IMG/VR virus record: IMGVR_UViG_2695420701_000007
Span: 1 to 33,807 of that record
Length of the DNA: 33,807 nucleotides
Reading direction: 5' to 3' (one strand)
From: a virus
Lineage: Duplodnaviria; Heunggongvirae; Uroviricota; Caudoviricetes
Shown: one piece after another, positions 1 to 33,807 of the stretch
Layout: the number at the start of each line of letters is the position of its first letter
Numbering within the stretch: position 1 is the stretch's first letter
Notes under the pieces: model-generated
Databases searched by the model: none
Told to the model about the DNA's origin: nothing
The model's input: the letters and a program-made list of their open reading frames with translations, nothing else
Program-made: the position numbers and the translations under genes

Positions 1-1773
1 GGCATCGAAGTTTCCGTAATTTAACGGAATTACCTGTCCGTTTACGGCGAACGTGATGCTGTTATCTGTATTCCTCTGGCTGAAAAAATGCCAGCCTGAA
101 TCATCACCAAGCTCTGCAACAACAGGCCTGGATGGATTACCCCACAAATAAAACGCTGCATTTTTCGTGGAGTTGTTGGCGCTGGATAACGTGAATTTTC
201 TGGCAGTTCCGGCCTGAATATTCTTAAAAGCAATAGCCACGCCATTCTGAAAACGAAATACATGCTGTCCATTCGCATAAACATCCAGCAGACCATCGCC
301 ATTTTGTTTAAACCCGGTATCGTTATCTCCTAAAACGATTGAACTTCCACCTAACGCATTCGTCGTACCAATTCCAAGACAACCATTAATGACGGCATTA
401 ACCAGAATATTTAGTGTATTCCATTTGAGATTCATCAGGTCTTTAACCCGGCCGCCAGCGAGGCGGTGTCTCCATTTGAAATATTCATTACCGTTATCCG
501 CCGTTTCAAACCACATGTAGGAATCGGTGTCTGCATCCGAATCATTTTTAAATCCAATCTTCGCCCAGTCAGTATTCCGAATCCAGGCGAGGATTGAGTC
601 GTTTTCAAAAGTCAGTCCACCGGACAAGGTATCGCCTGTCTTTTGGACAGCGTTATCAGCCTTGTTTACCGTTTCCTGTAAACCAACGTTCTGGATAAAC
701 AGCGGTTTATCGGGAATATCTGCTCCGTTCTGATTTTTTTGCAGCGCTCCTGTGATGCGGATGTCGTCACCTGCGGCTACAGTGTCCTGCGCGGTGCCAA
801 CATTAAGGGTGGCGCTGTCGCCGAGGCCCATATGCTTTCTGGCATCAGACTGGGCCTGTTCACCTTTGTCAGCAATTTCTTTCAGGTTCCCGTTACGGGT
901 CAGGTATTCGCCATCAAGGCGGTCATTTAATGGTTTGCGGGTTTTTCGTATATCGGTGATCTCGCCACTGTCTGATATTGTGGCGATGGGTTCGACATAA
1001 TGGGCAAATCCTGAACTGTCGGTATAGTCGGCTGTTTTCTGACTCGTCAGGCTGAATATGGCTTTATTTTCCCCGGTCAGGGTACCGGTTAATGCCGCGT
1101 CAACATAAACAGTTTGTGAAATTCCGGTGGCGTATGTCAGTGTGCCTTGTTCATCCAGCTCCACACGTAATCCGCGCAGATAGGCAATACCCGGCGCGAA
1201 GGTCGCCTGCCCGGTAGCCTGAGCGGTGAGTTTAAAGGCGTTATTAAAGAACAGGCCAGGCCCGTAGATATCCAGCGCCGCTTTGCGGGTGGCCTCGTCC
1301 ATGCCGTGAAGCCGTGCCGTAAAATCAATCTGCCAGGTGCTTACTGGCGTGGTGATGCCGGTTGCGGCGCTGGCTCCGGCGTATTCCATAATTTCAGAAT
1401 AAATCAGGGTATTACCCTGTTTGCCGTCTGCGGTTTTTATTTTTTTCTGAGGGTGAAGATATACCACCATACAAAGTGTATTTGTGGTGCTGCTTACCAG
1501 ACCCAGCCAGTTAAAAGTAAAATCACCCGTGGACTCCGGCAGGGTAACGGAGTAGGCGACGGTGTTCTCATTTACCATTCCGTTGCGATCAACGTTCTGG
1601 CGGTGAACTATCTGTGCATCGGGGGGCAATGGTTCGTTTTCAGACGGCGTGTCGGCAATGTTCAGATCCGGGATATTTGCAAATACAAACTGATCAATGA
1701 TGATACGGTTGCCGCCTGCGGCTTCCTGCGCTTTCAGGCGCTCAAATGCTGAAGTGATAGCGCTCTGGGTCAT
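1..1773 (-). CDS. H: Tail fiber protein (P2 gpH-like), partial; C-terminal part lies beyond the window start
   Basis: Minus-strand frame opens at ATG (complement of 1771-1773) overlapping the end of the gpI-like gene. Hand translation begins MTQSAITSAFERLKAQEAAGGNRIIIDQFVFANIPDLN and later contains NAVQKTGDTLSGGLTFENDSILAWIRNTDWAKIGFKND and GSSIVLGDNDTGFKQNGDG, typical of P2 H / long-tail-fiber proteins. No listed ORF on this strand, consistent with an open frame leaving the window. Confidence 0.8.
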   Translation of the reverse strand, partial: MTQSAITSAFERLKAQEAAGGNRIIIDQFVFANIPDLNIADTPSENEPLPPDAQIVHRQNVDRNGMVNENTVAYSVTLPESTGDFTFNWLGLVSSTTNTLCMVVYLHPQKKIKTADGKQGNTLIYSEIMEYAGASAATGITTPVSTWQIDFTARLHGMDEATRKAALDIYGPGLFFNNAFKLTAQATGQATFAPGIAYLRGLRVELDEQGTLTYATGISQTVYVDAALTGTLTGENKAIFSLTSQKTADYTDSSGFAHYVEPIATISDSGEITDIRKTRKPLNDRLDGEYLTRNGNLKEIADKGEQAQSDARKHMGLGDSATLNVGTAQDTVAAGDDIRITGALQKNQNGADIPDKPLFIQNVGLQETVNKADNAVQKTGDTLSGGLTFENDSILAWIRNTDWAKIGFKNDSDADTDSYMWFETADNGNEYFKWRHRLAGGRVKDLMNLKWNTLNILVNAVINGCLGIGTTNALGGSSIVLGDNDTGFKQNGDGLLDVYANGQHVFRFQNGVAIAFKNIQAGTARKFTLSSANNSTKNAAFYLWGNPSRPVVAELGDDSGWHFFSQRNTDNSITFAVNGQVIPLNYGNFDA

Positions 1774-2314
1774 TTTTCATCTCCGGTGCATAAAAATAGT
1801 GATAGCTGCCATGCCAGTATCCGTGTCCGATAACACAATCCGTGGATGTGATTATCTGAAGATGGTAACGGCGGCAGGTGCGACCGTACTGGCGAATTAT
1901 CTGATTGAGTAATGTTGTATTTTCTGAGATCTGGTTGTCTGTCAGGCGCAAAAGAACAACATCCCAGTCTGTGCCTGGCTGGCGCTCCTGAATCTCCACA
2001 TAACCGATCCCCAGTCGTTCAAAAATTGCCCTGAATCCCGCCACGCTGCCCGCGTCCTGTGCGTTGATAAAGGCATATTTGACACGCTTTCTGTACAGCG
2101 TGAGCGGTTCGCCGTCAAAACGGGCTATATCATATTGCCAGGCTGTCAGGTTCAGAATGGATTCCGCACATGTCAGTGGGTCGGTCTGGCTCAGTGGCCA
2201 TGTTACCCAGTCGTGCACCTTTCCCCAGAAACGGATAAAGGTGTTTTTCAGGCGGAGCACATCGCCGCGATTCAGCCATGACGGCAACTTAATGTCCGGT
2301 GATTTATCAGACAT
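1742..2314 (-). CDS. I: Baseplate/tail protein I-like (P2 gpI family)
   Basis: 190 aa; segment CAESILNLTAWQYDIARFDGE...KYAFINAQDAGSVAGFRAIFERLG follows the pattern of P2 gpI; immediately upstream of the tail fiber gene with overlapping ends. Confidence 0.7.
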   Translation of the reverse strand: MSDKSPDIKLPSWLNRGDVLRLKNTFIRFWGKVHDWVTWPLSQTDPLTCAESILNLTAWQYDIARFDGEPLTLYRKRVKYAFINAQDAGSVAGFRAIFERLGIGYVEIQERQPGTDWDVVLLRLTDNQISENTTLLNQIIRQYGRTCRRYHLQIITSTDCVIGHGYWHGSYHYFYAPEMKNDPERYHFSI

Positions 2315-3485
2315 TCTTCACCTCAACTGTCAGTGTGTTCAGGCGGGGTACGTTCAGATCGCTGATGATATCCTCAAGGGAAAACGTCACGGATCCCACC
2401 AGAGGAAAGGTGTCATGCAGTTCGCGTCCCAGTTGCGAGAATGAAAAGCGACTGTATGGCCATGTGCGGGTTACGTCGTAGTTACTGTTTTCACGGAATG
2501 CACAACGAATCAGGTTTTCAGTGCCTGATTTCAGGGCGTCGATATCGTTTTTGCTGATATTGGAAAGGTTTTCAACATACACCGTAACCGCCAGATCGTG
2601 GCGGGTTTCCGGCATGGCAAAACAACGCATATCATCGCCGTGGCCGTGATGTCCCTGTGCCATGATGTAATCATTCACGCTGTCAACCCAGGGTTGCGAA
2701 ATAACCCCGGTATCCAGCAGCAGGTAGGCATTAGCTGTACCAGGTCCTCGCGGGGCGTCATGTAAAAAGAAGATGCGATCGATGGTCAGTCCGGCCTGTG
2801 CAGCTATCAGGCTGCGGTAAACTGCGTCAGTGTGATAACTGCCGGCAAGGTTAAACTGGTTACGGCAACGATCTTTTAGTTCGTCGTCACTTTCGCGGTT
2901 TGCGCCCGGTATGGTCAGCCAGTTATCACCGTTACGTACAGACGCAATTCCGTTAATCGCTTTGGGGAGTATCTGGTAATAGCCTGGTGCCAGATTGAAT
3001 GCCGTACCGCTGTCGGTGGCGATCACATCAATAAGGGTGCTTTGCGTGCCTGCGGGGATAATTACCTGCTCGCGGGTCGCCATGGAATAAATCACACCGT
3101 TAATACGCTCCGTCTGAATCAGTGTGCCAGCCGGTACGGTCACACTGTCATTCTGGTTGTTTTTGGTAAAAATGATTTTACCGATCGCACGCGTGGCTTC
3201 CTTGCGGGTAAGCTTGAGGGCGGCAGCGAACAGGTCAACGAACGGCCCTCTGGCAGTCATCAGAAACAGATTATGCAGTACATTGTCAGCCAGTGTGTCA
3301 ACAATCCACACATACGGCGTGATAACCAGCAACTGAATCAGCCGCCAGAATGGCGACATGCGCGACGTATTGGTGATGAGTTTTTCATCATCTGCCACCT
3401 GTTGCAGGGTGTCACGTACGGTCTGTTCATCAACCGGCATTCCGCTTTCGCGCAGTATGTTTTTGAAGTCGATATTATTCTGCAT
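2307..3485 (-). CDS. Baseplate J-like protein
   Basis: 392 aa; position between W-like and I-like genes, overlapping both neighbours (coupled operon); size and order match baseplate J family. Confidence 0.6.
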   Translation of the reverse strand: MQNNIDFKNILRESGMPVDEQTVRDTLQQVADDEKLITNTSRMSPFWRLIQLLVITPYVWIVDTLADNVLHNLFLMTARGPFVDLFAAALKLTRKEATRAIGKIIFTKNNQNDSVTVPAGTLIQTERINGVIYSMATREQVIIPAGTQSTLIDVIATDSGTAFNLAPGYYQILPKAINGIASVRNGDNWLTIPGANRESDDELKDRCRNQFNLAGSYHTDAVYRSLIAAQAGLTIDRIFFLHDAPRGPGTANAYLLLDTGVISQPWVDSVNDYIMAQGHHGHGDDMRCFAMPETRHDLAVTVYVENLSNISKNDIDALKSGTENLIRCAFRENSNYDVTRTWPYSRFSFSQLGRELHDTFPLVGSVTFSLEDIISDLNVPRLNTLTVEVKNV

Positions 3486-3813
3486 AGCGCATCCCCTGGC
3501 TTAACTGACCAAAATCGTAGGTATCGGCGGTAACAAGGAGCTGGCCGCGTTGCTCTTCGTCAATAAATACGGAGCCGGGAATGAGGCGTTCATCCTCCTC
3601 CAGGAGTATCACCATTTGCGTGAACAGGTCGGCCCTGAGTGTGGGGCTGTTCTCCGCAATCAGACGACAGGGCAGACCACTTTCAATCAGGGCGTGAATC
3701 ATGTCCTGAGCAATACTCTGGCGGTTGTCACACAAGACCGGCTCACTGGCGGAGTTGAACGTAAGATCGCCGTCAGTAATGAGCAGGTCGATATAAAGTG
3801 ATTTCGTACTCAT
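3475..3813 (-). CDS. Baseplate assembly protein W-like (gp25-like)
   Basis: 112 aa, directly downstream of the tape measure gene and upstream of the J-like gene; size and position typical of GPW/gp25-type proteins. Confidence 0.5.
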   Translation of the reverse strand: MSTKSLYIDLLITDGDLTFNSASEPVLCDNRQSIAQDMIHALIESGLPCRLIAENSPTLRADLFTQMVILLEEDERLIPGSVFIDEEQRGQLLVTADTYDFGQLSQGMRYAE

Positions 3814-3816
3814 TTG

Positions 3817-5898
3817 TCACCCCGCTGCCAGTTCGCTGTATTCCGCCAGTTGTCCCGGTGTCGCCAGGGTGTCAACGTGCAGTGTGATATCCTGCTTAAC
3901 GTTGTTATTGGTGACTTTGTCGCCCCGGTTGTTGCTTATCTGGTGACTTACCGGCCCGCCCTGGATGGCGGCGCTACGGTTGCCAGTGATAAGCTCCGGG
4001 GCGGGTGTCGGTGCGACGGTCTGTTGTGCGGTGCTGATATTGACACCGGGGATTTTGTTGAGCTTCTCTGCTATCCAGTTCCATGTCCCGGTAAAGGCGC
4101 TCTTAATGGAATCCCATATGCCGTCAAAGAGCTTGCCAATTCCAGCTGTGATATTGCCGAATGTGTCGGCCAGCGAGAAATTTTTAAACCAGTTCGTCAG
4201 ATTGTCCCATCCGGCTTTAATGCTGTTCCATGCATCATCAAACCAGCCCACCACAGCGTTAATGACTTTTAGCAGGGCACTGAAAGCTTCCGTGTCCATG
4301 ATGGCGGCTTTAATACTGTCCCAGTATTTGATAGCCAGACAGATCCCTACGGCAAGTGCGGCAATGGCGAGAATAATCAGGGTTATGGGACTTATCAGGA
4401 GTTGAAGCGCACCGCCTGCGAATGCCGTCGCCACGCCCCACAGGCGCATTGCAACCGCGCCCGCACGTAACACTACGTTCCAGGCTACGATCGCTGCTTT
4501 ACAGATCCCTGCCCAAAGAGCGACCAGCTTTGACCACACCCAGACGGCTTTTTCCTGAATCCATAGCCCCATCAGGCCAAGACGGGTTGAAAGCAGGGAG
4601 GGGCGTAATAAATCCAGGGTGAAGATTAGTCCTTTCCATGCGCCTTTCAGCACGCCAGCAATTCCGCTGAGCCCGGTCATGATAAAGCCGAAGGCCCCCA
4701 TCGTGATACTGGCAAGCGCCCCTGCTGCGGCAAAGGCGAGGGTCATTGCAGTGATATATCCCAGCCAGCGGGCAATATTGGGGAACGTATCCAGCCATTT
4801 CATGAAGGCTTTCCCGCCAGTGATGATTTTTTGCAGGAACGGGGCAAAGACGGGATCGAGCCGCAGACCGATACTGACGCGAACCTGCTCCAGTAAAGAA
4901 TTAACCTGATCCCACGGGTCAACCATCTTTTTCGCCATTTCGATGGCTTTATCCATGCCTTTGATGTTACCTAATGTATTGATGTTCCGTTTCAGCCCGT
5001 CAACATCTCCGGCCAGTAGTTTAATCATGGACACCGCTTCATCGCTGCCAAAGGCTTTTTTCAGCAGGTCTGCATCTGCCACTTTTGACAGATCACCAAA
5101 CTTTCCTTTAATCAGATCGATGATGCCGGTAATGCTTCTGGCACTGCCGTCCCGGTTGGTAAAGTTCAGCCCCAGCACTTTTTGCGCATTCCCAATCCCC
5201 GCCAGGAATGATTTATATTTGGTTCCCGCCTCGCTGCCTGACATGGTGGACTGGAGCTGTCCCAGTACGGCGAACTGTTCAGCGGCAGATACCTTCATTG
5301 CCTGCGCGTTGGCACCCAGCGCAGTAAAGGCAGCAGACATTTCATTACCGGTAGTTTTGAACACCTGAACGGCGGTTGCGGTCTGCCCGGCAATTTGTTC
5401 AACCCACTGCGTGCGCCCCATCTTCTCTGCGGTATTTTTAAAAACACCGTACATGGTGCCCATATAGTTAGTAATGGTGGCCGTGTCTGATTTGGTGGCT
5501 TTGGCGAGAATGGCGGATGCTTCAGTAAATTTTGGCAGTTCATCGCCCTGAAGTCCTGCGATGGCGGACTGGATATCGTAGGCGCTGCGGACGAAATTGC
5601 TGGCGCTTTCGCCGTAGTTAATGGCAAACGTCTGTGAAGTTTTACGCAGCTGATCGAGTGTTTTATTTGCCACATCCAGCGAGCTGACTTCGGCCAGCGC
5701 GGCTTCCATGTCGCGGGCGGGGTTGACCAGTCCTTTTATTCCCTGAGCAGCACCCCATAACCCGGCCACACCAAAACCGAGACGTTTAAAGTCGGCTGTT
5801 GCCTTGTCAGCAAATCCGGTCACAGCCGATTGCGCCTGTTTTAAGGGTCTCGTCAGCTTATCAACCAGACTTAGCGTAAAATCAAGTTCAGCAGCCAT
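3817..5898 (-). CDS. Tail tape measure protein
   Basis: 693 aa, Ala/Gly-rich with long predicted helices and a hydrophobic central block; follows the chaperone/frameshift gene; start ATG overlaps the stop of the E' frame (TAATG). Confidence 0.8.
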   Translation of the reverse strand: MAAELDFTLSLVDKLTRPLKQAQSAVTGFADKATADFKRLGFGVAGLWGAAQGIKGLVNPARDMEAALAEVSSLDVANKTLDQLRKTSQTFAINYGESASNFVRSAYDIQSAIAGLQGDELPKFTEASAILAKATKSDTATITNYMGTMYGVFKNTAEKMGRTQWVEQIAGQTATAVQVFKTTGNEMSAAFTALGANAQAMKVSAAEQFAVLGQLQSTMSGSEAGTKYKSFLAGIGNAQKVLGLNFTNRDGSARSITGIIDLIKGKFGDLSKVADADLLKKAFGSDEAVSMIKLLAGDVDGLKRNINTLGNIKGMDKAIEMAKKMVDPWDQVNSLLEQVRVSIGLRLDPVFAPFLQKIITGGKAFMKWLDTFPNIARWLGYITAMTLAFAAAGALASITMGAFGFIMTGLSGIAGVLKGAWKGLIFTLDLLRPSLLSTRLGLMGLWIQEKAVWVWSKLVALWAGICKAAIVAWNVVLRAGAVAMRLWGVATAFAGGALQLLISPITLIILAIAALAVGICLAIKYWDSIKAAIMDTEAFSALLKVINAVVGWFDDAWNSIKAGWDNLTNWFKNFSLADTFGNITAGIGKLFDGIWDSIKSAFTGTWNWIAEKLNKIPGVNISTAQQTVAPTPAPELITGNRSAAIQGGPVSHQISNNRGDKVTNNNVKQDITLHVDTLATPGQLAEYSELAAG

Positions 5899-6095
5899 TA
5901 CCCACCTTTAAATGCTCTCGCAATGCCGTTATTGATGGCAATACTCATGTTTTCGAAATAACGGTTGTCCAGCCAGACCGCAGCGGCAATGTCTTCCGGT
6001 GTGTCCTCGCCATCCGGTAGCCAGTGGCGGCGCAATACCAGATATTGCGCGTAGCCGTTGCGCTCAATGCCGGACAGTGCCGCCTTTATTTTTTT
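5898..6095 (-). other. Programmed -1 ribosomal frameshift site and E' extension (chaperone E+E' fusion)
   Basis: Slippery heptamer A_AAA_AAA (complement of 6089-6095) followed in the -1 frame by an open frame of about 56 codons (IKAALSGIERNGYAQYLVLRRHWLPDGEDTPEDIAAAVWLDNRYFENMSIAINNGIARAFKGG) ending at a TAA that overlaps the tape measure ATG. Confidence 0.65.
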
Positions 6096-6385
6096 ACGGT
6101 GATATCCAGATTGACGGCAAAATCTTCATTGAGTTTTGCTGCCATCTGAAGGGCTGCTCCCGGGCGGTGAATGAGCTTCTCCAGTTTCTCTTTGTCTTCC
6201 GGGTGTACGCAGCGCATCAGGTAGTTTTTGGCTGGTGCTACCTTGTTATCCATCGTTATTTCATTCACGAACTTGTTGTAGACAGCTTCGGTCGGGGCGA
6301 AGCGAATATCCTCGCCTGCGACGGTCAGGGTGATGATGGTGGTATTTTCGTCTTTCATGCTATTTTCCCCGGTGAGTGGTGCCAT
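6086..6385 (-). CDS. Tail assembly chaperone (gpE-like; zero-frame product)
   Basis: 99 aa ORF directly upstream of the tape measure gene; ends ...ACC GTA AAA AAA TAA with a slippery A_AAA_AAA heptamer just before the stop. Confidence 0.65.
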   Translation of the reverse strand: MAPLTGENSMKDENTTIITLTVAGEDIRFAPTEAVYNKFVNEITMDNKVAPAKNYLMRCVHPEDKEKLEKLIHRPGAALQMAAKLNEDFAVNLDITVKK

Positions 6386-6388
6386 TTT

Positions 6389-6853
6389 TTAATGACATTG
6401 TTCAGTAATGTACTGTTGCAGGCCGTTCACTTGTGCAACGACGGCTTTCGCTTCGGCTCTGAGATGCTGATAATCCCGTTCAGCGTCCGGAGTAAGTCGG
6501 GCGGCGGTTGCATCAGTTGAGCCGGTGGCGGTGGTATCACGCGTGGCGGCGGGCATACAGACGGCGTGGAGCTGCAACCGGCGACGGCCAGAAGCAAGAT
6601 CGGCGCGTAACTTTTCGGATTCAGCTTTTGCATTGGCGAGCTCCTTTGTGTATTTCGCATCAAGCGCGGCGTTCTGGCGCTGACGCAGTGTCATGTCGTC
6701 AATGGTCTGCTGTCGGGTGTCGGCAAGCTTTACGGCTTTCTGGCGGGCTTTTTCTGCCCTGGTGAAGCGGTTGTGCCAGTGGTCAGCCGTGAAGCCGAGC
6801 ACGGCCACGGCGACGACCATGAAGACGATAAAGGCGAGCGTTGCGCGTTTCAT
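6389..6853 (-). CDS. Rz-like i-spanin (inner-membrane spanin)
   Basis: 154 aa; N-terminal TM segment (LAFIVFMVVAVAVLGF), then coiled-coil region with DAKYTKELANAKAE...GRRRL, C-terminal YITEQC; closely resembles lambda Rz. Confidence 0.8.
   Translation of the reverse strand: MKRATLAFIVFMVVAVAVLGFTADHWHNRFTRAEKARQKAVKLADTRQQTIDDMTLRQRQNAALDAKYTKELANAKAESEKLRADLASGRRRLQLHAVCMPAATRDTTATGSTDATAARLTPDAERDYQHLRAEAKAVVAQVNGLQQYITEQCH
6427..6633 (-). CDS. Rz1-like o-spanin lipoprotein, embedded in Rz in another frame
   Basis: Listed ORF 6427-6663; likely start at the internal Met (MQKLNPKSYAPILLLAVAGCSS) giving a lipobox LAVAGC followed by a proline-rich body (CPPPRVIPPPPAQLMQPPPD). Confidence 0.7.
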   Translation of the reverse strand: MQKLNPKSYAPILLLAVAGCSSTPSVCPPPRVIPPPPAQLMQPPPDLLRTLNGIISISEPKRKPSLHK

Positions 6854-6859
6854 GTGGCC

Positions 6860-7303
6860 TTACCTCTGTCCCAGAAACATTGCCCGTTCACGTCCGCGAC
6901 GCGGGGCCAGAATTGTCGGGTTACTGCCTGCGCGGCTCCATTTCAGGAAAGCATCAGCGGCGGCGGTGTAGTTGCCGGCGTTTAACTGACGGCGAACGGT
7001 GGAACCGATAAAAGCGTCAGCGCCGATATTGAAAATCAGGCTACACAACGCGTCATACTGACTCTGGTTCAGCGGAACTGTTACCCGTTCAGCGATGCAG
7101 TGCTCCACCCATGACAGATCGTCGCGTAGCAGTCTGTCGGCGGTGTCCTGAGTGATGGTCATGCCCTTGTGAACTGCGACACCATCAACCTTTCCTGTGT
7201 GACCTGTACCAATGGTCCATACGCCGCGCGGGTCGGGGTAAGCGGTCAGTTTGCAGTTTTCTTCGCGTTTAAGTGCGGTCAGCCCGTTGTCTGAAATTTT
7301 CAT
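6860..7303 (-). CDS. Endolysin, phage lysozyme (T4-lysozyme-like, GH24 pattern)
   Basis: 147 aa; N-terminus GLTALKREENCKLTAYPDPRGVWTIGTGHTG matches the lysozyme catalytic region (E...D...T triad context); start overlaps the holin stop. Confidence 0.8.
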   Translation of the reverse strand: MKISDNGLTALKREENCKLTAYPDPRGVWTIGTGHTGKVDGVAVHKGMTITQDTADRLLRDDLSWVEHCIAERVTVPLNQSQYDALCSLIFNIGADAFIGSTVRRQLNAGNYTAAADAFLKWSRAGSNPTILAPRRGRERAMFLGQR

Positions 7304-7638
7304 TCGTCATTTTTCCCTGCAAATTTCTTTGTGATGAACACACCCAGTGCCCGGATATGTTCAACACCAATAAGGCCAATTGCGGCACCGATACCGACGC
7401 GCCAGTCTTCGGCCAGCCATGCGACGGGGACCGGCTTGATGAGGGTGAATGCCGCCACGGCCAGCAGGCAACACAACGGCACCTCAAGCAAAAGACGACG
7501 CCAGCTGCGGCCTGTGTAAAACACTCTGAGTGCTGCAATGACGGCAGTCATCAGTAGACTGTCAAGAGGGATATCACCACGTAACCAGTCTTTGATTATC
7601 GCCAGCCAGTCGCTCCAGTTGTGGGGAGGGCTTTGCAT
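7300..7638 (-). CDS. Holin (putative, 3 hydrophobic segments)
   Basis: 112 aa with hydrophobic segments LLMTAVIAALRVFY, LLLEVPLCCLLAVAAFTLI, VGIGAAIGLIGV and charged C-terminus (KKFAGKNDE); immediately upstream of the lysozyme. Confidence 0.6.
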   Translation of the reverse strand: MQSPPHNWSDWLAIIKDWLRGDIPLDSLLMTAVIAALRVFYTGRSWRRLLLEVPLCCLLAVAAFTLIKPVPVAWLAEDWRVGIGAAIGLIGVEHIRALGVFITKKFAGKNDE

Positions 7639-7646
7639 TGTCTTTC

Positions 7647-8108
7647 CTATTGGTTCATGATGTCCCGAACATCGGTGGCGCTGAGAACCGGAACACCGTC
7701 AATTTTGACGAACTCCGGCGAAGTCACCATAAATTTGATTTTATGGCTTATGTTGTCACCGCCCTTGCTGTCGATACTCAGCAGGTTACTGATCAGCAGT
7801 TTGCAACCAAAGGCTTCCACCCTGAGTTCTGTCTTTGCTGCACGGGCAAAGAAGAGAAAGTCGGCTTCTTCGATGTCGCGCCAGCTCCCTGCTTCACGCG
7901 CGGCTTCGCCAAGAAGCTGGAAGTTAACGGTATCCAGTTCAATTTCACCGCCAGCTTCCACGTCGCCGCGTACCCAGCCATCAGGTACACCGCGCTCCTG
8001 GATGGCTTTGGTGTTGTCGGTAATATCAAGGGTGGCAGTTTTTACGTGAACGATGCGGCCATTAAATGACACGTCAAAGCTCATGCCACTGATGCGTTCG
8101 GTGCTCAT
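7647..8108 (-). CDS. Tail tube protein (putative)
   Basis: 153 aa, directly downstream of the sheath-sized gene; size and position fit a contractile-tail tube protein. No sequence motif recognised with certainty. Confidence 0.5.
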   Translation of the reverse strand: MSTERISGMSFDVSFNGRIVHVKTATLDITDNTKAIQERGVPDGWVRGDVEAGGEIELDTVNFQLLGEAAREAGSWRDIEEADFLFFARAAKTELRVEAFGCKLLISNLLSIDSKGGDNISHKIKFMVTSPEFVKIDGVPVLSATDVRDIMNQ

Positions 8109-8111
8109 GGG

Positions 8112-9236
8112 TTACTCTCCGCTTTCGTCCAGCATGATGCTGATGGTGATTTCTTTCGGGCAGTTATACGGGCGAACCACGATCGCAATCTGCACTTTGT
8201 CTTTTTCCGGCCATGAGATTTTTACGTCGCCGTCGCGCGGTGACATGCAAAGGCCAGGGAATACCGTGCCGTTGATTTTCAGGCTCTTTGCGCCGTCGCG
8301 CATGGGCTTCGCAAAAAGCTGTTGGTGCGCGGCCACACTTGCCGGGGTGGAGTTCAGTGAGCGATCGGCGATTTTTGGGATAGCCAGCAAACGCACCTGA
8401 CGGGCCATTTCATCGGCAACGCGCAGATATTCGATAGCCTGATAATCGCCACCGTCCACATCGAGCGTGACGCCGTCGGCCCAGTAGTAACCTTCGTAGT
8501 CGGGATACCACGTTGGTACGCTGAAACGCGCCCTGTTCAGGGCCCTGATGGTGGCAGTGTCCAGTTCGCGCTTGTCGCTGTCCTGCGGTTTATCGTTGCG
8601 GCCCATATTGACCAGTGCGCCGGTTGCAACACGGGCGGGGGAATCAGCGATCGTCACTGACGGATTGCAAAGGCGACCGGCCAGTATCCCCGGCTCATTG
8701 CCGAACAGCATCGGGGTAAGCTGCACCGCGTAAGCGGCAATGTCTTTCTGTAGTCCGGTTATGGCGGTGACGTATTCTGACCACTTCTCGCCTGTTCCGC
8801 AGCCGCGAACAGCCAGGATAAACCATGTCCAGCGCTGGAAGGTGTTATTGAGTTCGCTGCGCAGTTGCTGCGCTTTGTTGATATCGTCACCTGAGGCGTT
8901 AGCGCGAACAACGACAACGCCTTCCACCGAGAGGGTGGCCTGTGCATCCATAACCACATCAACCCACGTTCGGGTCCGACCAGAAGGCTGGGGTGTCTGC
9001 ACGGTTGCCAGCCAGATCATGGCATTTTGTCCGGCATTATCCAGAAACGCCTGCACGTTACTGCGCAACAATGAATCCTTTGTTCCTAGCAGCGAGTCAA
9101 GATCGGTTTGTGCTGTAACCGGTGTCGGGAGAATGGCTTTTGTGTGCTCGCCCACCATCAGCAGGGTGCAGGCGATCCCACGCTTGCTTCCGCTGTGGGT
9201 GTTGAGCTGATTAATCGTGACCTGTGGAAACGTCAT
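8112..9236 (-). CDS. Tail sheath protein (putative)
   Basis: 374 aa, follows the S-like gene and precedes the tube gene; assignment by size and synteny. Confidence 0.5.
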   Translation of the reverse strand: MTFPQVTINQLNTHSGSKRGIACTLLMVGEHTKAILPTPVTAQTDLDSLLGTKDSLLRSNVQAFLDNAGQNAMIWLATVQTPQPSGRTRTWVDVVMDAQATLSVEGVVVVRANASGDDINKAQQLRSELNNTFQRWTWFILAVRGCGTGEKWSEYVTAITGLQKDIAAYAVQLTPMLFGNEPGILAGRLCNPSVTIADSPARVATGALVNMGRNDKPQDSDKRELDTATIRALNRARFSVPTWYPDYEGYYWADGVTLDVDGGDYQAIEYLRVADEMARQVRLLAIPKIADRSLNSTPASVAAHQQLFAKPMRDGAKSLKINGTVFPGLCMSPRDGDVKISWPEKDKVQIAIVVRPYNCPKEITISIMLDESGE

Positions 9237-9239
9237 GGG

Positions 9240-9968
9240 TTATTTCCTCTTAATGTCCTGCGGCTTTGTCTGCCAGCCATAATTAATGCCCTGCAACTGG
9301 CGGGACAGTATCCGTGCAAATTCCTCGTTACTGACACCAAGGAACTGACGGGGTGGGATGGTTATCGTCCAGCAGCTTTTGGATGGTATGCCTTCCATGC
9401 TGCGGATAATCACGCCTGCCTGCCCTTTCGTGAGCGACGTCCGGATATCTGCCGTTGATGGTTTGCGGCGCGTCCCCTTTTTTTTGCCGCTCACCGTATA
9501 GCCCAGCTTGCGCAGCTTTATCGCCTGACGGCGGGAGCAGGGTTCCTTATTGGCTTTTTCCATCGCGTCGGTTTTCAGCTGCGATGCGTTCACTGTGAAC
9601 GTAACGCCATGGCTCTGGATATATCCCACTGCACCTACGCTGATTTCCCTGTGATTGTGGGGCTGGCGATAGCTCCTGCCTGCTGCGTATATACGCACCG
9701 ATTCTGCTGATGGCATGTCGTGCACTTTCAGAAATTTAGGGAGCCCCTTCAGCAGCGGTCTGTTGCCGTAGCGGCGTTCTGCAAAACTGCTGCCATCAAC
9801 ATTCTTTTGTTCGCGAACATGGCGCTTTGCGGCCGGAATAACGCCGCGTTTTGCGATACGCTGCAGCAGACGCTGTCGTTTTGCCGGGGGGATCTCACCG
9901 TTGGCCAGCATTGTCTGCAGTTGCTTAAGCTGCGTCCGGTTAAGTTCGCCGTGCAGGGAGATGTCCAT
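9240..9968 (-). CDS. Tail completion / virion morphogenesis protein (P2 gpS-like)
   Basis: 242 aa; VREQKNVDGSSFAERRYGNRPLL resembles the gpS family motif (QQKNPDGSPWAP-type); basic Lys/Arg-rich middle. Confidence 0.55.
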   Translation of the reverse strand: MDISLHGELNRTQLKQLQTMLANGEIPPAKRQRLLQRIAKRGVIPAAKRHVREQKNVDGSSFAERRYGNRPLLKGLPKFLKVHDMPSAESVRIYAAGRSYRQPHNHREISVGAVGYIQSHGVTFTVNASQLKTDAMEKANKEPCSRRQAIKLRKLGYTVSGKKKGTRRKPSTADIRTSLTKGQAGVIIRSMEGIPSKSCWTITIPPRQFLGVSNEEFARILSRQLQGINYGWQTKPQDIKRK

Positions 9969-9971
9969 TGT

Positions 9972-10451
9972 TTATTTCCCTGCCCTGATGGTGGATACAG
10001 TGATATTTTCTGCCACCCAGATCTCTGGCTTATCCAGCCGGTAACGGATGCCGCCCATCATGATAAAACCGGCCTCGTCCGGGATCAGAATGATGGGGTC
10101 AGCGAGAGGCATACTGACAGTCACTTCTGCAATGTTGTCGTCCGTGGGTTCGATGTTGACATCCGGCGCATCAAGCTCAAGCTGGCTGTAGTAGTCATTA
10201 GCCTGTTCGTCCCGCCAGACAAGCAGGGCGCATAACAGCAAATCAGGGTCAACCTGACGCCATGGCCAGCGCTGCCAGTCGAACACGGCGTTGTACTGGC
10301 GAATACCCATTCTTATCTGTCCAAGCCCCATGTCTTTCTCAGCGGGCAAAAGACGAATATCACTCATCCACGAATCAAAGCCGGTATTGTCAAACACGGA
10401 AATGTCAAACGCCTGCCGCAGATATGCATAAAGGCTGTCGAACTGGCTCAT
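9972..10451 (-). CDS. Tail completion protein (P2 gpR-like)
   Basis: 159 aa; LLLCALLVWRDEQ segment resembles the gpR family; located between L-like and S-like genes as in P2. Confidence 0.5.
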   Translation of the reverse strand: MSQFDSLYAYLRQAFDISVFDNTGFDSWMSDIRLLPAEKDMGLGQIRMGIRQYNAVFDWQRWPWRQVDPDLLLCALLVWRDEQANDYYSQLELDAPDVNIEPTDDNIAEVTVSMPLADPIILIPDEAGFIMMGGIRYRLDKPEIWVAENITVSTIRAGK

Positions 10452-10918
10452 AAGATGTACACCCCCACACGGCCTGCGCCCTGGATAGCACGCAGCACAA
10501 AGGCCGCTTCAGCAAGCAGGGTTTCGCGGGTGTCATTACTGTCGATATTGCTGTCGGCGTGGCGGGTGTTCACCGCCGTAAACTCACCGAGAAGATCGGC
10601 TTTGGCGCGGGCAAAGACCGCTTTTTTGTACTGTGCGCAAAGGGCGCTTTCTCCGTTAAGTTGCGGGCCTTCCACGTCCGCCGCCTGCGCTGTTCCCTGC
10701 ACTACGTAGCGGGATTTCACACCGGTCAGTGCGGTGTTCACCTCAAAGACGGCAGACAATAACGCCTGTTCTGCCAGTGATGCAGGGATATCCAGTGGGA
10801 TAGTTCGGCTTCTGCGAAAATCAGCCATGACCAGATCCGGCCAGAAGCCATCATTTTTAAGCATGCCTGTAGCAGTGTCTGTGTTCTGGTCTGTGCTGTA
10901 GCCTGGTTTCAGGTTCAT
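10448..10918 (-). CDS. L: Head completion/stabilisation protein (P2 gpL-like)
   Basis: Listed ORF 10448-11119 overlaps the terminase small-subunit gene; internal Met (MNLKPGYSTDQN..., complement of 10916-10918) gives about 156 aa with no overlap, matching gpL size and position. Confidence 0.6.
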   Translation of the reverse strand: MNLKPGYSTDQNTDTATGMLKNDGFWPDLVMADFRRSRTIPLDIPASLAEQALLSAVFEVNTALTGVKSRYVVQGTAQAADVEGPQLNGESALCAQYKKAVFARAKADLLGEFTAVNTRHADSNIDSNDTRETLLAEAAFVLRAIQGAGRVGVYIL

Positions 10919-11022
10919 GACTGATTCTCTGTGTAGGTCAGGTCGGGCGAACGGTTCCGTGGCATGACTGACGCTTGTGCGTGTCATCCTCACCGTGCCC
11001 GCCTGAAGCCGTGGGGCTTTCG

Positions 11023-11724
11023 TTATACCGCCCGTAATGCGCGCAGACGGGCGGCTATTTTGTTTTGTATGGCGCGAACACCTGCTTTGGGGGTGGTGCT
11101 GTGCGCACGGGCCATCCACTCATCGGCGCTACGTAGTTTCGCCACGTCGTAAATGGCGGCCGGGGTTGTCGGTTTGCCATCGCTGTCCCGTAACAGGTTA
11201 AGACCGGCGAATTTGTACCATCTGGCAACTATATCTTCGTGCAGTGTCCAGTCTTTTTCGATATGGCTCATCACGCGGCTGAAATAGGGCTCGACGGAAA
11301 GGCCTTTATCAAACTGAATCTGTGCCCACTGCATGACCTCATCGGCAACGAACGTTGGCAAATCACGGTCAAAGCGTGGTGGCATGGGTTGATTCTGCCC
11401 GATGGCGATATCGGCCCATTCCAGGGCTTTGTCCATTTCGCCGGTATCAAACAGCCAGACGATGCACCAGGTAAACGGGATGTATTTGTACTCCTCGCCG
11501 CTTTGCAGCCACGCCTCAATCGTCGGCATCCAGCGCGGCAGCAGGGATTCACGCTTGAATGCCACACGATCGGCGTTGGTGGCGCAACTGCTCACAGCCC
11601 TGCAGTCGATTTCCAGTTGCGCCAGTTGCAGATGAAGACTGTCGCGTACGGTCAGTGCCTCGTGGCGTTCCATCGCCTGCTGCGCGGCCAGTCTGGCTCT
11701 GAACTTTTGCGCCGGAGTCTGCAT
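11023..11724 (-). CDS. M: Terminase endonuclease (small) subunit, P2 gpM-like
   Basis: 233 aa; position after capsid gene, Trp-rich acidic protein typical of gpM. Confidence 0.65.
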   Translation of the reverse strand: MQTPAQKFRARLAAQQAMERHEALTVRDSLHLQLAQLEIDCRAVSSCATNADRVAFKRESLLPRWMPTIEAWLQSGEEYKYIPFTWCIVWLFDTGEMDKALEWADIAIGQNQPMPPRFDRDLPTFVADEVMQWAQIQFDKGLSVEPYFSRVMSHIEKDWTLHEDIVARWYKFAGLNLLRDSDGKPTTPAAIYDVAKLRSADEWMARAHSTTPKAGVRAIQNKIAARLRALRAV

Positions 11725-11735
11725 ACGTCAGACCG

Positions 11736-12785
11736 TTATGCTACCTGGTTTGGTTTCGCATGTTCAGGTGATGGCAGTCCCGCCAGTTCAATGTTGTCAA
11801 ATGAACCGTAGAGTGCGTCATATTCCACGGCGCAACCCTGCATACGCAGCCAGTTGTTTTCGAAGCGTTTGCGGTCATCAATCCATTCAGCACGGCGTTG
11901 CTGTGTTCCGCGCTGGAAGTACATATGCAGATTCCAGAGCGTGGTGACAACCAGGCGGTTATCCGGCATAAATGGCGGACTGAATGACTTGCGTCCGGCG
12001 ATCTCACGGTTGATAAGCTGGGCGGCGACTTTTTCTGTCGGGCGGTCGATGCGGTTCAGCATACTGACCGTATCTGCTGCGATAATGTTCTGTGATACCA
12101 GTACAACCAGATCCGGGTGTTGACGGAATTCGGGTGGAATGCAGGTATTAATTACATCGGCGGCAATAGCATCAACAGACGTAAAATCAGCCCCGGTTCC
12201 TGTACGGTTCAATACGACCTTGTCAGTAATGATCTGTTTTGGTGTGCGCGCTTTAACAATCTGATGCCATCCCGGGTGAATATCTTCCCCGTTCGGGCAG
12301 GTATCAGGATTGGTTTCATCTGCGGCATGCGTACCGTTCAGTGCCACGCGTAACAGGTCGTTGGTGACTGACTTGTAAAAGAACGCCTGAAGACGGTTAT
12401 AGAACTCGTTTTCGGTGCCTGCGTTTGCCCAGTTGGTCAGGGTGGTGTAGTCCAGGAATGAACCGGAATCCACTTCGTAAAGCTTGTACTCGTTGCCTTC
12501 ACTCCCCAGCGCTTTATTGAAGCGTCCGTCTTTCTTGCGCCCGGTATACAGCCCCGGAATTCCGGTACTGACTACCTGGCCGACAAGCTGTTCGACCAGC
12601 ATGACGGTGATCTTGCCCATGAACGGGTCGGCATTCTCAATCAGGGCATCGCGTAGCAGGGTTTCACGTGGTGGGCTGATGGTAAAAAACTGTTGTGCTG
12701 TAAATACGCCATTGGCTTTTGCCATCGAAATGGCGTAATTACGCAAAAACTTTTGCGCCTGTGGTGATAACATCTGTGCGGCCAT
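11736..12785 (-). CDS. N: Major capsid protein, P2 gpN-like
   Basis: 349 aa, follows the scaffold gene; size and order as P2 N. Confidence 0.75.
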   Translation of the reverse strand: MAAQMLSPQAQKFLRNYAISMAKANGVFTAQQFFTISPPRETLLRDALIENADPFMGKITVMLVEQLVGQVVSTGIPGLYTGRKKDGRFNKALGSEGNEYKLYEVDSGSFLDYTTLTNWANAGTENEFYNRLQAFFYKSVTNDLLRVALNGTHAADETNPDTCPNGEDIHPGWHQIVKARTPKQIITDKVVLNRTGTGADFTSVDAIAADVINTCIPPEFRQHPDLVVLVSQNIIAADTVSMLNRIDRPTEKVAAQLINREIAGRKSFSPPFMPDNRLVVTTLWNLHMYFQRGTQQRRAEWIDDRKRFENNWLRMQGCAVEYDALYGSFDNIELAGLPSPEHAKPNQVA

Positions 12786-12832
12786 TGGTTTTTCTCCGGT
12801 TGGTCCTTTTGTCTGTTTTTCTCAACGACCGC

Positions 12833-13945
12833 TTACAGCGGTTCAAACTGCGCGGGTTGTTCGCCGGGGGCTGCGCCCGGCGTCGGTGTGCGCTGGCTTT
12901 CAATGACCGAAAAACGCTGGCTCAGATTTTCGATTGCACTGGTAAGCGTTGTCAGTGTGGCGGCGTCGGCCTCATCATCTTTTTCCGTCTTCCGGGTACT
13001 GAAATTCTGCGCTGCGGCTGGCGCTGGCTGTTGTCCGCCATTACGGGCGGCGATACGTGCCTGGAGTTTTGCGGTTTCAGCATCCTGTGGCTGCACCGTA
13101 AAGGTGTTAAGTGCGGTCTGTAGCTCCGTCACGGCGGTGGTGTAGTTCTGGCGTGCCGTGTCGTCTTTCGGGTTGATGGCCAGTGTGTCAGTGGCAACGG
13201 AAAGCTTTTCACTCAGCTCCGCAACGTGATTAGCGTGAGCGCTGAAATCCCCGGTTACTGGCTGTGTGTCTGCTGTTGCGGATGCCGTGGGCTGCGCCGG
13301 TGCGGGTTGCTGTGCCTGTGGTTGCGTGTTCGCCTGCGCGTCAATTTTTGCCGTCAGAGTGACAATCTGGGCTAGCAACTGGTTCGCCTGTTCTTTAGTC
13401 ATGGATTTATCCTCATGATGGTTTGTTGGGGTGTCAGCGACCAGCGTCAGACGCCCAAGACTGAACATTTCAATATTTCCAGCGGCGGCATACTGCGGAC
13501 GTGAGCCCTGTGTGTTGTTTTCCACTGATTTGATTTCCATGCGCTGGGTTCCCAGACTTGCCGGACTGTCGGTTGCTGCCAGCCCGTACAGATAGGTTTG
13601 CCCGGTGTTGGCATAGTTCTCCCAGAACTCGCACGAGGTAAAGAGCTTCTGGCCGCGATCGTTAAGGTTAACCAGCGCCTGGTTAGGCTCCAGCTTCGCC
13701 ATAAGGCGCAGTCTTCCGGCGTCTTCTTTAGCCGCCAGCTCGGAAACAAGCCCCAGATTGGGGGTAAATTCTCGCTCCTGAAGACTGTATACGGGGTGAT
13801 TAGGCCAGATCATCGCTGTGTATCTGGCGGTGCTGTAGTTGTCAGCGGCCTGCTGGATCATTTCGCGGGTAATGGGGCGACCGTCGATGGCGTAGCCTTC
13901 GGTTGCTATGCATATCCAGTCAGTGGTGTATTTCTGCTTTGCCAT
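12833..13945 (-). CDS. O: Capsid scaffolding protein, P2 gpO-like
   Basis: Listed ORF 12833-14005; likely start at internal Met MAKQKYTTDW... (complement of 13943-13945). Contains NYANTGQTYLYGLAATDSPASLGTQ, matching the conserved gpO block, plus a long Q/A/P-rich low-complexity linker. Confidence 0.75.
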   Translation of the reverse strand: MAKQKYTTDWICIATEGYAIDGRPITREMIQQAADNYSTARYTAMIWPNHPVYSLQEREFTPNLGLVSELAAKEDAGRLRLMAKLEPNQALVNLNDRGQKLFTSCEFWENYANTGQTYLYGLAATDSPASLGTQRMEIKSVENNTQGSRPQYAAAGNIEMFSLGRLTLVADTPTNHHEDKSMTKEQANQLLAQIVTLTAKIDAQANTQPQAQQPAPAQPTASATADTQPVTGDFSAHANHVAELSEKLSVATDTLAINPKDDTARQNYTTAVTELQTALNTFTVQPQDAETAKLQARIAARNGGQQPAPAAAQNFSTRKTEKDDEADAATLTTLTSAIENLSQRFSVIESQRTPTPGAAPGEQPAQFEPL

Positions 13946-14102
13946 TTCATTACCGCTTTTTGATGTATCTGGCGGTATTATTGCGGCTGTTTTCGCGGGT
14001 TTCATTCGTTCTGAATCCGGGCTTTTCGTATATGATTTTATGTGCGAAAAATGCCAAAATTTAACGATATTTCAGAGTGTTATTGCTCTTTATGATGGGC
14101 GA

Positions 14103-15926
14103 ATGAAATATACCGAAGAAGTCAGGGACGCTGCCCGCGCCCTGTATCTGAAATTCAGTACACCAAAAGAGATAGCGGCCACGCTGGGGCTTCCTGTGCG
14201 TACCGTTTATAACTGGGCTGTCCGGGGGCAATGGAATGAAATGTTACCAGCCGAGTCGGTGGAAGTGGCTGTCGCCCGGCGAGTGGAACGACTGACCTGC
14301 AAGGATGGTAAAAGCGAGCTTGAGCTTGAAGAGCTGCGCTTCCTGATATCCCAGCACGTCAGGCTGATGGCGCAGAAGAACAAACATGCTGAACGGATGG
14401 AAGAGATCCGGGCGATGGTCAATACCGGCGTGGTGGTCAATGATGGCCGACAGGGTAGCAGTGAAGAAGGGAATGACGAAGGTGGTAAAAAAAGGAAGCG
14501 ACTACGTAAAAATGATGTCGGCGGACTGACAAAAGAAATATTTGATGAAAAAGCGAATGGTCATCTGTTTGAATATCAGCAATATGTGCGTGAGCACGGC
14601 GACGAACTGTTCCGCTTCATTCTGAAAGGGCGACAGGAAGGATTTACCTACTATTTTGCATGGGAAGGGTTTGAAAAGGCCGTTCTCACGGGCAAGAATC
14701 AGATATTCTTTTCCGCCAGTAAACCCCAGGCGGAAGTTTTCCGTTTCTATATTCTCAGTATTGCGCAGCAATTCTTTGGTGTCGAGCTTAAAGGCAACCC
14801 GATTCGCCTCAGCAATGGTGCGATACTGCGTTTTCTGGCGACCAATCCCAATACGGCGCAGTCCTACAGTGGCGACCTGTACGGGGATGAGGTCTTCTGG
14901 ATACCGAAATTTGCCCGCCTGCATGAAGTGGCGTCAGCGATGGCGACGCATGACGAATTCCGTATTACCTACTTTTCAACCCCCAGCGCTAAAACGCACC
15001 AGGCTTACAGGCTGTGGACAGGGGATGAATGGAAGGGCGACGATCCGAAACGTAAGGCGGCGGAGTTCCCGACCAGCAAGGAATTGCGTAAAGGTGGACG
15101 GGTCTGCCCTGACGGGATCTGGCGCTATGTCATCACTATGGAGGATGCGTGCGCTAAGGGACTCAGTGCCAGAGTTAACATTGAGAAGCTGCGTAACCGC
15201 TACAGCGCCACGGCGTTTGCCATGCTGTACATGTGTGAGTTCACTGACTCCCGCGACACAGTATTTAAATTCTCAGACCTTGAAAAATGTGAGGTTGAGT
15301 TCGGCATCTGGCAGGACTTCGACCCCTCCGCATTACGGCCTTTTGGTAATCGTGAGGTGTGGGGCGGTTTTGATCCGTCACGAACGGGTGATAACTCAAC
15401 ATTTGTTATTGTGGCCCCGCCTGTTGAGTCTAAAGAAAAATTTCGCGTGCTGGCTGTCTACCAGTGGGTGGGGCTTAACTTCACCTGGCAGGTTAAGCAG
15501 ATTGAAGAATTAATGAAACGCTACCGGTTTACGCATATCGGGGTGGATATCACGGGTATTGGCCGGGGTGTTTATGATCAACTGGTACGCTCCGCACCGC
15601 GTGAGGTGATGGGGATTAACTACAGTGTTGATAATAAAAATAAACTGGTGCTTAAGATGATTGACCTCATTGAGCGGCGACGTATCCAGTGGGTGAAAGA
15701 TGCGGTTGATGAGGTGACAAAAGAACGTGCCGATATCCCGCTGGCATTTATGGCCATCCGCCGTGTAATGACTGCCAGTCAGAACGCAATGACGTTCGCC
15801 GCCGAACGCAGCGAAACGACCGGTCACGCGGACGTATTTTTTGCCATATCGCACGCGGTCTGTAATGAACCGCTCGACTATGAATATGACCGCCCCTCGG
15901 TGTGGGCATTCGGGAAGGCTGCATGA
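14103..15926 (+). CDS. P: Terminase ATPase (large) subunit, P2 gpP-like
   Basis: Listed ORF 13908-15926 overlaps the divergent gpO start; likely start at MKYTEEVRDAARALYL (about 14103). About 608 aa, divergent from O as in the P2 PQ / ONML arrangement. Confidence 0.8.
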   Translation: MKYTEEVRDAARALYLKFSTPKEIAATLGLPVRTVYNWAVRGQWNEMLPAESVEVAVARRVERLTCKDGKSELELEELRFLISQHVRLMAQKNKHAERMEEIRAMVNTGVVVNDGRQGSSEEGNDEGGKKRKRLRKNDVGGLTKEIFDEKANGHLFEYQQYVREHGDELFRFILKGRQEGFTYYFAWEGFEKAVLTGKNQIFFSASKPQAEVFRFYILSIAQQFFGVELKGNPIRLSNGAILRFLATNPNTAQSYSGDLYGDEVFWIPKFARLHEVASAMATHDEFRITYFSTPSAKTHQAYRLWTGDEWKGDDPKRKAAEFPTSKELRKGGRVCPDGIWRYVITMEDACAKGLSARVNIEKLRNRYSATAFAMLYMCEFTDSRDTVFKFSDLEKCEVEFGIWQDFDPSALRPFGNREVWGGFDPSRTGDNSTFVIVAPPVESKEKFRVLAVYQWVGLNFTWQVKQIEELMKRYRFTHIGVDITGIGRGVYDQLVRSAPREVMGINYSVDNKNKLVLKMIDLIERRRIQWVKDAVDEVTKERADIPLAFMAIRRVMTASQNAMTFAAERSETTGHADVFFAISHAVCNEPLDYEYDRPSVWAFGKAA

Positions 15927-16978
15927 GTAAACGTAAAAGCGCACGCCTGCGTAAACGGGCACAGACAGAAAATTTTACTCCCGGACGCGGCAATATTATC
16001 ACTTTCGGGGAGCCGGAACCGATACTGACTACCGGCACGGAATACATCAACGTCTGGTATAACGGTAGCTACAACTACTGGACACTACCAATAGACAGAC
16101 TTGCGCTCGCGCAGTTGCCGAATCTTAACGCCCAGCATGGCGGCGTACTGTATGCACGCAAAAATATGGTGTGTGCCAGCTACCAGGGGGGTGGACTGAC
16201 GACCGATCAGATGGAAATGGCTGTCTTTGACTACCTGCTGTTTGGTGATGTGGCCATTCTGAAGGTCCGTAACGGGTGGGGACGGGTGGTGGCGCTGGCA
16301 CCATTACCGTCTTTGTATCTGCGTCGCAGCAAGCAACTTGATTTTATCGTGTTACAGGAGGGCGAGCCGCTGGTCTATTCGCCGTCTGATGTTGTGTTTT
16401 TACGTATGCATGATCCGCGACAGCAGATTTATGGACTGCCTGATTATATCGGTGGTATTCATTCAGCGTTACTGAACAGTGAGGCGACCATTTTCAGACG
16501 TCGCTACTATCACAACGGTGCGCATATGGGGTTCATCATGTACGCGTCCGACCCGAATATGTCTGTTGAGGCTGAAGAAGCTATACGTAAAAAAATAGAG
16601 AGCGGTAACGGGCTTGGGAATTTCCGTAACATGTTTATCAGTATCCCAAAAGGGCAACCGGACGGGATTAAAATTATTCCGGTTGGGGATATTCAGCAAA
16701 AAGATGAGTTTTCAAATGTGAAGAATATCAGCGCTCAGGATGTTCTTACGGCGCACCGCTTTCCGGCTGGTCTTGCCGGTATTATCCCGCAAAATGCGAG
16801 CGGACTTGGCGATCCCGATAAGGCAAGGACAACCTATGGACGGGATGAAGTGACACCTGTCTGCCGTAAATTCATGCAGGCTGTGAACAGCGATCCCGAA
16901 ATCCCCCCGTCGTTACACCTTAATTTTACGCTGGAAGATGTGGAAAATGTGGTGTCTGCGCTGGCTGATGAAAAATAA
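15923..16978 (+). CDS. Q: Portal protein, P2 gpQ-like
   Basis: Listed ORF 15902-16978; probable start at MSKRKSARLRK overlapping the terminase stop; FGEPEPIL near the N-terminus as in gpQ-type portals. Confidence 0.75.
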   Translation: MSKRKSARLRKRAQTENFTPGRGNIITFGEPEPILTTGTEYINVWYNGSYNYWTLPIDRLALAQLPNLNAQHGGVLYARKNMVCASYQGGGLTTDQMEMAVFDYLLFGDVAILKVRNGWGRVVALAPLPSLYLRRSKQLDFIVLQEGEPLVYSPSDVVFLRMHDPRQQIYGLPDYIGGIHSALLNSEATIFRRRYYHNGAHMGFIMYASDPNMSVEAEEAIRKKIESGNGLGNFRNMFISIPKGQPDGIKIIPVGDIQQKDEFSNVKNISAQDVLTAHRFPAGLAGIIPQNASGLGDPDKARTTYGRDEVTPVCRKFMQAVNSDPEIPPSLHLNFTLEDVENVVSALADEK

Positions 16979-17040
16979 CCCGAAAAAGACTATATTACCC
17001 CTGCAACCGGTCAGATTGTGGGGGGGTTATGGCGGGTGTG

Positions 17041-17304
17041 ATGAAAATTGAATGTCCGGCGTGTCACTGCCGGGCGGCTATACGCAAAACTGCATGGCAG
17101 GATGACGCAAAAACGCTGGCGGTAGTTTATTGCACCTGCACTAATTCTGACTGCAATATGCGTTTTTCGCTCAATCTTTCCGATCTTCGCGTGATTTCAC
17201 CCAGTGACCTGCAAACTGATGGTGTCGTTAAAGCATTGCTCCAGCGCCTTAAACCAGACGAAAGGCAAATGGCACTGGATATTCTGCTCAGTGATGGCGC
17301 GTAA
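17041..17304 (+). CDS. ogr: Ogr/Delta-like zinc-finger late-gene activator
   Basis: Listed ORF 17029-17304; likely start MKIECPACHC...; Cys pattern CPAC-x-C ... CTCTNSDC matches the Ogr/Delta C4 zinc finger. Confidence 0.7.
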   Translation: MKIECPACHCRAAIRKTAWQDDAKTLAVVYCTCTNSDCNMRFSLNLSDLRVISPSDLQTDGVVKALLQRLKPDERQMALDILLSDGA

Positions 17305-17386
17305 GTGCCATTCTGTGGGGCGGTGGATCTTCCGCTTCCTCGCCCTGACAGACTCACCGCTATGCGGTTCGCTAATCAGGGGCTGC

Positions 17387-17403
17387 GGCGAGCGGTTTTG
17401 CAC
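17387..17403. other. Candidate cos (cohesive end) site
   Basis: GGCGAGCGGTTTTGCAC resembles the P2 cos core GGCGAGGCGGGGAAAGCAC as I recall it; lies in a convergent intergenic region downstream of Q and ogr. Confidence 0.3.
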
Positions 17404-17438
17404 AATATGATCCAGTACAGCAACAGAGAGATTTAGTT

Positions 17439-17957
17439 TTATTCGAAGCTGGCAAGAATCTGTTCTCGAACAGAAGATTTCATCGTTAACCCACGATCCA
17501 GGAAAAATTGGAAATGCATTAAGGCTTGTTGTTTGTGGATAAATCTCCTGCGCACAGCCTCCTGGAGTAGCCCTCCGTGGCGGGCGGCTTTTACACCGCG
17601 TTCCGCACACGTTTTATAAACCGCATTATCCGCCGAAAGACATGTTGCATCATGTATTCTCGCGTTAACAACGCAGCTTATGTCCGCATACTTCAATGCT
17701 CTCCTGCGATTTTTTATCTCAGCCATTTCAATAAAATGTTCAGGTTCGTAATCATTGGTGAAATTGTATGGAAGTTGCAGGCGTGTAAGCTGTTCCTGAA
17801 CATCAAGATTGTATTTAGCTTTTAGTTCCTCGCAGACATAGGGGTCAATCCACACACCACCCGGGTAAATTTGCCAGATAAGATCTAAGCATTTACCTTC
17901 GTAAAAATCAGACAGTACATTCGTATCGATAACACATCTGGGGCATTCAAACGGCAT
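17439..17957 (-). CDS. PIN-like domain protein (DUF4411-like), putative toxin/nuclease
   Basis: Listed ORF 17439-17990; probable start MPFECPRCVIDTNVLSDFYEG (complement of 17955-17957), overlapping the upstream gene stop by about 11 nt. VIDTNVL is the typical N-terminal strand-1 motif of PIN domains; region is AT-rich. Confidence 0.55.
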   Translation of the reverse strand: MPFECPRCVIDTNVLSDFYEGKCLDLIWQIYPGGVWIDPYVCEELKAKYNLDVQEQLTRLQLPYNFTNDYEPEHFIEMAEIKNRRRALKYADISCVVNARIHDATCLSADNAVYKTCAERGVKAARHGGLLQEAVRRRFIHKQQALMHFQFFLDRGLTMKSSVREQILASFE

Positions 17958-19092
17958 CCTCTCCGGCCTCCTGTTCGTCGTACCATTCATCCAGAAGATT
18001 GCTGAGAGCTTTTCTGTCTAATTCTAAAAGTTCAGATATGAAGGTTTCCGACGCGGAACCGGCTTCCCATGCTTTACGCGATAAGACGGTTAGGCGACCT
18101 TTATAATTTAGTGCTTCCCTTATGGGATTTGGCTCGTGTCTCTTCCAGCCTTTACGATTGGCGGTTGCCCATAGGTATCTAGTGTTTTGCTGATTAATTA
18201 AATTACATTTACTAAGACGCTCAATGATGCAAGTGGCTGATACTCTGAAAATGCTTTTTAGTCTAAGGACGGTTTCCTCATACGCCCATCCACCACCTTG
18301 CATGACGAATTGTTTTCGCAACGCGCTTTCTGGTACCAAAAAACAAGCAGCAAAGTGATTAGCAACTTTTTCTTCCGGTGAAATTGCTTTGCCATTAGTT
18401 TTATAGCTTTTAGCAGGGCCATCATACTCATCACGGTGGAAGATAAGATGAGCATATTCATGGCAAATACTGAAGATTTGACGTTCTATTGAAATGCTGT
18501 CGTGAACATTTACATAAATCGCGGTACCGTATTTGTTCGAAAACGCAGAAAATCCGAATACCATCCCTTTATCGGTTTCCTCGCGATTGAACGGGATCAC
18601 TCGAATATCCGATGCTTCCAAAATGGCTACAATGTCACCAACGCAAGTAGCGTTTCCCATACCAAGACGGAAACGTTCTTCCATAGCCTTATCTTCGACT
18701 CTTCGCAAATCTTCTGCTTTGGCGGTAAAAACAGGCATTGAGTTAGGAAGATCTTCTGGCAAATTAGCATCAGCAGCTTCCTCAATTGCATTGATATTTT
18801 TTAACTTTTCAATCAACTCATTGCGAAGTCTGGCATCCAACAAATCCGGACTATCTGCTCGCATTGCAAAACGAAACTCGCCATCATCTTGCTCATAAAA
18901 ATACCCGACAGGCTTATCGAAAATCTTGCAGAGCATGATGAGTTGGGTAACGCTTGGGACGCCTAGCGCCTGCTCAAACTTACTGTAGGTTTGACGAACA
19001 ACACCGATCGCATCTGCGACGGCGCTTGCACTCATTCCTGCGTCGTTTCTGGCCTGAACCAAGCGTTCTGCTATACGCTGTTGAATGTTCAT
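17947..19092 (-). CDS. XRE-family HTH domain fused to ImmA/IrrE-type zinc metallopeptidase (COG2856-like)
   Basis: 381 aa; N-terminal HTH (MSASAVADAIGVVRQTYSKFEQ), C-terminal HExxH motif (ICHEYAHLIF) in a context typical of ImmA/IrrE peptidases; AT-rich codon usage. Confidence 0.65.
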   Translation of the reverse strand: MNIQQRIAERLVQARNDAGMSASAVADAIGVVRQTYSKFEQALGVPSVTQLIMLCKIFDKPVGYFYEQDDGEFRFAMRADSPDLLDARLRNELIEKLKNINAIEEAADANLPEDLPNSMPVFTAKAEDLRRVEDKAMEERFRLGMGNATCVGDIVAILEASDIRVIPFNREETDKGMVFGFSAFSNKYGTAIYVNVHDSISIERQIFSICHEYAHLIFHRDEYDGPAKSYKTNGKAISPEEKVANHFAACFLVPESALRKQFVMQGGGWAYEETVLRLKSIFRVSATCIIERLSKCNLINQQNTRYLWATANRKGWKRHEPNPIREALNYKGRLTVLSRKAWEAGSASETFISELLELDRKALSNLLDEWYDEQEAGEDAV

Positions 19093-19376
19093 ACGTCACC
19101 TGAATTTAACAATGGTGGCTCTTATGGGTTTAGATTGGTTAATTATTACTAACATTATGAATGGAGAGTTGCAAAAATCATAATTAAATTATGCAAATTT
19201 CATGGAGTGTGATGTGGTGTGGGTTCACACTCTCTGCTGATTACATCCAGGGCGGTTTCCGCCCTGGCTCTGCTTACTCAGGAAATAACGCCCGGATATT
19301 TCCGGCCATCTGACTGGTTATCTGTGCGGTTGGTACTGGCTGTGGCGTGGGCGTTCTGCCCTGTTTGCGCCCTGAC

Positions 19377-19745
19377 CTATGCAATCCGCGCCGGATTCAT
19401 ATGGCACATGTTGTGTCTTTTTTCTGCATGGTAATGAGCTTTGTTCTCGTTAAACGGTAACACCTCATTCAGCCCGGCACTTCTGAAATCAGCGTGTAAT
19501 TGCTCCAGTACTGTTTCTTTATCAGCACCCGTTAATTCGAGATAATCCCAGAGGCTGGCGCATAAACCACAGTTTCGCGAAAATATTCTGCCTGGATTTG
19601 CTCCGTTTTTCAGCCACAAATCATAAGTAATATAAAATCCGTGAAGTTGTTGCCTGATACTTTCTTTGATTTCCTGCGCTGGCACGGTGCCTGGTAATTG
19701 CTCTCTCATTGTGAATCTCTCCTGTGTTGTGCCGGTCTGGCGCAT
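19377..19745 (-). CDS. Hypothetical protein
   Basis: 122 aa ORF in the early operon downstream of replication gene A; start uncertain (alternative Met at MREQLPG). Confidence 0.35.
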   Translation of the reverse strand: MRQTGTTQERFTMREQLPGTVPAQEIKESIRQQLHGFYITYDLWLKNGANPGRIFSRNCGLCASLWDYLELTGADKETVLEQLHADFRSAGLNEVLPFNENKAHYHAEKRHNMCHMNPARIA

Positions 19746-20137
19746 GAATGGCGCTGCGGTAAAAAGACCCTTTGCGTCAGTGCGGCCTTGCGATTGACGG
19801 CAGTCAGCGTTCTGGCCAGCGCGACATTGTGTTTGCGGGTCTGCTCTTCGTGGTACTTCTGCATGATTTTCCCGGCCGGCGTGAGTGGTTCCGGCTCTTC
19901 CGGTGAACGGCGCGGACGAACGGCAACTATCCAGCTCTGATATTCACTGCCCGGTCGCCTGTTAAGTATGTCGGTGATGGTGGTTGTGGTGGTGCGATCG
20001 GGGCTGGCCACCGTGATTTCCAGTTCGTCCCCGGGCTGTGGTCTTGTGGCTACGCCTCTCAGTGTCATGGCTGGCGTGCGCTGGCGCATAACGGCGTCGA
20101 ACTGCTGACGCTGCATGGTGCAGTGAAATCGCGTCAT
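19706..20137 (-). CDS. Hypothetical protein downstream of replication gene A
   Basis: 143 aa ORF overlapping the end of gene A; Thr/Pro/Arg-rich. Confidence 0.35.
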   Translation of the reverse strand: MTRFHCTMQRQQFDAVMRQRTPAMTLRGVATRPQPGDELEITVASPDRTTTTTITDILNRRPGSEYQSWIVAVRPRRSPEEPEPLTPAGKIMQKYHEEQTRKHNVALARTLTAVNRKAALTQRVFLPQRHSCARPAQHRRDSQ

Positions 20138-22626
20138 GATCTTACCTCCGCTGACGACTCCTGTGTGATGACGATGCGGCGGGTTGTGGCGCTCCAGTAC
20201 GCGATACGCCCGTCGCCCGGGCGAACGCGGGCACCGTTACTCACGGAAATAATGGCTGCGTCAGGCAGCTGCACACCCAGCGCGTCGAGTTCGCGGGTGA
20301 TTTGTGCGATGGTCGTGGTGTCGACAGGCACGACAACCTCCACCCTGACAGGGGTGTCTGATGCTGGTCTGGTGTTATTTTGTCCGGTATCCGTGGCGGG
20401 CGGCTGATTTTTAAGCTGTCTGATGAGCTGTTTCCGCTCGTAATGGCTCAATCCCTGCAACCATTGTGTCAGGCCATTTTCCGGAAGTGTCAGACGTTTC
20501 TCCTGCTGCCTGTTTTCTGTGCCGGTTCCGGCTGTTTTTTCGTCGCCGGGACAGTTATTGCCACGAGTCCAAGGGGCGGCAGGGCCGCCCTGAAGGTCAA
20601 AACCATTTTCGCGGGCGCTGTCTTCCGCTTCCGGTTTACGTCTTACCAGCTTCCAGTTGTCCGGATGCGTGCACACACGGGAGGATTCCCCGATGAGTGG
20701 CGACCAGATCCCGTAAATCTGTACGCTCTGTTCGCCGTAATCGTTCAGCTCATCTGCGAGGTCGTAGGCGGTGCGAATCAGGTAGTCCTTACGTGGAACA
20801 AGTACGCCGCCCTGTTTCTCTATGTAGGTGGCAAAACACCCGGCATCAGCGGCAGCAAGAACCGCATCCATTGCGTCATCCTTCAGCCGTTGCGGGCCTT
20901 CCGGGTTGCGTGCCATCTGGCTGGCAAGGCGGCGCAGTTCACGCCATACCTGACGGGAGGGGATGCCAAAGAACTGGAACTGGCGGACCCGGTGAAGGCG
21001 CGCCCAGCCGATGGCGCGTTCCACGCTTTCTGCCATCGTCTTTCCTGATTCGTCGTCGATGCGCGGTTTGCCTGTTTTCGGGTCAATGCCATCCACGGCG
21101 TGGCTGTCCAGGTTCTTTCCGATGTAGGTGGCGATATAGCTGGTCGGCGTACCTTTCGAACCGTCGACGTACTCCGCCTTAAAGCGCGGAGTTATGTCAT
21201 CGCCCAGCTCGTGGCGGTCTTCACGAATGGCAATATCGCGGGCGATGGTCACGATGCTGTCGATTTCTTCAGGATGTGCAAAGACCATCATATGCCAGTG
21301 CACCGTGCCGTCATGGTGAGGCTCCACCGTGCGGATGCCATACCAGCGCAGGCCCTTGCGGTCCAGTCTGTTACGAACGGCTTTAAAAAAAGTGTTAACC
21401 AGATAATCACTGGAATCGCGCATGGTAGCCCCGTTCCATTTGGGGTTCGGATGACCGTTCTCCGTTGTTGCGTGGTATTTTGACGGGCAGGTGACAGTCA
21501 GAAACACCGCTTTGTCGCCACGGGATTCGGCTATAAGTTCCGCCCCTTTCATGGTGGCCATCATTTCTGCCTTACGGTGAACCGGGTTACTTACTCCCGC
21601 GTAATACACTGTCTCGAGATCAATCGTGAACCCGTCTTCATTTTCCAGCATGAAACTTTTCAGGAAATCGCGTGTTTTCTCGCGCTGTGCGCGAAACTCA
21701 CTTAACGCGTCCTGGCTCAGATAGGGCGATGTTTTTCTGGAAACCAGACAGGCGGCGCGGAGTTGTTCTTCTCTCCACTCGCAACGTAAAAGCCACAGTT
21801 TGCGTTTCCACCAGTCCGCACAGGTCAGGCGAAGGATTGCGCCCGGCAGCAGTTCCGTGTCCGGTTCGTTCTTGCGGTCTTTGTCTGTTGTCAGCGCGTC
21901 ATAATGTGGAGGCATGGCGTGCAGGTGTAGCGCCATGCGGGCCAGCATCTGATACGCCTTCAGTGCCACCTCCATGGTCAGCTCGCCATCTCTGGCACCG
22001 AAACCATCACAGAGTGTTTCAAAGGAGCTGCTGAACATTGCCGCCGTCATGGTGCCCAGCGTCTGTATCTGGTGCTTGTTAAGCTGCGGCAGGTACAGCA
22101 AATCGTCCAGGCGTTCGCGTCCGGCAAGGGCGCGATAACCCGGTGTCAGCCAGCGGCTGTCGGTGCGGTCCAGTCGTTCGAATATTTTGCGCAGGGTTCC
22201 GCGCGCGTAGCCCTCTGATGGTCGACTCTTTTTGCCTTTCTGGCGGTCAGATTCCTGCTTCTTACGTAAAAAAGAGAGGCGGCGGCTCAGAGGTTCACGC
22301 AGATAAACAGGTAGCGCCTTTAGTGTGACAAATGCACGGGCCACCGGGTCTTGTTCTGTTGCCTGGCGCTTGCTGATGATGCTTTGTGTTACCTTCTCGC
22401 GCCGTTCGTCCTCATCGAGGGCGACCATGAGTTTTTTACCCATGTCTGACTGCACAAAAAAGGCTTCTTCTTCCGCCTCCCTGACTTCCTGTGCTTTCAG
22501 ATCTGCTTCCTGGTAGTAGCGTATGGCCTGTTGCAACGGGGTTTCAGGCGTAGGCTGATACTTCGCAAATGTGGCTGGGTCAATGGCCTGCCGTGGTTCG
22601 TTCCAGTCCCAGGTAAATTCACTCAT
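20134..22626 (-). CDS. A: Replication initiation endonuclease, P2 gpA-like (rolling-circle Rep)
   Basis: Listed ORF 20134-22653 (839 aa); probable start MSEFTWDWNEP. Size and position (end of early operon) match P2 gene A; contains His/Tyr-rich central region (GTVHWHMMVFAHPEE ... TPTSYIATYIGKN) compatible with HUH-type endonuclease motifs. Confidence 0.8.
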   Translation of the reverse strand: MSEFTWDWNEPRQAIDPATFAKYQPTPETPLQQAIRYYQEADLKAQEVREAEEEAFFVQSDMGKKLMVALDEDERREKVTQSIISKRQATEQDPVARAFVTLKALPVYLREPLSRRLSFLRKKQESDRQKGKKSRPSEGYARGTLRKIFERLDRTDSRWLTPGYRALAGRERLDDLLYLPQLNKHQIQTLGTMTAAMFSSSFETLCDGFGARDGELTMEVALKAYQMLARMALHLHAMPPHYDALTTDKDRKNEPDTELLPGAILRLTCADWWKRKLWLLRCEWREEQLRAACLVSRKTSPYLSQDALSEFRAQREKTRDFLKSFMLENEDGFTIDLETVYYAGVSNPVHRKAEMMATMKGAELIAESRGDKAVFLTVTCPSKYHATTENGHPNPKWNGATMRDSSDYLVNTFFKAVRNRLDRKGLRWYGIRTVEPHHDGTVHWHMMVFAHPEEIDSIVTIARDIAIREDRHELGDDITPRFKAEYVDGSKGTPTSYIATYIGKNLDSHAVDGIDPKTGKPRIDDESGKTMAESVERAIGWARLHRVRQFQFFGIPSRQVWRELRRLASQMARNPEGPQRLKDDAMDAVLAAADAGCFATYIEKQGGVLVPRKDYLIRTAYDLADELNDYGEQSVQIYGIWSPLIGESSRVCTHPDNWKLVRRKPEAEDSARENGFDLQGGPAAPWTRGNNCPGDEKTAGTGTENRQQEKRLTLPENGLTQWLQGLSHYERKQLIRQLKNQPPATDTGQNNTRPASDTPVRVEVVVPVDTTTIAQITRELDALGVQLPDAAIISVSNGARVRPGDGRIAYWSATTRRIVITQESSAEVRS

Positions 22627-23012
22627 GGTTGACACCCTGTCACGCGTTGCCATTCCTGCGAGAAGAGGGCAGAAAGACGGTTAAACTCAGTGGTGTATTC
22701 ACTCAGCGAGGCACACCCGCCAGCGGTGCGATGCGCCAGCATTGCTGCAAACACGGAGGCAGGGGAGTTGTAATACGCCAGCAGGGAGTCGCCGTGTGGT
22801 GTCAGGGTGTACAGGGCCAGACCGTGTGGTGTGAAGTCCACGCGGTAACAGTCGTCCACGATGAAATAAAGGGGGCCTGCGTTCTCTGGTTTTGTGGTGC
22901 GAGCCTGGCTGGCGCGGGCACGGAGATAGAAATCAAACATTGCCTGAAGTTTTGGAGCCAGACGGGTGTCCTGTGTGCGCACCCATTTTACGAAGTCATG
23001 ACGGTCAATCAT
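22623..23012 (-). CDS. Hypothetical protein upstream of gene A
   Basis: 129 aa ORF, stop adjacent to gene A start. Confidence 0.4.
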   Translation of the reverse strand: MIDRHDFVKWVRTQDTRLAPKLQAMFDFYLRARASQARTTKPENAGPLYFIVDDCYRVDFTPHGLALYTLTPHGDSLLAYYNSPASVFAAMLAHRTAGGCASLSEYTTEFNRLSALFSQEWQRVTGCQP

Positions 23013-23084
23013 GCTGCACCTCGCTTTGTTAAAGATGTGCGAAGGCCTCCCGCCGCAAGGTGCAGGAAAGGCCCGGAACAGGAA

Positions 23085-23315
23085 TTAATGGAGTTTGTTT
23101 TGCTGCTGGATGAGCTGTTGAAGCTCGTGCAGATCATCCGCCAGATAGCTGAATACAGCGGCGCAGTAGCTGTCTGACAGCGCGTGGCTGCGTTCATGCA
23201 GCATATTGATGTGCATGATTTGCGCGACGCGTGATGCGCGGAAAAGTCTGCGGTTGATTTCAGTCCGGATGTGACGACGCGCAGCGTATGCGCGCTGTTG
23301 TTTGCGGTTTGCCAT
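23085..23315 (-). CDS. Small basic hypothetical protein
   Basis: 76 aa, Arg-rich N-terminus (MANRKQQRAYAARRHIRTEINRRLF), follows a terminator-containing non-coding region. Confidence 0.35.
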   Translation of the reverse strand: MANRKQQRAYAARRHIRTEINRRLFRASRVAQIMHINMLHERSHALSDSYCAAVFSYLADDLHELQQLIQQQNKLH

Positions 23316-23492
23316 GATGTGGCCTCTATGTGTGTAAGTTTTGAAAACTCACCATCCAGAGCTGCGAAACTGTGGGTGGCGAGACGTACGAGGTTCGCAG
23401 TACCGGCAAACATAGAACCCGGCCCGACCGAAGTCGGCCCCGTACGCCCCACCATAATTCGTGTGCGAAAAAGATGTGGCGATACAGTACGC

Positions 23493-23515
23493 ACAAAAAA
23501 ACCGCTGGCGCGGTT
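23493..23515 (-). terminator. Rho-independent terminator candidate (minus strand)
   Basis: Minus-strand reading AACCGCGCCAGCGGTTTTTTTGTG: GC-rich hairpin (ACCGC/GCGGT) followed by a T7 run, inside a roughly 320-bp non-coding stretch. Confidence 0.5.
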
Positions 23516-23635
23516 GTGCGCTATGTTTGTCAGCGGGCTGCGAAACCCGGCACCCGTTTTATGAGGTGCAGCGGAAATGTAACCTGACTGATTGCGACAT
23601 GGCAAGCGGTTTTTTTGTGTGTGCATGATGATCAC

Positions 23636-24190
23636 TCAGTTCGGCAGCAGTTCGTACAACAGGGCGTCGGCGGCGGTCCGGCGGTTGTAGAGGTGAAACG
23701 CCGTATCATCGCTGATGTGCATTTGCATCGTGATGTTGATGTGTTTCGCGATTATGCAGAACGTCATGTTGCGTCTGTCGCGTAGCTCCGTAACCAGCTC
23801 AGCCAGACGATCGCTGTATCTGGTGCAATGGTGGCTCTCGCCGCATTTCTTAAGGCTGTAACCCCGTTTATGCAGTGTGTACCTCACGGTGCACTCGCTG
23901 CGTCCCACCTTCCGGGCCAGTTCCCGTGCGGTTTTTGCGTGACGGTTTTTGGTGAGAAAGGCGATGGCTTCTGCACTCAGCGGTGCTTTTCTCTTGCGAC
24001 CAATCAACCCGCGATTACGTAAAAAAAGAATCCGGTGCATCACTGCGCTGCGGGTTCGCTGAAGTCGTTCAGCCATTTGCCATGTGCTGTGATCCTGATA
24101 AAGCGAGATAAGCAGTTCGTCTTCCTGTTGTGTCCAGGCACTGACGTGCTTCGGTGCTTTACCTGGTCCCCCCATTGGTTTCAGAAACAT
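23636..24190 (-). CDS. Putative DNA-binding regulator with two HTH-like repeats
   Basis: 184 aa; two helix-turn-helix-like segments (STWQMAERLQRTRSAVMHRI and TARELARKVGRSECTVRYTL). Confidence 0.4.
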   Translation of the reverse strand: MFLKPMGGPGKAPKHVSAWTQQEDELLISLYQDHSTWQMAERLQRTRSAVMHRILFLRNRGLIGRKRKAPLSAEAIAFLTKNRHAKTARELARKVGRSECTVRYTLHKRGYSLKKCGESHHCTRYSDRLAELVTELRDRRNMTFCIIAKHINITMQMHISDDTAFHLYNRRTAADALLYELLPN

Positions 24191-24492
24191 GATTTGGCCT
24201 CCTTACGGCTTTCTGGTGTGGAGATGATCAGATTCAGTTTCAGGGCGGTGGCGTGTTCCTCTTTTGCCCCCGGCGAGTCCTCCCAGCCATCCAGCAGGTA
24301 AATCACATCGGCACAGTGCAGCATGGCGCTCCCGATAAGCATGTAGTCCCTGTATCTCAGCCCGTCAGGGAGTGTTGCGGGGTTGAGTACGGTATGACCC
24401 TGCATCCTCAGGCGGGTCGCCGTCATGGTGAAGGCGGTGCGGTTGAAATCAGGCTTCCCCGTCATGGGGCCAGCGATATAGATAACGGCCAT
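24181..24492 (-). CDS. Nucleoside 2-deoxyribosyltransferase-like protein (DUF4406-like)
   Basis: 103 aa starting MAVIYIAGPMTGKPDFNRTAF, the typical N-terminus of the DUF4406 / deoxyribosyltransferase-like fold found in phages. Confidence 0.5.
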   Translation of the reverse strand: MAVIYIAGPMTGKPDFNRTAFTMTATRLRMQGHTVLNPATLPDGLRYRDYMLIGSAMLHCADVIYLLDGWEDSPGAKEEHATALKLNLIISTPESRKEAKSCF

Positions 24493-25451
24493 TACATGAT
24501 CTCCGTGGTGGGGTGTGGAGCGGGAATGTGAGACAGCCAGCCCGCATTGACATCCCGGATCCGGACCTCACGGGCTGGCGGATAAACACCAATCACCTCT
24601 TTTGCCTGCTGGCGTGCACTGCTGCTGGCAGCCACAGCGCGGCGAACGCTCAGGGTGTGCAGCTCAAACGAGGAATAGATCTGCCGGGTTTCGGAGGTGT
24701 CACTGTTGGAGACCACCGGGTGGATACCGTAACGCTGCCAGGCGTTCATCATGAGCGCCGCAAGGTCACGGTGGTCTTTGCGGGTAAATGCCCGGCCGTT
24801 GTAGTGAGTGAACGCCTCTTTACCGTCCGGTGGCAGGTAGGGCGGATCGCAGTAAATGGCGATATCGCCGTGCACCGAAGAAAAACGGCGGATCTCAGCC
24901 GGCATTGTGAAGGCTGTACGGAAATCCGCGTGAATAAAGCGGGTCCGGGTCTCGTTGGCTTTATCAGCAAACAGGCGCATTTCCTGGCAGGGGAAATAAG
25001 GCATGCGGTGTTTGCCGAATGGCACATTGAATTCGCCTTTTTGGTTGGTGCGGTACAGGCCGTTAAAGCAATGGCGGTTCAGGTACAGAAACAGCGCTGC
25101 CCATTCCAGGGATTCGCCGCGTAATCTGTCGGTGGCCAGCGCGATGGTGTTAAATGCCCCGCGATGGCGTTTGTAGGCTTCCGGTGTGCCGCCATCCTTA
25201 AAGAGCGACCATGCACGATCCATTAATTCCGTGGTGTTGGTCGTCAGTTGCTGGTAGAAATTAATCAGCGCGGGGTTGCTGTCACACAATACGTAATAGT
25301 CATAATCCGTGTTCATGAAGACCGAGCCGCCGCCCACGAAGGGTTCGATCAGGCAGGCGGCTTTGGGTAAATATTCGCGCAGCTGCGGCATGATACTGAA
25401 TTTGCCGCCCGCCCATTTGAGCGGTGAGCGCTGGTTCAGAATACCTTTCAT
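24492..25451 (-). CDS. dam: DNA adenine methyltransferase (Dam-like, D12 class N6-A MTase)
   Basis: 319 aa; N-terminal LKWAGGK motif, catalytic DPPY motif (IAIYCDPPYLPP), FxGxG-like SAM region (EPFVGGGSV). Confidence 0.8.
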   Translation of the reverse strand: MKGILNQRSPLKWAGGKFSIMPQLREYLPKAACLIEPFVGGGSVFMNTDYDYYVLCDSNPALINFYQQLTTNTTELMDRAWSLFKDGGTPEAYKRHRGAFNTIALATDRLRGESLEWAALFLYLNRHCFNGLYRTNQKGEFNVPFGKHRMPYFPCQEMRLFADKANETRTRFIHADFRTAFTMPAEIRRFSSVHGDIAIYCDPPYLPPDGKEAFTHYNGRAFTRKDHRDLAALMMNAWQRYGIHPVVSNSDTSETRQIYSSFELHTLSVRRAVAASSSARQQAKEVIGVYPPAREVRIRDVNAGWLSHIPAPHPTTEIM

Positions 25452-25687
25452 GCGTCACTCTCCGGTTTTTTCCCGCGTGTGAATGGGGTGGGTTCGAGCG
25501 TGATTTCGCGCCGGATATTGCGCACGCGTAACTGCGAGCCGTCGTTCAGGCAGATCACGCGTTCATCATCCGGGCCGGTGATGTTGTCCAGCAGCGAACG
25601 GTCAGGGTTGATGTGGCGTTCCCTGATGCGGTAATGGTCGCCGGTGACAGTGCTCTCGCACAGAATGCAGATAATGGCGGGTTTCAT
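25448..25687 (-). CDS. Small hypothetical protein
   Basis: 79 aa ORF with CxxC (CILCES) at the N-terminus; ends overlap neighbours. Confidence 0.35.
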   Translation of the reverse strand: MKPAIICILCESTVTGDHYRIRERHINPDRSLLDNITGPDDERVICLNDGSQLRVRNIRREITLEPTPFTRGKKPESDA

Positions 25688-26214
25688 GCGTCAGCCCTCC
25701 ACTGCGACAACATCACGATGTGGGTGAAGGTGTACCGCCAGTAGGTTTCGTTTTTGGGGTTTTCTATGTGGCAGGTGTCCCGCATGAATGCAAAGAGTTC
25801 GTCGCGGGGATGGTTTTCAGGGTTAAAGCCGTCCCTGACGGCCACTTCATCGGTTATCTGGCGGCCCTGTATTACACCGATATCGGCAATGAAGGCCACG
25901 GCGAACGGCACGGTTTCGCCGTTCTTGTTTTCTGTGACCAGATGAATGTTGTCATACTGCCGGTAGGGCTGTCTTTTCAGGAGTCCGGCAAAGTCTGATG
26001 CGCGGGTAAATGTGGTTCCCTCCTCAAAAACCAGGGTACCGCCGGCGCTGTAATCGGGAAGAACGATGTTGCGGGTCAGGGTGTCTTCATGAAAATATTC
26101 TGCTGACTCCTGGCCCGCCTGGTAGCAATCAAACCCCGTCGGGCGAAGGGATGTGGTCTTGCGTCCGTTGCGGAATGCGTCAATAAAGCAGGGCTTAAAT
26201 TTCATCTGTAACAT
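25684..26214 (-). CDS. ASCH/PUA-like domain protein (putative)
   Basis: 176 aa; N-terminus MKFKPCFIDAFRNGRKTTSLRP resembles the start of ASCH-domain proteins. Confidence 0.4.
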   Translation of the reverse strand: MLQMKFKPCFIDAFRNGRKTTSLRPTGFDCYQAGQESAEYFHEDTLTRNIVLPDYSAGGTLVFEEGTTFTRASDFAGLLKRQPYRQYDNIHLVTENKNGETVPFAVAFIADIGVIQGRQITDEVAVRDGFNPENHPRDELFAFMRDTCHIENPKNETYWRYTFTHIVMLSQWRADA

Positions 26215-26278
26215 CGTCTTATCCTCTTCACGTATTCGTTATGGTTAAGCAGTACCCATGTCCGGCCTTCGTCCAGAC

Positions 26279-26455
26279 TTAACAGCCGGTAACGGTACAT
26301 GACGTTGATGACGCGGGCGGTACCCGCTCCAGCCGTCGCACGTGTGACCGGTCCCCCTTCAGCAGGCGACGGTATGCCGCCCTTGCTGCCCGCTCCGGCT
26401 TTCCCCCTGGCTTCATCCGGTTTTTGCGGTGTCGCGCAGGGATAATCAGCTTCAT
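26279..26455 (-). CDS. Small basic hypothetical protein (not in supplied ORF track)
   Basis: 58 codons by hand translation (MKLIIPARHRKNRMKPGGKPERAARAAYRRLLKGDRSHVRRLERVPPASSTSCTVTGC); its ATG overlaps the stop of the upstream gene (ATGA), suggesting translational coupling. Confidence 0.35.
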   Translation of the reverse strand: MKLIIPARHRKNRMKPGGKPERAARAAYRRLLKGDRSHVRRLERVPPASSTSCTVTGC

Positions 26456-26874
26456 TTGTCGGGGGTTATTTCCAGGTTTCTGGTCTTTACCCAGCGGTCT
26501 TCCTCGAAGGGGGAATCGAAACGGACGAAAACCCGGTCAATGGCGGGGCTACTGGTGCGGGTGTCAACGACCGTTCCGCGTTGCTGCGGACTGTTTTTCA
26601 GACATACGCGGGTCCCTTTGATGAATGTGGTGTGGCAGGTGTGTTCAGCACTTTCCTTTGCCGGGTCAGCTGCTGTCTGAAGGGTGGCAAGCTGATTTCT
26701 CAGACAGGTGTTTTCCTGTACCACCTGTTCAATTGCGTCTGCGGCGATAAGGTGAGGCTCCACTGACAGCACCATCATCGGGTTGTCAGTGTCAGCCATC
26801 ATTGCGGCGTAGTTGCGTAAAAACATTGCGCCCGCAAGGGCTTTATCTTTGAGGGTGAGTGTCGGATTAATCAT
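26452..26874 (-). CDS. Hypothetical protein
   Basis: 140 aa ORF in the early operon. Confidence 0.4.
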   Translation of the reverse strand: MINPTLTLKDKALAGAMFLRNYAAMMADTDNPMMVLSVEPHLIAADAIEQVVQENTCLRNQLATLQTAADPAKESAEHTCHTTFIKGTRVCLKNSPQQRGTVVDTRTSSPAIDRVFVRFDSPFEEDRWVKTRNLEITPDK

Positions 26875-26970
26875 TTTTATTTCCCTTATTCAGATTGTGC
26901 GAATCCCGCCGCGTGAGCGGTGTATTAACGAAACCGGTTAATTAACTAAAGAGGCGGCGTGCTTTACGCT

Positions 26971-27156
26971 CTACGTCTTCTTTGTGCTGAATGAATGCGT
27001 TGTATGCATCCCGTTTTTTTTCTGGCGACGTCTGTCGCGTATTTCCCGCCATGTATCAATAAGTGTCAGTATGCAGATGGCAAAAAACATTGCGGCTGCA
27101 ATCAGTGTGATAACAAATAACGACTCCGGTACACTGAATGAATAACTGAAATTCAT
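26971..27156 (-). CDS. Small single-pass membrane protein
   Basis: 61 aa; hydrophobic helix LFVITLIAAAMFFAICILTLI followed by basic tail RDRRRQKKNG. Confidence 0.4.
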   Translation of the reverse strand: MNFSYSFSVPESLFVITLIAAAMFFAICILTLIDTWREIRDRRRQKKNGMHTTHSFSTKKT

Positions 27157-27161
27157 CGTGA

Positions 27162-27404
27162 TTACTCCGTAATTATTGCGGGTTCGGGAACCATGCCATC
27201 CGTTAATTGTTTCGCCATCCGGTTAAGTTCTTTAAGGTCCTCGCTGGCTCCCGTATCTTTTGAACAAAACAGGGTGTTGCGGACGCTGAATATTCCGCAC
27301 TTCATTACTTCGAAGTGTGTTTTTCTGGCGCGGGGATTAATTTCGTTATCGAAGTAATATCCCTGCAGAAATTCGTTTACCTGTTCTGCTGTGTGTTTTC
27401 TCAT
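27162..27404 (-). CDS. Hypothetical protein
   Basis: 80 aa ORF, 5 nt upstream of the small membrane protein gene. Confidence 0.4.
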   Translation of the reverse strand: MRKHTAEQVNEFLQGYYFDNEINPRARKTHFEVMKCGIFSVRNTLFCSKDTGASEDLKELNRMAKQLTDGMVPEPAIITE

Positions 27405-27445
27405 AACGGAGTCCTCGTTAAAAATAACCGGTGATAAACCCGCTG

Positions 27446-27796
27446 TTATAACTCAGCCTGTTTAATAAAATTTTCTCCGTAAAGAAGGCGATCAACTGTG
27501 CGTAGCGCTTCGTACAACGTGAAATCCTGCCCGAACTGATTGTCGCCGCAGCTCAGAGCAAAAATGCGGTTTCCGGTAAACGGATTGCGCGGGTATTTGT
27601 GGACCACTATTCCAGCTTTCTCAATCATCCAGGTATGCTCGCCAATTTGTTTTACTGTATGGCCATCTGGTGTTGCGTGCGTCTCGTTCAGGTTATAGCG
27701 ACTGTTACTACGTGATGCACTGGTAGCGACGTGGTGTACATGGCGTTCTACGCCATTACGAAATTTGGAGTATGGATTATTAGTGTTTTTTTTCAT
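27446..27796 (-). CDS. Hypothetical protein
   Basis: 116 aa ORF in the early operon. Confidence 0.4.
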   Translation of the reverse strand: MKKNTNNPYSKFRNGVERHVHHVATSASRSNSRYNLNETHATPDGHTVKQIGEHTWMIEKAGIVVHKYPRNPFTGNRIFALSCGDNQFGQDFTLYEALRTVDRLLYGENFIKQAEL

Positions 27797-27817
27797 GATG
27801 ATGCTCTGTTCATTGTT

Positions 27818-28021
27818 TTAGCTGTTAGCCAAAGCGTCTTTTAACATCGCCACAAGGTTTACTTCAGGCTTTTCCATTTTGGCGCGTTTGGGGCGGATAA
27901 TAATTCGACCGTCAGCCAACATCTTTTTGCATGTATTAAGAGGGATACCTGTTATCTCTGCATATTTCTGCAGGGATACATAGGGGGCATTCACATTGAT
28001 ATTGATGGTTATACCTGACAT
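27818..28021 (-). CDS. Cox-like HTH regulator / excisionase-type protein
   Basis: 67 aa; APYVSLQKYAEITGIPLNTCKKMLADGRIIIRP follows the pattern of P2 Cox N-terminus (IPYQEFAKLIGKSTGAVRRMIDKGKLPVI). Confidence 0.5.
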   Translation of the reverse strand: MSGITININVNAPYVSLQKYAEITGIPLNTCKKMLADGRIIIRPKRAKMEKPEVNLVAMLKDALANS

Positions 28022-28037
28022 CCCACTAACCTCCTGA

Positions 28038-28244
28038 TCAGGAAGATTTGTTTTGTTCTTTCTGGGTTAGCTCTAGGCCGCGAAGGAAGATCATGCGCGC
28101 CATGTTAGAGGATGAGCGTTGTTCTTTAGCTGCCATCTCATCAATAAAGGCGCGCTCCTCCGCTGACAGTCGAAGTGCCAGTCTTTGACCTGTGGCGGTG
28201 TTACGCGGAATGCGTGACTTGGTGTCGTGACTAACTTGATTCAT
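28038..28244 (-). CDS. Ribbon-helix-helix-like small regulator; first gene of the early operon (Cro/Apl position)
   Basis: 68 aa; RLALRLSAEERAFIDEMA...SSNMARMIF resembles an RHH (Arc/CopG-type) fold; divergent from the repressor gene. Confidence 0.45.
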   Translation of the reverse strand: MNQVSHDTKSRIPRNTATGQRLALRLSAEERAFIDEMAAKEQRSSSNMARMIFLRGLELTQKEQNKSS

Positions 28245-28303
28245 AGTGGTACATTGTGATCATCTAATGGTTCGTGAAATTACTTTAGGGAACAAAACTT
28301 CCT
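28245..28303. promoter_or_regulatory. Divergent promoter/operator region of the lysis-lysogeny switch
   Basis: 59-bp gap between divergent repressor (plus) and early-operon (minus) starts; contains the TGATCA palindrome (with a GATC Dam site) in ACATTGTGATCATCTAATGG. Confidence 0.5.
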
Positions 28304-28717
28304 ATGTCAACAGAAAAAGAGGAACTAAGCGTCATTATTGGCCGTCGATTACGGGAGGAGCGAGAGAAAATTGGCATGACCCAAGATGATATGGCGTCGA
28401 TTTTTGAAGTTTCTACAAAGACTTGGGGGAAGTATGAAAGAGGGGTGACTACACCGGATGCAGTTATGTTGAATCTCTTGGGAGGGCGCTGCGGAGTAGA
28501 TGTCTATTACATACTTTCTGGTAGTCGTGCACATGGCATCCCTAATGCTACTGAAGATGAGATTGAGCTAATTAAAATATATCGTTCTGCACCTTTGGCT
28601 GTTAAGGCGGCAGCTTTGGCAGCCTTGACTGCTGGTAGTTTGTCTCTAGGTACAATAAGAGCTTCTGGCAAAGGCCATCGTATTGCAGGTCGTGACTATA
28701 ACGAAACGAAGGGTTAG
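28304..28717 (+). CDS. Immunity repressor, XRE-family HTH (CI/C-like)
   Basis: 137 aa; N-terminal HTH (GMTQDDMASIFEVSTKTWGKYERG); divergent from the early operon and co-oriented with integrase. Confidence 0.7.
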   Translation: MSTEKEELSVIIGRRLREEREKIGMTQDDMASIFEVSTKTWGKYERGVTTPDAVMLNLLGGRCGVDVYYILSGSRAHGIPNATEDEIELIKIYRSAPLAVKAAALAALTAGSLSLGTIRASGKGHRIAGRDYNETKG

Positions 28718-28735
28718 TGATAGTAGGGAGGTGAC

Positions 28736-29383
28736 ATGGCTGTCAACTCAAACGGTTCAGACAATCGCGTTTCTGGGCGTGATTACCACGAAAAGAACAT
28801 TCGGATAGAGCGGTATGATGGTCGTCATACAGTCAACATTGCAATCCCTTCCTGTGGGGCTGATGAGCGCCCATTAGTCAAGGCTCAGCGCCATCAACTG
28901 AAGTTGTTGGTTGATAAGATTGTTGATGTCAGCAAGGAAGAATCGTTTGTTGTCTGGCGTAAACTTCATGCTGAAATCGGTGTTGATAGCATCGATAAGA
29001 TGACGGTGAATCAGTATCCAACCGCAATTAGCTTCCTCAATGCGATGCTTGACCGACATAAAGAGCGCGACGCCTGCAAATCACTTGTAAGTCTCCTTCT
29101 TCGCAATAGTGAGAATAATGAAGCTAGACAAAAACTTCTTCGATATTGTCATATCAATTTTGGAACAGGGCGCTTAAATGATCTTACTCGCTCTCAGCTT
29201 CAGATGGCTCTTTCATGGTTAGATCAGCAAACAACAGACTGTGAAAATAATTTGCCCTCAGATAATTCTAAATTTGTCGATAAACAATCGCGATTAGTGT
29301 TTCAGCAAATAATTAAAACATATCCAAAAGAAATGGGGGTATGTTTTGTTATTGGTGTTTTATTAGGCATGATTCTTTTCTGA
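28736..29383 (+). CDS. Hypothetical C-terminally membrane-anchored protein (cargo between repressor and integrase)
   Basis: 215 aa; single C-terminal hydrophobic helix GVCFVIGVLLGMILF; AT-rich relative to the phage core; co-transcribed orientation with repressor. Confidence 0.5.
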   Translation: MAVNSNGSDNRVSGRDYHEKNIRIERYDGRHTVNIAIPSCGADERPLVKAQRHQLKLLVDKIVDVSKEESFVVWRKLHAEIGVDSIDKMTVNQYPTAISFLNAMLDRHKERDACKSLVSLLLRNSENNEARQKLLRYCHINFGTGRLNDLTRSQLQMALSWLDQQTTDCENNLPSDNSKFVDKQSRLVFQQIIKTYPKEMGVCFVIGVLLGMILF

Positions 29384-29588
29384 TAGATCGTTGTTGGAGA
29401 AATCAATTATGGCAAAAGCTTGCTTTAACGACTTTGAAAGAAATAAAAAAGATAAATTAAGCGAGCTGACAAAGGTGAGATAAGGGGGAGTGCAACTAGT
29501 AATGTAAAAAATGGTGTGAGTTACTTGTCATAGTCTTAAAGTGAAGTAATTCCTTGTTCACTAGGAAGTTCAAAGAGGTAAATGAATT

Positions 29589-29846
29589 ATGGTAACTAAT
29601 CCGCAAATTCCATTGACTGGCTTATATGTATCCAAAGTTAATCCATCTAATCGTATAGTTGTTACTGATGTTCATATTGTTTAGGATGATGACGATGAGC
29701 CAGGAGAGCTTCCTTTCTATTTGGTTACTTTTGTAAATGAGGGGGATGAGGATGATATGTTGGCTCCTTCTTGGGAGCTAGATCCTGAGGAATGGGAGCA
29801 GTTAGTTGATGAAGAGCGCTTTATGCGCGTGGAGCAACCATCTTAA
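29589..29846 (+). pseudogene. Small acidic ORF interrupted by an in-frame TAG (amber) codon
   Basis: Good SD (AGAGG) then MVTNPQIPLTGLYVSKVNPSNRIVVTDVHIV - TAG at 29682-29684 - continuing in the same frame DDDDEPGELPFYLVTFVNEGDEDDMLAPSWELDPEEWEQLVDEERFMRVEQPS to TAA at 29844-29846. Confidence 0.4.
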
Positions 29847-29872
29847 TTTATCCTTGGTGTGCACTTTTTAAG

Positions 29873-30874
29873 ATGTCTGTTCGTAAATTACCTACTGGCA
29901 AATGGCTCTGTGAATGCTACCCCTACGGAGCAGCAGGAAAACGCATTCGTAAACAGTTTGTTACTAAGGGTGAGGCGCTCTCTTATGAGCGCCGTTTAAT
30001 GAACAGTAATTTGGGGAGCGAGTTTCAGGATGGTTCTGGCCCCCGCCTTTCCGAGTTGGTTGCTCGCTGGTTTGAGATGTACGGTAAGACACTGTCTTCC
30101 GGTGAAGAGCGAAGGGCTAAACTTGAGGCGATTTGCTCCCGGTTGGGGGATCCGCTTGCTTCTCAATTTGATAAAAACATGTTTGCCACCTACAGGGAAC
30201 GGCGATTATCAGGTGAATGGAATCCAAAGGGGAAGAGGAAGCTTAGCGAAGCAACCGTTAATCGTGAGCAGTCATATCTACATGCTGTTTTTGCCGAACT
30301 GAAGCGCCTTGGGGAGTGGTCTGGTGAAAACCCCTTAACTGGCATTCGCAAATTTCGTGAGGAAGAAAAGGAACTGGCGTTTCTGTATGTAGATGAGATT
30401 GAACGCCTTCTGATTGCGTGTGATGAGTCACGGAATAAAGATTTGGGGGTTGTTGTCCGTATTGGGCTTGCGACTGGTGCTCGGTGGAGTGAAGCAGAAG
30501 GATTAAAGCAATCTCAAGTACTGCCCGGTCGAATCACATTTGTTAAAACTAAAGGAAAGAAGAACCGCACTGTACCGATTTCACCTCAATTGCAGGCTAT
30601 GCTTCCTAAAAAACGAGGAGCGCTATTTTCACCATGTTATGAGGCTTTTGACGCTGCAATTAAGAGAGCGAAGATCGAGCTTCCTGATGGGCAATTAACT
30701 CATGTGCTACGTCACACGTTTGCCAGTCATTTTATGATGCGGGGCGGAAATATTCTTGTGTTGCAAAAAATACTGGGGCATAGCGATATAAAAATGACTA
30801 TGCGTTATGCGCATTTTGCTCCAGGTCATTTAGAGGCTGCTGTTGAATTGAACCCTTTTGACAATAGAGGGTAA
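29873..30874 (+). CDS. int: Tyrosine integrase (phage integrase family)
   Basis: 333 aa; C-terminal catalytic region HVLRHTFASHFMMRGGNILVLQKILGHSDIKMTMRYAHF (HxxR ... Y); adjacent to the tRNA-derived att core. Confidence 0.85.
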   Translation: MSVRKLPTGKWLCECYPYGAAGKRIRKQFVTKGEALSYERRLMNSNLGSEFQDGSGPRLSELVARWFEMYGKTLSSGEERRAKLEAICSRLGDPLASQFDKNMFATYRERRLSGEWNPKGKRKLSEATVNREQSYLHAVFAELKRLGEWSGENPLTGIRKFREEEKELAFLYVDEIERLLIACDESRNKDLGVVVRIGLATGARWSEAEGLKQSQVLPGRITFVKTKGKKNRTVPISPQLQAMLPKKRGALFSPCYEAFDAAIKRAKIELPDGQLTHVLRHTFASHFMMRGGNILVLQKILGHSDIKMTMRYAHFAPGHLEAAVELNPFDNRG

Positions 30875-30981
30875 AAAGTGGCGATAAAAAGTGACAATAG
30901 ATTCAAATGGCGTTGTATAGAGCTATTTTCAAAGTTAATAAAATCATAAGGTTATGATTTATAAATGGTGGTTGATAGTTT

Positions 30982-31035
30982 TTAAAATCCCTCGGCGTTC
31001 GCGCTGTGCGGGTTCAAGTCCCGCTCCGGGTACCA
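30982..31035 (+). tRNA. leuZ: 3' fragment of tRNA-Leu (leuZ-type): phage att core / prophage-host junction
   Basis: TTTAAAATCCCTCGGCGTTCGCGCTGTGCGGGTTCAAGTCCCGCTCCGGGTACCA matches the anticodon-loop-to-CCA part of E. coli tRNA-Leu(UAA) from memory; the sequence upstream does not complete the 5' acceptor stem or D arm, so this is a partial copy. Confidence 0.7.
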
Positions 31036-31080
31036 TGGGAAAGATAAGAATAAAATCAAAGTAATAAGCAGTGTCGTGAA

Positions 31081-31103
31081 ACCACCTTCGGGTGGTTTTT
31101 TTG
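31081..31103 (+). terminator. Rho-independent terminator downstream of the tRNA
   Basis: ACCACCTTCGGGTGGTTTTTTTG: 6-bp GC-rich stem, TTCG tetraloop, T7 run. Confidence 0.75.
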
Positions 31104-31230
31104 TGCCTGCAACTTGTCGTTACACCCTCCTTAATTTTTAATCACCGGCAAAGCCACTCAAAAAGTATCTCTGATACGGACCGGCATGTAAGATAGGTGC
31201 TGGCGAGTTGAGATCCACAAGGAAAAGCGT

Positions 31231-31896
31231 ATGAAAACGGGACCGTTAAACGAAAGTGAGTTGGAATGGCTGGACGATATTCTGACCAAATACAACACTA
31301 ACCACGCCATCCTTGATGTGGCGGAGCTGGACGGTTTATTGACGGCGGTGTTGAGTTCTCCGCAAGAGATTGAACCGGAACAGTGGCTGGTTGCCGTGTG
31401 GGGTGGGGCTGACTATGTGCCGCGCTGGGCGTCAGAGAAAGAGATGACGCGCTTTATGAACCTGGCTTTTCAACATATGGCCGATACCGCAGAGCGTCTG
31501 AACGAATTCCCGGAGCAGTTTGAGCCGTTATTCGGCTTGCGAGAAGTTGATGGCAGCGAGCTGACGATTGTTGAGGAGTGGTGCTTTGGCTATATGCGGG
31601 GCGTGGCACTTTCTGACTGGTCAACGTTGCCCGATTCGTTAAAACCAGCGCTGGAGGCGATTGCGCTGCACGGTACTGAGGAAAACTTCGAGCGGGTAGA
31701 AAAGATGTCGCCAGAAGCGTTTGAAGAGAGCGTAGATGCCATTCGACTGGCGGCGCTTGATCTACATGCGTACTGGATGGCGCATCCGCAGGAAAAAGCT
31801 GTTCAGCAACCGATCAAAGCAGAAGAGAAACCGGGGCGTAACGATCCTTGCCCGTGCGGTAGTGGTAAGAAATTTAAGCAGTGCTGCCTGCATTAA
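31231..31896 (+). CDS. yecA: YecA-like SEC-C motif protein (UPF0149)
   Basis: 221 aa ending in the SEC-C zinc motif [15 protein letters not shown]; host gene following the leuZ locus. Confidence 0.8.
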
Positions 31897-31957
31897 GAGG
31901 CCAAATTGGGTGTCAGCGTTAATTCTGGCACCCAATAAGGAATTTGAGGCTATCTGA

Positions 31958-33169
31958 TCACCCCACTTCTGGTAACAACCCTGCCGCAATCAAAAATTGC
32001 ACGCCAATCACAGCAATACCACAGAGAAACACCACCACCAGCGCCGGACGACCACCTTTGACCCGGTAACCCGCCTGAGGATTGTGCTTTCTGCTTTGCC
32101 AGGTCAACAGCGAAGGGATAATCAATGCCAGTACCGCCAGCGCCACACCGGCGTAACCCAGCGCCATCACAAATCCTCGTGGATAAAACAGTGCAAACGC
32201 CAACGGCGGCAGAAAGGTAATTGCACCAGTTTGCAACCGTCCACCAACGGTATTTGAACGCTGAAATAAATCAGCCAGATAATCAAATAAGCCTAACGCA
32301 ACGCCGAGAAATGACGTGGCGAGGGCTAAATCAGCAAATAAATGCACTGCCAGCTCAACATGCGGAGAGGCCACCATTTCGCGTAACGCCTGTAACAGCC
32401 CGTTTAATCCAGCATGATTAGCCAGCAATCCCATAAAGGTTGTTGAATCAATGCTGCCAAGCGTTGCCACCTGCCAGAAAATATATGCCACCAGGGGGAT
32501 CGCACTACCGGTTATAAACACCCAGCGTAGCTTACGAACGTTGCCATCCATATAGCTGACAATACTCGGCACGCTACCGTGAAAACCAAATGAGGTAAAA
32601 ATCACCGGGATTGCTGACAGAGCCAGCCCCTGTTGCAACGGCAGGGTTAAAAGATTCACTTTGTGAATATGCGGTAGCAGCAATACCAGCATCACCACCA
32701 GAAAAATAATTTTGGCGCTGAACAGAAAACGGTTAAATAAATCGACCAGCGATGTTCCAACACAAACCACGCCACCGGCAACAAAAGTGAACAACAGCAC
32801 GCCAGCGGTTGCCGACATTGAAATACCTGTCCAGTCGCTGATGCTGGAGGCCAACAATTCACCGACACCGCTGATGTATGCCGCAGTCAGAGCATACATT
32901 AAGAACATCATACTGAAGCCCGTCAGCCATTGACCGTAGCGTCCCAGATAGCGTTTTGCCAGCGTGCCCAGACCGGTATCTGCCGGAACATGCTGGTACA
33001 CCTCCAGCAGTAATAGCGCCGTGTAGCACATCAACGCCCAAAGCCCAATCAACAAGATTAACGTAACGCTAAAACCAACACCGGCCGCAGCCAGCGGCAT
33101 TGCCAGCATGCCTGCGCCAATTGTGGTTCCCGCCACGATAAAAACACTTCCCAGGGTTCTGTTTTTCAC
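31958..33169 (-). CDS. tyrP: Tyrosine-specific transport protein (aromatic amino acid permease family)
   Basis: 403 aa polytopic membrane protein; size, hydrophobicity profile and synteny with yecA/yecH match E. coli tyrP. Confidence 0.8.
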
Positions 33170-33359
33170 GCTTTCTTCTGTCCTGACGATCTTTATGAGT
33201 GATATCTGCGGCGCAGGTTAAGGCATAACGGCTGCTTCGTCAAACCGACGTTACATATAGTGTAAATATAAATGTACAATAAAAAGCATTCAGTCCTGCG
33301 CTGGCGCAAAGTCTTCATAAGCGGCAATCGCTACGCTAGGCTTTTTTTGAGGAGGAACG

Positions 33360-33599
33360 ATGGACTCTATTCACGGTCATGAAGTGTTAAATATGATGAT
33401 TGAATCAGGCGAGCAATATACGCATGCCAGTCTGGAAGCTGCGATTAAAGCGCGTTTTGGTGAACAGGCACGTTTTCACACCTGCTCGGCAGAAGGGATG
33501 ACAGCGGGAGAGCTGGTAGCGTTTCTGGCAGCAAAAGGCAAATTTATACCTTCGAAAGACGGTTTTTCGACCGATCAGAGTAAGATTTGCCGTCACTGA
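33360..33599 (+). CDS. yecH: YecH-like small metal-binding protein (DUF2492)
   Basis: 79 aa with CSAEGM ... KICRH; synteny between tyrP and ftnA. Confidence 0.7.
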   Translation: MDSIHGHEVLNMMIESGEQYTHASLEAAIKARFGEQARFHTCSAEGMTAGELVAFLAAKGKFIPSKDGFSTDQSKICRH

Positions 33600-33635
33600 T
33601 TTGAAACGGCGGCAGTAAACCTGCCGCCGGAGAGC

Positions 33636-33711
33636 ATTAGTTTTGTGTGTCGAGGGTAGAGAGTTCTTTGTCGATAAAATACAGACCTTCGCCGCTTTTG
33701 CCTGCCAGGCT
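33636..33711 (-). pseudogene. ftnA: 3' fragment of ferritin gene ftnA, truncated by IS10 insertion
   Basis: Minus-strand translation SLAGKSGEGLYFIDKELSTLDTQN-stop matches the C-terminus of E. coli FtnA; upstream codons are replaced by IS10 end sequence. Confidence 0.7.
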
Positions 33712-33807
33712 CTGATGAATCCCCTAATGATTTTGGTAAAAATCATTAAGTTAAGGTGGATACACATCTTGTCATATGATCAAATGGTTTCGCGAAAAAT
33801 CAATAAT
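33712..33807 (+). mobile_element. IS10 (Tn10-type) outside end, partial; extends beyond the window
   Basis: CTGATGAATCCCCTAATGATTTTGGTAAAAATCATTAAGTTAAGGTGGATACACATCTTGTCATATGATCAAATGGTTTCGCGAAAAATCAATAAT matches the IS10 outside terminus as I recall it (terminal inverted repeat, pIN promoter region with its GATC site). Confidence 0.75.

Follow-up and report, generated by a model that had tools for sequence, protein, structure and literature searches.

An Escherichia coli prophage with the standard HP1-type tail-gene order and, by comparison with its relatives, probable distal hub–spike genes beyond the contig end

We analysed a 33,807-bp stretch of DNA (the window), which is an entire assembly contig (CXDJ01000036.1, GCA_001260415.1), and find that it very probably carries an intact prophage with the standard HP1 gene order, the distal hub and spike genes of which are lost from view through a contig break in the fibre gene. 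Judged from its genes, the prophage belongs to the long-recognised HP1 subgroup of Peduoviridae (PMC10612066, PMC2771037), and virion production is predicted. A preliminary description of this DNA had called the order of the tail module atypical for a P2-like phage. That holds relative to P2 itself but not for HP1-type phages, the canonical order of which (HP1, K139) is the one seen here. The tail-gene order is the normal, long-published and already known order of the HP1 branch, and what is new about the prophage concerns its species or genus and does not extend to its organisation.

Genes were called from open reading frame (ORF) translations, Pfam, PHROGs and NCBIfam matches and BLASTP comparison with HP1. 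All the tail genes of positions 1–9236 lie on the minus strand, in the succession after S that the preliminary description had read:

8112–9236, minus strand: 374-aa HP1-type tail sheath, homologue of HP1 orf23 (DUF2586, 4.8e-115; phrog_907 ‘tail sheath’, 1e-126; 51% identity to HP1 orf23)
7647–8108, minus strand: 153-aa HP1-type tail tube, homologue of HP1 orf24 (Phage_HP1_Orf24, 2.1e-54; 51% identity to HP1 orf24)
6389–7638, minus strand: lysis cassette, between tube and chaperone
7300–7638, minus strand: holin (Phage_holin_3_1, 2.3e-15)
6860–7303, minus strand: lysozyme (Phage_lysozyme, 1.8e-39)
6389–6853, minus strand: Rz (Phage_lysis, 8.4e-33)
6427–6663, minus strand: Rz1 ORF embedded in Rz (lipobox LLLAVAGC, proline-rich tail)
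5898–6385, minus strand: tail assembly chaperone with −1 frame extension, analogue of P2 E/E′ (Phage_TAC_10, DUF6890)
3817–5898, minus strand: 693-aa tape measure, homologue of HP1 orf27 (PhageMin_Tail, 1.7e-28; phrog_28, 4e-90; 37% identity to HP1 orf27)
3475–3813, minus strand: 112-aa DUF2590 protein, homologue of HP1 orf28 (DUF2590, 1.3e-38; 58% identity to HP1 orf28)
2307–3485, minus strand: 392-aa baseplate wedge protein of the P2 gpJ/Mu gp47 class, homologue of HP1 orf29 (Baseplate_J, 8e-27; 50% identity to HP1 orf29)
1742–2314, minus strand: 190-aa baseplate wedge protein of the P2 gpI class, homologue of HP1 orf30 (Tail_P2_I, 7.7e-07; phrog_1228, 1e-79)
1–1773, minus strand: tail fibre, N-terminal 591 codons, cut by the contig end (Phage_tail_fib, 2.9e-27)

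Profile annotation of the sheath, tube and 112-aa proteins, which the preliminary description had proposed, thus gave DUF2586, Phage_HP1_Orf24 and DUF2590; for sheath and tube these HP1-type families were the only Pfam matches at E ≤ 0.01, the P2 FI/FII families being absent. The chaperone itself has 99 aa (6086–6385; Phage_TAC_10, 4.5e-31) and its extension spans 5898–6089 (DUF6890, 3.6e-23). An A_AAA_AAA heptamer lies at 6095–6089, the −1 frame stays open between 6125 and the start of the tape-measure gene, and a −1 frameshift at the heptamer would yield the extension. The 190-aa protein scores 29.5 bits with Tail_P2_I against a curated cut-off of 20.6 and is 51% identical to HP1 orf30. The fibre gene encodes 668 aa in identical prophages, where it is present at full length (related loci L001 and L004), and its 3′ part (window positions 61–739) matches the fibre genes H of P2 and S of Mu at 81–91% nucleotide identity; this 3′ part is common to other prophages as well. 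With NCBIfam, the tail proteins gave only sub-threshold VgrG and tail_P2_I matches.

From orf21 to orf35, HP1 corresponds to the prophage genes one for one in order and length, with BLASTP identities of 26–58% (37–58% over orf21–orf31). The gene order of the HP1 subgroup was found in the late region of the window and its orf33/34/35 genes in the contigs of relatives, the window ending before that point. Neither the split tail order with separate gpV and gpD genes nor the FI/FII families of P2 proper were found.

Upstream of the sheath, the head module (Q and P divergent from O, N, M and L) and then R and S are of P2 type, and the P2 order given in the preliminary description was confirmed by Pfam and PHROGs. 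Phage_cap_P2, Phage_term_smal, Phage_GPL and P2_Phage_GpR matched the corresponding genes, and RefSeq names the same genes in the related prophage L001 as portal, large terminase, scaffold and P2-family capsid. The tail completion genes are also recognisable, the R-like protein by P2_Phage_GpR (6e-14) and the region of the two genes by phrog_26 (3.8e-19) and phrog_65 (1.7e-15); the match to Phage_tail_S was sub-threshold (2.4e-3):

9240–10451, minus strand: tail completion genes, S-like (242 aa, 9240–9968) and R-like (159 aa, 9972–10451) (Pfam, PHROGs)

At its other end the window reaches host DNA, and it would hold most of an intact HP1-type E. coli prophage inserted at the leuZ tRNA-Leu gene:

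29873–30874: integrase
30981–31101, plus strand: prophage end beside the integrase, a copy of the tRNA-Leu (leuZ) 3′ part and terminator that forms the att repeat (exact repeats)

The att repeat was recognised from 68-bp and 39-bp exact repeats shared with positions 6008–6075 and 6090–6128 of the L001 locus, where these copies sit at the tRNA-Leu that flanks the prophage on its tail side. To the right of the integrase-side att lie host genes, yecA-like and a tyrosine/tryptophan permease gene. The window also contains cargo (PIN and HTH-M78 genes) and an ogr-type zinc-finger gene after Q. The genes of the late region are closely spaced and may form one transcription unit; a promoter/terminator scan found no excess of terminator-like sites there, with counts the same as in shuffles, which is absence of evidence for internal terminators only. 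The prophage would be inducible.

No ORF in the whole 33,807-bp window gave a hub, spike or gpU family match, in agreement with the preliminary description, which had seen no V-, U- or D-type genes. HP1-type E. coli prophages with 99% identity were found; the prophage is carried by 6 of 5,426 complete E. coli genomes. In all the 99%-identical prophages a fibre-assembly gene and homologues of HP1 orf33, orf34 and orf35 follow the fibre gene. All longer contigs with identical 190-aa or 562-aa proteins run on in the same way, through fibre, TFA, the orf33-like gene, HP1_ORF34 (PF25759, 1.2e-48), the 562-aa protein and hok to host genes; hok thus adjoins the tail end of the prophage in these relatives. 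The end of the fibre and the later genes would be missing from the window only through the assembly break within the fibre gene, and, going by the 99%-identical genomes, the distal genes of the window’s own genome would lie on another contig.

Structure prediction gave functional candidates for two of the three distal proteins. The AF2 model of the 562-aa orf35-like protein has an N-terminal pLDDT of about 88 and a C-terminal half of low confidence as a monomer, and shows the VgrG-type architecture of a gp27-like hub, a gp5-like OB fold and a beta-helix, the last with the C-terminal part at low confidence. Foldseek returned full-length VgrG-type matches (AlgoCIS, 2.7e-18; Pvc8, 5e-16; Afp8, 5.5e-15; VgrG1, 5e-13) together with hub and spike matches (Mu gp44, 1.3e-9; R2 pyocin hub 6u5h, 4.9e-6; Mu gp45; R2 spike 4s37). 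P2 gpD is a sequence homologue of 6u5h, and P2 gpV of 4s37/9ki1_V. The sequence profile of the protein matched VgrS (8.7e-5) and VgrG (1.5e-3, over residues 284–463), NCBIfam gave a sub-threshold match to vgr_GE (2.9e-7), and a single-sequence PDB search gave marginal VgrG matches only. As modelled, the 562-aa protein is a VgrG-type fusion of a hub (P2 gpD class) and a spike (P2 gpV class). The 188-aa orf34-like protein gave a weaker model, the fold matches of which were tube-initiator or ‘ripcord’ proteins, including pyocin PA0626, a P2 gpU homologue (3e-13), and Cis7/Pvc7; it is probably a tube initiator of the P2 gpU class. Alignment of the orf34- and orf35-like families with P2 gpU, gpD and gpV by hhalign was not significant, with shallow alignments and single-sequence templates. 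These distal-gene assignments are already recorded in a 2023 paper, with gpU marked as uncertain (PMC10612066, Table S1 and text).

The equivalents of gpD and gpV, in fused form, would lie beyond the left end of the window, as probably would that of gpU, and these genes depart from the canonical P2 order because they are positioned after the fibre genes. One explanation offered in the preliminary description, that the hub and spike genes lie beyond the left end, is in this way supported: the contig ends in the fibre gene and relatives continue with the orf33–35 homologues. It had also considered V, U and D homologues just outside in canonical order; in relatives they are indeed outside, but the order is not canonical. 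The third distal protein, of the orf33 family, is conserved and always encoded just before the gpU-class and hub–spike genes (226–258 aa in the E. coli relatives and HP1; 297 aa in K139), with no detectable fold or family relatives. Tentatively, it could be a baseplate or tape-measure-associated part specific to HP1 tails, for example replacing the P2 LysM protein gpX; the placing of the hub genes last might reflect an expression or assembly logic unlike that of P2; and the E. coli/Shigella/Salmonella prophage group may form a genus within the HP1 subgroup that has yet to be named.

Only its position, its size and a weak similarity support the label ‘W-like’ for the 112-aa DUF2590 protein. In a PDB search with a profile built from 87 homologues, the top two hits were ‘sheath initiator’ proteins, from phages E217 and Pa193, at a non-significant E of about 0.12, and hhalign of the family against P2 gpW gave a probability below 1%, with D74-x-R76 aligned with the gpW E-P-R motif. 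A published HHpred assignment places HP1 orf28 and its family with gpW, at 17% identity (PMC10612066). A sheath initiator of the gpW/gp25 class is the probable identity of this protein. Single-sequence PDB searches of the sheath, tube, 188-aa and 226-aa proteins returned nothing useful, and there appears to be no solved structure of any HP1-type tail protein detectable by sequence.

The absence of hub and spike genes from a window that stops in the fibre gene would also fit a defective prophage, cut within or after that gene, stripped of its hub and spike genes and hence unable to build a baseplate, as the preliminary description had entertained. The contig break falls inside the fibre gene, but the left end of the window is where the assembly stops and does not join host DNA; the distal genes, followed by host DNA, occur on every other contig that encodes identical proteins; all morphogenesis ORFs in the window, including every late ORF, are intact; and the att repeat on the integrase side is in place. 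We consider a defective prophage very unlikely. Less probable still, to the point of being negligible, is that the 112-aa and 392-aa proteins are mislabelled and are themselves U- and D-like hub or spike proteins, in which case the module would be P2-like. Their sizes are near those of P2 U (159 aa) and D (387 aa), and they follow the tape measure directly, as in P2 (T-U-D). However, the 392-aa protein is a clear Baseplate_J protein at 8e-27 and is placed by PHROGs among the ‘baseplate wedge subunit’ proteins, the top two PDB hits for the 112-aa family are the sheath initiators, and the hub–spike fold sits in the distal 562-aa protein instead. The reassignment that the preliminary description had thought might overturn its reading did not occur, and we rejected these two candidates, since they are DUF2590 and Baseplate_J proteins.

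That the prophage represents a new lineage, or a recent recombinant of a P2 head with a foreign tail module in an order unseen before, is likewise highly improbable. Three observations speak for it: none of the isolated phages in the collection has a sheath more than 60% identical, only the six complete E. coli genomes carry the prophage, and the 3′ part of the fibre gene is a mosaic of P2/Mu type. The DUF2586 sheath is common to 76 phage records, all below 60% identity and including HP1, HP2, F108, K139, phiO18P and ESSI-2; among the records listed, sheath identity ranges over 34–54%, with K139 at about 37% and ESSI-2-like phages reaching 54%. When positions 1–9300 were compared with isolated phages by megablast, only the fibre 3′ part matched, and there is therefore no close cultured relative. 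The gene order, however, is identical to that of HP1 and K139, and the pairing of a P2-type head with an HP1-type tail is ancient and defines the HP1 subgroup as a whole (PMC10612066). The distinct P2-related lineage suggested in the preliminary description is this subgroup of Peduoviridae, and not a new one.

The main value of the intact HP1-type reading is as a correction: the gene order is a signature of the HP1 subgroup, neither an anomaly nor decay. The signature consists of a P2-type head, then sheath, tube, lysis, chaperone, tape measure, DUF2590, J, I and fibre, with the gpU-class and fused hub–spike genes after the fibre. Annotation pipelines still name these genes ‘hypothetical’, ‘DNA-binding protein’ or ‘DUF’, and under such labels the baseplate hub of these prophages can wrongly be scored as absent in completeness checks, whether automated or by eye. 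Truncation can, moreover, be mimicked when an assembly breaks within a fibre gene common to several prophages.

Compared with known phages, the prophage is closest in organisation to HP1 (Hpunavirus; NC_001697), the orf15–orf35 region of which has the same gene order and near-identical lengths from Q/P through orf35. Both have the DUF2586 sheath and the HP1_Orf24 tube, lysis genes placed between tube and chaperone, a DUF2590/J/I block that immediately follows the tape measure, and orf33/34/35 downstream of the fibre-assembly gene. Unlike HP1, the prophage has E. coli as its host, integrates at leuZ, has a lambda-S-type holin and a fibre whose distal part resembles P2 H and Mu S, and carries cargo genes and, after Q, a zinc-finger gene of the ogr type. 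Vibrio phage K139 (Longwoodvirus) has the same module order, with orf37–39 as the three distal genes, and differs in an extra zinc-finger gene between tube and holin; in its record, one promoter is marked ahead of O and one terminator behind orf39. The HP1-subgroup Peduoviridae F108, phiO18P, ESSI-2 and ACA1 also have this module order, including the three distal genes, although the gpD-like and gpV-like genes are separate in ACA1 and fused in HP1, as in the relatives of the prophage (PMC10612066).

P2 (Peduovirus) and the prophage are alike in the order of the head genes Q, P, O, N, M and L followed by R and S, the gpA-type replication protein, the ogr-type activator, the gpJ- and gpI-class wedge proteins, the H-type fibre with its assembly protein and the E/E′-type chaperone logic. 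P2 differs in its FI/FII-type sheath and tube, in lysis genes that lie between X and R, and in tail operons V-W-J-I-H-G and FI-FII-E-T-U-D with V and D as separate genes, whereas the blocks of the prophage run [sheath tube lysis E T][W J I H G][orf33 U D~V]. In predicted architecture (hub, OB fold and beta-helix), the 562-aa protein resembles VgrG, Afp8 and Pvc8, and the predicted fold of the 188-aa protein may resemble that of the pyocin ripcord PA0626 and of the Cis7/Pvc7 tube initiators. The distal proteins share only 7–15% sequence identity with those of R2 pyocin, type VI secretion systems (T6SS) and extracellular contractile injection systems, and, unlike secretion-system or tailocin loci, their genes belong to the virion gene set of a temperate phage.

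On the minus strand, positions 1–10451 of the window are filled without interruption by tightly packed open reading frames (ORFs), neighbouring late genes overlapping or lying a few bases apart. ORF calls and family searches in Pfam and PHROGs gave the following assignments.

Late genes of the window (coordinates, strand, product, length and family match with E value)
9972–10451, minus: R-like tail completion protein, 159 aa; P2_Phage_GpR, 6e-14
9240–9968, minus: S-like tail completion protein, 242 aa; phrog_26, 4e-19 (Pfam Phage_tail_S only sub-threshold)
8112–9236, minus: sheath, 374 aa; DUF2586, 5e-115; PHROG 'tail sheath', 1e-126
7647–8108, minus: tube, 153 aa; Phage_HP1_Orf24, 2e-54
7300–7638, minus: holin, 112 aa; Phage_holin_3_1, 2.3e-15
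6860–7303, minus: lysozyme, 147 aa; Phage_lysozyme, 1.8e-39
6389–6853, minus: Rz, 154 aa; Phage_lysis, 8.4e-33
6427–6663, minus: Rz1, embedded in Rz; lipobox and proline-rich tail
6086–6385, minus: tail assembly chaperone, 99 aa; Phage_TAC_10, 4.5e-31
3817–5898, minus: tape measure, 693 aa; PhageMin_Tail, 1.7e-28
3475–3813, minus: DUF2590 protein, 112 aa; DUF2590, 1.3e-38
2307–3485, minus: wedge protein, 392 aa; Baseplate_J, 8e-27
1742–2314, minus: wedge protein, 190 aa; Tail_P2_I, 7.7e-07
1–1773, minus: fibre, 591 codons, running off the left end; Phage_tail_fib, 2.9e-27

The order proposed in the preliminary description (sheath, tube, lysis genes, chaperone, tape measure, W-, J- and I-like genes, fibre) is thus correct in every particular. 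The chaperone gene is followed in the −1 frame by a DUF6890 extension (5898–6089); an A_AAA_AAA heptamer (6089–6095, minus strand) lies within the last chaperone codons, and from there the −1 frame, which encodes DUF6890, is open through to the tape-measure start. We infer that chaperone and extension follow the E/E′ logic of P2 by −1 frameshifting. In RefSeq, the DUF6890 stretch is annotated not as the outcome of a frameshift but as an independent 63-aa 'DUF6890 family protein'. Family searches across the whole window found no ORF resembling a hub, a spike or gpU, in agreement with the reported lack of V-, U- and D-type genes. The 112-aa and 392-aa proteins were considered as hub or spike candidates and rejected, being members of DUF2590 (1.3e-38) and Baseplate_J (8e-27), respectively.

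The preliminary description called this order atypical, but synteny comparison with annotated genomes shows it to be that of Haemophilus phage HP1 and of Vibrio phage K139. The HP1 genome has exactly the gene order of the window: Q, P / O, N, M, orf20 (L), orf21 (R), orf22 (S), orf23 (sheath) and orf24 (tube); then hol, lys, orf25 (Rz), orf26 (chaperone), a 189-nt gap and orf27 (689 aa); and then orf28 (111 aa), orf29 (393 aa), orf30 (174 aa), orf31 (fibre), orf32 (assembly), orf33, orf34 and orf35. In pairwise BLASTP of window proteins against their positional counterparts in HP1, identity was 58% for the DUF2590 protein (orf28), 50% for the J-like protein (orf29), 51% for the I-like protein (orf30), the sheath and the tube, and 37% for the tape measure. 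Sheaths of the DUF2586 family were found in 76 phage records, among them HP1, HP2, F108, K139, Kappa, phiO18P, ESSI-2, SW5 and phi3. Lavigne et al. (2009) divided P2-related phages into 'P2-like' and 'HP1-like' viruses, and a 2023 paper on the Pseudoalteromonas phages ACA1 and ACA2 described a tail module deeply diverged between HP1 and P2 subgroups (PMC10612066). The suggestion of a distinct P2-related lineage therefore holds insofar as the phage belongs to the HP1 subgroup of Peduoviridae, but this group is not new and has already been named. PDB sequence searches with the HP1-type sheath and tube detected no relative among solved structures, and on this basis the HP1-type tail appears structurally uncharacterised.

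Two further explanations had been offered for the missing genes: that they lie beyond the left end, or that the prophage is defective. Contig CXDJ01000036.1 (GCA_001260415.1) has the window's length of 33,807 bases and, at the corresponding position, encodes a 190-aa protein identical to that of the window, so the left edge of the window is where a contig stops, within the fibre gene. The 3′ part of this gene (61–739) shares 81–91% nucleotide identity with the P2 H and Mu S fibre genes, a type found in many E. coli prophages, and this resemblance probably caused the assembly break, which mimics truncation. A defective prophage is not borne out: all late ORFs in the window are intact, the tRNA-Leu repeat is present beyond the integrase and there is no sign of decay. 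Just past the integrase (30981–31101), the 3′ portion of tRNA-Leu (leuZ) is duplicated over 68 bp and its terminator over 39 bp. Both stretches are exact repeats shared with positions 6008–6128 of L001, an E. coli prophage locus about 99% identical to the left-hand 9.3 kb of the window that extends past the window's left end; there the tRNA-Leu adjoins the prophage tail end, which carries a hok/gef gene and a 93-aa ORF. The repeats mark both ends of a prophage of about 37 kb (left end from L001, right end from the window), and host genes for a yecA-like protein and a tyrosine/tryptophan permease follow on the integrase side.

The location beyond the left end is borne out in relatives, in which orf34- and orf35-like genes come after the fibre and assembly genes. 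The left-hand 9.3-kb region of the window is present in six complete E. coli genomes at 99.1–99.3% identity, and the distal order was read from one of these, L001, and from every longer contig encoding the identical 190-aa or 562-aa protein.

Distal genes in relatives, in order from the fibre
1: fibre, 668 aa
2: fibre assembly protein; Caudo_TAP, 7e-37
3: 226/247-aa protein; 26% identical to HP1 orf33
4: 188-aa protein; Pfam HP1_ORF34 'baseplate complex protein', 1.2e-48; 45% identical to HP1 orf34
5: 562-aa protein; phrog_2258 'baseplate protein', 6e-196; 34% identical to HP1 orf35
6: hok/gef gene, then host DNA

A model of the 562-aa protein, built from a 15-sequence alignment, has a pLDDT near 88 over residues 1–230 and a poor C-terminal half, as would be predicted when a trimeric beta-helix is modelled as a single chain. 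Its full-length Foldseek partners in the PDB are VgrG-type hub–spike fusions (AlgoCIS, 2.7e-18; Anabaena CIS, 1.5e-17; Pvc8, 5e-16; Afp8, 5.5e-15; VgrG1, 5e-13); the N-terminal part matches hubs (Mu gp44, 1.3e-9; R2 pyocin hub 6u5h, 4.9e-6; T4 gp27, 7e-4) and the C-terminal part spikes (Mu gp45 and R2 pyocin 4s37, 5e-3 to 1.5e-2). Sequence profiles match VgrS (8.7e-5) and VgrG (1.5e-3) over residues 284–463, and NCBIfam vgr_GE was also matched (2.9e-7). P2 gpD is related by sequence to the pyocin hub (7.6e-46), as is P2 gpV to 4s37 and Mu gp45; with the fold and profile matches above, this identifies the 562-aa protein as the predicted counterpart of D and V in fused form.

The model of the 188-aa protein is weaker (mean pLDDT 60, core near 80). 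Its predicted fold is tube-initiator-like, and the pyocin protein PA0626 is homologous to P2 gpU in sequence (3e-13); we assign the protein to the gpU class with moderate confidence. The HP1_ORF34 family is mostly named 'DNA-binding protein' in NCBI source records and baseplate complex protein in UniRef and Pfam; the NCBI name is probably wrong. For the DUF2590 family, a profile of 87 diverse homologues had the 'sheath initiator' proteins of E217 and Pa193 as its two best PDB matches (E about 0.12, not significant). Comparison with P2 gpW by hhalign was likewise not significant, the nearly invariant D74-x-R76 aligning with the gpW E-P-R motif, and a W-like role for the 112-aa protein is plausible. 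Table S1 of PMC10612066 pairs HP1 P51732 with gpW ('sheath initiator') and, marked uncertain, P51738 with gpU; our predicted-structure results, obtained independently, agree with its assignments. In HP1, K139 and the E. coli prophages, the conserved orf33 family (L001 10358–11038; 226–297 aa) is always encoded with the fibre assembly gene on one side and the gpU-class gene on the other; it had no match in Pfam, NCBIfam or the PDB, and its sole PHROG family is of unknown function.

Elsewhere the window carries the P2-type head genes together with an ogr-type zinc-finger gene, genes for gpA-type replication and a Dam methylase, regulators, the integrase, host genes and a cargo pair. The pair (17439–19092, minus), between the ogr-type and replication-side genes, encodes a PIN-domain protein (183 aa, 4e-05) overlapping an HTH and Peptidase_M78 (ImmA/IrrE-like) protein (381 aa), and has the lowest GC of the late and replication region (0.43 versus about 0.55); it looks like acquired toxin–antitoxin or defence-like cargo. 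In the early region (24181–25451, minus), a D12-class N6-adenine DNA methyltransferase (319 aa, 3e-52) adjoins a DUF4406 protein (103 aa). Prophages encoding the identical 190-aa protein (L006) or the identical 562-aa protein (L019) are flanked by other host genes (pheT/ihfA-like, greA/dacB-like), not pgsA/uvrC, so the phage or its variants appear to use more than one integration site.

The phage is thus an unremarkable HP1-subgroup member of the Peduoviridae, viewed through a contig broken in the fibre gene. Its organization was already known, the HP1 and K139 GenBank records having the same order and the functional mapping having been published in 2023; the novelty is modest, namely an E. 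coli/Shigella/Salmonella prophage group without an isolated relative above 60% sheath identity. Terminator-like sites in the late region are no commoner than in shuffled sequence, and the K139 record annotates only one promoter, ahead of O, and only one terminator, downstream of the final gene; together with the tight packing, this suggests that the late region is probably one long transcription unit, which would be switched on by the ogr-type protein. In P2 the tail blocks are (V)(W J I H G) and (FI FII E T)(U D), whereas the HP1-type late region reads (sheath tube lysis E T)(W J I H G)(orf33 U D~V). Both keep U before D, but in the HP1 type the wedge and fibre block stands between T and U, D and V are fused into one gene, and the lysis genes, which in P2 precede R and S, lie inside the tail block.

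Follow-up and report, generated by a model that had tools for sequence, protein, structure and literature searches.

The element is an HP1-like prophage of E. coli, and the window, by which we mean the whole stretch of 33,807 nucleotides that was analysed, carries its tail module in the order DUF2586 sheath, Phage_HP1_Orf24 tube, holin/lysozyme/Rz, chaperone, tape measure, DUF2590 and Baseplate_J. Upstream of the chaperone lie the sheath gene (9236..8112) and the tail tube gene (8108..7647, minus strand). A lysis cassette (6389..7638), consisting of the holin (7638..7300), the lysozyme (7303..6860) and Rz with an embedded Rz1-like ORF (6853..6389), all on the minus strand, separates the tube gene from the chaperone, which is the HP1-type synteny. 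The chaperone is followed by the gene for the tail tape measure protein (3817..5898, minus strand; 693 aa; Pfam PhageMin_Tail, 1.7e-28), the expected client of the chaperone. The sequence AAAGGTGGG sits just upstream of the tape-measure ATG.

The zero-frame ORF of the tail assembly chaperone occupies 6385..6086 on the minus strand and encodes 99 aa when read from the ATG at 6385, but the ATG at 6358, which gives 90 aa, is the more likely start. As the initial annotation had reported, without stating the strand, the ORF ends ACC GTA AAA AAA TAA. The slippery heptamer A_AAA_AAA (6095..6089, minus strand) has the zero-frame phase (GT)A AAA AAA, fitting X_XXY_YYZ, and is directly abutted by the zero-frame stop TAA (6088..6086, minus strand), again in agreement with that annotation. 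The zero and -1 frames are both open over 40 nt (6086..6125, minus strand), so that any shift must fall within this overlap. From 6125 the -1 frame extends over 75 codons, 63 of them post-slip, until it meets a TAA at 5900..5898 (minus strand). Re-translation found no stop interrupting it, and the open frame claimed earlier thus holds, with a length of 63 rather than about 56 codons. The extension, IKAALSGIERNGYAQYLVLRRHWLPDGEDTPEDIAAAVWLDNRYFENMSIAINNGIARAFKGG (5901..6089, minus strand), ends at a stop that shares one base with the tape-measure ATG at 5898 (GGG TAATG G), an overlap that had been described correctly. The predicted trans-frame protein has 162 aa, or 153 aa if started at ATG 6358.

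Both halves of this predicted fusion match known families. The zero-frame part is Pfam Phage_TAC_10 (1.6e-30; 105.6 bits against a gathering cutoff of 25.7), and the -1 frame extension contains a DUF6890 domain (PF21830; fusion residues 118-161; 5904..6035, minus strand), matched at E=2.4e-22 and 78.8 bits (cutoff 23.6) over the full length of the profile (positions 1-44 of 44). The extension also matches PHROG 7050 (2.6e-23). DUF6848 was likewise matched by the fusion, below its cutoff, and a PDB sequence search returned no relevant match. Long extension matches to P0024, P0056, P0058 and P0059 in HMMER were rejected as repeat artefacts of the 'LHWLPSG' type that are not homologs.

Taken in this sequence alone, the heptamer and the open -1 frame are unremarkable, and their significance comes from conservation in relatives. 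Base composition gives a probability of about 0.06 for 63 open codons, and among the 144 ORFs of the window with a length of 80 codons or more, 46 have a -1 frame that stays open for 62 or more codons beyond the ORF's own stop, mostly because the next gene lies there. Runs of seven A's are not enriched either (17 observed in the window versus 10.4 +/- 4.2 expected). An in-phase heptamer in the last 15 codons together with an open -1 frame occurs in 2/144 ORFs. The second of these, an in-phase A_AAT_TTT near the end of the ORF at 27796..27446 (minus strand), was rejected, as the next gene has a GAGGA Shine-Dalgarno sequence and its own ATG after a 41-nt spacer.

The arrangement is conserved well beyond the window. 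All 76 matching phage records, among them HP1, HP2, K139, Kappa, phiO18P and F108, align in two frames over at least 80% of the fusion. In each of 12 distinct phage lineages (chaperone identity 33-57%) the extension lies in -1, with an in-phase GTA/CTA AAA AAN inside the overlap. This overlap shrinks to just 13 nt (AGTAAAAAACTGA) in ESSI2_ev239, in YenM_324 and at many genome loci, leaving the A-run as the slip site. A profile scan of genome contigs with a narrow alignment yielded 42 species-representative bacterial loci, 40 of which carry an in-phase A_AAA_AAC plus stop within the overlap and have 61-63 open codons in -1 versus 1-28 in +1. The codon before AAA AAN at the bacterial loci is GTA, CTA or ATA; its third base, which opens the heptamer, is always A while the amino acid varies. 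Within the subclade of the window, GTA AAA AAA TAA is invariant at 5/5 loci while the flanking codons vary. One Citrobacter locus (L027), where the heptamer is disrupted (GTA AAG AAA TAA) yet the extension is intact, counts against the frameshift reading.

The extension also evolves as a coding region. Relatives' extensions align from the first post-slip residue, with codon-position entropies of 0.83/0.67/1.54, and 13 of the 15 differences between the window and its relative L009 fall at third positions. The ratio of synonymous to nonsynonymous changes is 854:580 in -1 versus 277:1315 and 101:1451 in the other two frames, a substitution pattern that shows purifying selection on the predicted extension in the -1 frame only. 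Stop-codon readthrough and a +1 shift were both rejected, there being no coding signal in the zero or +1 reading of the spacer and the +1 frame being open for only 1-28 codons in relatives.

The conserved frame relation, heptamer and extension, together with selection confined to -1, support the programmed -1 frameshift originally proposed for this chaperone. Judged from sequence, we consider it highly probable that such a shift yields a pair of proteins like lambda G/GT. In the mechanism we propose, most ribosomes would end at the UAA at 6088..6086 and release the chaperone of about 90-99 aa, and a minority would slip back 1 nt on A_AAA_AAA (6095..6089). The likely route would be that tRNA-Lys in the P site, and probably in the A site too, re-pairs from AAA to AAA. 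Shifted ribosomes would then read AUA AAG GCG and onward in -1 for 63 more codons, giving a long product of 153-162 aa that comprises the chaperone and the DUF6890 domain and stops precisely where the tape-measure gene starts. If the two forms work as lambda gpG/gpGT and P2 gpE/gpE+E' do, the tape measure protein would be coated by the short form, and the rare long form would recruit the tail tube protein through its extra domain. A low, fixed ratio set by slip efficiency would suit tail assembly. The ribosomal shift, its efficiency, the slipping tRNAs, the part played by the abutting stop and what each domain does are all what we infer from this arrangement, and a literature search found no experimental support for the trans-frame product of any family member.

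In lambda, a G:GT ratio of about 30:1 is needed and is critical, and in E. coli A_AAA_AAG shifts far more readily than A_AAA_AAA or A_AAA_AAC (Atkins et al. 2016, PMC5009743). Because lambda needs so low a proportion of GT, the weak heptamer A_AAA_AAA would fit the function. The weakness of A_AAA_AAA in E. coli was also counted against the frameshift reading.

We established no canonical downstream stimulator in the window, and RNAalifold found no family-wide structure. Many relatives have a hairpin 9 nt downstream of the heptamer (69.6% of cells paired; 0/500 shuffles), which is absent from the window, where 7/8 of its pairs are broken. The window instead contains a strong local hairpin, GCGCAAUAU-CUG-GUAUUGCGC (6030..6050, minus strand), that begins 38 nt 3' of the heptamer and is too distant for a canonical stimulator; in the subclade its pairs 51-61 and 52-60 are compensatory, while 46-66, 53-59 and 54-58 are broken in some sequences. 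Closer to the slip site, GGCGGCA (6078..6084, minus strand) lies 4 nt 3' of the heptamer and, in the minimum free energy fold, pairs with 5982..5988 as the 5' arm of a long-range stem. This region of the window has an MFE of -46.8 (z=-2.38) and its subclade counterparts range from z=-2.2 to -3.2, with compensatory and broken pairs mixed. Three of the seven pairs of the GGCGGCA stem are broken in some subclade sequences, the stem is not conserved family-wide, and its standing as a real element is uncertain. Upstream, CUGGA(U/A)AU ends about 9 nt before the heptamer in most members and matches a Shine-Dalgarno sequence over 3-4 nt, a weak likeness that is confounded by coding, as conserved Leu-Glu/Asp-Ile codons would explain it.

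The abutting TAA is a candidate 'shifty stop' contributor with a possible stimulatory role, and it suggests the alternative that survives best. According to this explanation a single tRNA-Lys slips in the P site, on the second AAA, while a slowly decoded UAA occupies the A site. The peptidyl-tRNA would then shift its pairing back by one base, giving the same protein as tandem slippage, and the ratio of short to long form would come from release-factor competition instead of tandem slippage or RNA structure. The stop directly adjoins the heptamer in 10/12 phage lineages, in 40/42 genome loci and in all subclade members; no downstream structure is shared family-wide, none lies at the canonical spacing in the window, and frameshifting at shifty stops is already established (Weiss et al. 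1987 and examples, cited in PMC5009743). However, PfPro (A_AAA_AAG) and ACA1 (A_AAA_AAA) retain the heptamer with the zero-frame stop 27-30 nt downstream, the common A_AAA_AAC would put AAC in the P site, where tRNA-Asn fits AAA more poorly than tRNA-Lys does, and the strictly conserved first A of the heptamer would be needless for a pure slip on the last codon. The abutting stop may, moreover, merely mark the end of the chaperone domain. We regard a single-tRNA slip as rather unlikely. A related proposal, that the HP1-type ratio is set by a weak A-rich heptamer plus an abutting stop (about 93% of sampled lineages) and requires no downstream RNA structure, seems to us similarly doubtful. If it were true, the subclade of the window, with A7 plus UAA and the relatives' hairpin lost, would be the purest example of a shifty stop with an efficiency governed by release-factor competition, and DUF6890 would stand for the domain with which these chaperones, in their trans-frame form, recruit the tube, and not for a free-standing family.

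A tandem ribosomal slip is also not the only event that could produce the ...VKKIKAAL... fusion, since RNA polymerase might add one A within the A7 run and so make A8 mRNAs. The run is homopolymeric in the window, the predicted protein would be identical to that of ribosomal slippage, and bacterial polymerases are known to slip productively on A/T runs (PMC5009743). The efficient bacterial cases, however, are described for runs of about 9 (PMC5009743), whereas A6C, which predominates in this family, has just six A's; the motif keeps the X_XXY_YYZ phase throughout, and A7 runs are not otherwise special in the window. Transcriptional slippage appears very unlikely to us.

More improbable still is an independent small gene in the -1 frame, coding for a 'DUF6890 family protein' and translated from its own start or by termination-reinitiation after the chaperone stop. 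Such a gene is what databases suggest: in RefSeq, PGAP calls a stand-alone 30-aa DUF6890 CDS in near-identical E. coli genomes, several phage records (including that of PMC11292799) give a separate small hypothetical protein at this place, and a TTG is available at extension residue 19 in the window. Yet no conserved start codon or Shine-Dalgarno sequence for the extension was found among the aligned relatives, and none of the candidate starts is preceded by a Shine-Dalgarno sequence. In YenM_324 and SMHB1 the earliest possible start lies at extension residue 38-40, past the conserved LRRHYLP motif, whereas the protein is conserved, and third positions vary, from the first post-slip codon onward. 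Reinitiation would lack a start codon, since in most members it is AUA or CUA that overlaps the stop. The PGAP ORF itself begins at ATT with no Shine-Dalgarno sequence, and the database ORF calls for the extension are fragments of 28-81 aa with arbitrary start positions; the stand-alone RefSeq call is wrong. Finally, coincidence over a non-coding spacer between chaperone and tape measure, for which one could cite that an A7 run and a 63-codon open frame are each ordinary in a single sequence, is refuted by the conservation of heptamer, frame and protein sequence across more than 50 lineages, by the Pfam domain in -1 and by purifying selection in -1 alone.

The programmed -1 shift on A_AAA_AAA that we favor is a known, textbook kind of recoding event in tailed-phage tail assembly and opens no new question; what can be specified is its type. 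By its sequence, the predicted pair belongs to the HP1 orf26 type, Phage_TAC_10 followed by DUF6890 in -1. HP1 orf26, K139 orf30 and gp36/gp36a of Pseudoalteromonas phage ACA1 have the same two Pfam families and the same synteny, GTA AAA AAN in the same position and phase, and an extension of about 60-64 codons to the tape-measure start. Most HP1-type members carry A_AAA_AAC, whereas the window and its subclade from E. coli, Salmonella and Klebsiella carry A_AAA_AAA, and the first seven or so extension residues have diverged (IKAALSG in the window versus LTxRVxA in HP1-type relatives). The database entry for ACA1 gp36a is a joined CDS that bears the remark 'projected programmed frameshift analogous to P2'. 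Annotation of the trans-frame protein is otherwise very rare in this family: the frameshift is marked in ACA1-type records alone and is absent from those of HP1, K139 and RefSeq E. coli. For the extension, HP1, K139 and a 2024 phage paper give nothing or a separate hypothetical ORF, PHROGs labels both halves 'unknown function', and our literature search found no paper that names 'DUF6890'. If annotators recognized DUF6890 as the -1 continuation of Phage_TAC_10 chaperones, many records would be corrected.

Among cellular and mobile-element systems, the -1 frameshift sites of E. coli dnaX and of IS elements (A_AAA_AAG; IS1 family) likewise use a lysine-codon heptamer, and A-rich heptamers, read by the single E. 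coli tRNA-Lys, give low-to-moderate -1 shifting in enterobacteria (PMC5009743). The dnaX site has AAG as its A-site codon, an upstream Shine-Dalgarno-like element and a stem-loop about 6 nt downstream, whereas the HP1 type has AAA or AAC in the A site and no well-placed conserved stem-loop was established in the window. The logic of lambda gpG/gpGT, a pair reportedly described by Levin et al. (1993) and Xu et al. (2004, 2013, 2014), is the same as that proposed here: a short chaperone and, in small amounts, a version lengthened in -1, both encoded immediately before the tape measure gene, with G_GGA_AAG as the lambda slip site. The chaperone and -1 ORF of the window lie directly upstream of the tape measure gene and downstream of the tube gene, as in the G/GT class. 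Lambda, however, is a siphovirus, and its proteins have no apparent sequence relationship to those of the window; G binds the tape measure and the T domain binds the tube protein (PMC5009743).

Closer in architecture is P2 gpE/gpE+E' (NC_001895), likewise encoded by a small chaperone ORF upstream of the tape measure in the contractile-tail Peduoviridae. In P2 as in the window the -1 extension is about 57-63 codons long, lacks its own start and ends at or overlaps the tape-measure start, and the slip site is an in-phase X_XXY_YYZ. Christie et al. reportedly verified the P2 frameshift experimentally in 2002, at about 10%, and the class of frameshifted tail assembly chaperones, from lambda G/GT to P2 E/E+E', is said to have been defined by Xu et al. 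in 2004. The initial annotation had called the present locus E/E'-type and suggested comparison with P2 gpE+E'. That comparison upholds the arrangement and contradicts the assignment at the level of protein family and heptamer. The P2 proteins are Phage_TAC_7 plus Phage_P2_GpE, whereas the fusion of the window is Phage_TAC_10 plus DUF6890, and the PHROG families differ too. No homology to P2 gpE/E' was detected by BLASTP (E=0.22) or, with profiles that are shallow, by hhalign (1.4% for the extensions and 0.05% for the chaperone domains); a very remote or structural kinship would be compatible with profiles of this depth. The hhalign value for the extensions also led us to reject DUF6890 as a remote homolog of P2 E', for which a shared H-W-x-P...W spacing in a BLAST scrap had been considered. 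The P2 slip site is T_TTT_TTG with the stop 18 nt downstream (6-66 nt in relatives), TTTTTTG being in phase and followed by the stop after 18-66 nt in P2, PSP3, phiCTX, Fels-2 and others, whereas in the window the stop abuts A_AAA_AAA. The P2 chaperone gene, moreover, directly follows the tube gene, with no lysis cassette between them as there is in the window. Two non-homologous chaperone families of Peduoviridae would thus have the same recoding arrangement with different heptamers.

All genes around the chaperone lie on the minus strand of the window, where the zero-frame chaperone ORF (6385..6086, 99 amino acids) ends ACC GTA AAA AAA TAA, bearing out the initial annotation, which had placed an A_AAA_AAA heptamer directly before the stop. 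An internal ATG at 6358 (minus strand) with a GGGGA Shine-Dalgarno (SD) sequence gives the 90-amino-acid form used by PGAP and in relatives. The seven-A run (6095..6089, minus strand) stands in the phase that fits a tandem -1 slip, (GT)A AAA AAA. On re-translation, the -1 frame ran without a stop from 6125 as far as the TAA at 5900..5898 (minus strand), so that both frames are open over 40 nt and 63 codons follow the slip, and the last base of this TAA is shared with the ATG of the tape measure gene (TAATG; 5898..3817, minus strand). The open frame and its overlap with the tape measure start had been described correctly, its length had been put at about 56 codons, and the strand had been left unstated. 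The predicted trans-frame protein has 162 amino acids (153 counted from the internal ATG), with ...DITVKK before and IKAALSGIERNG... after the predicted junction, and a predicted junction peptide ...NLDITVKKIKAALSGIE....

The zero-frame product matches the Pfam family Phage_TAC_10 ("phage tail assembly chaperone"; 1.6e-30), the extension, that is, the part read in the -1 frame after the slip, matches DUF6890 across the full profile (2.4e-22), and the gene that follows was identified as that of the tape measure protein. Upstream of the chaperone lie genes for an Rz spanin, a lysozyme, a holin, an HP1 Orf24-family tube protein (8108..7647, minus strand) and a DUF2586 sheath, and downstream lie DUF2590 and Baseplate_J genes; Haemophilus phage HP1 and related phages have this same tail module, in which lysis genes stand between tube and chaperone. 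Embedded in another frame of the Rz gene (6389..6853, minus strand) is a 78-amino-acid ORF (6427..6663, minus strand) with a lipobox-like LLLAVAGCSS and a proline-rich tail, which resembles an Rz1-type o-spanin lying within the i-spanin gene. Of 5,426 complete E. coli genomes, 6 carry the same prophage at ≥99% identity, strains CFSAN029787 and FDAARGOS_943 among them, and the closest isolated phages, ESSI-2-like Evevirus, share only ~65% DNA identity in the chaperone region.

In this sequence alone, the site is no more than chance would produce. A 63-codon open frame has P ~0.06 at the window's base composition, at least 62 open -1 codons follow the stop at 46 of 144 long ORFs, usually as the next gene in that frame, and A7 runs are not enriched in the window (17 observed versus 10.4 +/- 4.2 expected). 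An in-phase X_XXY_YYZ near the ORF end combined with an open -1 frame occurs at 2 of the 144 ORFs. The second of these candidates, an in-phase A_AAT_TTT near the end of a 116-amino-acid ORF (27446..27796, minus strand) with a long open -1 frame, was judged coincidental because the next gene (27162..27404, minus strand), which lies beyond a 41-nt spacer, starts at an ATG of its own with a GAGGA SD. Since the single-sequence statistics are unremarkable, the case rests on gene identity and conservation.

Searched by tblastn against 50,697 phage records, the fusion of chaperone and extension matched 76, each time as two segments, read in two frames, that together span 80% or more of its length. 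All 76 are Peduoviridae, among them HP1, HP2, K139, Kappa, phiO18P, F108 and ESSI-2. In all 12 distinct phage lineages analysed (chaperone identity to the window, 33 to 57%), the extension lies in the -1 frame, with GTA (or CTA) AAA AAN in phase within the overlap; the heptamer ends with C in seven lineages, with A in four and with G in one. For the lineages ESSI2_ev239 and YenM_324, the two frames overlap by only 13 nt (AGTAAAAAACTGA), and there is therefore no alternative place to shift. A bacterial scan with one genome per species yielded 42 loci (Enterobacterales, Aeromonas, Oceanimonas, Morganella and others), 40 of which have an in-phase A_AAA_AAC followed at once by a stop, with the -1 frame open for 61 to 63 codons versus only 1 to 28 in +1. 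At the bacterial loci the lysines are preceded by GTA, CTA or ATA; the residue varies (V/L/I) and the third base is always A, which, as judged from these sequences, indicates selection on the nucleotide. Within the window's own subclade (E. coli, Salmonella and Klebsiella oxytoca), GTA AAA AAA TAA does not change from member to member, whereas the codons around it do.

Two individual loci deserve mention. The sole relative with a disrupted heptamer (GTA AAG AAA TAA), in Citrobacter sp. FP75 (L027; NZ_JAFDOE010000001.1, locus ~920-950), retains an intact and conserved 62-codon -1 extension despite the disruption; it may slip by a single tRNA on A_AAG, be a recently inactivated prophage or reflect a sequencing error. 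The chaperone gene of Enterobacter sp. EA-1 (CP025776.1) is internally frame-disrupted, with the AAGTAAAAAACTGA slip motif still present downstream, which probably reflects prophage decay or faulty assembly.

The extension is predicted to be translated in the -1 frame, solely as a continuation of the chaperone. From the first post-slip residue onward, the extensions of 26 non-redundant lineages form an ungapped alignment (consensus LTxRVxAIExNGLEQxLxLRRHYLPHExDD...WLD...ANGIAxAF). Among the extensions compared, no conserved start codon was found, nor a usable SD before any candidate start, and in two phages the first ATG, GTG or TTG falls at residue 38 to 40, past the most conserved motif. In the -1 frame the three codon positions have entropies of 0.83/0.67/1.54, matching those of the upstream chaperone ORF (0.86/0.64/1.50). 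Synonymous to nonsynonymous codon differences between moderately diverged pairs stand at 854:580 in the -1 frame versus 277:1315 and 101:1451 in the others, and between the window and one relative (L009) 13 of 15 differences are third-position changes.

Programmed -1 ribosomal frameshifting by tRNA-Lys is the best-supported mechanism for this comparative pattern: tRNA-Lys would slip -1 on A_AAA_AAA, and the next codon read would be AUA. Heptamers of this family are weakly shifty in E. coli compared with A_AAA_AAG, and lambda needs its chaperone pair at a ratio of about 30:1 (Atkins et al. 2016, PMC5009743); a weak heptamer would suit a pair needed at a ratio like lambda's. The abutting stop may contribute to the slip as a "shifty stop," directly adjoining the heptamer as it does in ~93% of the lineages sampled, but it is not essential, because in two lineages that retain the heptamer the stop lies 27 to 30 nt away. 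RNA polymerase slippage on the A7 run, which would yield an identical protein, is unlikely as the main route because most HP1-type members carry a run of just six A's, and slippage is described as efficient at runs of ~nine (PMC5009743).

As to stimulators of the ribosomal slip, RNAalifold found no family-wide RNA structure downstream of the heptamer, and a stimulatory element could not be established in the window. Many relatives support an 8-bp hairpin 9 nt 3' of the heptamer (alignment A3, columns 16-23/39-46; for example, positions ~3204-3234 of locus L002; arms CGAGUCCG...CGGACUCG in ESSI-2-like phages). Defined from a member sequence, it is paired in 69.6% of cells, a level reached by none of 500 shuffles, slid controls pairing at most 46.8%, and it shows some covariation (27 double-change cells versus 17.8 expected). 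It is absent from the window, whose subclade has lost it. The strong hairpin of the window (6050..6030, minus strand) lies 38 nt from the heptamer. Folding of the 114 nt downstream is somewhat more stable than that of shuffled sequences (z = -2.4 in the window and -2.2 to -3.2 in the subclade), with compensatory and broken pairs mixed.

Elsewhere in the window, two adjoining RNAs match Rfam above the gathering score, a C4 antisense RNA (23372..23459, minus strand; 81.8 bits) and the Hfq-binding RNA isrK (23495..23569, minus strand; 69 bits). They form an immunity/antirepressor-type RNA pair of P1/P7-like and other prophages, and here sit in an HP1-like prophage. A match to RNA-OUT, the IS10 antisense RNA (33757..33807, minus strand; 60.6 bits), is cut by the window end and suggests an IS10/Tn10-type element there.

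An exhaustive HMMER search of the extension against 1.84 billion representative proteins returned only 36 hits, none of ~150 amino acids and nearly all fragments of 28 to 81 amino acids with arbitrary start positions, which is what gene callers make from a frame without a start. The RefSeq "DUF6890 family protein" of near-identical E. coli genomes is a 30-amino-acid CDS with an ATT start and without an SD, and the gene calls on contigs of close relatives, from metagenomes and genomes alike, skip the ~187 nt of the extension. In at least one case, Pseudoalteromonas phage ACA1 gp36a, the deposit is a joined CDS with the note [quoted passage not shown]; frameshift annotation is absent from the records of HP1, K139, phiO18P, F108, SI7 and PV94 and from the E. 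coli RefSeq records, and the two ORFs appear as separate entries in a 2024 paper describing one phage of the HP1 orf26-type family (PMC11292799). In this family, the site has been projected once and generally missed. The window site is real, conserved and ordinary, an unannotated example of a recoding site whose kind is known, with low biological interest and modest annotation value. The entries DUF6890 and PHROG 7050 are best taken to represent the C-terminal, trans-frame domain that Phage_TAC_10 chaperones carry.

The likeness to P2 E/E' and lambda G/GT proposed in the initial annotation holds for the arrangement, and the pair falls outside the P2 sequence family. The P2 E+E' family comprises Phage_TAC_7 and Phage_P2_GpE, whereas the window pair comprises Phage_TAC_10 and DUF6890; BLASTP of the window fusion gave E=0.22 for P2 homology, and in profile-profile comparison the extensions reached a probability of 1.4% and the chaperone domains one of 0.05%. 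The slip sites differ as well, P2-type phages having an in-phase T_TTT_TTG with the stop 18 to 66 nt downstream and the window an A_AAA_AAA with the stop abutting. Within the P2 family, Mannheimia phage PHL101 has an in-phase G_GGA_AAG and Aeromonas phage AhyVDH1 an in-phase T_TTT_TTC/G_GGT_TTT in place of the usual heptamer, so heptamer turnover occurs there too. The window pair belongs to the HP1 orf26-type family, sharing with lambda G/GT and P2 E/E+E' the same arrangement and, by analogy, the same presumed logic.

Follow-up and report, generated by a model that had tools for sequence, protein, structure and literature searches.

Does the two-gene pair that occupies the variable cargo slot of a P2-family prophage of Escherichia coli serve defence, prophage maintenance or prophage regulation, and to which class of system do its proteins belong? 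We address this question in a stretch of 33,807 nucleotides (IMG/VR virus record IMGVR_UViG_2695420701_000007), referred to below as the window. A preliminary description of this DNA had proposed that a helix-turn-helix (HTH)-peptidase fusion coupled to a PIN-like protein represents a candidate defence or toxin-antitoxin (TA) module, a classification that stands in that the first protein matches the antitoxin models of the RosmerTA family. Arguing by analogy with characterised systems, we regard the pair as probably a RosmerTA-type, or "HTH-COG2856 + PIN", TA/abortive-infection cassette with a PIN RNase as effector, carried as hotspot cargo.

Position, composition and layout of the gene pair

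By annotation the gene order is portal, ogr, the cassette, two small genes and gpA, the pair lying between an ogr-like gene at 17029-17304 (Ogr_Delta match, 5e-5) and the replication endonuclease gene gpA at 20134-22653. Of the earlier placement beside ogr and cos, ahead of gene A, the ogr-gpA position is borne out and the cos part is not: ungapped comparison with the P2 cos 19-mer gave a best match in the window with 6 mismatches, away from ogr; beside ogr, in the identical sequence of a sibling (L021), the 19-mer again matched with 6 mismatches; and none of the related phage records ends at the candidate cos position. On these grounds we do not endorse the candidate cos. The pair is, as first described, lower in GC than the phage core (0.44 vs 0.52 across the remainder of the window), with GC3 of 0.40-0.42 compared with 0.53-0.63 in portal, terminase and gpA; given another low-GC stretch at 27-31 kb, this property is not peculiar to the site of the pair. 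Rfam and tRNA scans of the cassette returned no match inside it.

Table 1. Features of the cassette in window coordinates
Feature	Position	Strand	Basis or remark
Whole inserted cassette, ~2.1 kb, GC 0.443	17373..19467	.	gpA-gpQ hotspot
Putative PIN-fold toxin gene (putative ribonuclease)	17439..17957	-	172 aa
Antitoxin stop/toxin start overlap, 11 nt, ATGCCGTTTGA	17947..17957	-	GGAGAGG upstream
Putative HTH-M78 antitoxin/repressor gene	17947..19092	-	ORF, 381 aa
HEYAH zinc-binding/catalytic motif, residues 211-215	18448..18462	-	Sequence + conservation
Antitoxin-gene Shine-Dalgarno AGGTGA	19096..19101	-	GGTGAC.TATG in all upstream alignments
Candidate operator GTTAGTAATAATTAAC (GTYA-N8-TAAC)	19138..19153	-	Motif count + offset conservation
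-10-like CATAAT	19154-19159	-	Candidate operator directly after
ParM-associated "plasmid partitioning/stability" gene remnant (3' end)	19244..19367	-	PGAP pseudogene
Predicted XRE-type HTH (~1-66), flexible linker, M78 (ImmA/IrrE) zinc peptidase (~150-300) and all-helical C-terminal domain (300-381)			

Both genes are real, full-length homologues of each being found down to 20-25% identity. The mechanical open reading frame of the downstream gene (17439..17990) specifies 183 residues; starting instead at M12 (17957) gives a protein of 172 residues and the 11-nt overlap that had been described. This start is the one adopted by RefSeq/PGAP (WP_001115690.1), it follows directly on a Shine-Dalgarno sequence, and it is favoured by an MPF N-terminus that is near-invariant among homologues. 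The overlap, together with the GGAGAGG element, indicates that the two genes are translationally coupled.

Upstream of the pair, a scan of the coding strand for consensus sigma-70 promoters found none. The form GTTA-N8-TAAC occurs once in the window (0.21 expected), and GTYA-N8-TAAC, with spacers that differ, recurs at offset -61 from the antitoxin start codon in four diverged lineages of enterobacteria. We infer that this candidate operator may be bound by the HTH protein. A short AT-rich palindrome at 19179-19193 was also considered as an operator and was rejected: it is not conserved in other lineages, and GTYA-N8-TAAC was preferred.

An HTH-metallopeptidase fusion with an intact metal site

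The reading of the first gene as an XRE-type HTH fused to a zinc metallopeptidase with a HEYAH motif was upheld by profile searches, Pfam placing HTH_3 at residues 13-65 (6e-8) and Peptidase_M78 at residues 193-294 (6e-12). Of 44 aligned homologues, all retain H211, E212 and E241 and at least 90% retain H215; E241, within EEKVAN, is a candidate third zinc ligand, and by sequence the metal site of the fusion is intact. The protein matched 15 PADLOC RmrA models in all, the best at 3.2e-35 with residues 4-321 of 381 aligned to positions 9-315 of the 383-position model. It also matched phrog_2439 (2.5e-45) and the NCBIfam spr1629 repressor/antitoxin family (2.4e-24, under the model cut-off). An AlphaFold2 (AF2) model (pLDDT 87) had IrrE/PprI and CapP as its best Foldseek matches, its N-terminus matching the HTHs of P22 c2, SinR and DdrO.

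These structural neighbours bring in one alternative, namely that the HTH-peptidase is a damage-responsive repressor/protease controlling prophage genes, in the manner of ImmR/ImmA, IrrE/DdrO or CapH/CapP, and that the PIN protein is a regulated accessory of RNA processing, not a toxin that arrests growth. Matches to PADLOC capP (2e-15) and, weakly, capH (0.023) point the same way, as does the invariance of the HEXXH...E site, from which we take it that catalysis matters. We nevertheless judge such a regulatory switch improbable: the fit to RmrA is much closer than that to capP (3e-35 vs 2e-15); ImmR/ImmA, DdrO/IrrE and CapH/CapP are each encoded as a separate HTH repressor and M78 protease, whereas the two functions are fused here; the PIN gene is the only gene co-transcribed downstream, where CBASS, ICE and SOS-type operons are lacking; siblings that lack the pair are functional prophages; and the pair travels as an independent unit, also to places outside phages.

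A predicted PIN nuclease outside the known RmrT models

The VIDTNVL sequence from which a PIN domain had been proposed forms residues 9-15 of the second protein, and further evidence agrees with that proposal. Pfam PIN (PF01850) is matched at 3.5e-5, a marginal pass (24.8 bits against a gathering threshold of 23.6), with residues 9-116 aligned to positions 2-117 of the 120-position profile. The AF2 model (pLDDT 94), which includes a three-helix extension at the C-terminus, was compared with the PDB using Foldseek; each of the best 24 matches was to a PIN protein, a VapC toxin or a HARP chain (RNase P of PIN type) (best E-value 6.5e-5; TM 0.6-0.69, normalised by target length). An acidic quartet, D11/E44/D92/D110, is invariant in close homologues, and among relatives at 20-38% identity D11 and E44 remain invariant, D92 is conserved in at least 90%, and position 110 is D or E. 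On this evidence the downstream gene encodes a PIN-fold protein with a complete acidic quartet, a putative nuclease. The link to known structures emerged from fold comparison alone, since a profile search of the PDB found no PIN structure; hhalign against an approximate Shigella VapC sequence returned a probability of 0.07. Searches with this protein gave no tblastn match among 50,697 phage records and 72,556 plasmids, and its model had no match among BFVD viral structures at E<=0.001.

At the family level, profile matches, chiefly those of its relatives, place the protein probably in the DUF3368/COG2405/PDC-S70 branch. PF11848.13 did not match the window protein at E<=0.1 and matched two of 13 relatives, and a precomputed match to PF11848.14 is recorded for 24 of 30 PIN homologues that are 56-98% identical; PF11848 also occurs on the PIN partner genes of eight of the related loci. 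PADLOC PDC-S70 matched the window protein weakly (4e-4) and distant relatives at 1e-14 to 1e-15, 10 of the 13 family members being matched (best 1e-15). Of the profiles anticipated in the preliminary description, ImmA/IrrE (M78) and PIN were thus recovered; membership in DUF4411, matched by a single relative of 13 at 0.021, is rejected. No PADLOC RmrT model matched the window protein at E<=1 or the 13 family members at E<=0.01. As RmrT is heterogeneous by definition, this absence reduces detection by such tools, not functional similarity.

It is conceivable that the roles are reversed or decayed, with the metallopeptidase being toxic, or the PIN protein being either a partner of no catalytic importance or a nuclease that acts on DNA. 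A Zn-metalloproteinase/HTH-Xre pair of Brucella is reported to have the protease as its toxin (PMC10538038), and DNA nucleases do exist within the PIN superfamily. We consider this very improbable: the peptidase-bearing protein is the antitoxin in both RosmerTA and RipAB, retention of the acidic quartet down to 20% identity argues against decay of the PIN protein, and structural comparison puts VapC-type RNases and the RNase P-like HARPs closest to it, rather than DNA nucleases of the FEN-like kind.

Conserved pairing in unrelated contexts

An HTH-M78 gene followed by a DUF3368-type PIN gene was found in all 10 of the related locus groups examined that have a PIN gene, over which antitoxin identity falls from ~86% to 25% and the contexts are unrelated. 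One locus has downstream a 139-aa gene that lacks a Pfam match and is nonetheless 38% identical to the PIN protein. The 11-nt overlap is identical in Rahnella, Gibbsiella and metagenome copies. For loci present in both alignments, the identities of antitoxin and PIN protein to those of the window run roughly in parallel (~60/56, 41/37, 42/38, 33/23 and 28/20%), the two genes being inherited together and co-diverging. The enterobacterial branch is small and divergent, with 10 representative clusters at E<=1e-3 among 1.84 billion, and the related-loci scan with the close alignment returned three loci. In Erwinia E602 the PIN gene is missing and the antitoxin gene is split by a frameshift. Separately, one Logan contig carries a split antitoxin gene with an intact PIN gene; an assembly error is possible there.

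Exchangeable cargo of the gpA-gpQ hotspot

Two sibling prophages that share the portal and ogr genes, those of FDAARGOS_943 and VL40, have an empty site, the sequences corresponding to 16900-17372 and 19468-20300 being contiguous; this agrees with the earlier proposal that the pair is cargo and not part of a conserved core set. Positions 17400-19367 are 98% identical to a P88-like prophage of strain AVS0662, so that the same cassette is found on another P2-family backbone. Among 5,426 complete E. coli genomes, 32 carry the pair, which is found on two phage backbones; in the copies listed (20 of the 32), annotation shows both genes intact. The pair is exchangeable cargo of the cos-proximal gpA-gpQ hotspot and varies among otherwise near-identical prophages. 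This locus is known as a defence hotspot (PMC9122126; PMC13586616); in the portions of the supplements of Rousset et al. 2022 that we consulted, the RefSeq accessions of the pair, "PIN domain" and "ImmA" were not found.

The partition-gene remnant within the cassette has counterparts in P88-like phages, whose partition genes it matches at 86-93%, and in AVS0662 the corresponding gene is intact and lies beside the pair, together with ParM. Sequence comparison thus indicates that the fragment travelled along with the cassette. The same observations favour an interpretation of the pair as a pure addiction/stabilisation module, which through post-segregational killing would keep the prophage (or a plasmid-like form of it) and would have no anti-phage role: in the P88-like lineage the pair is directly beside an intact ParM and partition-protein system, the expected place for a stabilisation module; part of that system came with it; partition systems occupy the gpA-gpQ locus in about a quarter of P2-like phages (PMC9122126); and RmrA-type antitoxins are essential where present (PMC13566846), as an addiction module would behave. 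Against this, the module also occurs at plain chromosomal sites with no mobile element (the Rahnella copy and those on metagenome contigs) and in defence-gene neighbourhoods, distant copies adjoining MmeI-type restriction-modification genes and another adjoining a Bil system; moreover, protection against phages is known for validated RosmerTA systems and also for one PIN protein of PDC-S70. As the sole function of the pair we therefore regard addiction as rather unlikely, bearing in mind that stabilisation and defence can coexist and are not mutually exclusive.

Relationship to known systems

The preferred assignment, to a RosmerTA-type cassette, rests on likeness to RosmerTA (RmrT/RmrA; Millman et al. 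2022; Ernits et al. 2023), a system of anti-phage defence in which a Zn-peptidase antitoxin is combined with variable toxins (bioRxiv 10.1101/2022.05.11.491447; PMC10440598). Shared features are the two-gene module, an antitoxin joining XRE-HTH to an M78 Zn-peptidase, and occurrence on prophages and in defence islands; the toxin partners of RosmerTA are variable by definition. The pair differs in that its antitoxin gene comes first and its putative PIN-fold toxin falls outside all PADLOC RmrT models; the RmrT toxins characterised so far comprise one domain-less protein, one that depolarises the membrane (phage Kita) and one that binds the sliding clamp (RipA).

With a fused HTH-peptidase gene preceding a PIN gene of DUF3368 type, the pair corresponds exactly, in both domains and gene order, to a "three-component" TA system: HTH-DUF955 + COG2405/DUF3368 was predicted as such by Matelska 2017 (PMC5499597), and ImmA-node antitoxins (NetFlax D25) have been paired with PIN-like toxins (PMC10440598). 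Those systems are computational predictions, whereas the branch in the window is small, divergent and below the current Pfam DUF3368 model. The architecture having been predicted (PMC5499597, PMC10440598) and the gpA-gpQ hotspot described, our findings overturn nothing.

Likenesses to three further groups are partial. (i) VapBC systems share a PIN-fold toxin with four acidic residues and an overlapping bicistronic operon in which a DNA-binding antitoxin comes first; the antitoxin here is, however, a 381-aa HTH-metallopeptidase and not a small AbrB/RHH/Phd-type VapB, and the toxin has the extra three-helix C-terminal extension and no detectable sequence similarity to VapC. (ii) The PADLOC candidate PDC-S70, whose profiles match most of the relatives of the PIN protein, consists by definition of a single gene, found mostly in archaea, whereas the window PIN is always paired with the HTH-peptidase; one PIN protein of the PDC-S70 group conferred protection on E. 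coli against T4, T5 and T7 (bioRxiv 10.1101/2024.09.26.614923). (iii) P2 old/tin and other gpA-gpQ cargo (Rousset et al. 2022) have the same slot and are likewise present or absent among related prophages, but their proteins are unrelated to those of the pair.

A proposed mechanism

From the characterised RosmerTA, RipAB, ImmA/ImmR, IrrE/DdrO and CapP/CapH systems we infer the following sequence of events. In a lysogen, the HTH-peptidase protein would repress its own promoter at the candidate operator and would hold the PIN nuclease inactive, whether by binding it with the helical domain at its C-terminus or through proteolysis, perhaps together with ClpXP, a dependence known from other RosmerTA systems. 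An infection or DNA-damage cue (e.g. ssDNA or a phage protein) would switch the peptidase, the antitoxin being cleaved or inactivated as a result, and the freed PIN RNase would then cut tRNA, rRNA or mRNA and bring translation to a stop. The superinfecting phage would fail (abortive infection), to the benefit of the lysogen population and the resident prophage. Since characterised relatives use the protease-bearing protein as their antitoxin, the "sensor-protease" role given to it in the preliminary description should be read as conjectural.

A wider proposal can be advanced tentatively as possible: that HTH-M78/DUF3368-PIN constitutes a distinct, ancient and strictly co-evolving anti-phage family, in which a metallopeptidase switch senses a cue (e.g. 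ssDNA), cleaves itself or its HTH, and unleashes the RNase. That its toxin matches no RmrT model may be why current defence finders miss such a family.

Implications

If the cassette were shown to defend, it would add a nuclease-effector branch to the RosmerTA family, one that PADLOC-type profile searches would pass over for want of an RmrT match. The pair offers a simple E. coli system in which to ask what an M78 protease does in an antitoxin (neutralise, sense, or both), and the empty-site sibling prophage is a ready control. As one cassette that carries a scrap of its old neighbour and is found on two P2-family backbones, the locus gives a clear illustration from nature of transfer between hotspots. 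Should the pair prove to belong to an anti-phage family of the kind proposed, it would provide a tractable model for the sensing mechanism of RosmerTA, and recombination at the hotspot would have passed such a weapon from one P2-family phage lineage to another.

Folds and active sites of the paired proteins

ORF calls placed both minus-strand genes where the preliminary description had located them (Table), and its reading of the upstream product as an HTH domain fused to an ImmA/IrrE-type zinc peptidase was borne out by Pfam: residues 13-65 of the 381-aa protein correspond to HTH_3 (6e-8) and residues 193-294 to Peptidase_M78, the IrrE/ImmA domain (6e-12). Alignment of 44 homologues, with identity down to 24%, revealed that H211, E212 and E241 are invariant and that H215 is at least 90% conserved; the position of E241, within EEKVAN, is that of the usual third zinc ligand. 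Selection therefore acts on the protease as an enzyme. Four parts make up the AlphaFold2 model (pLDDT 87): an HTH (residues ~1-66) is joined by a low-confidence linker (~66-90) to an alpha/beta peptidase core, and a C-terminal domain (300-381) consists entirely of helices. Solved structures nearest to the core are IrrE/PprI and CapP, and those nearest to the N-terminus are P22 c2, SinR, C.BclI and DdrO.

The mechanical ORF of the downstream gene begins at 17990. Translation almost certainly begins at M12 instead (17957): this choice agrees with RefSeq/PGAP, is preceded by a GGAGAGG Shine-Dalgarno sequence, and yields an MPF N-terminus that is near-invariant among homologues. The two genes thereby overlap by 11 nt, as previously estimated, an overlap also present in the copies from Rahnella, Gibbsiella and metagenomes. 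The Pfam PIN score of the 172-aa product only just exceeds its threshold (24.8 versus 23.6 bits). AlphaFold2 modelled the product with high confidence (pLDDT 94), and its top 24 Foldseek matches among PDB entries are PIN proteins, VapC toxins or PIN-type RNase P. Residues D11, E44, D92 and D110 are spaced as is usual for the catalytic quartet of PIN domains and are kept in relatives of only 20-38% identity, in agreement with the PIN-like protein proposed at the outset. Membership of DUF4411, also expected initially, was rejected by a Pfam search of the protein and its relatives. The PIN protein belongs to a small family, with 30 clusters at 90% identity, only 10 representatives (E <= 1e-3) among 1.84 billion, and three loci among representative genomes of 185,579 species; no relatives were found in 50,697 phage records, 72,556 plasmids or a viral structure library.

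Coordinates of features in the window
Feature	Position	Strand	Basis
HTH-M78 peptidase gene, 381 aa	17947-19092	-	ORF
HEYAH motif, residues 211-215 of the 381-aa protein	18462-18448	-	Sequence
PIN gene, 172 aa, start M12	17439-17957	-	RefSeq/PGAP start, Shine-Dalgarno, homologue N-termini
Inserted cassette, ~2.1 kb	17373-19467		BLAST
Partition-gene remnant, last ~120 bp	19244-19367		Match to P88-like partition gene
Candidate operator GTYA-N8-TAAC	19138-19153		Unique within the 33.8 kb (0.21 sites expected)
Chimeric ORF, 122 aa	19377-19745	-	
C4 antisense RNA and adjoining isrK Hfq-binding RNA	23372-23569	-	Rfam (81.8 and 69 bits)
Orphan Dam-like DNA adenine methyltransferase	24492-25451	-	PADLOC oMTase (6.6e-80)
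XRE-HTH gene	28304-28717		
215-aa gene without known function	28736-29383		
Integrase	29873-30874		
RNA-OUT (IS10 antisense RNA), cut by window end	33757-33807	-	Rfam

A conserved and mobile two-gene unit

The HTH-M78/PIN architecture far predates this small PIN family. A DUF3368-type PIN gene directly follows all antitoxin homologues examined at 86, ~75, 60, 41-42, 33, 28-29 and 25% identity, the two genes overlapping in most of the loci and being separated by no more than 11 nt in the remainder. Identities of antitoxin and PIN protein drop roughly in parallel across loci; within this clade the partners therefore evolve together and are not exchanged. Erwinia E602 has lost the PIN gene, and its antitoxin is frameshifted. 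The contexts of related pairs are unrelated to each other, and include the Rahnella chromosome, a degraded phage-like element of Gibbsiella (Phage_GPA fragment and integrases), metagenome chromosomal contigs, a Lamprobacter locus adjoining an MmeI-type enzyme and another toxin-antitoxin system, a metagenomic contig on which a phage-type lysozyme and a Mu-transposase-like gene also lie, and further sites beside an MmeI-type enzyme or a Bil ubiquitin-like defence system. Among these, distant copies (L013 1-3125; L029 1-2326; L030 1-1825) occur directly beside MmeI-type restriction-modification enzymes, an antitoxin-like gene with an Xre_MbcA_ParS_C domain, and a BilA-D system, in surroundings that resemble defence islands.

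An inverted repeat, GTYA-N8-TAAC, is common to four diverged enterobacterial lineages upstream of the antitoxin ATG, at identical offset directly after a -10-like CATAAT and with differing spacers; it is a plausible candidate for the operator bound by the HTH. A scan upstream of the antitoxin found no consensus promoter on the coding strand.

Origin of the cassette

The window represents an E. coli P2-family prophage integrated beside yecA/tyrP. Its backbone (13900-17304 and the prophage as a whole) is a rare lineage of that family: the portal/ogr segment occurs in only six of 5,426 complete E. coli genomes, and the portal gene has only 66-71% nucleotide identity to sequenced phages of the ESSI-2/phiO18P type, such as ESSI-2, SW5, vB_YenM_324 and phiO18P. 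An ogr/Delta-like gene separates the portal gene from the variable slot between replication gene gpA and portal gene gpQ, a defence/accessory hotspot (Rousset et al. 2022, PMC9122126) confirmed by Moura de Sousa et al. 2026 (PMC13586616), with partition systems in about one quarter of P2-like phages (PMC9122126). Comparison with related prophages identified the pair as cargo: two of the six genomes, FDAARGOS_943 and VL40, have an empty site, where two small pre-gpA genes start within 55 bp after ogr. The lower GC initially remarked upon was confirmed (0.44 in the pair versus 0.52 in the rest of the window); GC3 is 0.40-0.42 in the pair versus 0.53-0.63 in portal, terminase and gpA. A search with the P2 cos 19-mer did not confirm the candidate cos site initially placed beside the pair: its best ungapped match in the window was at another position, with 6 mismatches, and no related phage record has an end at the proposed site.

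The pair occurs in 32 of the 5,426 genomes. Positions 17400-19367 are 98% identical to a P88-like (Xuanwuvirus-type) prophage of strain AVS0662, where the pair has the portal gene on one side and an intact ParM and partition-protein system on the other. The cassette therefore derives by recombination from a P88-like hotspot and still holds part of the gene that once adjoined it. The main alternative to phage defence, a pure addiction or stabilisation role that we consider rather improbable, draws its support from the ParM partition genes that adjoin the pair in the donor lineage.

Just upstream of the cassette, CFSAN029787 and RMDEC332 carry IS600 (IS3 family) at 19410-19412, these 3 bp being common to both flanking alignments, as expected for target duplication; the window is without this element. 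The chimeric ORF enters the cassette with its 3' end and yielded no match in Pfam or PADLOC searches; sibling prophages encode an 82-aa protein at its position.

Other features of the prophage

A second low-GC stretch (27000-31000; GC 0.39-0.46), containing the XRE-HTH gene, the 215-aa gene and the adjoining integrase, may combine the immunity region with a further slot for cargo; no significant family match was obtained for the 215-aa protein. In the early region, the Dam-like methyltransferase likely has an anti-restriction or self-protection function, and C4 and isrK constitute a P1/P7-type immunity RNA pair, here in a P2-family prophage. A 32-aa "ParE family toxin-like protein" fragment annotated by PGAP in this region (window ~26200; 27670-27768 of L003, the genome record carrying the prophage) also occurs in siblings. 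The RNA-OUT match places the start of an IS10-type element at the right edge, in chromosomal flank.

Relationship to known systems and proposed function

Neither the architecture nor the hotspot is new to the literature. Toxin-antitoxin systems in which an HTH-DUF955 fusion precedes a COG2405/DUF3368 PIN gene were predicted earlier (Matelska et al. 2017, PMC5499597), and an ImmA-type antitoxin node pairs with PIN-like toxins (Ernits et al., PMC10440598). RosmerTA, an anti-phage toxin-antitoxin class, is defined by a Zn-peptidase antitoxin, which could not be deleted, and a toxin without known function (Millman et al., bioRxiv 10.1101/2022.05.11.491447); a phage-encoded member protects against specific coliphages (Ernits et al., PMC10440598), and ClpXP is linked to this class via RipAB (spr1630/1629) and the E. 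coli E101 module. The 381-aa protein matches 15 PADLOC RmrA (RosmerTA antitoxin) models, the best (3e-35) spanning HTH and peptidase, and the NCBIfam spr1629 repressor/antitoxin model below its curated cut-off. The PIN protein matches no PADLOC RmrT (toxin) model. Ten of 13 PIN-family members match PDC-S70, a PADLOC candidate PIN defence gene (best 1e-15; 4e-4 for the protein of the window), one member of which protected E. coli against T4, T5 and T7 (preprint, bioRxiv 10.1101/2024.09.26.614923).

The earlier observation and its interpretation as a candidate defence or toxin-antitoxin module hold. The data establish the folds, the active sites, the coupling of the two genes, their joint inheritance and their status as cargo; toxicity, its neutralisation, trigger, substrate and defence are predictions. 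We favour, with some confidence, a RosmerTA-type toxin-antitoxin/abortive-infection model, in which the HTH-peptidase protein would repress its own operon and keep a toxic PIN RNase inactive. By analogy with CapP, PprI and ImmA, which ssDNA activates, a cue from infection or DNA damage would direct the protease at the antitoxin; the nuclease would then cut cellular RNA and halt growth, such that the incoming phage fails. Sibling prophages with the empty site provide a natural control for the cassette, and the putative nuclease effector should make the function of the conserved protease simple to read out.

Follow-up and report, generated by a model that had tools for sequence, protein, structure and literature searches.

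The cargo hotspots of P2-like phages, including the one that runs from the replication gene to cos, were first described in PMC9122126. About 90% of pseudogenes in P2 and P4 elements are very small intergenic sequences, and small pseudogenes in P2 defence loci have been read as remnants of intense recombination (PMC13586616). PIN partners are known for the RmrA antitoxin node, or class, of RosmerTA (PMC10440598); no operator determined for the RmrA-type HTH-peptidase family was found in the literature consulted, that paper included.

The present study analyzes a 284-bp region (19093-19376) of the window, by which we mean the whole 33,807-nt stretch of viral DNA. A preliminary description had taken the region as structured and intergenic, with an inverted repeat as plausible operator of the downstream HTH protein and hairpins that could form a terminator-like insulator or a small RNA. 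Comparison with related loci makes it likely that these 284 bp are instead a composite recombination junction at a P2-like cargo hotspot, and not a single regulatory unit. What is said below about the function of the region, of its hairpin and of the operator is inferred from sequence.

The prophage and its RmrA-like/PIN pair

The window is a P2-like (Peduoviridae-type) prophage, in which Phage_GPA, portal, terminase and Ogr-like genes are present. Terminase and portal, together with an Ogr-like zinc-finger gene, lie on the plus strand. On the minus strand the order is Phage_GPA (the replication endonuclease, 20134-22653, by Pfam), orf143, orf122, the region 19093-19376, a protein with HTH_3 and Peptidase_M78 domains, and a PIN protein; the region sits in the cargo hotspot with the replication gene on one side and cos/portal on the other. 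The zinc-finger gene (17029-17304, plus strand), between the portal gene and the cargo, scores 23.5 bits as Ogr/Delta-like, just under the Pfam threshold of 26.3, and RefSeq names it Ogr/Delta-like.

The gene immediately downstream of the region (17947-19092, minus strand) is predicted to encode an RmrA-like antitoxin or repressor with an N-terminal XRE-type HTH and a Peptidase_M78 (ImmA/IrrE) domain (Pfam HTH_3 and Peptidase_M78, PADLOC, NCBIfam). PADLOC matched this HTH-peptidase to RmrA, the RosmerTA antitoxin, at 3e-35, and its match to the NCBIfam spr1629 repressor/antitoxin falls under the cut-off. It is followed by a PIN-domain protein, presumed to be the toxin (17439-17990, minus strand; Pfam, RefSeq). 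As in RosmerTA, a Zn-peptidase (ImmA/M78) antitoxin with an N-terminal HTH stands beside a variable toxin (PADLOC, Pfam), and the pair is classed by prediction as RosmerTA-like, with an HTH-peptidase antitoxin and a PIN toxin; its toxicity and role in defence are likewise predicted. The longest PIN ORF starts at 17990 and overlaps the upstream gene by 44 nt (17947-17990). The RefSeq start corresponds to window position 17957 and leaves an overlap of 11 nt, an arrangement suggestive of translational coupling between antitoxin and toxin.

Gene debris and rearrangements at the junction

About 100 of the 284 bp are gene debris, and this debris comes from two different genes. The first is orf122 (19377-19745, minus strand), which by alignment is a shortened member of a family of prophage proteins without known function; no Pfam family was matched. 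A lambdoid prophage of E. coli CE0021a encodes a 158-aa homologue with TGG (Trp) where orf122 has its stop TAG (19377-19379), and the homology to CE0021a continues past the TAG down to 19356. The tail of the family past the premature stop (19357-19376, minus strand; VRAQTGQ) is recognized by its homology to the coding sequence of the 158-aa protein. The 3′ end of orf122 has evidently been shortened by a nonsense codon, and orf122 is probably a decaying gene.

The second piece (19274-19356, minus strand) is the 3′ remnant of a Plasmid_stab_B or ParR-like gene, annotated as “plasmid partitioning/stability”, and is identified by nucleotide homology and by a RefSeq pseudogene. It consists of the last ~27 codons with the TAA stop (19274-19276) of a gene found in P88-like (Xuanwuvirus) phages, where the intact gene has 312 nt, encodes 103 aa (Pfam Plasmid_stab_B, PF10784) and lies downstream of parM. 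Positions 19274-19368 match only the 3′ end of this gene in Xuanwuvirus P88_4B11, PhiR44_2, Chuche and about 500 E. coli genomes, and the partition-gene homology stops exactly at the TAA. Identity with the last ~95 nt of the gene is 85–93% in the phages and 97–98% in E. coli prophages with this cassette. Homology to part of an intact gene, reaching its stop with the rest missing, is the pattern of a pseudogene remnant, and in RefSeq NZ_CP011416 the remnant is already annotated as a pseudogene without its N-terminus, equivalent to window 19274-19351. The same HTH-PIN cassette lies downstream of the partition gene in E. coli AR_0128 and in 27 other complete genomes; intactness was inspected in AR_0128, where the cassette follows an intact partition gene and homology to the window ends at about 19367. 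The remnant is the only piece of the partition genes in the window, from which they are otherwise absent. A 319-aa and a 103-aa ORF at 24181-25451 were considered as a ParM/ParR pair and dropped after alignment.

The two remnants join at an 8-bp microhomology, CAGGRCAG (CAGGGCAG/CAGGACAG). Illegitimate recombination at this microhomology evidently fused the tail of orf122 to the last ~27 codons of the ParR-like gene, which had arrived from a P88-like phage along with the cargo. The term intergenic is accurate on the present ORF map, where no minus-strand ORF of at least 40 aa crosses 19093-19376, and inaccurate for 19274-19376, which is decayed coding sequence. The preliminary description had itself held that coding of these sequences in homologs would speak against its reading, and coding is what was found for 19274-19376, including the smallest of the three structures that it had listed. 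This is the 5-bp hairpin CCGGA-TATT-TCCGG (19292-19305, minus strand), which lies within codons ...MAGNIRA... of the partition-gene remnant. The hairpin sequence is also present in intact partition genes, with the stem broken in phage Chuche. Since it is inside the remnant and occurs in intact genes, the 5-bp hairpin needs no explanation of its own. Two small plus-strand ORFs (19191-19313 and 19219-19434) were set aside as lacking independent support; differences from relatives over these ORFs fit selection on the partition-gene frame of the opposite strand.

Several rearrangements have occurred at this locus. Three viral contigs with the same backbone (L141, L143 and L145, up to 96.6% identity) join window position 19472 directly to 17372 at a 2-nt microhomology, GC|GAAC (at about 1773 in these contigs). 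The 2.1-kb segment 17373-19471 is missing from them, and with it the 3′ end of orf122, the remnant, the hairpins and both cassette genes (HTH and PIN), so that they resemble deletion derivatives. An independent internal deletion of parM-par is found in L089/L117 (IMGVR_UViG_2617270964_000006) and in one complete genome, E. coli 2013C-3181 (H101); it joins parM codon ~20 to the final ~30 partition-gene codons, with a breakpoint about 10 nt from that of the window in the same gene. Two events are too few to speak of a breakpoint hotspot. IS600 (IS3 family) is inserted in the 3′ part of orf122, at a site equivalent to about 19412, in four complete E. coli genomes with the arrangement of the window and in one viral contig (L005 5478-6634; L139 1836-3101); the window itself is without the insertion.

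Among about 57 distinct viral loci with a 24-mer from the 3′ end of the partition gene, 53 have an intact gene. In one viral record (L174, IMGVR_UViG_2531839180_000004) a nonsense codon interrupts the partition gene internally (…NPAEA*RLAAW…), a further sign of partition-gene decay in some prophages. Selective retention of the 3′ end of the gene was considered and dropped, as the loci showed no more than two independent types of truncation and a single nonsense allele, too few for such a claim.

The hairpin behind the partition gene

In P88-like phages a conserved hairpin begins 4–11 nt past the stop codon of the partition gene, and comparison with these phages indicates that the 9-bp GC-rich hairpin at 19247-19267 is the form that it takes in the window. 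A direct check of the sequence found this hairpin, like the two other structures of the preliminary description, where it had been placed, with a perfect 9-bp stem (CCAGGGCGG, 19247-19255, and CCGCCCTGG, 19259-19267) and a 3-nt loop; its minus-strand RNA folds at -19.9 kcal/mol (z -5.6). A post-stop hairpin was present at about 73 of 79 viral partition-gene loci, 62 of them with CAGGGCR-loop-YGCCCTG, 9 with another GC hairpin and 2 with single-mismatch versions. Relatives have GC-rich stems of 7–10 bp and loops of 3–4 nt, and the loops vary freely (CATC, AGTT, AACT, TATT, GGTT, AAA and others). When 13 distinct variants were aligned, 96% of cells were paired and two stem pairs showed compensatory change, one from U-A to C-G (the window type) and one from G-C to A-U (in L050); 1 of 500 shuffles equalled this two-pair covariation. 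Cargo variants lose homology with each other at the 3′ edge of the hairpin. These comparisons assign the hairpin to the phage backbone and the partition gene, not to the defence cassette.

The suggestion of a terminator-like insulator holds up in part, and solely for the 9-bp hairpin. This hairpin, at the end of the neighbouring partition gene, is structurally conserved and shows covariation, and in the window it has the GC-rich stem and short loop of an intrinsic terminator. It is without a U-tract, and a T-rich tail on the sense strand is absent from every variant (on average 3.5 T among the 10 nt that follow the stem). The next same-strand gene begins only 37 nt past the hairpin in the commonest variants, and sense transcription must therefore read through it. 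A terminator-like score was obtained on the antisense strand of common variants (L012, L013), with a stem of 10–11 bp and the tail TTGTGTTATT. The antisense T-rich tail of most relatives has been lost in the window copy, where the tail is CTCTGCTTACTC and the scan called a terminator on neither strand. With no T-rich tail on either strand, the hairpin of the window may do little here. It is possible that in typical relatives the hairpin acts as an intrinsic terminator, which it resembles, against antisense transcription from the cargo or cos side, and it may serve as a 3′ stabilizer on sense transcripts. Most probably it would serve as a boundary mark or insulator that separates the early (replication/partition) operon from variable cargo.

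The suggestion of a small RNA found no such backing, either as an Rfam match or as a consensus promoter. A search of Rfam over 16900-19800 at a permissive E-value returned chance-level matches only, none better than E = 0.7, and a consensus scan of 19093-19376 found no promoter-like site on either strand.

The inverted repeat, the cassette leader and known systems

Between the hairpin and the cassette leader lies a 43-nt junction segment (19204-19246), identified by locus comparison, which contains the inverted repeat GAGTGTGA-N12-TCACACTC (19205-19232). In the window the repeat is as had been described, perfect over 8 bp (GAGTGTGA, 19205-19212; TCACACTC, 19225-19232) with a 12-nt spacer, and it has the dyad symmetry expected of an operator. 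Perfect inverted repeats with stems of at least 8 bp and loops of 3–20 nt number 18 in the whole window versus 8.3 ± 2.9 in dinucleotide shuffles, and on this count a lone 8-bp repeat is not beyond chance. Two perfect repeats within 284 bp arose in 0.17% of shuffles of the region (P about 0.002), a region that was picked because of them. The 43-nt segment occurs only where the cassette follows the partition gene, that is, in 32 of 5426 E. coli genomes and 7 viral contigs. Within the 32 carriers the 53-nt junction is identical to the window in 4 and has one mismatch in 28, with AR_0128 as the carrier checked base by base. The repeat is perfect only in the lineage of the window; AR_0128 and five viral contigs have TCACGCTC. 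In a scan of viral contigs for GAGTGTGA-N12-TCACRCTC, which yielded 25 stretches, the matches outside the contigs of this cassette were put down to chance, as they lay in unrelated contexts and had unrelated loops.

Does the repeat serve as an autoregulatory operator for the downstream HTH protein, with the hairpins as terminator-like insulator or small RNA of the same unit? Its dyad symmetry is perfect in the window, the protein downstream is of the XRE-type HTH kind within a repressor/antitoxin family, and type II antitoxins commonly bind palindromes near their own promoter. The position and the distribution of the repeat argue against such a role. It lies at -140 to -113 with its center 126 nt upstream of the ATG, and the block conserved with the cassette starts at about -111 (about 19203), leaving the repeat upstream of it. 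Homologues of 93%, 86%, 76% and 73% identity occur in other phage or chromosomal contexts, and their alignment with the window begins only at about 19203 and runs downstream from there. Residues 29-52 of the HTH do not vary across homologues of about 73–94% identity, and an operator would be expected to be conserved along with its DNA-binding domain; the repeat is not. No counterpart was found within 800 nt upstream of the HTH homologues, with at least 6 of 16 arm positions mismatched in 13 of 13 other loci. In most carriers the repeat is also imperfect, and the hairpins belong to the partition-gene backbone and remnant, not to the cassette. A single autoregulatory unit of this kind is very unlikely, and the downstream regulator probably does not have its operator in the inverted repeat. 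A tblastn search with the HTH protein against phage records gave only matches of at most 25% identity, useless for comparison of upstream sequence.

Another regulator could be proposed for the same site, either a CRP-like factor (TGTGA...TCACA) or a phage Ogr-type late activator. The arms do contain TGTGA and TCACA, and an Ogr-like zinc-finger gene is present nearby at 17029-17304. The consensus spacing for CRP is N6 and the Ogr-type dyad known from the P2 literature is TGT-N12-ACA. Here the CRP-like halves are spaced TGTGA-N12-TCACA and the TGT/ACA pairs lie 11 or 16 nt apart, not 12; judged by those general consensus spacings, both kinds of site were rejected on spacing. The arm substitution found in most carriers moreover strikes the TCACA core, and binding by either regulator is extremely unlikely.

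The repeat could alternatively act in RNA. The hairpin and the repeat stem would then form a structured leader on transcripts reading through from the early operon, attenuating or processing them, and the toxin-antitoxin cassette would depend mostly on its own promoter for expression. Folded as minus-strand RNA, the entire region is more stable than its shuffles (z -4.2), both stems are present in the minimum-energy and in the centroid structure, and the relatives require read-through past the hairpin. The repeat alone folds at -11.8 kcal/mol with z -3.8 on the minus strand versus -1.4 on the plus strand, and the sole arm substitution observed leaves a G.U pair in minus-strand RNA, where the plus strand would have C-A. 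A single substitution is not covariation, however; the loop of the repeat stem is 12 nt long and there is no U-tract, no other cassette lineage has the stem, and no Rfam family was matched. A leader of this description is quite unlikely for the region as a whole; a lineage-specific RNA role of the repeat may exist. In the recombination-junction reading that we prefer, the repeat would be part of a 43-nt lineage-specific spacer and have no conserved role. Given its lack of conservation, it is probably either fortuitous or a weak RNA stem.

The remaining ~110 nt (19093-19203, minus strand) would be the leader and promoter region of the cassette itself, conserved by locus comparison among cassette homologues in other contexts. 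It has a Shine-Dalgarno sequence AGGTGAC (19095-19101), the motifs GTTAA (19106-19110, -18) and TTAAC (19138-19142, -50), and the block CATAATGTTAGTAATAATTAACC (19137-19159), which is common to the closer homologues. TTAAC at -50 and GTTAA at -18 from the ATG were found in 7 of 7 loci compared, representing about 5 types of upstream sequence and 73–100% protein identity, and their positions are invariant even where the sequence between them is unrelated. The two motifs are reverse complements of each other and have a background frequency of 0.46 per 200 nt. They could be operator half-sites or could pair within the 5′ UTR, and on the comparison of homologous loci they are the best operator candidates here, better than the inverted repeat. 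A scan of the minus strand of the leader found no consensus sigma-70 promoter; the promoter and operator that actually serve the RmrA-like/PIN pair would be expected somewhere in this leader.

It is possible to join these elements in a more ambitious way, in which the end of the partition gene and its hairpin are a retained boundary module of P88-like and P2-like phages, the repeat stem tunes read-through into the toxin-antitoxin genes, and TTAAC/GTTAA is the operator. A retained module would explain why the last ~90 nt of the gene were kept in both rearrangements, that of the window and the parM-par deletion of L089/L117. If this were true, the module would insulate the early operon from any cargo and act as a homology anchor for swaps of defence cassettes, and TTAAC(-50)/GTTAA(-18) would be the first defined operator of a fused HTH-ImmA antitoxin. 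The combination as a whole is unlikely. As a composite junction, which is the explanation we favor, the region is an ordinary mosaic and nothing new in kind. It has little import beyond annotation, in that a stretch beside a defence cassette that seemed regulatory consists largely of recombination debris and a backbone hairpin, and the search for the operator of the cassette is redirected to 19093-19203.

Comparison with known systems leads back to the pseudogene remnants of P2-like hotspots (PMC13586616; PMC9122126). As there, the locus lies in a P2-like prophage between the replication gene and cos/portal, and short non-coding pieces homologous to neighbouring genes accompany intact defence genes and are put down to repeated recombination (PMC13586616). 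It differs in that the debris here comes from a ParR-like partition gene of a different genus-level backbone (P88-like) and that the junction of the window can be resolved to an 8-bp microhomology. Intrinsic terminators and intercistronic 3′ stem-loops are the nearest parallel to the 9-bp hairpin family, which is GC-rich, conserved in structure, placed directly after a stop codon and, in most relatives, provided with a T-rich tail on one strand; unlike terminators, no variant has a sense U-tract, and the window copy is without the antisense tail too. The protein of the window resembles ImmR/ImmA and RmrA of RosmerTA (PMC10440598) in combining an HTH with Peptidase_M78, in its PIN toxin partner and in its phage hotspot, whereas the repeat departs from autoregulatory operators of the XRE-HTH/ImmA type in not being conserved with the HTH, the conserved motifs lying nearer the gene. 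The locus thus adds one fully resolved case, with microhomology junctions, of cargo movement between P2-like backbones, in agreement with the published picture of recombination remnants.

Follow-up and report, generated by a model that had tools for sequence, protein, structure and literature searches.

The immI operon of phages P1 and P7 (c4 - icd - ant) is the founding member of the Rfam C4 family; its c4 product is an antisense RNA derived from the leader of the operon that the same RNA represses, and the cargo of the operon is an anti-repressor. The a' and b' segments of P1 c4 pair with a2 and b2 at the ribosome-binding site of the first gene, and additional copies, a1 and b1, lie upstream; differences in specificity between P1 and P7, reportedly described by Citron and Schuster in 1990, are said to result in heteroimmunity. 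In both P1 and P4, RNase P and trimming of the 3' end release the mature RNA from the leader, and the translational block leads to premature termination ahead of later genes.

The immunity region of P4 has the order PLE - seqA - CI RNA/seqB - seqC - kil/eta - epsilon - ... - alpha. In P4 it is an RNA that serves as the immunity factor, and when CI pairs with seqA and seqC, transcription ends prematurely ahead of the replication genes (PMC4825925). For Gifsy-1, two compensatory mutants, G28A/C162U and G31A/C159U, whose positions map onto b1 and b', proved that b1 and b' pair; the basal transcript is made and left untranslated, and translation rises 139-fold when IsrK is provided in trans (PMC4825925). 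Expressing STnc1160 together with IsrK enhanced toxicity rather than relieving it, and the authors take the C4 region to be an ORF and regard IsrK as an activator (PMC4825925). Both IsrK and STnc1160 are highly expressed in Gifsy-1 lysogens under all conditions tested (PMC7067206).

We describe here a locus of this kind in a stretch of 33,807 nucleotides (the window), which represents a full P2-like prophage and not a satellite. A 320-bp gap in the early operon encodes an IsrK-type leader RNA followed by a C4/CI-type antisense RNA, both known kinds of phage regulatory RNA, and most likely these two RNAs keep the next gene, a P4-epsilon-like anti-repressor gene, off in the prophage. We consider it probable that the island is an RNA switch of the P1 c4, P4 CI, and Gifsy-1 IsrK type in the early operon of a P88-like (P2-family) prophage; the cassette is a new example of a known system, not a new kind of element.

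Two RNA families in a 320-bp gap

A sequence-only reading of the window had described a noncoding island of about 320 bp at this place. The gap measures exactly 320 bp between the stop of the HTH gene and the ATG at 23315 (minus strand) of the next gene under purifying selection, and no gene under protein-level selection lies inside it. The border gene and the features of the island are as follows.

24190..23636, minus strand: HTH gene, 184 aa, with its stop at 23636 forming the upstream border of the island
23600..23605, minus strand: -35-like hexamer TTGCCA from a promoter scan, invariant in 55 distinct P88-like sequences
23576..23581, minus strand: -10-like hexamer TACATT from the same scan, conserved in relatives, 18-bp spacer
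23495..23569, minus strand: IsrK-type leader sRNA (Rfam RF01394, full length), comprising hairpin 1, hairpin 2, a1, the terminator hairpin, and U7
23538..23545, minus strand: b1 (UUUCGCAG), in the hairpin 2 loop of the IsrK-like RNA and complementary to C4 b'
23521..23529, minus strand: a1 (CAAACAUAG), a perfect 9-bp complement of a'
23495..23515, minus strand: intrinsic terminator, stem AACCGC/GCGGTT at 23515..23500 and U7 at 23501..23495, forming the 3' end of the IsrK-like RNA
23372..23459, minus strand: C4/CI-type antisense RNA (Rfam RF01695), comprising a long closing stem, hairpin 1 (GGGCCGACUUCGGUCGGGCC), hairpin 2, and a single-stranded junction
23407..23415, minus strand: a' (CUAUGUUUG), in the 12-nt loop of C4 hairpin 2
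23394..23400, minus strand: b' (CUGCGAA), in the single-stranded junction of C4
23362..23369, minus strand: b2 (UUUCGCAG), second target of b', 3 nt past the C4 match
23323..23331, minus strand: a2 (ACAUAGA, 23331..23325), overlapping the Shine-Dalgarno sequence AGAGG at 23327..23323

The covariance-model search that the sequence-only reading had proposed, run over the whole window, matched both families at full length and above their curated thresholds: isrK at 23569..23495 with 69 bits (threshold 50, E 6.2e-13), and C4 at 23459..23372 with 81.8 bits (threshold 45, model positions 1-87 of 87, E 8.7e-15). The IsrK-like RNA folds into three hairpins, the last of which is the Rho-independent terminator, as in RF01394. 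Folded alone, the C4 stretch adopts the family consensus structure (minimum free energy -44.5 kcal/mol, z = -3.9, with 0 of 200 shuffles as good) and leaves a' and b' unpaired. The GC-rich stem-loops noticed earlier belong to these families, the quoted palindrome GGCCCGACCGAAGTCGGCCC (plus strand, 23421-23440) being the complement of C4 RNA hairpin 1. A third model, the Rfam c4-a1b1 motif (RF03163), scored 22.9 bits at 23582..23531, below the gathering score of 46.7 bits which, unlike the island, the Gifsy-1 copy passes with 48.1 bits; the function of a1 and b1 at the island is supported instead by the covariation described below.

The predicted promoter matches 9 of 12 positions and follows an A7 tract at about 23615..23609 (minus strand). 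Position 1 of the isrK model is G 23569, 7 nt downstream of the -10-like hexamer, and we place the probable transcription start at about this nucleotide. The promoter-like block is conserved in all relatives, while the upstream neighbor gene switches among at least four kinds. A LexA/SOS box was considered here and rejected: only a half-site (TACTGTAT, at about 23494..23487) was seen by eye, the right half is absent, and its CTG is lost in several relatives.

The hairpin and T7 terminator of the sequence-only reading is present on the minus strand where it was reported. The same reading offered an attenuator controlling entry into the replication genes, and this is partly plausible: the IsrK-like RNA has its 3' end at the terminator, and read-through is needed for C4 and the downstream mRNA, but the gene under direct control would be the 76-aa anti-repressor homolog rather than gene A, onto which any polarity is conjectural. 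A purely cis-acting attenuator, in which the terminator cuts transcription into the replication genes with no trans-acting RNA, would agree with a canonical hairpin and U7 located 180 nt before the next gene and invariant in relatives, but would leave unexplained the 88-nt C4 structure past the terminator, the three-way compensatory covariation of a1/a'/a2 and b1/b'/b2, and the conservation of the promoter-like block despite changing neighbors; we regard it as very unlikely.

The Shine-Dalgarno sequence that a2 overlaps is 7 nt ahead of AUG 23315. The extended a'-a2 duplex in the window contains one internal mismatch, common to a related type (L010), and its contiguous run is 7 bp, compared with 9-11 bp in most relatives. 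A search of the 33.8-kb window for further C4 targets found the combined b+a target motif at no place other than the two expected sites, b1/a1 and b2/a2.

Three genes follow on the same strand.

23085..23315, minus strand: P4-epsilon-like "derepression" (putative anti-repressor) gene, 76 aa, Pfam PF25738, with its ribosome-binding site covered by a2
23012..22623, minus strand: 129-aa gene of the same transcription unit, in a PHROG of unknown function
22653..20134, minus strand: replication gene A, Phage_GPA type, downstream in the same transcription unit

The 76-aa protein, named "derepression protein" in RefSeq, scores 31.2 bits against the Pfam Derepression family (threshold 27) and is 30% identical to P4 epsilon (E 2e-8); by sequence similarity its product is a putative anti-repressor homolog of the epsilon type. 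The 129-aa gene matched no Pfam or NCBIfam model, and the idea that it is a homolog of P4 orf151 was dropped when no similarity could be found. The epsilon-like mRNA is C-rich and G-poor (C/G ratio 1.53, versus 1.02 for gene A), and this base composition suggests that there may be polarity onto gene A and the 129-aa gene. Where the same C4 core occurs in other groups of loci, a2 is followed by a gene for a Rha-family or Bro-N/P22-AR anti-repressor, or for another Derepression-family protein.

Compensatory variation among related prophages

The comparison with related prophages, likewise proposed by the sequence-only reading, covered 53 distinct P88-like sequences. Almost all variation among them falls within six patches (a1, a', a2, b1, b', and b2) and is compensatory. 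Specifically, i) a1-a' and b1-b' taken together have 94.7% of cells paired and a covariation score of 0.619, versus 0.112 when shuffled; ii) a1-a' by itself has 100% of cells paired, with changes on both sides in 7 of 9 pairs; iii) a'-a2 and b'-b2 have 88.6% of cells paired and a covariation score of 0.526, versus 0.113 in shuffles and 0.055-0.184 with the partners slid; and iv) the covarying a'-a2 and b'-b2 pairs include 11 U-G and 5 G-U cells. Tolerance of G-U pairs indicates pairing of RNA rather than DNA. The suggestion that the region hosts a regulatory RNA was right, with two RNAs in place of one and with targets that covary with them.

The covariation also bears on the suggestion of an origin-like element. 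Short direct repeats (b1/b2 and a1/a2) with inverted copies (a' and b') close to gene A might be read as the DNA sites of an origin or of a binding protein, but G-U pairs among the covarying positions are sensible only in RNA, the repeats lie in loops of the RNA structures matched by the covariance models, ARAGORN found no tRNA or attachment-site-like feature in the island, iterons are absent, and the P2 origin is located inside gene A. We therefore find an origin-like or protein-binding DNA element scarcely credible, and take the repeats to be RNA pairing partners.

The P88-like relatives fall into 15 a' types and 6 b' types, which occur in 20 combinations; the a' type of P88 is CUGUAGUUG, and cognate duplexes are about 8 kcal/mol more stable than noncognate ones. 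Only two genomes in the fetched set carry two P88-like copies (L004/L054 and L078/L082); the types differ within each, although two cases are too small a sample to bear on exclusion. No a' type is common to the P88-like loci and the six P4-like loci fetched.

The long open frame and the proposed switch

One open reading frame spans the entire island.

23009..23635, minus strand: long open frame of 208 codons (148 from AUG 23455 within C4), apparently a translated shadow of the RNA genes

The sequence-only reading had called this frame spurious, a judgment borne out at the level of protein selection, although the frame is open in 71 of 71 related islands and has a borderline Pfam match to the Ash family (PF10554 Phage_ASH, threshold 26; 25.3 bits for the whole ORF and 27.5 bits for the translated fragment 23581..23300). 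RefSeq leaves the island unannotated, and some phage records annotate a hypothetical or ash-like protein. Against a real Ash family gene at 23635..23009, dN/dS in this frame comes to 1.06 across the island and 1.18 in the part shared with the 76-aa gene, versus 0.38 for the 76-aa gene in its own frame; variation obeys base-pairing rules rather than codon positions; the long ORF matches no NCBIfam model; and the strong P4 match of the Ash family (59.7 bits) lies exactly over CI RNA and seqC, in the obsolete P4 "cI protein" ORF. The 208-codon ORF was accordingly rejected as a protein gene on the strength of dN/dS, synonymous-shuffle tests, and the tracing of the Ash match to the P4 CI RNA region, and we think a protein-coding island highly improbable. 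A conserved protein-coding gene detected here by homology had been named beforehand as a finding that would speak against a noncoding island; the borderline Phage_ASH match formally touches this point, and appears to be a translated shadow of the RNA genes.

A different role for the same frame is suggested by Gifsy-1. Here the read-through transcript would be locked in cis, with b1/a1 paired to a'/b', and the IsrK-like RNA acting in trans would remodel the fold so that ribosomes start at AUG 23455, translate the 148-codon frame, and couple via ATGA into the 129-aa gene and then gene A; processed C4 would not be the key repressor. The minimum free energy fold of the full leader has b1/a1 paired to a'/b' in cis and loses the canonical C4 structure, so that a structural switch in cis could account for most of the regulation, as has been suggested for Gifsy-1, where the same mechanism, with a translated uORF (orf45) starting from the same conserved AUUAUGG, was shown experimentally (PMC4825925). 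Counted from AUG 23455, the frame has 147-149 codons in 64 of 72 relatives; in 61 of 72 its stop overlaps the start of the next gene as ATGA, whichever gene that is; and two variants with several indels keep it (net +3). However, the dN/dS values given above indicate no protein-level selection on this frame; given the epsilon protein sequence, the +1 frame is open by chance in 7-65% of synonymous shuffles; three relatives (L039, L050, and L118) break the frame by a 2-nt insertion in the C4 loop; no Shine-Dalgarno sequence was found upstream of AUG 23455; and the a'-a2/b'-b2 covariation and the position of a2 on the Shine-Dalgarno sequence are not required by such a mechanism, but are exactly predicted by a C4 repressor. 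We consider it unlikely that this logic is the main one at the island.

We therefore favor repression by C4, for which we propose the following sequence of events, modeled on the described systems with regard to promoter use, terminator read-through, C4 processing, and direction of regulation. Transcription would begin at about 23569 from the internal promoter (-35 at 23605..23600 and -10 at 23581..23576, minus strand), and the majority of transcripts would end at the hairpin and U7 (23515..23495), yielding an IsrK-like RNA of 75 nt with the b1 and a1 target copies. Read-through transcripts would contain the C4-like RNA (23459..23372), then b2, a2, and the 76-aa gene. By homology to P1 and P4, C4 would be excised from the leader as a stable tRNA-like RNA, and its a' (in the hairpin loop) and b' (in the junction) would pair with a2, which overlaps the Shine-Dalgarno sequence, and b2. 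Translation of the epsilon-like anti-repressor would then be blocked and the 137-aa prophage repressor encoded at 28304-28717, its presumed target, would stay active; the untranslated C-rich mRNA might also be terminated early, with less expression of the 129-aa gene and gene A. The IsrK-like RNA in trans and the b1/a1 segment in cis would be competitors for a'/b', in which case the threshold for anti-repressor expression would depend on how many transcripts terminate relative to those that read through, and on how much C4 is available. The a and b patches, which differ between related prophages, would be the determinants of specificity. A simple model in which IsrK sponges C4 fits poorly with the enhanced toxicity of STnc1160 and IsrK in Gifsy-1.

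Distribution, implications, and relation to known systems

The island matches 1,398 of 5,426 complete E. coli genomes (about a quarter), 1,111 of them with at least 80% coverage of the 701-bp query. In total these genomes contain roughly 1,566 copies, and in roughly 150 of them there are two or more. Recognition of the island as an IsrK and C4 switch corrects a blank or hypothetical-protein annotation, and places an RNA-controlled putative anti-repressor in prophages of the P2-like type, for which accounts of induction usually consider only the C/Cox switch. Our literature search found no paper naming both C4 antisense RNA and P2-like phages, and neither the P88 genome paper nor a 2026 survey of P2-like viruses mentions IsrK/C4 RNAs or the derepression gene. 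The covariation of the patches documents cleanly, in natural sequences, how RNA-RNA specificity diversifies, both through compensatory changes and through the reassortment of a types with b types; the patch types provide ready-made orthogonal antisense/target pairs that can be tested; and the layout common with P4 bears on the exchange of control modules between helper phages and satellites.

More tentatively, and with appreciable doubt, we raise the possibility that P88-like P2-family phages carry a second, RNA-based immunity layer of the P4/P1 type that gates the epsilon-like anti-repressor and, by polarity, gene A. If so, at least 20 interchangeable specificities would be set by the six patches, which are hypervariable and co-evolve. 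It would depend on these specificities which relatives, whether co-resident or superinfecting, can derepress each other, and P4-like satellites that have the same RNA scaffold would be among them. The IsrK/seqA - C4/CI - epsilon layout would indicate that the control regions of helper and satellite share an origin, and would provide a channel for cross-talk by RNA between the two; the Pfam Ash family would be a translated RNA gene.

Compared with P1/P7, the island lacks an icd-like gene (no Icd-like ORF was found there), has a small putative anti-repressor of the epsilon type in place of Ant, and sits in the early replication operon of a P2-like phage. The isrK - orf45/STnc1160 - anrP locus of Gifsy-1 (Salmonella) has an identical RNA architecture (isrK 79.3 bits, C4 69 bits), with b2 and a2 ahead of the anti-repressor start and with its own promoter and a leaky terminator, as we propose for the island. 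It differs in belonging to a lambdoid phage, in carrying as cargo an AnrP-type anti-repressor, which activates the antiterminator AntQ, and in the length of the frame starting in C4, which has 45 codons there and 148 here.

P4 differs from the island in five respects: i) it is a satellite, whereas the island belongs to a complete P2-like phage of the helper type; ii) a 64-aa Icd-like kil ORF comes first in P4, whereas the epsilon-like gene directly follows a2 here; iii) the replication protein is the alpha primase-helicase in P4 and gpA, a rolling-circle nickase, here; iv) the spacer between the IsrK and C4 matches is 107 nt in P4 and 35 nt in the window; and v) the epsilon-like protein has no more than 30% identity to P4 epsilon. 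In common with the island, P4 has the same two Rfam families in the same order (the isrK model at 8692..8615 and the C4 model on CI RNA at 8507..8420), a similar promoter (TTGCCT-17-TATAGT) ahead of the isrK match, b/a targets both upstream and downstream of the RNA with the downstream a-site on a Shine-Dalgarno sequence, and an epsilon-family derepression gene followed by a replication gene.

RNA genes in the gap ahead of the 76-aa gene

The window represents a P88-type prophage (genus Xuanwuvirus) of the P2 family; in the phage collection it is closest to PhiR44_2, P88, and P884B11. On the minus strand, early genes (among them those for a Dam-type methyltransferase and for a DUF4406 protein) come first, followed by the gene of a 184-aa helix-turn-helix (HTH) protein, then by the island, the 76-aa gene, the 129-aa gene, and replication gene A (Phage_GPA match, 426 bits); further right of the operon are a repressor-like HTH gene, the integrase, and host genes. 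With the 184-aa HTH gene stopping at 23636 and the ATG of the following gene at 23315, the gap that the sequence-only reading had placed between them is exactly 320 bp. Within the early operon the ORFs of the D12-class adenine methyltransferase and the following DUF4406 protein, which resembles nucleoside 2-deoxyribosyltransferases, overlap by 1 base (24181-25451, minus). Beyond the integrase (29873-30874), host genes for a UPF0149/SEC-C protein (31231-31896) and a tyrosine/tryptophan permease (31958-33169) adjoin an Rfam RNA-OUT match (IS10/Tn10 antisense RNA; 33757-33807 minus, 60.6 bits) that is cut by the window end.

The covariance-model search proposed in the sequence-only reading, run as an Rfam scan of the whole window at the curators' own thresholds, gave two full-length matches in the gap, isrK and C4, both above threshold; ARAGORN found no tRNA in the region. 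The hairpin plus T7 previously read as a terminator is present and ends the IsrK-like RNA, and the G+C-rich palindrome, at 23421-23440 of the plus strand, corresponds to C4 hairpin 1.

RNA genes, signals, and pairing patches of the island
23605..23576, minus: promoter-like site TTGCCA-18 bp-TACATT, just upstream of the IsrK-like RNA
23569..23495, minus: isrK (RF01394), full length, 69 bits (threshold 50)
23545..23538, minus: b1, inside the IsrK-like RNA, complement of b'
23529..23521, minus: a1, inside the IsrK-like RNA, complement of a'
23515..23500, minus: stem of the IsrK-like RNA terminator hairpin, U run to 23495
23459..23372, minus: C4 antisense RNA (RF01695), full length, 81.8 bits (threshold 45)
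23415..23407, minus: a' (CUAUGUUUG), 12-nt loop of C4 hairpin 2
23400..23394, minus: b' (CUGCGAA), single-stranded junction of C4
23369..23362, minus: b2, downstream of C4, complement of b'
23331..23325, minus: a2, downstream of C4, complement of a'

Position 1 of the isrK model lies 7 nt downstream of the -10 element. On its own, the C4 sequence takes up the family consensus structure (-44.5 kcal/mol, z = -3.9), and 0 of 200 shuffles folded as well. By the testable membership criteria of Rfam, the window's RNAs belong to the C4 and isrK families. The paired b+a motif occurs at two sites only in the 33.8-kb window, b1/a1 and b2/a2, and a2 overlaps the Shine-Dalgarno AGAGG of the 76-aa gene; when the complete leader is folded computationally, b1/a1 are predicted to pair with a'/b', as in Gifsy-1 'structure A'.

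Co-evolution of the pairing patches

Scanning IMG/VR for exact matches to a 21-nt core sequence from C4 hairpin 1 found at least 120 loci. Among the matches listed, the window, and two phage records, 85 sequences have the P88-like layout, and covariation was counted over 53 distinct P88-like sequences. Variable columns in the distinct sequences fall almost entirely within the six patches, the remainder being near-invariant, and the comparison with related prophages that had been advised reveals compensatory covariation between patches. Specifically, i) for a'-a2 plus b'-b2, 88.6% of cells are paired with a covariation of 0.526, against 0.113 for shuffles and 0.055-0.184 for slid partners, and tolerance of G-U pairs points to RNA pairing, not DNA repeats; ii) for a1-a' plus b1-b', 94.7% of cells are paired with a covariation of 0.619 (shuffle 0.112, slid partner 0.040-0.164), and the a1-a' helix is 100% paired, with both-side changes in 7 of 9 pairs and up to 5 pair types per position; iii) a' comes in 15 types and b' in 6, in 20 combinations among the sequences sampled, one a type being found with different b types; iv) by prediction, a cognate duplex gains about 8 kcal/mol in stability over a non-cognate one; and v) the window's a type, found once among the sequences sampled, differs from that of another locus, L010, by two a' changes matched in both a1 and a2, while the one internal mismatch of its a2 duplex is present in the L010 type too. 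Together with the family matches and folds, these co-evolving complementarities bear out the suggestion that the gap hosts a regulatory RNA. In one P88-like variant (L006, 5188-5497), b1 (AUUCUCAC) mismatches its own b' (GUGGAAA) and is identical to the b' of P4 itself, while b2 still matches; this locus could be a recombinant or decaying copy.

Among the P88-like loci listed, at least 4 unrelated kinds of gene lie upstream of the promoter block, and 3 kinds lie after the epsilon-like (76-aa) gene; since neighbors vary on both sides, the RNA genes and the epsilon-like gene behave as one cassette. Of the 5,426 complete genomes of E. coli, 1,398 contain a match to a 701-bp query centered on the island (23000-23700).

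The cargo gene and the long reading frame

The 76-aa protein matches Pfam 'Derepression' (31.2 bits, threshold 27), shares 30% identity (E 2e-8) with epsilon, the helper-derepression protein of P4, and is under purifying selection (dN/dS 0.38); RefSeq calls it 'derepression protein' and leaves the island without annotation. About 1 kb downstream of gene A, past two small ORFs, a 381-aa protein (17947-19092, minus) with HTH_3 and Peptidase_M78 (ImmA/IrrE-like) domains may provide the prophage with a second module for derepression or defence, of the protease type.

The 208-codon ORF across the island (23635..23009, minus), previously dismissed as probably spurious, is open in 71 of 71 related islands. 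Against a protein gene speak in-frame dN/dS values of 1.06 and 1.18, synonymous shuffles of the epsilon-like gene, which keep the frame open in 7-65% of trials, and three relatives in which the frame is broken. The dismissal stands as regards protein-level selection, but is tempered by a borderline match to Phage_ASH (PF10554, 'Ash protein family'), which scores 25.3 bits over the whole ORF and 27.5 over 23581..23300, at a threshold of 26. In P4 the strong Ash match (59.7 bits) covers the CI RNA plus seqC (L003, the P4 locus, 8330-8521), inside the obsolete 'cI protein' ORF. Ribosomes possibly pass through the frame from AUG 23455, an orf45-like coupling device: this AUG, inside C4 in a conserved AUUAUGG, is the same start as orf45 in Gifsy-1, and its frame, 148 codons in the window (23009-23455 minus), measures 147-149 codons in 64 of 72 loci. 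Most relatives keep this frame, and in 61 of 72 it terminates in an ATGA that overlaps the start of whichever gene comes next, but it lacks protein-level selection. Our conclusion is that 'Ash' represents isrK/C4-type RNA genes in translation, their shadow at the protein level; PF10554 seems to be a protein family modelled on an RNA gene.

Proposed mechanism and known systems

In P4, the C4 model matches the CI RNA (74.9 bits), the isrK model matches a leader beginning behind promoter-like TTGCCT-17-TATAGT, and b and a copies lie on both sides of CI, the downstream a copy on AGGAGG. The 64-aa ORF after seqC (L003 8171-8365, minus; NCBIfam 'host cell division inhibitor Icd-like', 73.9 bits), which we take to be kil, precedes epsilon. 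The order in P1 is c4-icd-ant, so the first cargo gene is common to P4 and P1; unlike both, the P88-like cassette has no Icd-like gene. In Gifsy-1, the isrK, C4, and c4-a1b1 models all match upstream of the anti-repressor gene anrP, making the published 'orf45/STnc1160' region a C4 family member, and the compensatory mutants G28A/C162U and G31A/C159U of the Gifsy-1 study map to b1 and b'. At other C4-core loci, a2 is followed by a gene for a Rha-family or Bro-N/P22-AR anti-repressor or for another Derepression-family protein. At baseline the Gifsy-1 operon yields transcripts but no translation, and supplying short IsrK in trans increases translation of anrP 139-fold and its transcription 8-fold (PMC4825925); IsrK and STnc1160 are high in Gifsy-1 lysogens in every condition tested (PMC7067206).

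By analogy with P1, P4, and Gifsy-1, the internal promoter would fire in the lysogen, most transcripts probably ending as IsrK-like RNA; read-through would yield C4, processed into a stable RNA; C4 pairing with b2/a2 would block anti-repressor translation; and the IsrK-like RNA, or b1/a1 in cis, would compete for a'/b'. It is uncertain whether the block also reaches the 129-aa gene and gene A: with a C/G ratio of 1.53 (1.02 in gene A), the epsilon-like mRNA is rich in C and poor in G, as would favor Rho; the 129-aa gene carries a GAGG of its own; and gene A starts 31 nt before the 129-aa gene ends (22623-22653, minus), with only an AGGA abutting its ATG, an arrangement that suggests translational coupling to the upstream ORF. 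The 72 nt separating the 76-aa gene from the 129-aa gene contain an imperfect G+C-rich hairpin without a U tract (GGCCUUUCC ... GGGAGGCC; 23040-23078, minus). Mitomycin C induces P88 (PMC5285337); we found no LexA site in the cassette.

The literature searched yielded no C4-type RNAs tied to P2-like phages. The window's system appears to work like P1 c4, P4 CI, and Gifsy-1 IsrK, but differs from the P4-type satellite region in lacking an Icd-like ORF, in having gpA as replication gene, and in being a full phage genome, and from the P1 immI operon in lacking icd and carrying an epsilon-type protein. Noteworthy are the epsilon-like cargo common to P4 and the window's cassette, the placement of the cassette ahead of replication genes, and the large set of co-evolving specificity types.

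Follow-up and report, generated by a model that had tools for sequence, protein, structure and literature searches.

The window, a stretch of 33,807 nucleotides, carries in its early (lytic) replication operon a block of four genes in which a phage Dam methylase is joined by an ASCH-fold protein, a 79-aa protein (p79) and a DUF4406 protein. Comparison with related loci showed that this block is not an obligate module; Dam is its conserved resident, and both the ASCH and DUF4406 neighbours are optional. The best explanation, which we hold with moderate confidence, is a standard orphan Dam accompanied by optional enzymes that handle modified nucleosides or nucleotides. The recurrence of the flanking genes beside methylases in unrelated phages suggests that they handle modified nucleotides and do not produce a new DNA modification.

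Operon position and gene layout

The four ORFs that the sequence-only reading had placed in the block were all verified on the minus strand at the same coordinates. They encode the ASCH-fold protein of the YqfB type (176 aa; 25684..26214), p79 (25448..25687), a Dam methylase of 319 aa belonging to the D12 class of N6-adenine DNA methyltransferases (24492..25451), and the DUF4406 protein (103 aa; 24181..24492). A Myb/SANT-like helix-turn-helix protein of 184 aa, with weak HTH/Myb Pfam matches and a match to phrog_323 at 2.4e-27, is encoded next on the same strand (23636..24190). The overlaps at the successive ASCH/p79, p79/Dam, Dam/DUF4406 and DUF4406/Myb-like boundaries are 4, 4, 1 and 10 nt, with ATGA or TAATG junctions; in the TAATG junction, the start codon of DUF4406 overlaps the stop codon of Dam. 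By synteny, the Myb/SANT-like gene usually follows Dam or DUF4406 in this lineage, and it was counted as context.

The host element is a P2/186-like prophage of E. coli/Shigella. The replication endonuclease gene A of the P2 gpA family (20134..22653, minus strand; PF05840 at 9.1e-128) anchors the block in a P2-like early replication operon, and the block is located upstream of it, between gene A and the cox/cII-like operon start. A promoter-like site, TTGACA-17-TAAAGT (28282..28310, minus strand; 10/12 match), faces away from a divergent HTH repressor-like gene (28304-28717, plus strand). This site probably serves as the early lytic promoter from which the block and the rest of its operon are transcribed. 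No strong minus-strand terminator was seen between the operon start and gene A. The description of the block as part of an early operon was thus borne out.

A small ParE-like gene at 26202..26455 (minus strand) is broken into ORFs of 58 and 32 aa and would encode 85 aa if intact. DNA alignment with an intact relative demonstrated that the gene is split by a 4-bp deletion, the CCGC of the relative being absent in the window. The intact homologue (L091:3701-3955) matches PF24732 (ParE_like) at 1.1e-9. In relatives, intact ParE-like copies are situated directly upstream of ASCH or of Dam, and many ASCH-less loci have homologues upstream of Dam. The plus-strand ORFs within the block were also considered as genes and had no family matches. 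A megablast search of the block against deposited phages gave no match, and the block was found only in prophages, namely in 5 of 5,426 complete E. coli genomes and in IMG/VR contigs.

The Dam methylase

Membership of the Dam family, which had been proposed from the LKWAGGK and DPPY motifs, was confirmed by profile matches above the cutoffs of PF02086 (178.3 bits, cutoff 22; 3e-52) and TIGR00571 (236.7 bits, cutoff 114.85; 3.6e-70). In addition to LKWAGGK, the protein contains the SAM-binding FxGxG motif (F38-V-G-G-G42) and the catalytic D202-P-P-Y205, and FxGxG and DPPY are invariant in 16 relatives. E. coli Dam (PDB 2G1P), which served as the structural reference, aligned with the window Dam over its full length (E=1e-55). 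According to the 2G1P work, E. coli Dam reportedly reads GATC via K9, Y119, N120, L122, R124 and P134. The equivalents of these residues in the alignment are K12, F129 (Tyr to Phe), N130, L132, R134 and P144, and substitutions were found at R137 (to Lys) and Y138 (to His). The window Dam is therefore predicted to be GATC-specific. Its score against NF008152, the NCBIfam equivalog for chromosomal E. coli Dam, was 232 bits and fell below the cutoff of 441, and by this comparison the window Dam is a phage paralogue and not the host-type enzyme.

The best PADLOC model for the protein was oMTase ("orphan methyltransferase"), and no restriction endonuclease domain was found in the scanned called neighbours between 20134 and 28717, among which 26971-27156 and 27162-27404 were compared with Pfam only. 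By these scans, Dam is an orphan (solitary) methyltransferase. In common with the orphan Dams of P2-like and other temperate phages, such as Klebsiella phage 3LV2017, it belongs to the D12 class, keeps DPPY, FxGxG and the GATC-contact residues, has no cognate endonuclease, and is encoded directly upstream of replication gene A, as is the case in 70 of 80 related contigs. On the other hand, even the closest deposited phage Dam shares only ~52% identity with the window Dam, which also carries a C-terminal tail of ~25 aa and is translationally coupled to DUF4406. The related Dam loci were gathered with an alignment query; a viral scan with the single sequence gave only near-identical contigs, and a scan of genome contigs with the Dam protein yielded nothing but remote chromosomal Dam genes, from Methylophaga and its relatives, which were uninformative on context.

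With 98 sites, where 116 +/- 10 would be expected, the phage has a normal GATC density. After induction or infection, Dam would be transcribed from the early promoter together with gene A and would methylate the phage genome at its ~98 GATC sites as it replicates. The DNA of the progeny would then be fully methylated and not left hemimethylated, and would be protected from enzymes that cut unmethylated GATC; we infer that the phage would benefit. An anti-restriction role, as the sequence-only reading had suggested, is possible only in this ordinary form, in which an orphan Dam methylates the phage's own DNA.

The flanking proteins

The window ASCH protein has the PUA-like beta-barrel fold of solved ASCH proteins, and its octapeptide GRKTTSLR (G17-R-K19-T-T-S22-L-R24) fits GxKxx[E/T]xR. 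The ASCH/PUA-like assignment held on these grounds, with the score of the window protein alone against PF04266 (16.1 bits; E=0.019) lying below the cutoff of 21.2 bits. PF04266 was matched by 27 of 39 homologues at E<=1 (best 1.2e-5), and the remote relatives P0286 and P0287 scored above the cutoff (26.4 and 33.0 bits). Members of this ASCH family are very scarce: 16 clusters were counted among 1.84 billion representatives, and a tblastn search of the protein against phages gave no match.

In YqfB of E. coli, which has the octapeptide GRKTITIR, K21, T24 and R26 are essential, and the T24S mutant is still active. The equivalent residues of the window protein are K19, S22 and R24; position 22 is Ser or Thr in all 39 homologues, and K19, R24 and D128 are invariant among them. 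E74 of YqfB fell on E133 in a local hhalign, in a global hhalign without the insertion described below and in a pairwise alignment, all of which are statistically weak. The remote relatives have E-G-M/F where the window protein has D-G-F, which suggests D128 instead; either D128 or E133 may be the acid partner of the triad. The window protein differs from YqfB and other ASCH ac4C amidohydrolases/erasers in having Ser for Thr and, at the site of His70, Val124, which is His in some homologues. Unlike YqfB, a compact single domain of ~103 aa, it carries a beta-rich, hairpin-type insertion of ~50 aa (roughly residues 28-78) after the octapeptide, is phage-encoded, is constantly paired with a 79-aa protein, and is located two genes from Dam.

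The ASCH protein resembles a nucleoside/tRNA N-acyl amidohydrolase. It retains the Lys/Ser(Thr)/Arg/acid set of the YqfB-type ASCH amidohydrolases and would most likely bind a flipped or free modified base and hydrolyse an exocyclic N-acyl group. The model substrate would be N4-acetylcytidine, in tRNA or as the nucleoside; in a 2026 preprint, 19 of 19 tested ASCH proteins deacetylated tRNA ac4C. The protein probably works with p79, which was present in all 27 ASCH loci. p79 matched phrog_20193 at 3e-47 and had no Pfam, NCBIfam or PADLOC match; its family comprises 41 clusters, all of them enterobacterial. The small CxxC ORF that had been noted between ASCH and Dam is present, but its single CxxC (C7, C10), which is accompanied by C46, is replaced with WISY or WVVF in divergent homologues and is not a conserved metal-binding motif. 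A zinc finger or zinc ribbon was accordingly rejected for p79.

The DUF4406 protein matched PF14359 at 104 bits (cutoff 22; 5.8e-30) over residues 3-90 and profile positions 2-89 of 91. Its structure model is of high confidence, and the best fold matches were the CMP/hmCMP hydrolase MilB, deoxyribosyltransferases and Rcl, in agreement with the earlier proposal of a DUF4406-type, deoxyribosyltransferase-like protein. As modelled, the protein is a minimal N-(deoxy)ribosyltransferase/DNPH1-like member of the DrHyd superfamily with a three-layer Rossmannoid fold. The invariant S73-x-G75-x3-E79 aligns to S98, G100 and the catalytic E104 of DNPH1, with an hhalign E-value of only 0.13, and the family has invariant motifs of its own (N17-R18 and L-N-P-x3-P-D-G-L). 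PDB entries call DNPH1 "5-hydroxymethyl-dUMP N-hydrolase", and no detectable sequence similarity to DUF4406 was found among PDB entries. A literature search returned no functional study of DUF4406, all mentions being incidental, and the Aravind-group papers on DrHyd domains in viruses covered only ADP-ribosyl-cyclase-type versions and no DUF4406.

A nucleoside 2-deoxyribosyltransferase proper (PF05014, EC 2.4.2.6) was rejected for this protein. There was no PF05014 match at E<=0.01, and the likeness is one of fold only. In nucleoside 2-deoxyribosyltransferases an Asp binds the 5'-OH, and DUF4406 has Ser73 at this position. Furthermore, it ends ~60 residues before the deoxyribosyltransferases (fold-match target lengths 135-165) and has no C-terminal active-site segment; DNPH1/Rcl and MilB are likewise ~60 residues longer. 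The resemblance of DUF4406 is to nucleotide N-glycosidases and not to transferases. It retains the Ser-x-Gly-x3-Glu motif of DNPH1/Rcl, and its most likely reaction would be N-glycosidic cleavage of a (modified) deoxynucleoside 5'-monophosphate, for instance a methylated dNMP that comes from methylated DNA. In deoxyribosyltransferases and DNPH1 the active site is completed by C-terminal elements; DUF4406, at ~90 aa, has none of these and may only bind a ligand.

The same features bear on the stronger form of the sequence-only reading, a hypermodification pathway in which the three enzymes install a non-canonical base, for example by base exchange via the deoxyribosyltransferase-like protein. 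Such a pathway would combine the methylase with a transferase-like fold and with one that binds modified bases, but it is extremely unlikely given the missing PF05014 match, the Ser in place of the 5'-OH-binding Asp and the missing C-terminal segment. In addition, natural loci carry the genes apart from one another, Dam appears to be an unremarkable GATC enzyme, and no match to a precursor-synthesis, glycosyl-, amino- or acyl-transferase family was seen among the other scanned operon products. Scans of the operon genes against Pfam, PHROG and NCBIfam likewise detected no further biosynthetic enzyme (transglycosylase, amino-, acyl- or glycosyl-transferase, kinase).

Recurrent association with methylases

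Neither ASCH nor DUF4406 was found in 61 of the 80 related Dam loci. The order ASCH-p79-Dam was invariant in one narrow lineage (27/27), in which DUF4406 was present in 12 loci and absent from 15, and some DUF4406-bearing E. coli prophages have no ASCH. It is therefore apparent that the genes do not form an obligate module.

The independent gain and loss of ASCH-p79 and DUF4406, relative to each other and to Dam, would also be expected if both were unrelated "moron"-type inserts beside Dam with no functional link to methylation, a reading that is rather unlikely on the whole. On this view, P2-like phages would simply collect all their non-essential early genes in the stretch from cII/fil to gene A, which we regard as similarly doubtful. 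Besides the 61 loci with neither neighbour, this reading is consistent with the confinement of the ASCH family to one phage lineage, where the 27/27 linkage may be inherited gene order. DUF4406 follows DnaB helicase in ~14 loci, a frequency close to that of an upstream methylase, and its annotated neighbours in actinophages include dCMP deaminase or MazG-type genes.

Four observations argue against a chance mosaic; the co-occurrence counts among them ignore contig relatedness and were taken from early/replication regions of temperate phages, which are rich in accessory genes and in which small genes with no link to each other build up. First, an adenine methylase was encoded directly upstream (position -1) of DUF4406 in 16 of 80 phage loci (20%), compared with 27 of 886 (3%) for methylases elsewhere in these loci (Fisher p=5e-8). 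These methylases belong to three non-orthologous families (D12, 8; PF05869, 7; MT-A70, 1), a C5 methylase was found at +1 in 6 of 80 loci, and annotated examples of the pair include N15 gp57-gp58 and Aeromonas phage 4_D05. Loci in which Dam shares only 43-67% identity still have the one-base Dam-DUF4406 overlap. Second, P2-type Dam has an ASCH-superfamily gene beside it in 14 of 80 loci; two unrelated families are represented, and the second adjoins Dam, on either side, in 7 further P2-like contigs. Third, a methylase, DUF4406 and an ASCH-like gene occurred together in 10 loci in at least four different arrangements, and of the 11 loci where DUF4406 was accompanied by an ASCH-like gene, 10 had an adenine methylase within three genes. 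Among these ASCH-like genes, a third family ("GRKTQTRR") is a weak assignment from motifs, a Pfam match at E=0.046 and a pairwise E of 6e-6 to an ASCH-positive relative, and a PDB profile search and hhalign did not confirm it as ASCH. Fourth, recurrent fusions of ASCH to N6-adenine methylases, and operons shared with them, are independently reported (Iyer, Zhang & Aravind 2016, PMC4738411).

The idea of a module thus survives in part: a functional tie of the flanking genes to the methylase is supported by these counts, whereas an obligate module is contradicted by the 61 loci with neither neighbour, and no sign of a new DNA modification was seen, the operon scans having detected no further biosynthetic enzyme and Dam having kept the GATC residues. 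Modified nucleosides or nucleotides, and not the methylation reaction, are the probable targets of the flanking proteins.

ASCH/PUA-methylase associations have already been published, and this block is a fresh variant of them. PUA-like domains with DrHyd effectors are also linked to N6-adenine methylases (Zhang et al. 2026, PMC12871103), and the combination of a PUA-clan barrel, an adenine methylase and a DrHyd-superfamily Rossmannoid domain is common to these systems and the window block; here it recurs with several non-orthologous families. Unlike the systems of PMC4738411 and PMC12871103, the block consists of separate small proteins in a phage early lytic operon, with each accessory optional, and its ASCH protein keeps catalytic residues where a reader or sensor role is proposed for the published ones. 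A prophage-borne defence or exclusion system of the type "PUA-like sensor + DrHyd effector + N6-adenine methylase" is very unlikely, as are the roles it would assign, with ASCH sensing a modified nucleotide and DUF4406 depleting a nucleotide or NAD+. No calcineurin-CE, HAD, HNH or McrB effector domain was found in the scanned operon products, in contrast to the PUA-like + effector themes (PMC12871103), and PADLOC gave no match for ASCH, p79 or DUF4406 and no defence-system assignment for the flanking proteins.

A role in counter-defence is quite unlikely. DUF4406 would destroy m6-dAMP or another nucleotide alarm signal and ASCH would bind or inactivate one, blunting methylome-nucleotide sensors (PUA-Cal-HAD). 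The DNPH1-like motif of DUF4406 suits a dNMP substrate, the family is widespread (628 phage records), and early lytic expression, deduced from operon position, falls when anti-defence genes are expected. However, degradation of host DNA is not known for P2-like phages, and a supply of methylated dNMPs is therefore not obvious. The phage's own Dam would raise, not lower, m6A. In the preprint describing the immune trigger, this trigger arises from host-DNA degradation by T-even phages, and the phage countermeasure is DNA mimics, not nucleotide hydrolases (PMC12871103).

If the association were only positional, the block would amount to an ordinary orphan Dam and a pair of accessory genes unrelated to it. 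To return to the preferred reading of optional enzymes for modified nucleotides, DUF4406 combines a DNPH1/MilB-like fold and an invariant Ser-Gly-Glu with a marked tendency to lie directly behind DNA methylases of unrelated families. This pattern and the recurrent ASCH-methylase pairing lead to the hypothesis that such phage proteins process methylated or acylated nucleotides, a question made timely by the 2026 preprint that reports m6-dAMP as a bacterial immune trigger. A broader proposal, which we consider decidedly unlikely, is a "writer plus cleaners" set in temperate phages, in which DUF4406 would destroy m6-dAMP-like dNMPs and ASCH would hydrolyse or sequester another modified nucleoside beside the methylase, erasing methylome-derived alarm nucleotides and blunting PUA-Cal-HAD-like sensors. 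If true, such a set would also prevent modified nucleotides from entering the replication pool.

Organization of the block within the early operon

The block, whose coordinates in the sequence-only reading (24181-26214) were exact on checking, consists of four minus-strand genes encoding an ASCH protein of 176 aa (25684-26214), a 79-aa protein designated p79 (25448-25687), a Dam methylase of 319 aa (24492-25451), and a DUF4406 protein of 103 aa (24181-24492; PF14359, 104 bits). The next gene encodes a Myb/SANT-like protein (23636-24190, minus strand). From ASCH to DUF4406, each gene overlaps the next (by 4, 4, and 1 nt in turn), and DUF4406 shares 10 nt with the Myb/SANT-like gene, a pattern typical of translational coupling. 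No plus-strand ORF within the block had family support. Judging from its match to phrog_20193 (3e-47), the p79 ORF, initially described as a small CxxC ORF, is a genuine conserved gene. Homologues have WISY or WVVF in place of the CxxC, and a zinc-finger reading was therefore ruled out.

The window is a P2/186-like prophage. Of 5,426 complete E. coli genomes, only 5 contained prophages that matched positions 23600-26900 (99.5-99.9% identity); these prophages adjoin yecA and contain P2-type capsid, terminase, tail, and integrase genes. The block had no megablast match among deposited phages. Its placement in an early operon was borne out: the minus strand carries a promoter-like site (28310-28282, 10/12 match), near which the operon starts, followed by cox/cII-like genes, several small genes, and replication gene A (20134-22653; PF05840, 9e-128). 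No strong minus-strand terminator was found in the operon ahead of 23515. The window ends within an RNA-OUT, the IS10 antisense RNA, of which only a part (33757-33807, minus strand, 60.6 bits) is present. This points to an element of the IS10 type at the edge of the prophage; in the closest E. coli relative, an IS600 lies inside the prophage instead.

The 321-nt "gap" just downstream of the block contains two Rfam RNAs above the gathering score (23372-23569, minus strand). The Hfq-binding RNA isrK (23495-23569, 69 bits) has a promoter-like site at 23605-23576 and a terminator-like hairpin at 23515-23500, and is followed by a C4 antisense RNA (23372-23459, 81.8 bits), all on the minus strand. 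After both RNAs, at 23085-23315, comes a 76-aa gene belonging to PF25738, the "Derepression" family. Together these elements resemble an RNA switch of the antirepressor type within the early operon.

Features of the Dam, DUF4406, and ASCH proteins

The assignment of the methylase to the Dam family was confirmed by PF02086 (178 bits), TIGR00571 (237 bits), and the presence of DPPY. Orphan Dam enzymes are well known in phages. The block Dam could be aligned along its entire length to the E. coli enzyme (2g1p; E=1e-55), retaining DPPY, FxGxG, and the equivalents of K9, N120, L122, R124, and P134, with F at the position of Y119; in E. coli Dam, these six residues contact GATC. Its nearest deposited relatives are the Dam genes of P2-like Klebsiella phages (approximately 52% identity). 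Chromosomal orthology was rejected, because the equivalog model gave 232 bits against a cutoff of 441. The window contains 98 GATC sites compared with 116 ± 10 expected, and GATC is therefore not avoided. The best PADLOC model for Dam was "orphan methyltransferase", and no endonuclease was found among the called neighbours of Dam that were scanned. Dam relatives at four loci (L202, L212, L213, and L219) lie within ORFs of 727-805 aa, suggesting fusions to additional domains, although these ORFs were called mechanically from first start to stop and their starts may be over-extended.

The invariant residues of DUF4406 include Y5/G8/P9, N17-R18, a P-D-G-L loop, and S73-x-G75-x3-E79. A weak, full-length hhalign alignment with human DNPH1, whose sequence was checked against PDB, paired S73 with S98, G75 with G100, E79 with E104, and Y5 with Y24. 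The 5'-phosphate is bound by this Ser in DNPH1/Rcl, where the Glu acts as nucleophile; in deoxyribosyltransferases, an Asp takes the place of the Ser. The proposed deoxyribosyltransferase-like character of DUF4406 therefore holds for the fold only, and its conserved residues rather suggest a minimal N-glycosidase or binder of nucleotides. Our search for functional literature on DUF4406 found only passing mentions in three papers, and the viral DrHyd domains treated in the Aravind-group survey are all of the cyclase type. Eight viral contigs (L045, L047, L048, L062, L066, L069, L072, and L074; e.g. L048:2139-2777) encode 212-216-aa ORFs with a DUF4406 domain at residues 16-105 and a C-terminal extension of approximately 100 aa that had no Pfam match. 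Starts were taken mechanically as the first ATG/GTG/TTG; the L048 ORF starts with a TTG codon and has an in-frame Met at residue 10, so its true product may lack about 9 of the N-terminal residues.

The ASCH family is extremely narrow: its 116 clusters come exclusively from Salmonella, E. coli, or Shigella, and just 16 of 1.84 billion representatives match at E<=1e-3. Its N-terminal octapeptide, G17-R-K19-T-T-S22-L-R24, belongs to the "GKTR" class and corresponds to GRKTITIR in YqfB, in which Lys21, Thr24, and Arg26 are essential, while the T24S variant retains full activity (PMC6972931). Homologues never vary at K19, R24, or D128, and all have S or T at position 22. An insertion of approximately 50 residues with predicted beta hairpins follows the octapeptide; without it, the protein aligned weakly but colinearly with the whole of YqfB, and remote relatives of the same length exceeded the Pfam ASCH threshold. 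The acid region reads A-V-R-D128-G-F in the block ASCH, A-x-x-E-G-M/F in the remote relatives, and A-E-Q-E74-N-M in YqfB. D128 is favoured as the acid because of the remote relatives, whereas the alignments to YqfB prefer E133. According to a 2026 preprint, tRNA ac4C was removed by 19 of 19 ASCH proteins tested; the older view of ASCH domains as m6A readers was still a prediction as of 2024. Because its catalytic residues are conserved, a hydrolase acting on an N-acylated base would be the better-supported biochemical guess for the block ASCH.

Gene neighbourhoods of Dam and DUF4406

Among 80 IMG/VR contigs with relatives of the block Dam (39-100% identity), gene A lies just downstream of Dam in 70, and both ASCH and DUF4406 are absent from 61. 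Therefore, Dam is the ancestral, self-sufficient resident of the early operon. The order ASCH-p79-Dam was kept in all 27 ASCH-bearing loci, even where ASCH identity drops to 47%. Only 12 of these loci also have DUF4406, the others having Dam-Myb-C5 methylase or Dam followed by gpA, the product of gene A. E. coli prophages with a 60%-identical DUF4406 show the order exonuclease-ParE-like-Dam-two small ORFs-DUF4406, with no ASCH. Among the 80 Dam loci, only the phage type of the window itself combines ASCH, Dam, and DUF4406. This variation indicates that the three genes are separable and that Dam does not depend on the others.

The small gene upstream of ASCH (26202-26455, minus strand) is a ParE-like toxin-domain gene, broken in the window prophage by a 4-bp deletion in a CCGC repeat; RefSeq annotates only a 32-aa tail, "ParE family toxin-like". 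An intact 85-aa homologue matches PF24732 at 1.1e-9. Many P2-like contigs that lack ASCH have an intact homologue immediately upstream of Dam, so this gene accompanies Dam more constantly than either ASCH or DUF4406 does. The Myb/SANT-like HTH protein comes after Dam or DUF4406, and in many Salmonella relatives its gene is followed by a C5 DNA methylase. Its homologue L004:6726-7229 has a faint GcrA match in the precomputed Pfam list. Because GcrA is a methylation-sensitive regulator in Caulobacter, the protein may be a methylation-linked regulator.

On the other hand, several independent observations link the neighbour types to methylases. In 80 IMG/VR loci encoding DUF4406 relatives (53-100% identity, at least 69 distinct gene contexts), a DNA adenine methylase is immediately upstream in 16 (D12, 8; PF05869, 7; MT-A70, 1) and a C5 methylase immediately downstream in 6, compared with 27 methylases at the 886 remaining positions from −8 to +8 (Fisher p=5e-8, uncorrected for relatedness). 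N15 gp57-gp58 and Aeromonas phage 4_D05 provide annotated examples, and the one-base Dam/DUF4406 overlap persists where Dam is only 43-67% identical. In addition, 14 of the 80 Dam loci have an ASCH-like neighbour. A second, non-orthologous ASCH-superfamily gene (PF12961 DUF3850, which also matches ASCH and has a GxKxxExR motif) is the immediate neighbour of a D12 Dam, on one side or the other, in 7 further P2-like contigs. Such genes were located at L203:5351-5755, L199:5322-5591, L209/L210:4196-4492, L195, L196, L198, and L033:4519-5076, the last directly after DUF4406.

An adenine methylase occurs within three genes in 10 of the 11 DUF4406 loci that have an ASCH-like gene within three genes. 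These 10 loci show at least four arrangements: that of the window, D12 Dam..DUF4406-DUF3850, PF05869 Dam-DUF4406-x-x-"GRKTQTRR" protein, and MT-A70..DUF4406..“GRKTQTRR” protein. The "GRKTQTRR" family is probably ASCH, from its N-terminal ILDGRKTQTRR, its C-terminal WVIEFK as in YqfB, and a pairwise alignment with an ASCH-positive relative at E=6e-6; its Pfam match was marginal (E=0.046), and PDB and hhalign searches were negative. These phage proteins of 183-223 aa, which start MKERGMIFNGEMVRAILDGRKTQTRR and end ..NPWVWVIEFK, look like YqfB-type ASCH proteins with a large insertion. Their genes (L084:4789-5457, L046:4500-5135, L031:4833-5381, L073:4786-5355, and L068:4973-5635) follow DUF4406 at a distance of 2-3 genes, and an adenine methylase of the PF05869 or MT-A70 family usually lies upstream.

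The loci showing these associations all lie in early or replication regions rich in accessory genes, and a DnaB helicase gene precedes DUF4406 as often as a methylase gene does. These observations would suit a purely positional mosaic, a reading that the recurrent methylase association makes rather unlikely. The proposal of a module rather than a simple orphan methylase thus gains support from the recurrence of neighbour types near methylases, but not as an interdependent unit, the genes being separable and Dam self-sufficient.

Relation to known systems and proposed role

Zhang et al. (2026 preprint, PMC12871103) described a PUA-clan sensor that binds m6-dAMP derived from Dam-methylated DNA, and PUA-like domains with calcineurin or DrHyd effectors linked to N6-adenine methylases. 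The block is a phage, split-gene, early-operon version of this domain combination, with DUF4406 as its DrHyd-type member and an ASCH member whose site is catalytic-looking. Among rival readings, we regard counter-defence against m6-dAMP-type alarm sensing as unlikely, a prophage defence system as highly improbable, and a hypermodification pathway as scarcely credible.

The most likely explanation, to which we give about an even chance, is a standard orphan GATC Dam accompanied by two optional co-transcribed enzymes. Dam would methylate replicating phage DNA, and the two enzymes would handle modified nucleosides or nucleotides. This "clean-up" reading draws on the description of ASCH (EOLA1, in a paper title) and DNPH1 (in PDB entry names) as enzymes processing free modified nucleosides or nucleotides. 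Every activity and substrate of the block proteins is one that we infer from the observed gene identities, folds, conserved residues, operon structure, and co-occurrence. The main value of the finding is that it makes the abundant, unstudied DUF4406 family experimentally approachable.

Follow-up and report, generated by a model that had tools for sequence, protein, structure and literature searches.

Gene content and setting of the locus

The stretch analysed here (the window; 33,807 nt) carries a P2-like prophage of Escherichia coli. On its minus strand, five small open reading frames (ORFs; 26279-27796) sit between a Cox-like gene and a Dam methylase gene (Table 1). A preliminary description had reported these five ORFs, and all of them are present in the ORF listing: a DUF4761 gene, p80, the membrane protein gene tm61, p140, and a 58-codon ORF. 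It had also seen no recognisable function in the run. Families can be recognised (DUF4761, phrog_2549, phrog_20495 and PF24732), but the statement stands in that none of them has a tested function. Rfam and tRNA scans found nothing within 26279-27796, and PADLOC-DB gave no meaningful defence-system match for any ORF, the only hit being a chance-level score of 13 bits between p140 and a Type I specificity-subunit model.

A Pe-like sigma-70 promoter was located immediately 5′ of the Arc-like gene. In a scan of positions 25400-28500 it was the sole strong promoter-like site on the minus strand, and the same scan gave no convincing terminator and no convincing internal promoter. This site is predicted to head the leftward early operon; expression from Pe alone would follow from a consensus scan that can miss promoters. 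In related loci, a Phage_GPA replication gene lies at the continuation of the operon. From p140 onward to dam, each successive gene pair overlaps by 4-13 nt, and this holds for the stop and start codons of ParE_like/p176, p176/p79 and p79/dam too. The preliminary description had called the 58-codon ORF translationally coupled, and its start does overlap the stop of the 140-aa ORF as ATGA; the overlap is not peculiar to this pair, since overlaps run on downstream.

Four complete E. coli genomes (CFSAN029787, RMDEC332, RMDEC364 and VL46) match positions 26100-28100 at 100% identity. The only widespread part is ~27430-28100, with the DUF4761, Cox-like and Arc-like genes, which was found in 1367 of 5426 complete E. 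coli genomes. This part shares 84-93% identity with the Xuanwuvirus phages 520873 and P88, which are its nearest sequenced phages over the switch region. The segment with p80, tm61, p140 and ParE_like occurs in only five of the 5426 genomes and is common among Salmonella prophages.

Phage P2 carries small unnamed orfs between cox and A, and phage 186 has fil and dhr as accessory early genes. By position and layout, the five ORFs are presumably comparable to these genes: they lie 3′ of a Cox/Apl-type gene and 5′ of a gene A homologue, and they are small, tightly packed and variable between relatives. This region makes up the variable accessory portion of the prophage's Pe early (lytic) operon. 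It occupies a different site from the known P2 defence hotspot, which adjoins cos (PMC9122126).

Table 1 Features of the early operon in the window, in order of transcription
Feature	Coordinates	Strand	Assignment or remark
Pe-like sigma-70 promoter	28282..28310	-	TTGACA-17-TAAAGT; consensus match only, 10/12 positions
Arc-like ribbon-helix-helix repressor gene	28038..28244	-	phrog_3431, E 2.7e-27; weak RHH_5 match
Cox-like excisionase/repressor gene	27818..28021	-	phrog_575, E 1.2e-27
DUF4761 protein, 116 aa	27446..27796	-	First of the five ORFs; PF15958, phrog_2492; PGAP-annotated
p80, 80 aa	27162..27404	-	phrog_2549, E 1.4e-26
tm61, 61-aa single-pass membrane protein	26971..27156	-	Transmembrane (TM) residues ~13-33; without PGAP annotation
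p140, 140 aa	26452..26874	-	phrog_20495; predicted model with N-terminal helical hairpin, disordered linker and C-terminal SH3/Tudor/KOW-like barrel
ParE_like (PF24732) pseudogene, whole	26202..26455	-	Frameshifted gene
58-codon ORF	26279..26455	-	ParE_like codons 1-48 plus 10 out-of-frame codons; no Pfam match alone
(CCGC)2, site of 4-bp deletion	26313..26320	-	(CCGC)3 in intact alleles, from alignments
32-codon ORF	26202..26300	-	ParE_like codons 54-85; PGAP: 'ParE family toxin-like protein'
p176, 176-aa ASCH-like protein	25684..26214	-	phrog_27392; outside the five-ORF run
p79, 79-aa gene	25448-25687	-	
Dam methylase gene	24492-25451	-	

Four of the five ORFs are conserved

The preliminary description had proposed conservation in related prophages as a test of these ORFs. 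DUF4761, p80, tm61 and p140 keep their order in ~40 Salmonella, Serratia and E. coli prophage loci, and dN/dS was 0.05-0.46 across p80, tm61 and p140, the three genes for which it was tested. Judged from the sequence comparisons, these four are genuine conserved protein-coding genes; the 58-codon ORF is not conserved in this manner (see below).

The DUF4761 protein matches PF15958 over the full profile (positions 1-105 of 105; 219 bits, E 7e-66; threshold 27 bits). It is conserved only in E. coli and Shigella loci, dN/dS gave no comparison, no Shine-Dalgarno sequence is evident upstream of the gene, and a literature search for the family returned no papers. The p80 gene is annotated by PGAP and has a GAGGA Shine-Dalgarno sequence 7 nt 5′ of its start; its orthologues in Salmonella and Serratia loci are 79-89% identical, with dN/dS of 0.05-0.09. 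PGAP also annotates p140, which a Shine-Dalgarno site precedes. For p140 we obtained no Pfam match and no tblastn match against 50,697 phage records, and its Foldseek matches in BFVD were limited to unnamed proteins and small SH3-like domains. PDB sequence searches with p140, DUF4761 and p80 yielded nothing meaningful.

The 61-aa ORF had been described as a single-pass membrane protein with a basic tail, and this was borne out by one hydrophobic segment (Kyte-Doolittle 19-mer maximum 2.84) and a C-terminal tail with 9 K/R versus 3 D/E residues. A GGAG Shine-Dalgarno sequence is present. Orthologues of 41-52% identity directly follow p80 in nearly every locus (dN/dS 0.22-0.46) and share the N-terminal motif MN(I)(N/S)YSF(T/S)(I/V)PES; tblastn against the 50,697 phage records found no match. 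tm61 is a real gene overlooked by PGAP. Salmonella orthologues reach 30-31 bits against LapA_dom (PF06305; threshold 28), with which they share a single TM helix and a basic stretch, whereas the protein of the window scores 14 bits. This match is uninformative on function because it covers little beyond the TM helix. LapA is a chromosomal protein and not a phage one.

Could tm61, possibly together with p80, act as a small membrane toxin or a superinfection-exclusion factor? The predicted single TM helix with a basic cytoplasmic tail would suit such a role, as would the conserved position directly 3′ of p80 and the p80/tm61 distance correlation of 0.70. Three loci (L004, L007 and L034) carry an unrelated 80-aa plus 70-aa TM pair in the same slot, a TM protein is also present in L035, and Salmonella orthologues show sub-threshold Cpta_toxin matches (E 0.002-0.003). 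However, these matches reach 18 bits where the cut-off is 27, no family other than LapA_dom (essentially a TM-helix match) exceeds its threshold, and PADLOC gave no match for tm61. The tail tolerates frameshifts at an A8 run (L014 and L032), and a gene in a lytic operon that is repressed in lysogens would be ill-suited to encode an exclusion factor, which the lysogen must make. The data neither support nor refute this role, which we consider distinctly unlikely.

The 58-codon ORF is the 5′ part of a frameshifted ParE_like gene

The preliminary description had stated that the 58-codon ORF is missing from the supplied ORF track, and PGAP does not call it in the 100% identical genomes either. Its status as a fifth gene did not hold up. 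In E. coli FDAARGOS_943, which is 99% identical over the stretch, the 58- and 32-codon ORFs are joined as one 85-codon gene, and alignment of the window with this genome places a 4-bp gap in CCGCCCGCCCGC, with (CCGC)2 left. In line with this, tblastn with the intact protein as query located residues 1-48 and 48-85 in different frames. The deletion thereby splits the PF24732 domain across two frames.

An independent functional small gene, missed by annotation, had been the earlier interpretation of the 58-codon ORF. It has an ATG start coupled to the upstream ORF as ATGA and a frame open over 58 codons. Against this, codons 1-48 reproduce the N-terminus of the 85-aa protein exactly and are conserved only as part of it, codons 49-58 are out of frame and restricted to the lineage that carries the 4-bp deletion, and the ORF alone has no Pfam, PHROG or NCBIfam match. 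Every other lineage encodes the 85-aa form. We regard an independent gene as highly improbable.

Four complete E. coli genomes carry the broken allele, as do three IMG/VR contigs (two of E. coli and one of Shigella flexneri 1485-80). Because the same allele recurs in these seven assemblies, a sequencing artefact was ruled out. We propose that slippage in the (CCGC)3 repeat removed 4 bp from the 85-codon gene. Translation coupled to the 140-aa ORF would then yield no more than 58 residues, comprising strand 1, helix 1 and strand 2. The frameshift precedes the third strand, and 18 of the 28 invariant ParE_like residues sit beyond it. Lacking the conserved sheet and the C-terminal helix of the model, the product should be inactive; some activity could survive in the 58-aa fragment or through reinitiation at the ATG inside the 32-codon ORF.

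Further lesions were seen elsewhere. ParE_like has lost 1 bp from the GC-rich patch that also holds the 4-bp lesion in a Salmonella diarizonae locus (L071) and 1 bp from an A-run in L072, and it carries a compensated +1/-1 double frameshift in L032. It is cleanly absent from L048, L054 and L059, and several database entries are truncated. An excess of such mutations was considered as evidence of toxicity and is unproven: the IMG/VR sets, which are unbiased, hold approximately three independent disruptions each for ParE_like and p140, and because p140 is disrupted about equally often, selected loss of ParE_like is not demonstrated. In FDAARGOS_943, where ParE_like is intact, a 1-bp deletion in p140 creates a 210-aa read-through in another frame. 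The ORF listing ruled out an in-frame fusion of p140 and ParE_like in this genome, as the read-through frame differs.

Family, fold and spread of intact ParE_like

Intact copies, 98-99% identical to the repaired gene, match PF24732 with 38.6 bits (gathering threshold 24.4 bits), and the 32-codon 3′ fragment alone, which PGAP already names accordingly, scores 24.9 bits, barely over the cut-off. The structure model of the intact protein (AF2 pLDDT 86, pTM 0.75) shows a RelE/ParE fold. The repaired gene belongs to the PF24732 ParE_like family and has a minimal RelE/ParE fold; the copy in the window differs from its intact relatives in that it is frameshifted and its 58-codon fragment alone is without a family match.

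The intact form is the norm. Salmonella, Serratia and E. coli encode proteins of 85 aa (84-87), IMG/VR contigs and E. coli metagenome contigs also have the intact form, and its dN/dS is 0.10-0.26. Among the 50,697 phage records, tblastn matches were confined to distant, C-terminal ones in Murrayvirus-type phages, in which the 120-aa gene overlapping upstream is unrelated to p140 (hhalign probability 0.1%). Of two scans of GTDB representative genomes, one gave no match and the other matched Edwardsiella alone, and this branch of the family is accordingly narrow. A literature search on PF24732 found no paper mentioning the family and no experiment on the toxicity of a member.

We compared ParE_like with the RelE/ParE toxins ParE1/ParE2, PaaA2-ParE2 (from an E. 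coli O157 prophage), PrpT, YoeB, YafQ, HigB and RelE. Sequence identity was only 4-16%, with no HMM match to the PDB chains, and sequence-level homology to characterised members was not found. No RelE/ParE entry emerged at E ≤ 10 when PDB sequences were searched with a profile, and neither PF05016 nor any NCBIfam model was matched. In the model, the N-terminus of ParE_like forms one helix, whereas these toxins have a two-helix hairpin. It also differs from them in genetic context: its upstream partner is without a known antitoxin fold and not obligatory, no dedicated promoter was found, and the gene sits inside a phage lytic operon. ParE_like lacks several of the features by which a classical type II toxin-antitoxin (TA) module is defined.

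Neither neighbour of ParE_like is obligatory

The genetic context nevertheless raises the question of whether p140 and ParE_like form a type II TA pair with a non-canonical antitoxin, in which case the window would hold an orphan antitoxin beside a dead toxin. p140 lies directly 5′ of ParE_like with an ATGA overlap in 24 of the 25 IMG/VR loci with ParE_like (the remaining one has a 12-nt gap), it adjoins ParE_like upstream in all Salmonella and Serratia loci, and in Serratia the two stay paired though the flanks differ. The predicted fold of ParE_like is toxin-like, its identity (~87% versus ~54% for p140) fits the observation that toxins are often better conserved than antitoxins, and p140 is kept where ParE_like is frameshifted or deleted.

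Several observations argue against such a pair. In Edwardsiella ictaluri and E. anguillarum prophages, ParE_like is followed by an ASCH-like gene and there is no p140 homologue. p140 is frameshifted next to an intact ParE_like in L027 and L030, and it is present without ParE_like in L048, L054 and L059. The pairwise distances of ParE_like are only poorly correlated with those of p140 (r = 0.33, compared with 0.65 for ParE_like/p176), and overlapping stop and start codons are the general style of the operon rather than specific to this pair. We found no sigma-70-like site in the 96-nt gap 5′ of p140 (26875-26970) using a consensus scan that misses weak promoters. A type II antitoxin would be expected always to adjoin its toxin and be inherited with it, which does not hold for p140, and to have a DNA-binding domain and a toxin-binding region; the p140 model is without an RHH, HTH, Phd/YefM or AbrB DNA-binding fold.

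The ASCH-like protein p176 is the neighbour that co-varies best with ParE_like, and it could be its functional partner, either in a reverse-order TA pair like HigBA or in an RNA-directed two-protein unit. Its start overlaps the ParE_like stop by 13 nt, both genes co-occur in E. coli, Salmonella and Edwardsiella (in the latter without p140), and their distance correlation (r = 0.65, Spearman 0.76) is the highest of the pairs involving ParE_like, although it may merely mirror physical linkage. Yet the Serratia loci and L034 have ParE_like without p176, and L048, L054 and L059 keep p176 while ParE_like is absent. The ASCH assignment is itself below the Pfam cut-off (16 bits for p176 and 16-19 bits for related copies; cut-off 21). 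This partnership seems quite improbable.

All four presence/absence combinations occur among p140, ParE_like and p176, so neither p140 nor p176 is obligatory. Because neither neighbour is obligatory to ParE_like, we consider a p140-ParE_like TA pair unlikely. A related scenario, in which this conserved lytic-operon protein of enterobacterial P2-like phages is a true toxin restrained by a partner of a new type (p140 or the ASCH-like p176), is likewise rather doubtful; if true, it would represent a phage-borne TA-like unit for host takeover or counter-defence and not for addiction, repeatedly lost in lysogens.

An accessory cassette with a putative growth inhibitor

Instead of a TA pair, we prefer to view intact ParE_like as a stand-alone, early-expressed effector with a RelE/ParE fold that is dispensable for the phage. 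In this proposal, its synthesis would depend on the early transcript alone and begin after derepression, and the protein would inhibit growth in RelE/ParE fashion through a host target, which may be gyrase or ribosome-bound mRNA. Its repeated loss in lysogens would follow from its being dispensable for the phage. The locus as a whole is very probably an accessory early-operon cassette of four real genes and a ParE_like pseudogene that arose by a 4-bp slippage event and whose intact form encodes a putative growth inhibitor.

For annotation, the locus calls for one ParE_like pseudogene at 26202-26455 and for the addition of the conserved 61-aa membrane protein gene; in identical genomes, PGAP currently calls the 32-codon fragment a CDS and leaves the remainder of ParE_like unannotated. 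More broadly, our results describe a conserved but uncharacterised cassette that P2-like prophages carry in their early operons, comprising p80, a small TM protein, p140, ParE_like, an ASCH-like protein and Dam, in which the gene with the RelE/ParE fold has repeatedly been struck by slippage indels. This offers a modest starting point for work on an uncharacterised family with a toxin fold that occurs in phage lytic operons. If intact ParE_like is toxic, it would provide a tractable case of a toxin-fold protein serving the lytic programme.

Possible allelic versions and reading-frame variation among the small early genes

The genes p80 (80 aa, phrog_2549) and tm61 (a 61-aa single-pass membrane protein) occupy a slot that is filled differently in some Salmonella prophages. 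Three of these loci (L004, L007 and L034) carry, exactly in this position, an unrelated protein of 80-82 aa (MTEHMHGKVTFALKWYEYSNE...) followed by an unrelated single-pass membrane protein of 70-73 aa (MNAFTVAQSW...), the latter being also present in the slot of a further Salmonella prophage locus (L035). This exact replacement by an unrelated pair suggests that the slot holds a two-gene unit existing in two allelic versions. Within tm61 itself, an indel in the A8 run (window ~27014-27021) shifts the tail into another frame in two E. coli-type loci (L014 and L032), giving products of 70-71 aa that end in ...KRDAYNAFIQHKE(D/E)VERKARR.... When compared with Salmonella L054, the 61-aa form found in the window appears to be ancestral.

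A homopolymer is likewise altered in p140, the 140-aa gene preceding the ParE_like gene. In E. coli FDAARGOS_943 (L002) and in L014, a 1-bp deletion in the terminal C5 run (equivalent to window ~26462-26466) abolishes the p140 stop, and the resulting 210-aa read-through overlaps an intact ParE_like in a different frame. PGAP leaves p140 without annotation where this deletion removes the stop. Salmonella relatives (e.g. L005, 4297-4488) encode an additional 63-aa helical ORF (MDATARQRIVAAGIITKAAE...) between the membrane protein gene and p140; the corresponding slot in the window (26875-26970) is a 96-nt gap with non-coding sequence only.

Neighbours and a distant homologue of ParE_like

On the downstream side, ParE_like overlaps the gene of the ASCH-like protein p176 by 13 nt at its stop. 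In pairwise distances p176 covaries with ParE_like (r = 0.65) more strongly than p140 does, and p176 is the neighbour that is kept in Edwardsiella. A distant ParE_like homologue of 78 aa was found in the Murrayvirus Escherichia phage vB-Eco-KMB41 (L013, 800-1036; hhalign probability 96.7%), where it is annotated as 'putative toxin antitoxin system protein' and has lysis genes nearby. It is preceded and overlapped by a 120-aa gene unrelated to p140.

Further features of the window

Additional features in the window
Feature	Position	Strand	Remarks
p176, ASCH-like, 176 aa	25684-26214	-	phrog_27392; ASCH match sub-threshold
C4 antisense RNA	23372-23459	-	Rfam, 81.8 bits, above gathering score
isrK Hfq-binding RNA	23495-23569	-	Rfam, 69 bits, above gathering score
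RNA-OUT (IS10 antisense RNA)	33757-33807	-	Rfam, 60.6 bits; incomplete at window end
Perfect 15-nt inverted repeat	27358-27372 and 27964-27978		arms TATCCCTGCAGAAAT / ATTTCTGCAGGGATA
HTH repressor gene	28304-28717	+	flanks 215-aa ORF
215-aa ORF	28736-29383	+	between HTH repressor gene and integrase
Integrase	29873-30874		flanks 215-aa ORF

The adjacent C4 and isrK matches lie in the same early operon as the small ORFs, farther downstream, in an arrangement reminiscent of two kinds of antirepressor control module, c4-ant of the P1/P7 type and isrK of the Gifsy type. As indicated by the RNA-OUT match, an IS10-type element probably adjoins the window edge. The arms of the inverted repeat, located in p80 and the cox-like gene at a spacing of 591 nt, may have arisen by chance.

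The 215-aa ORF has a hydrophobic C-terminus and yielded no match in a PADLOC search. In Vibrio P2-related phages, the slot between repressor and integrase is a reported defence hotspot (PMC9122126). The orientation that the ORF shares with the repressor gene makes its expression in the lysogen likely.
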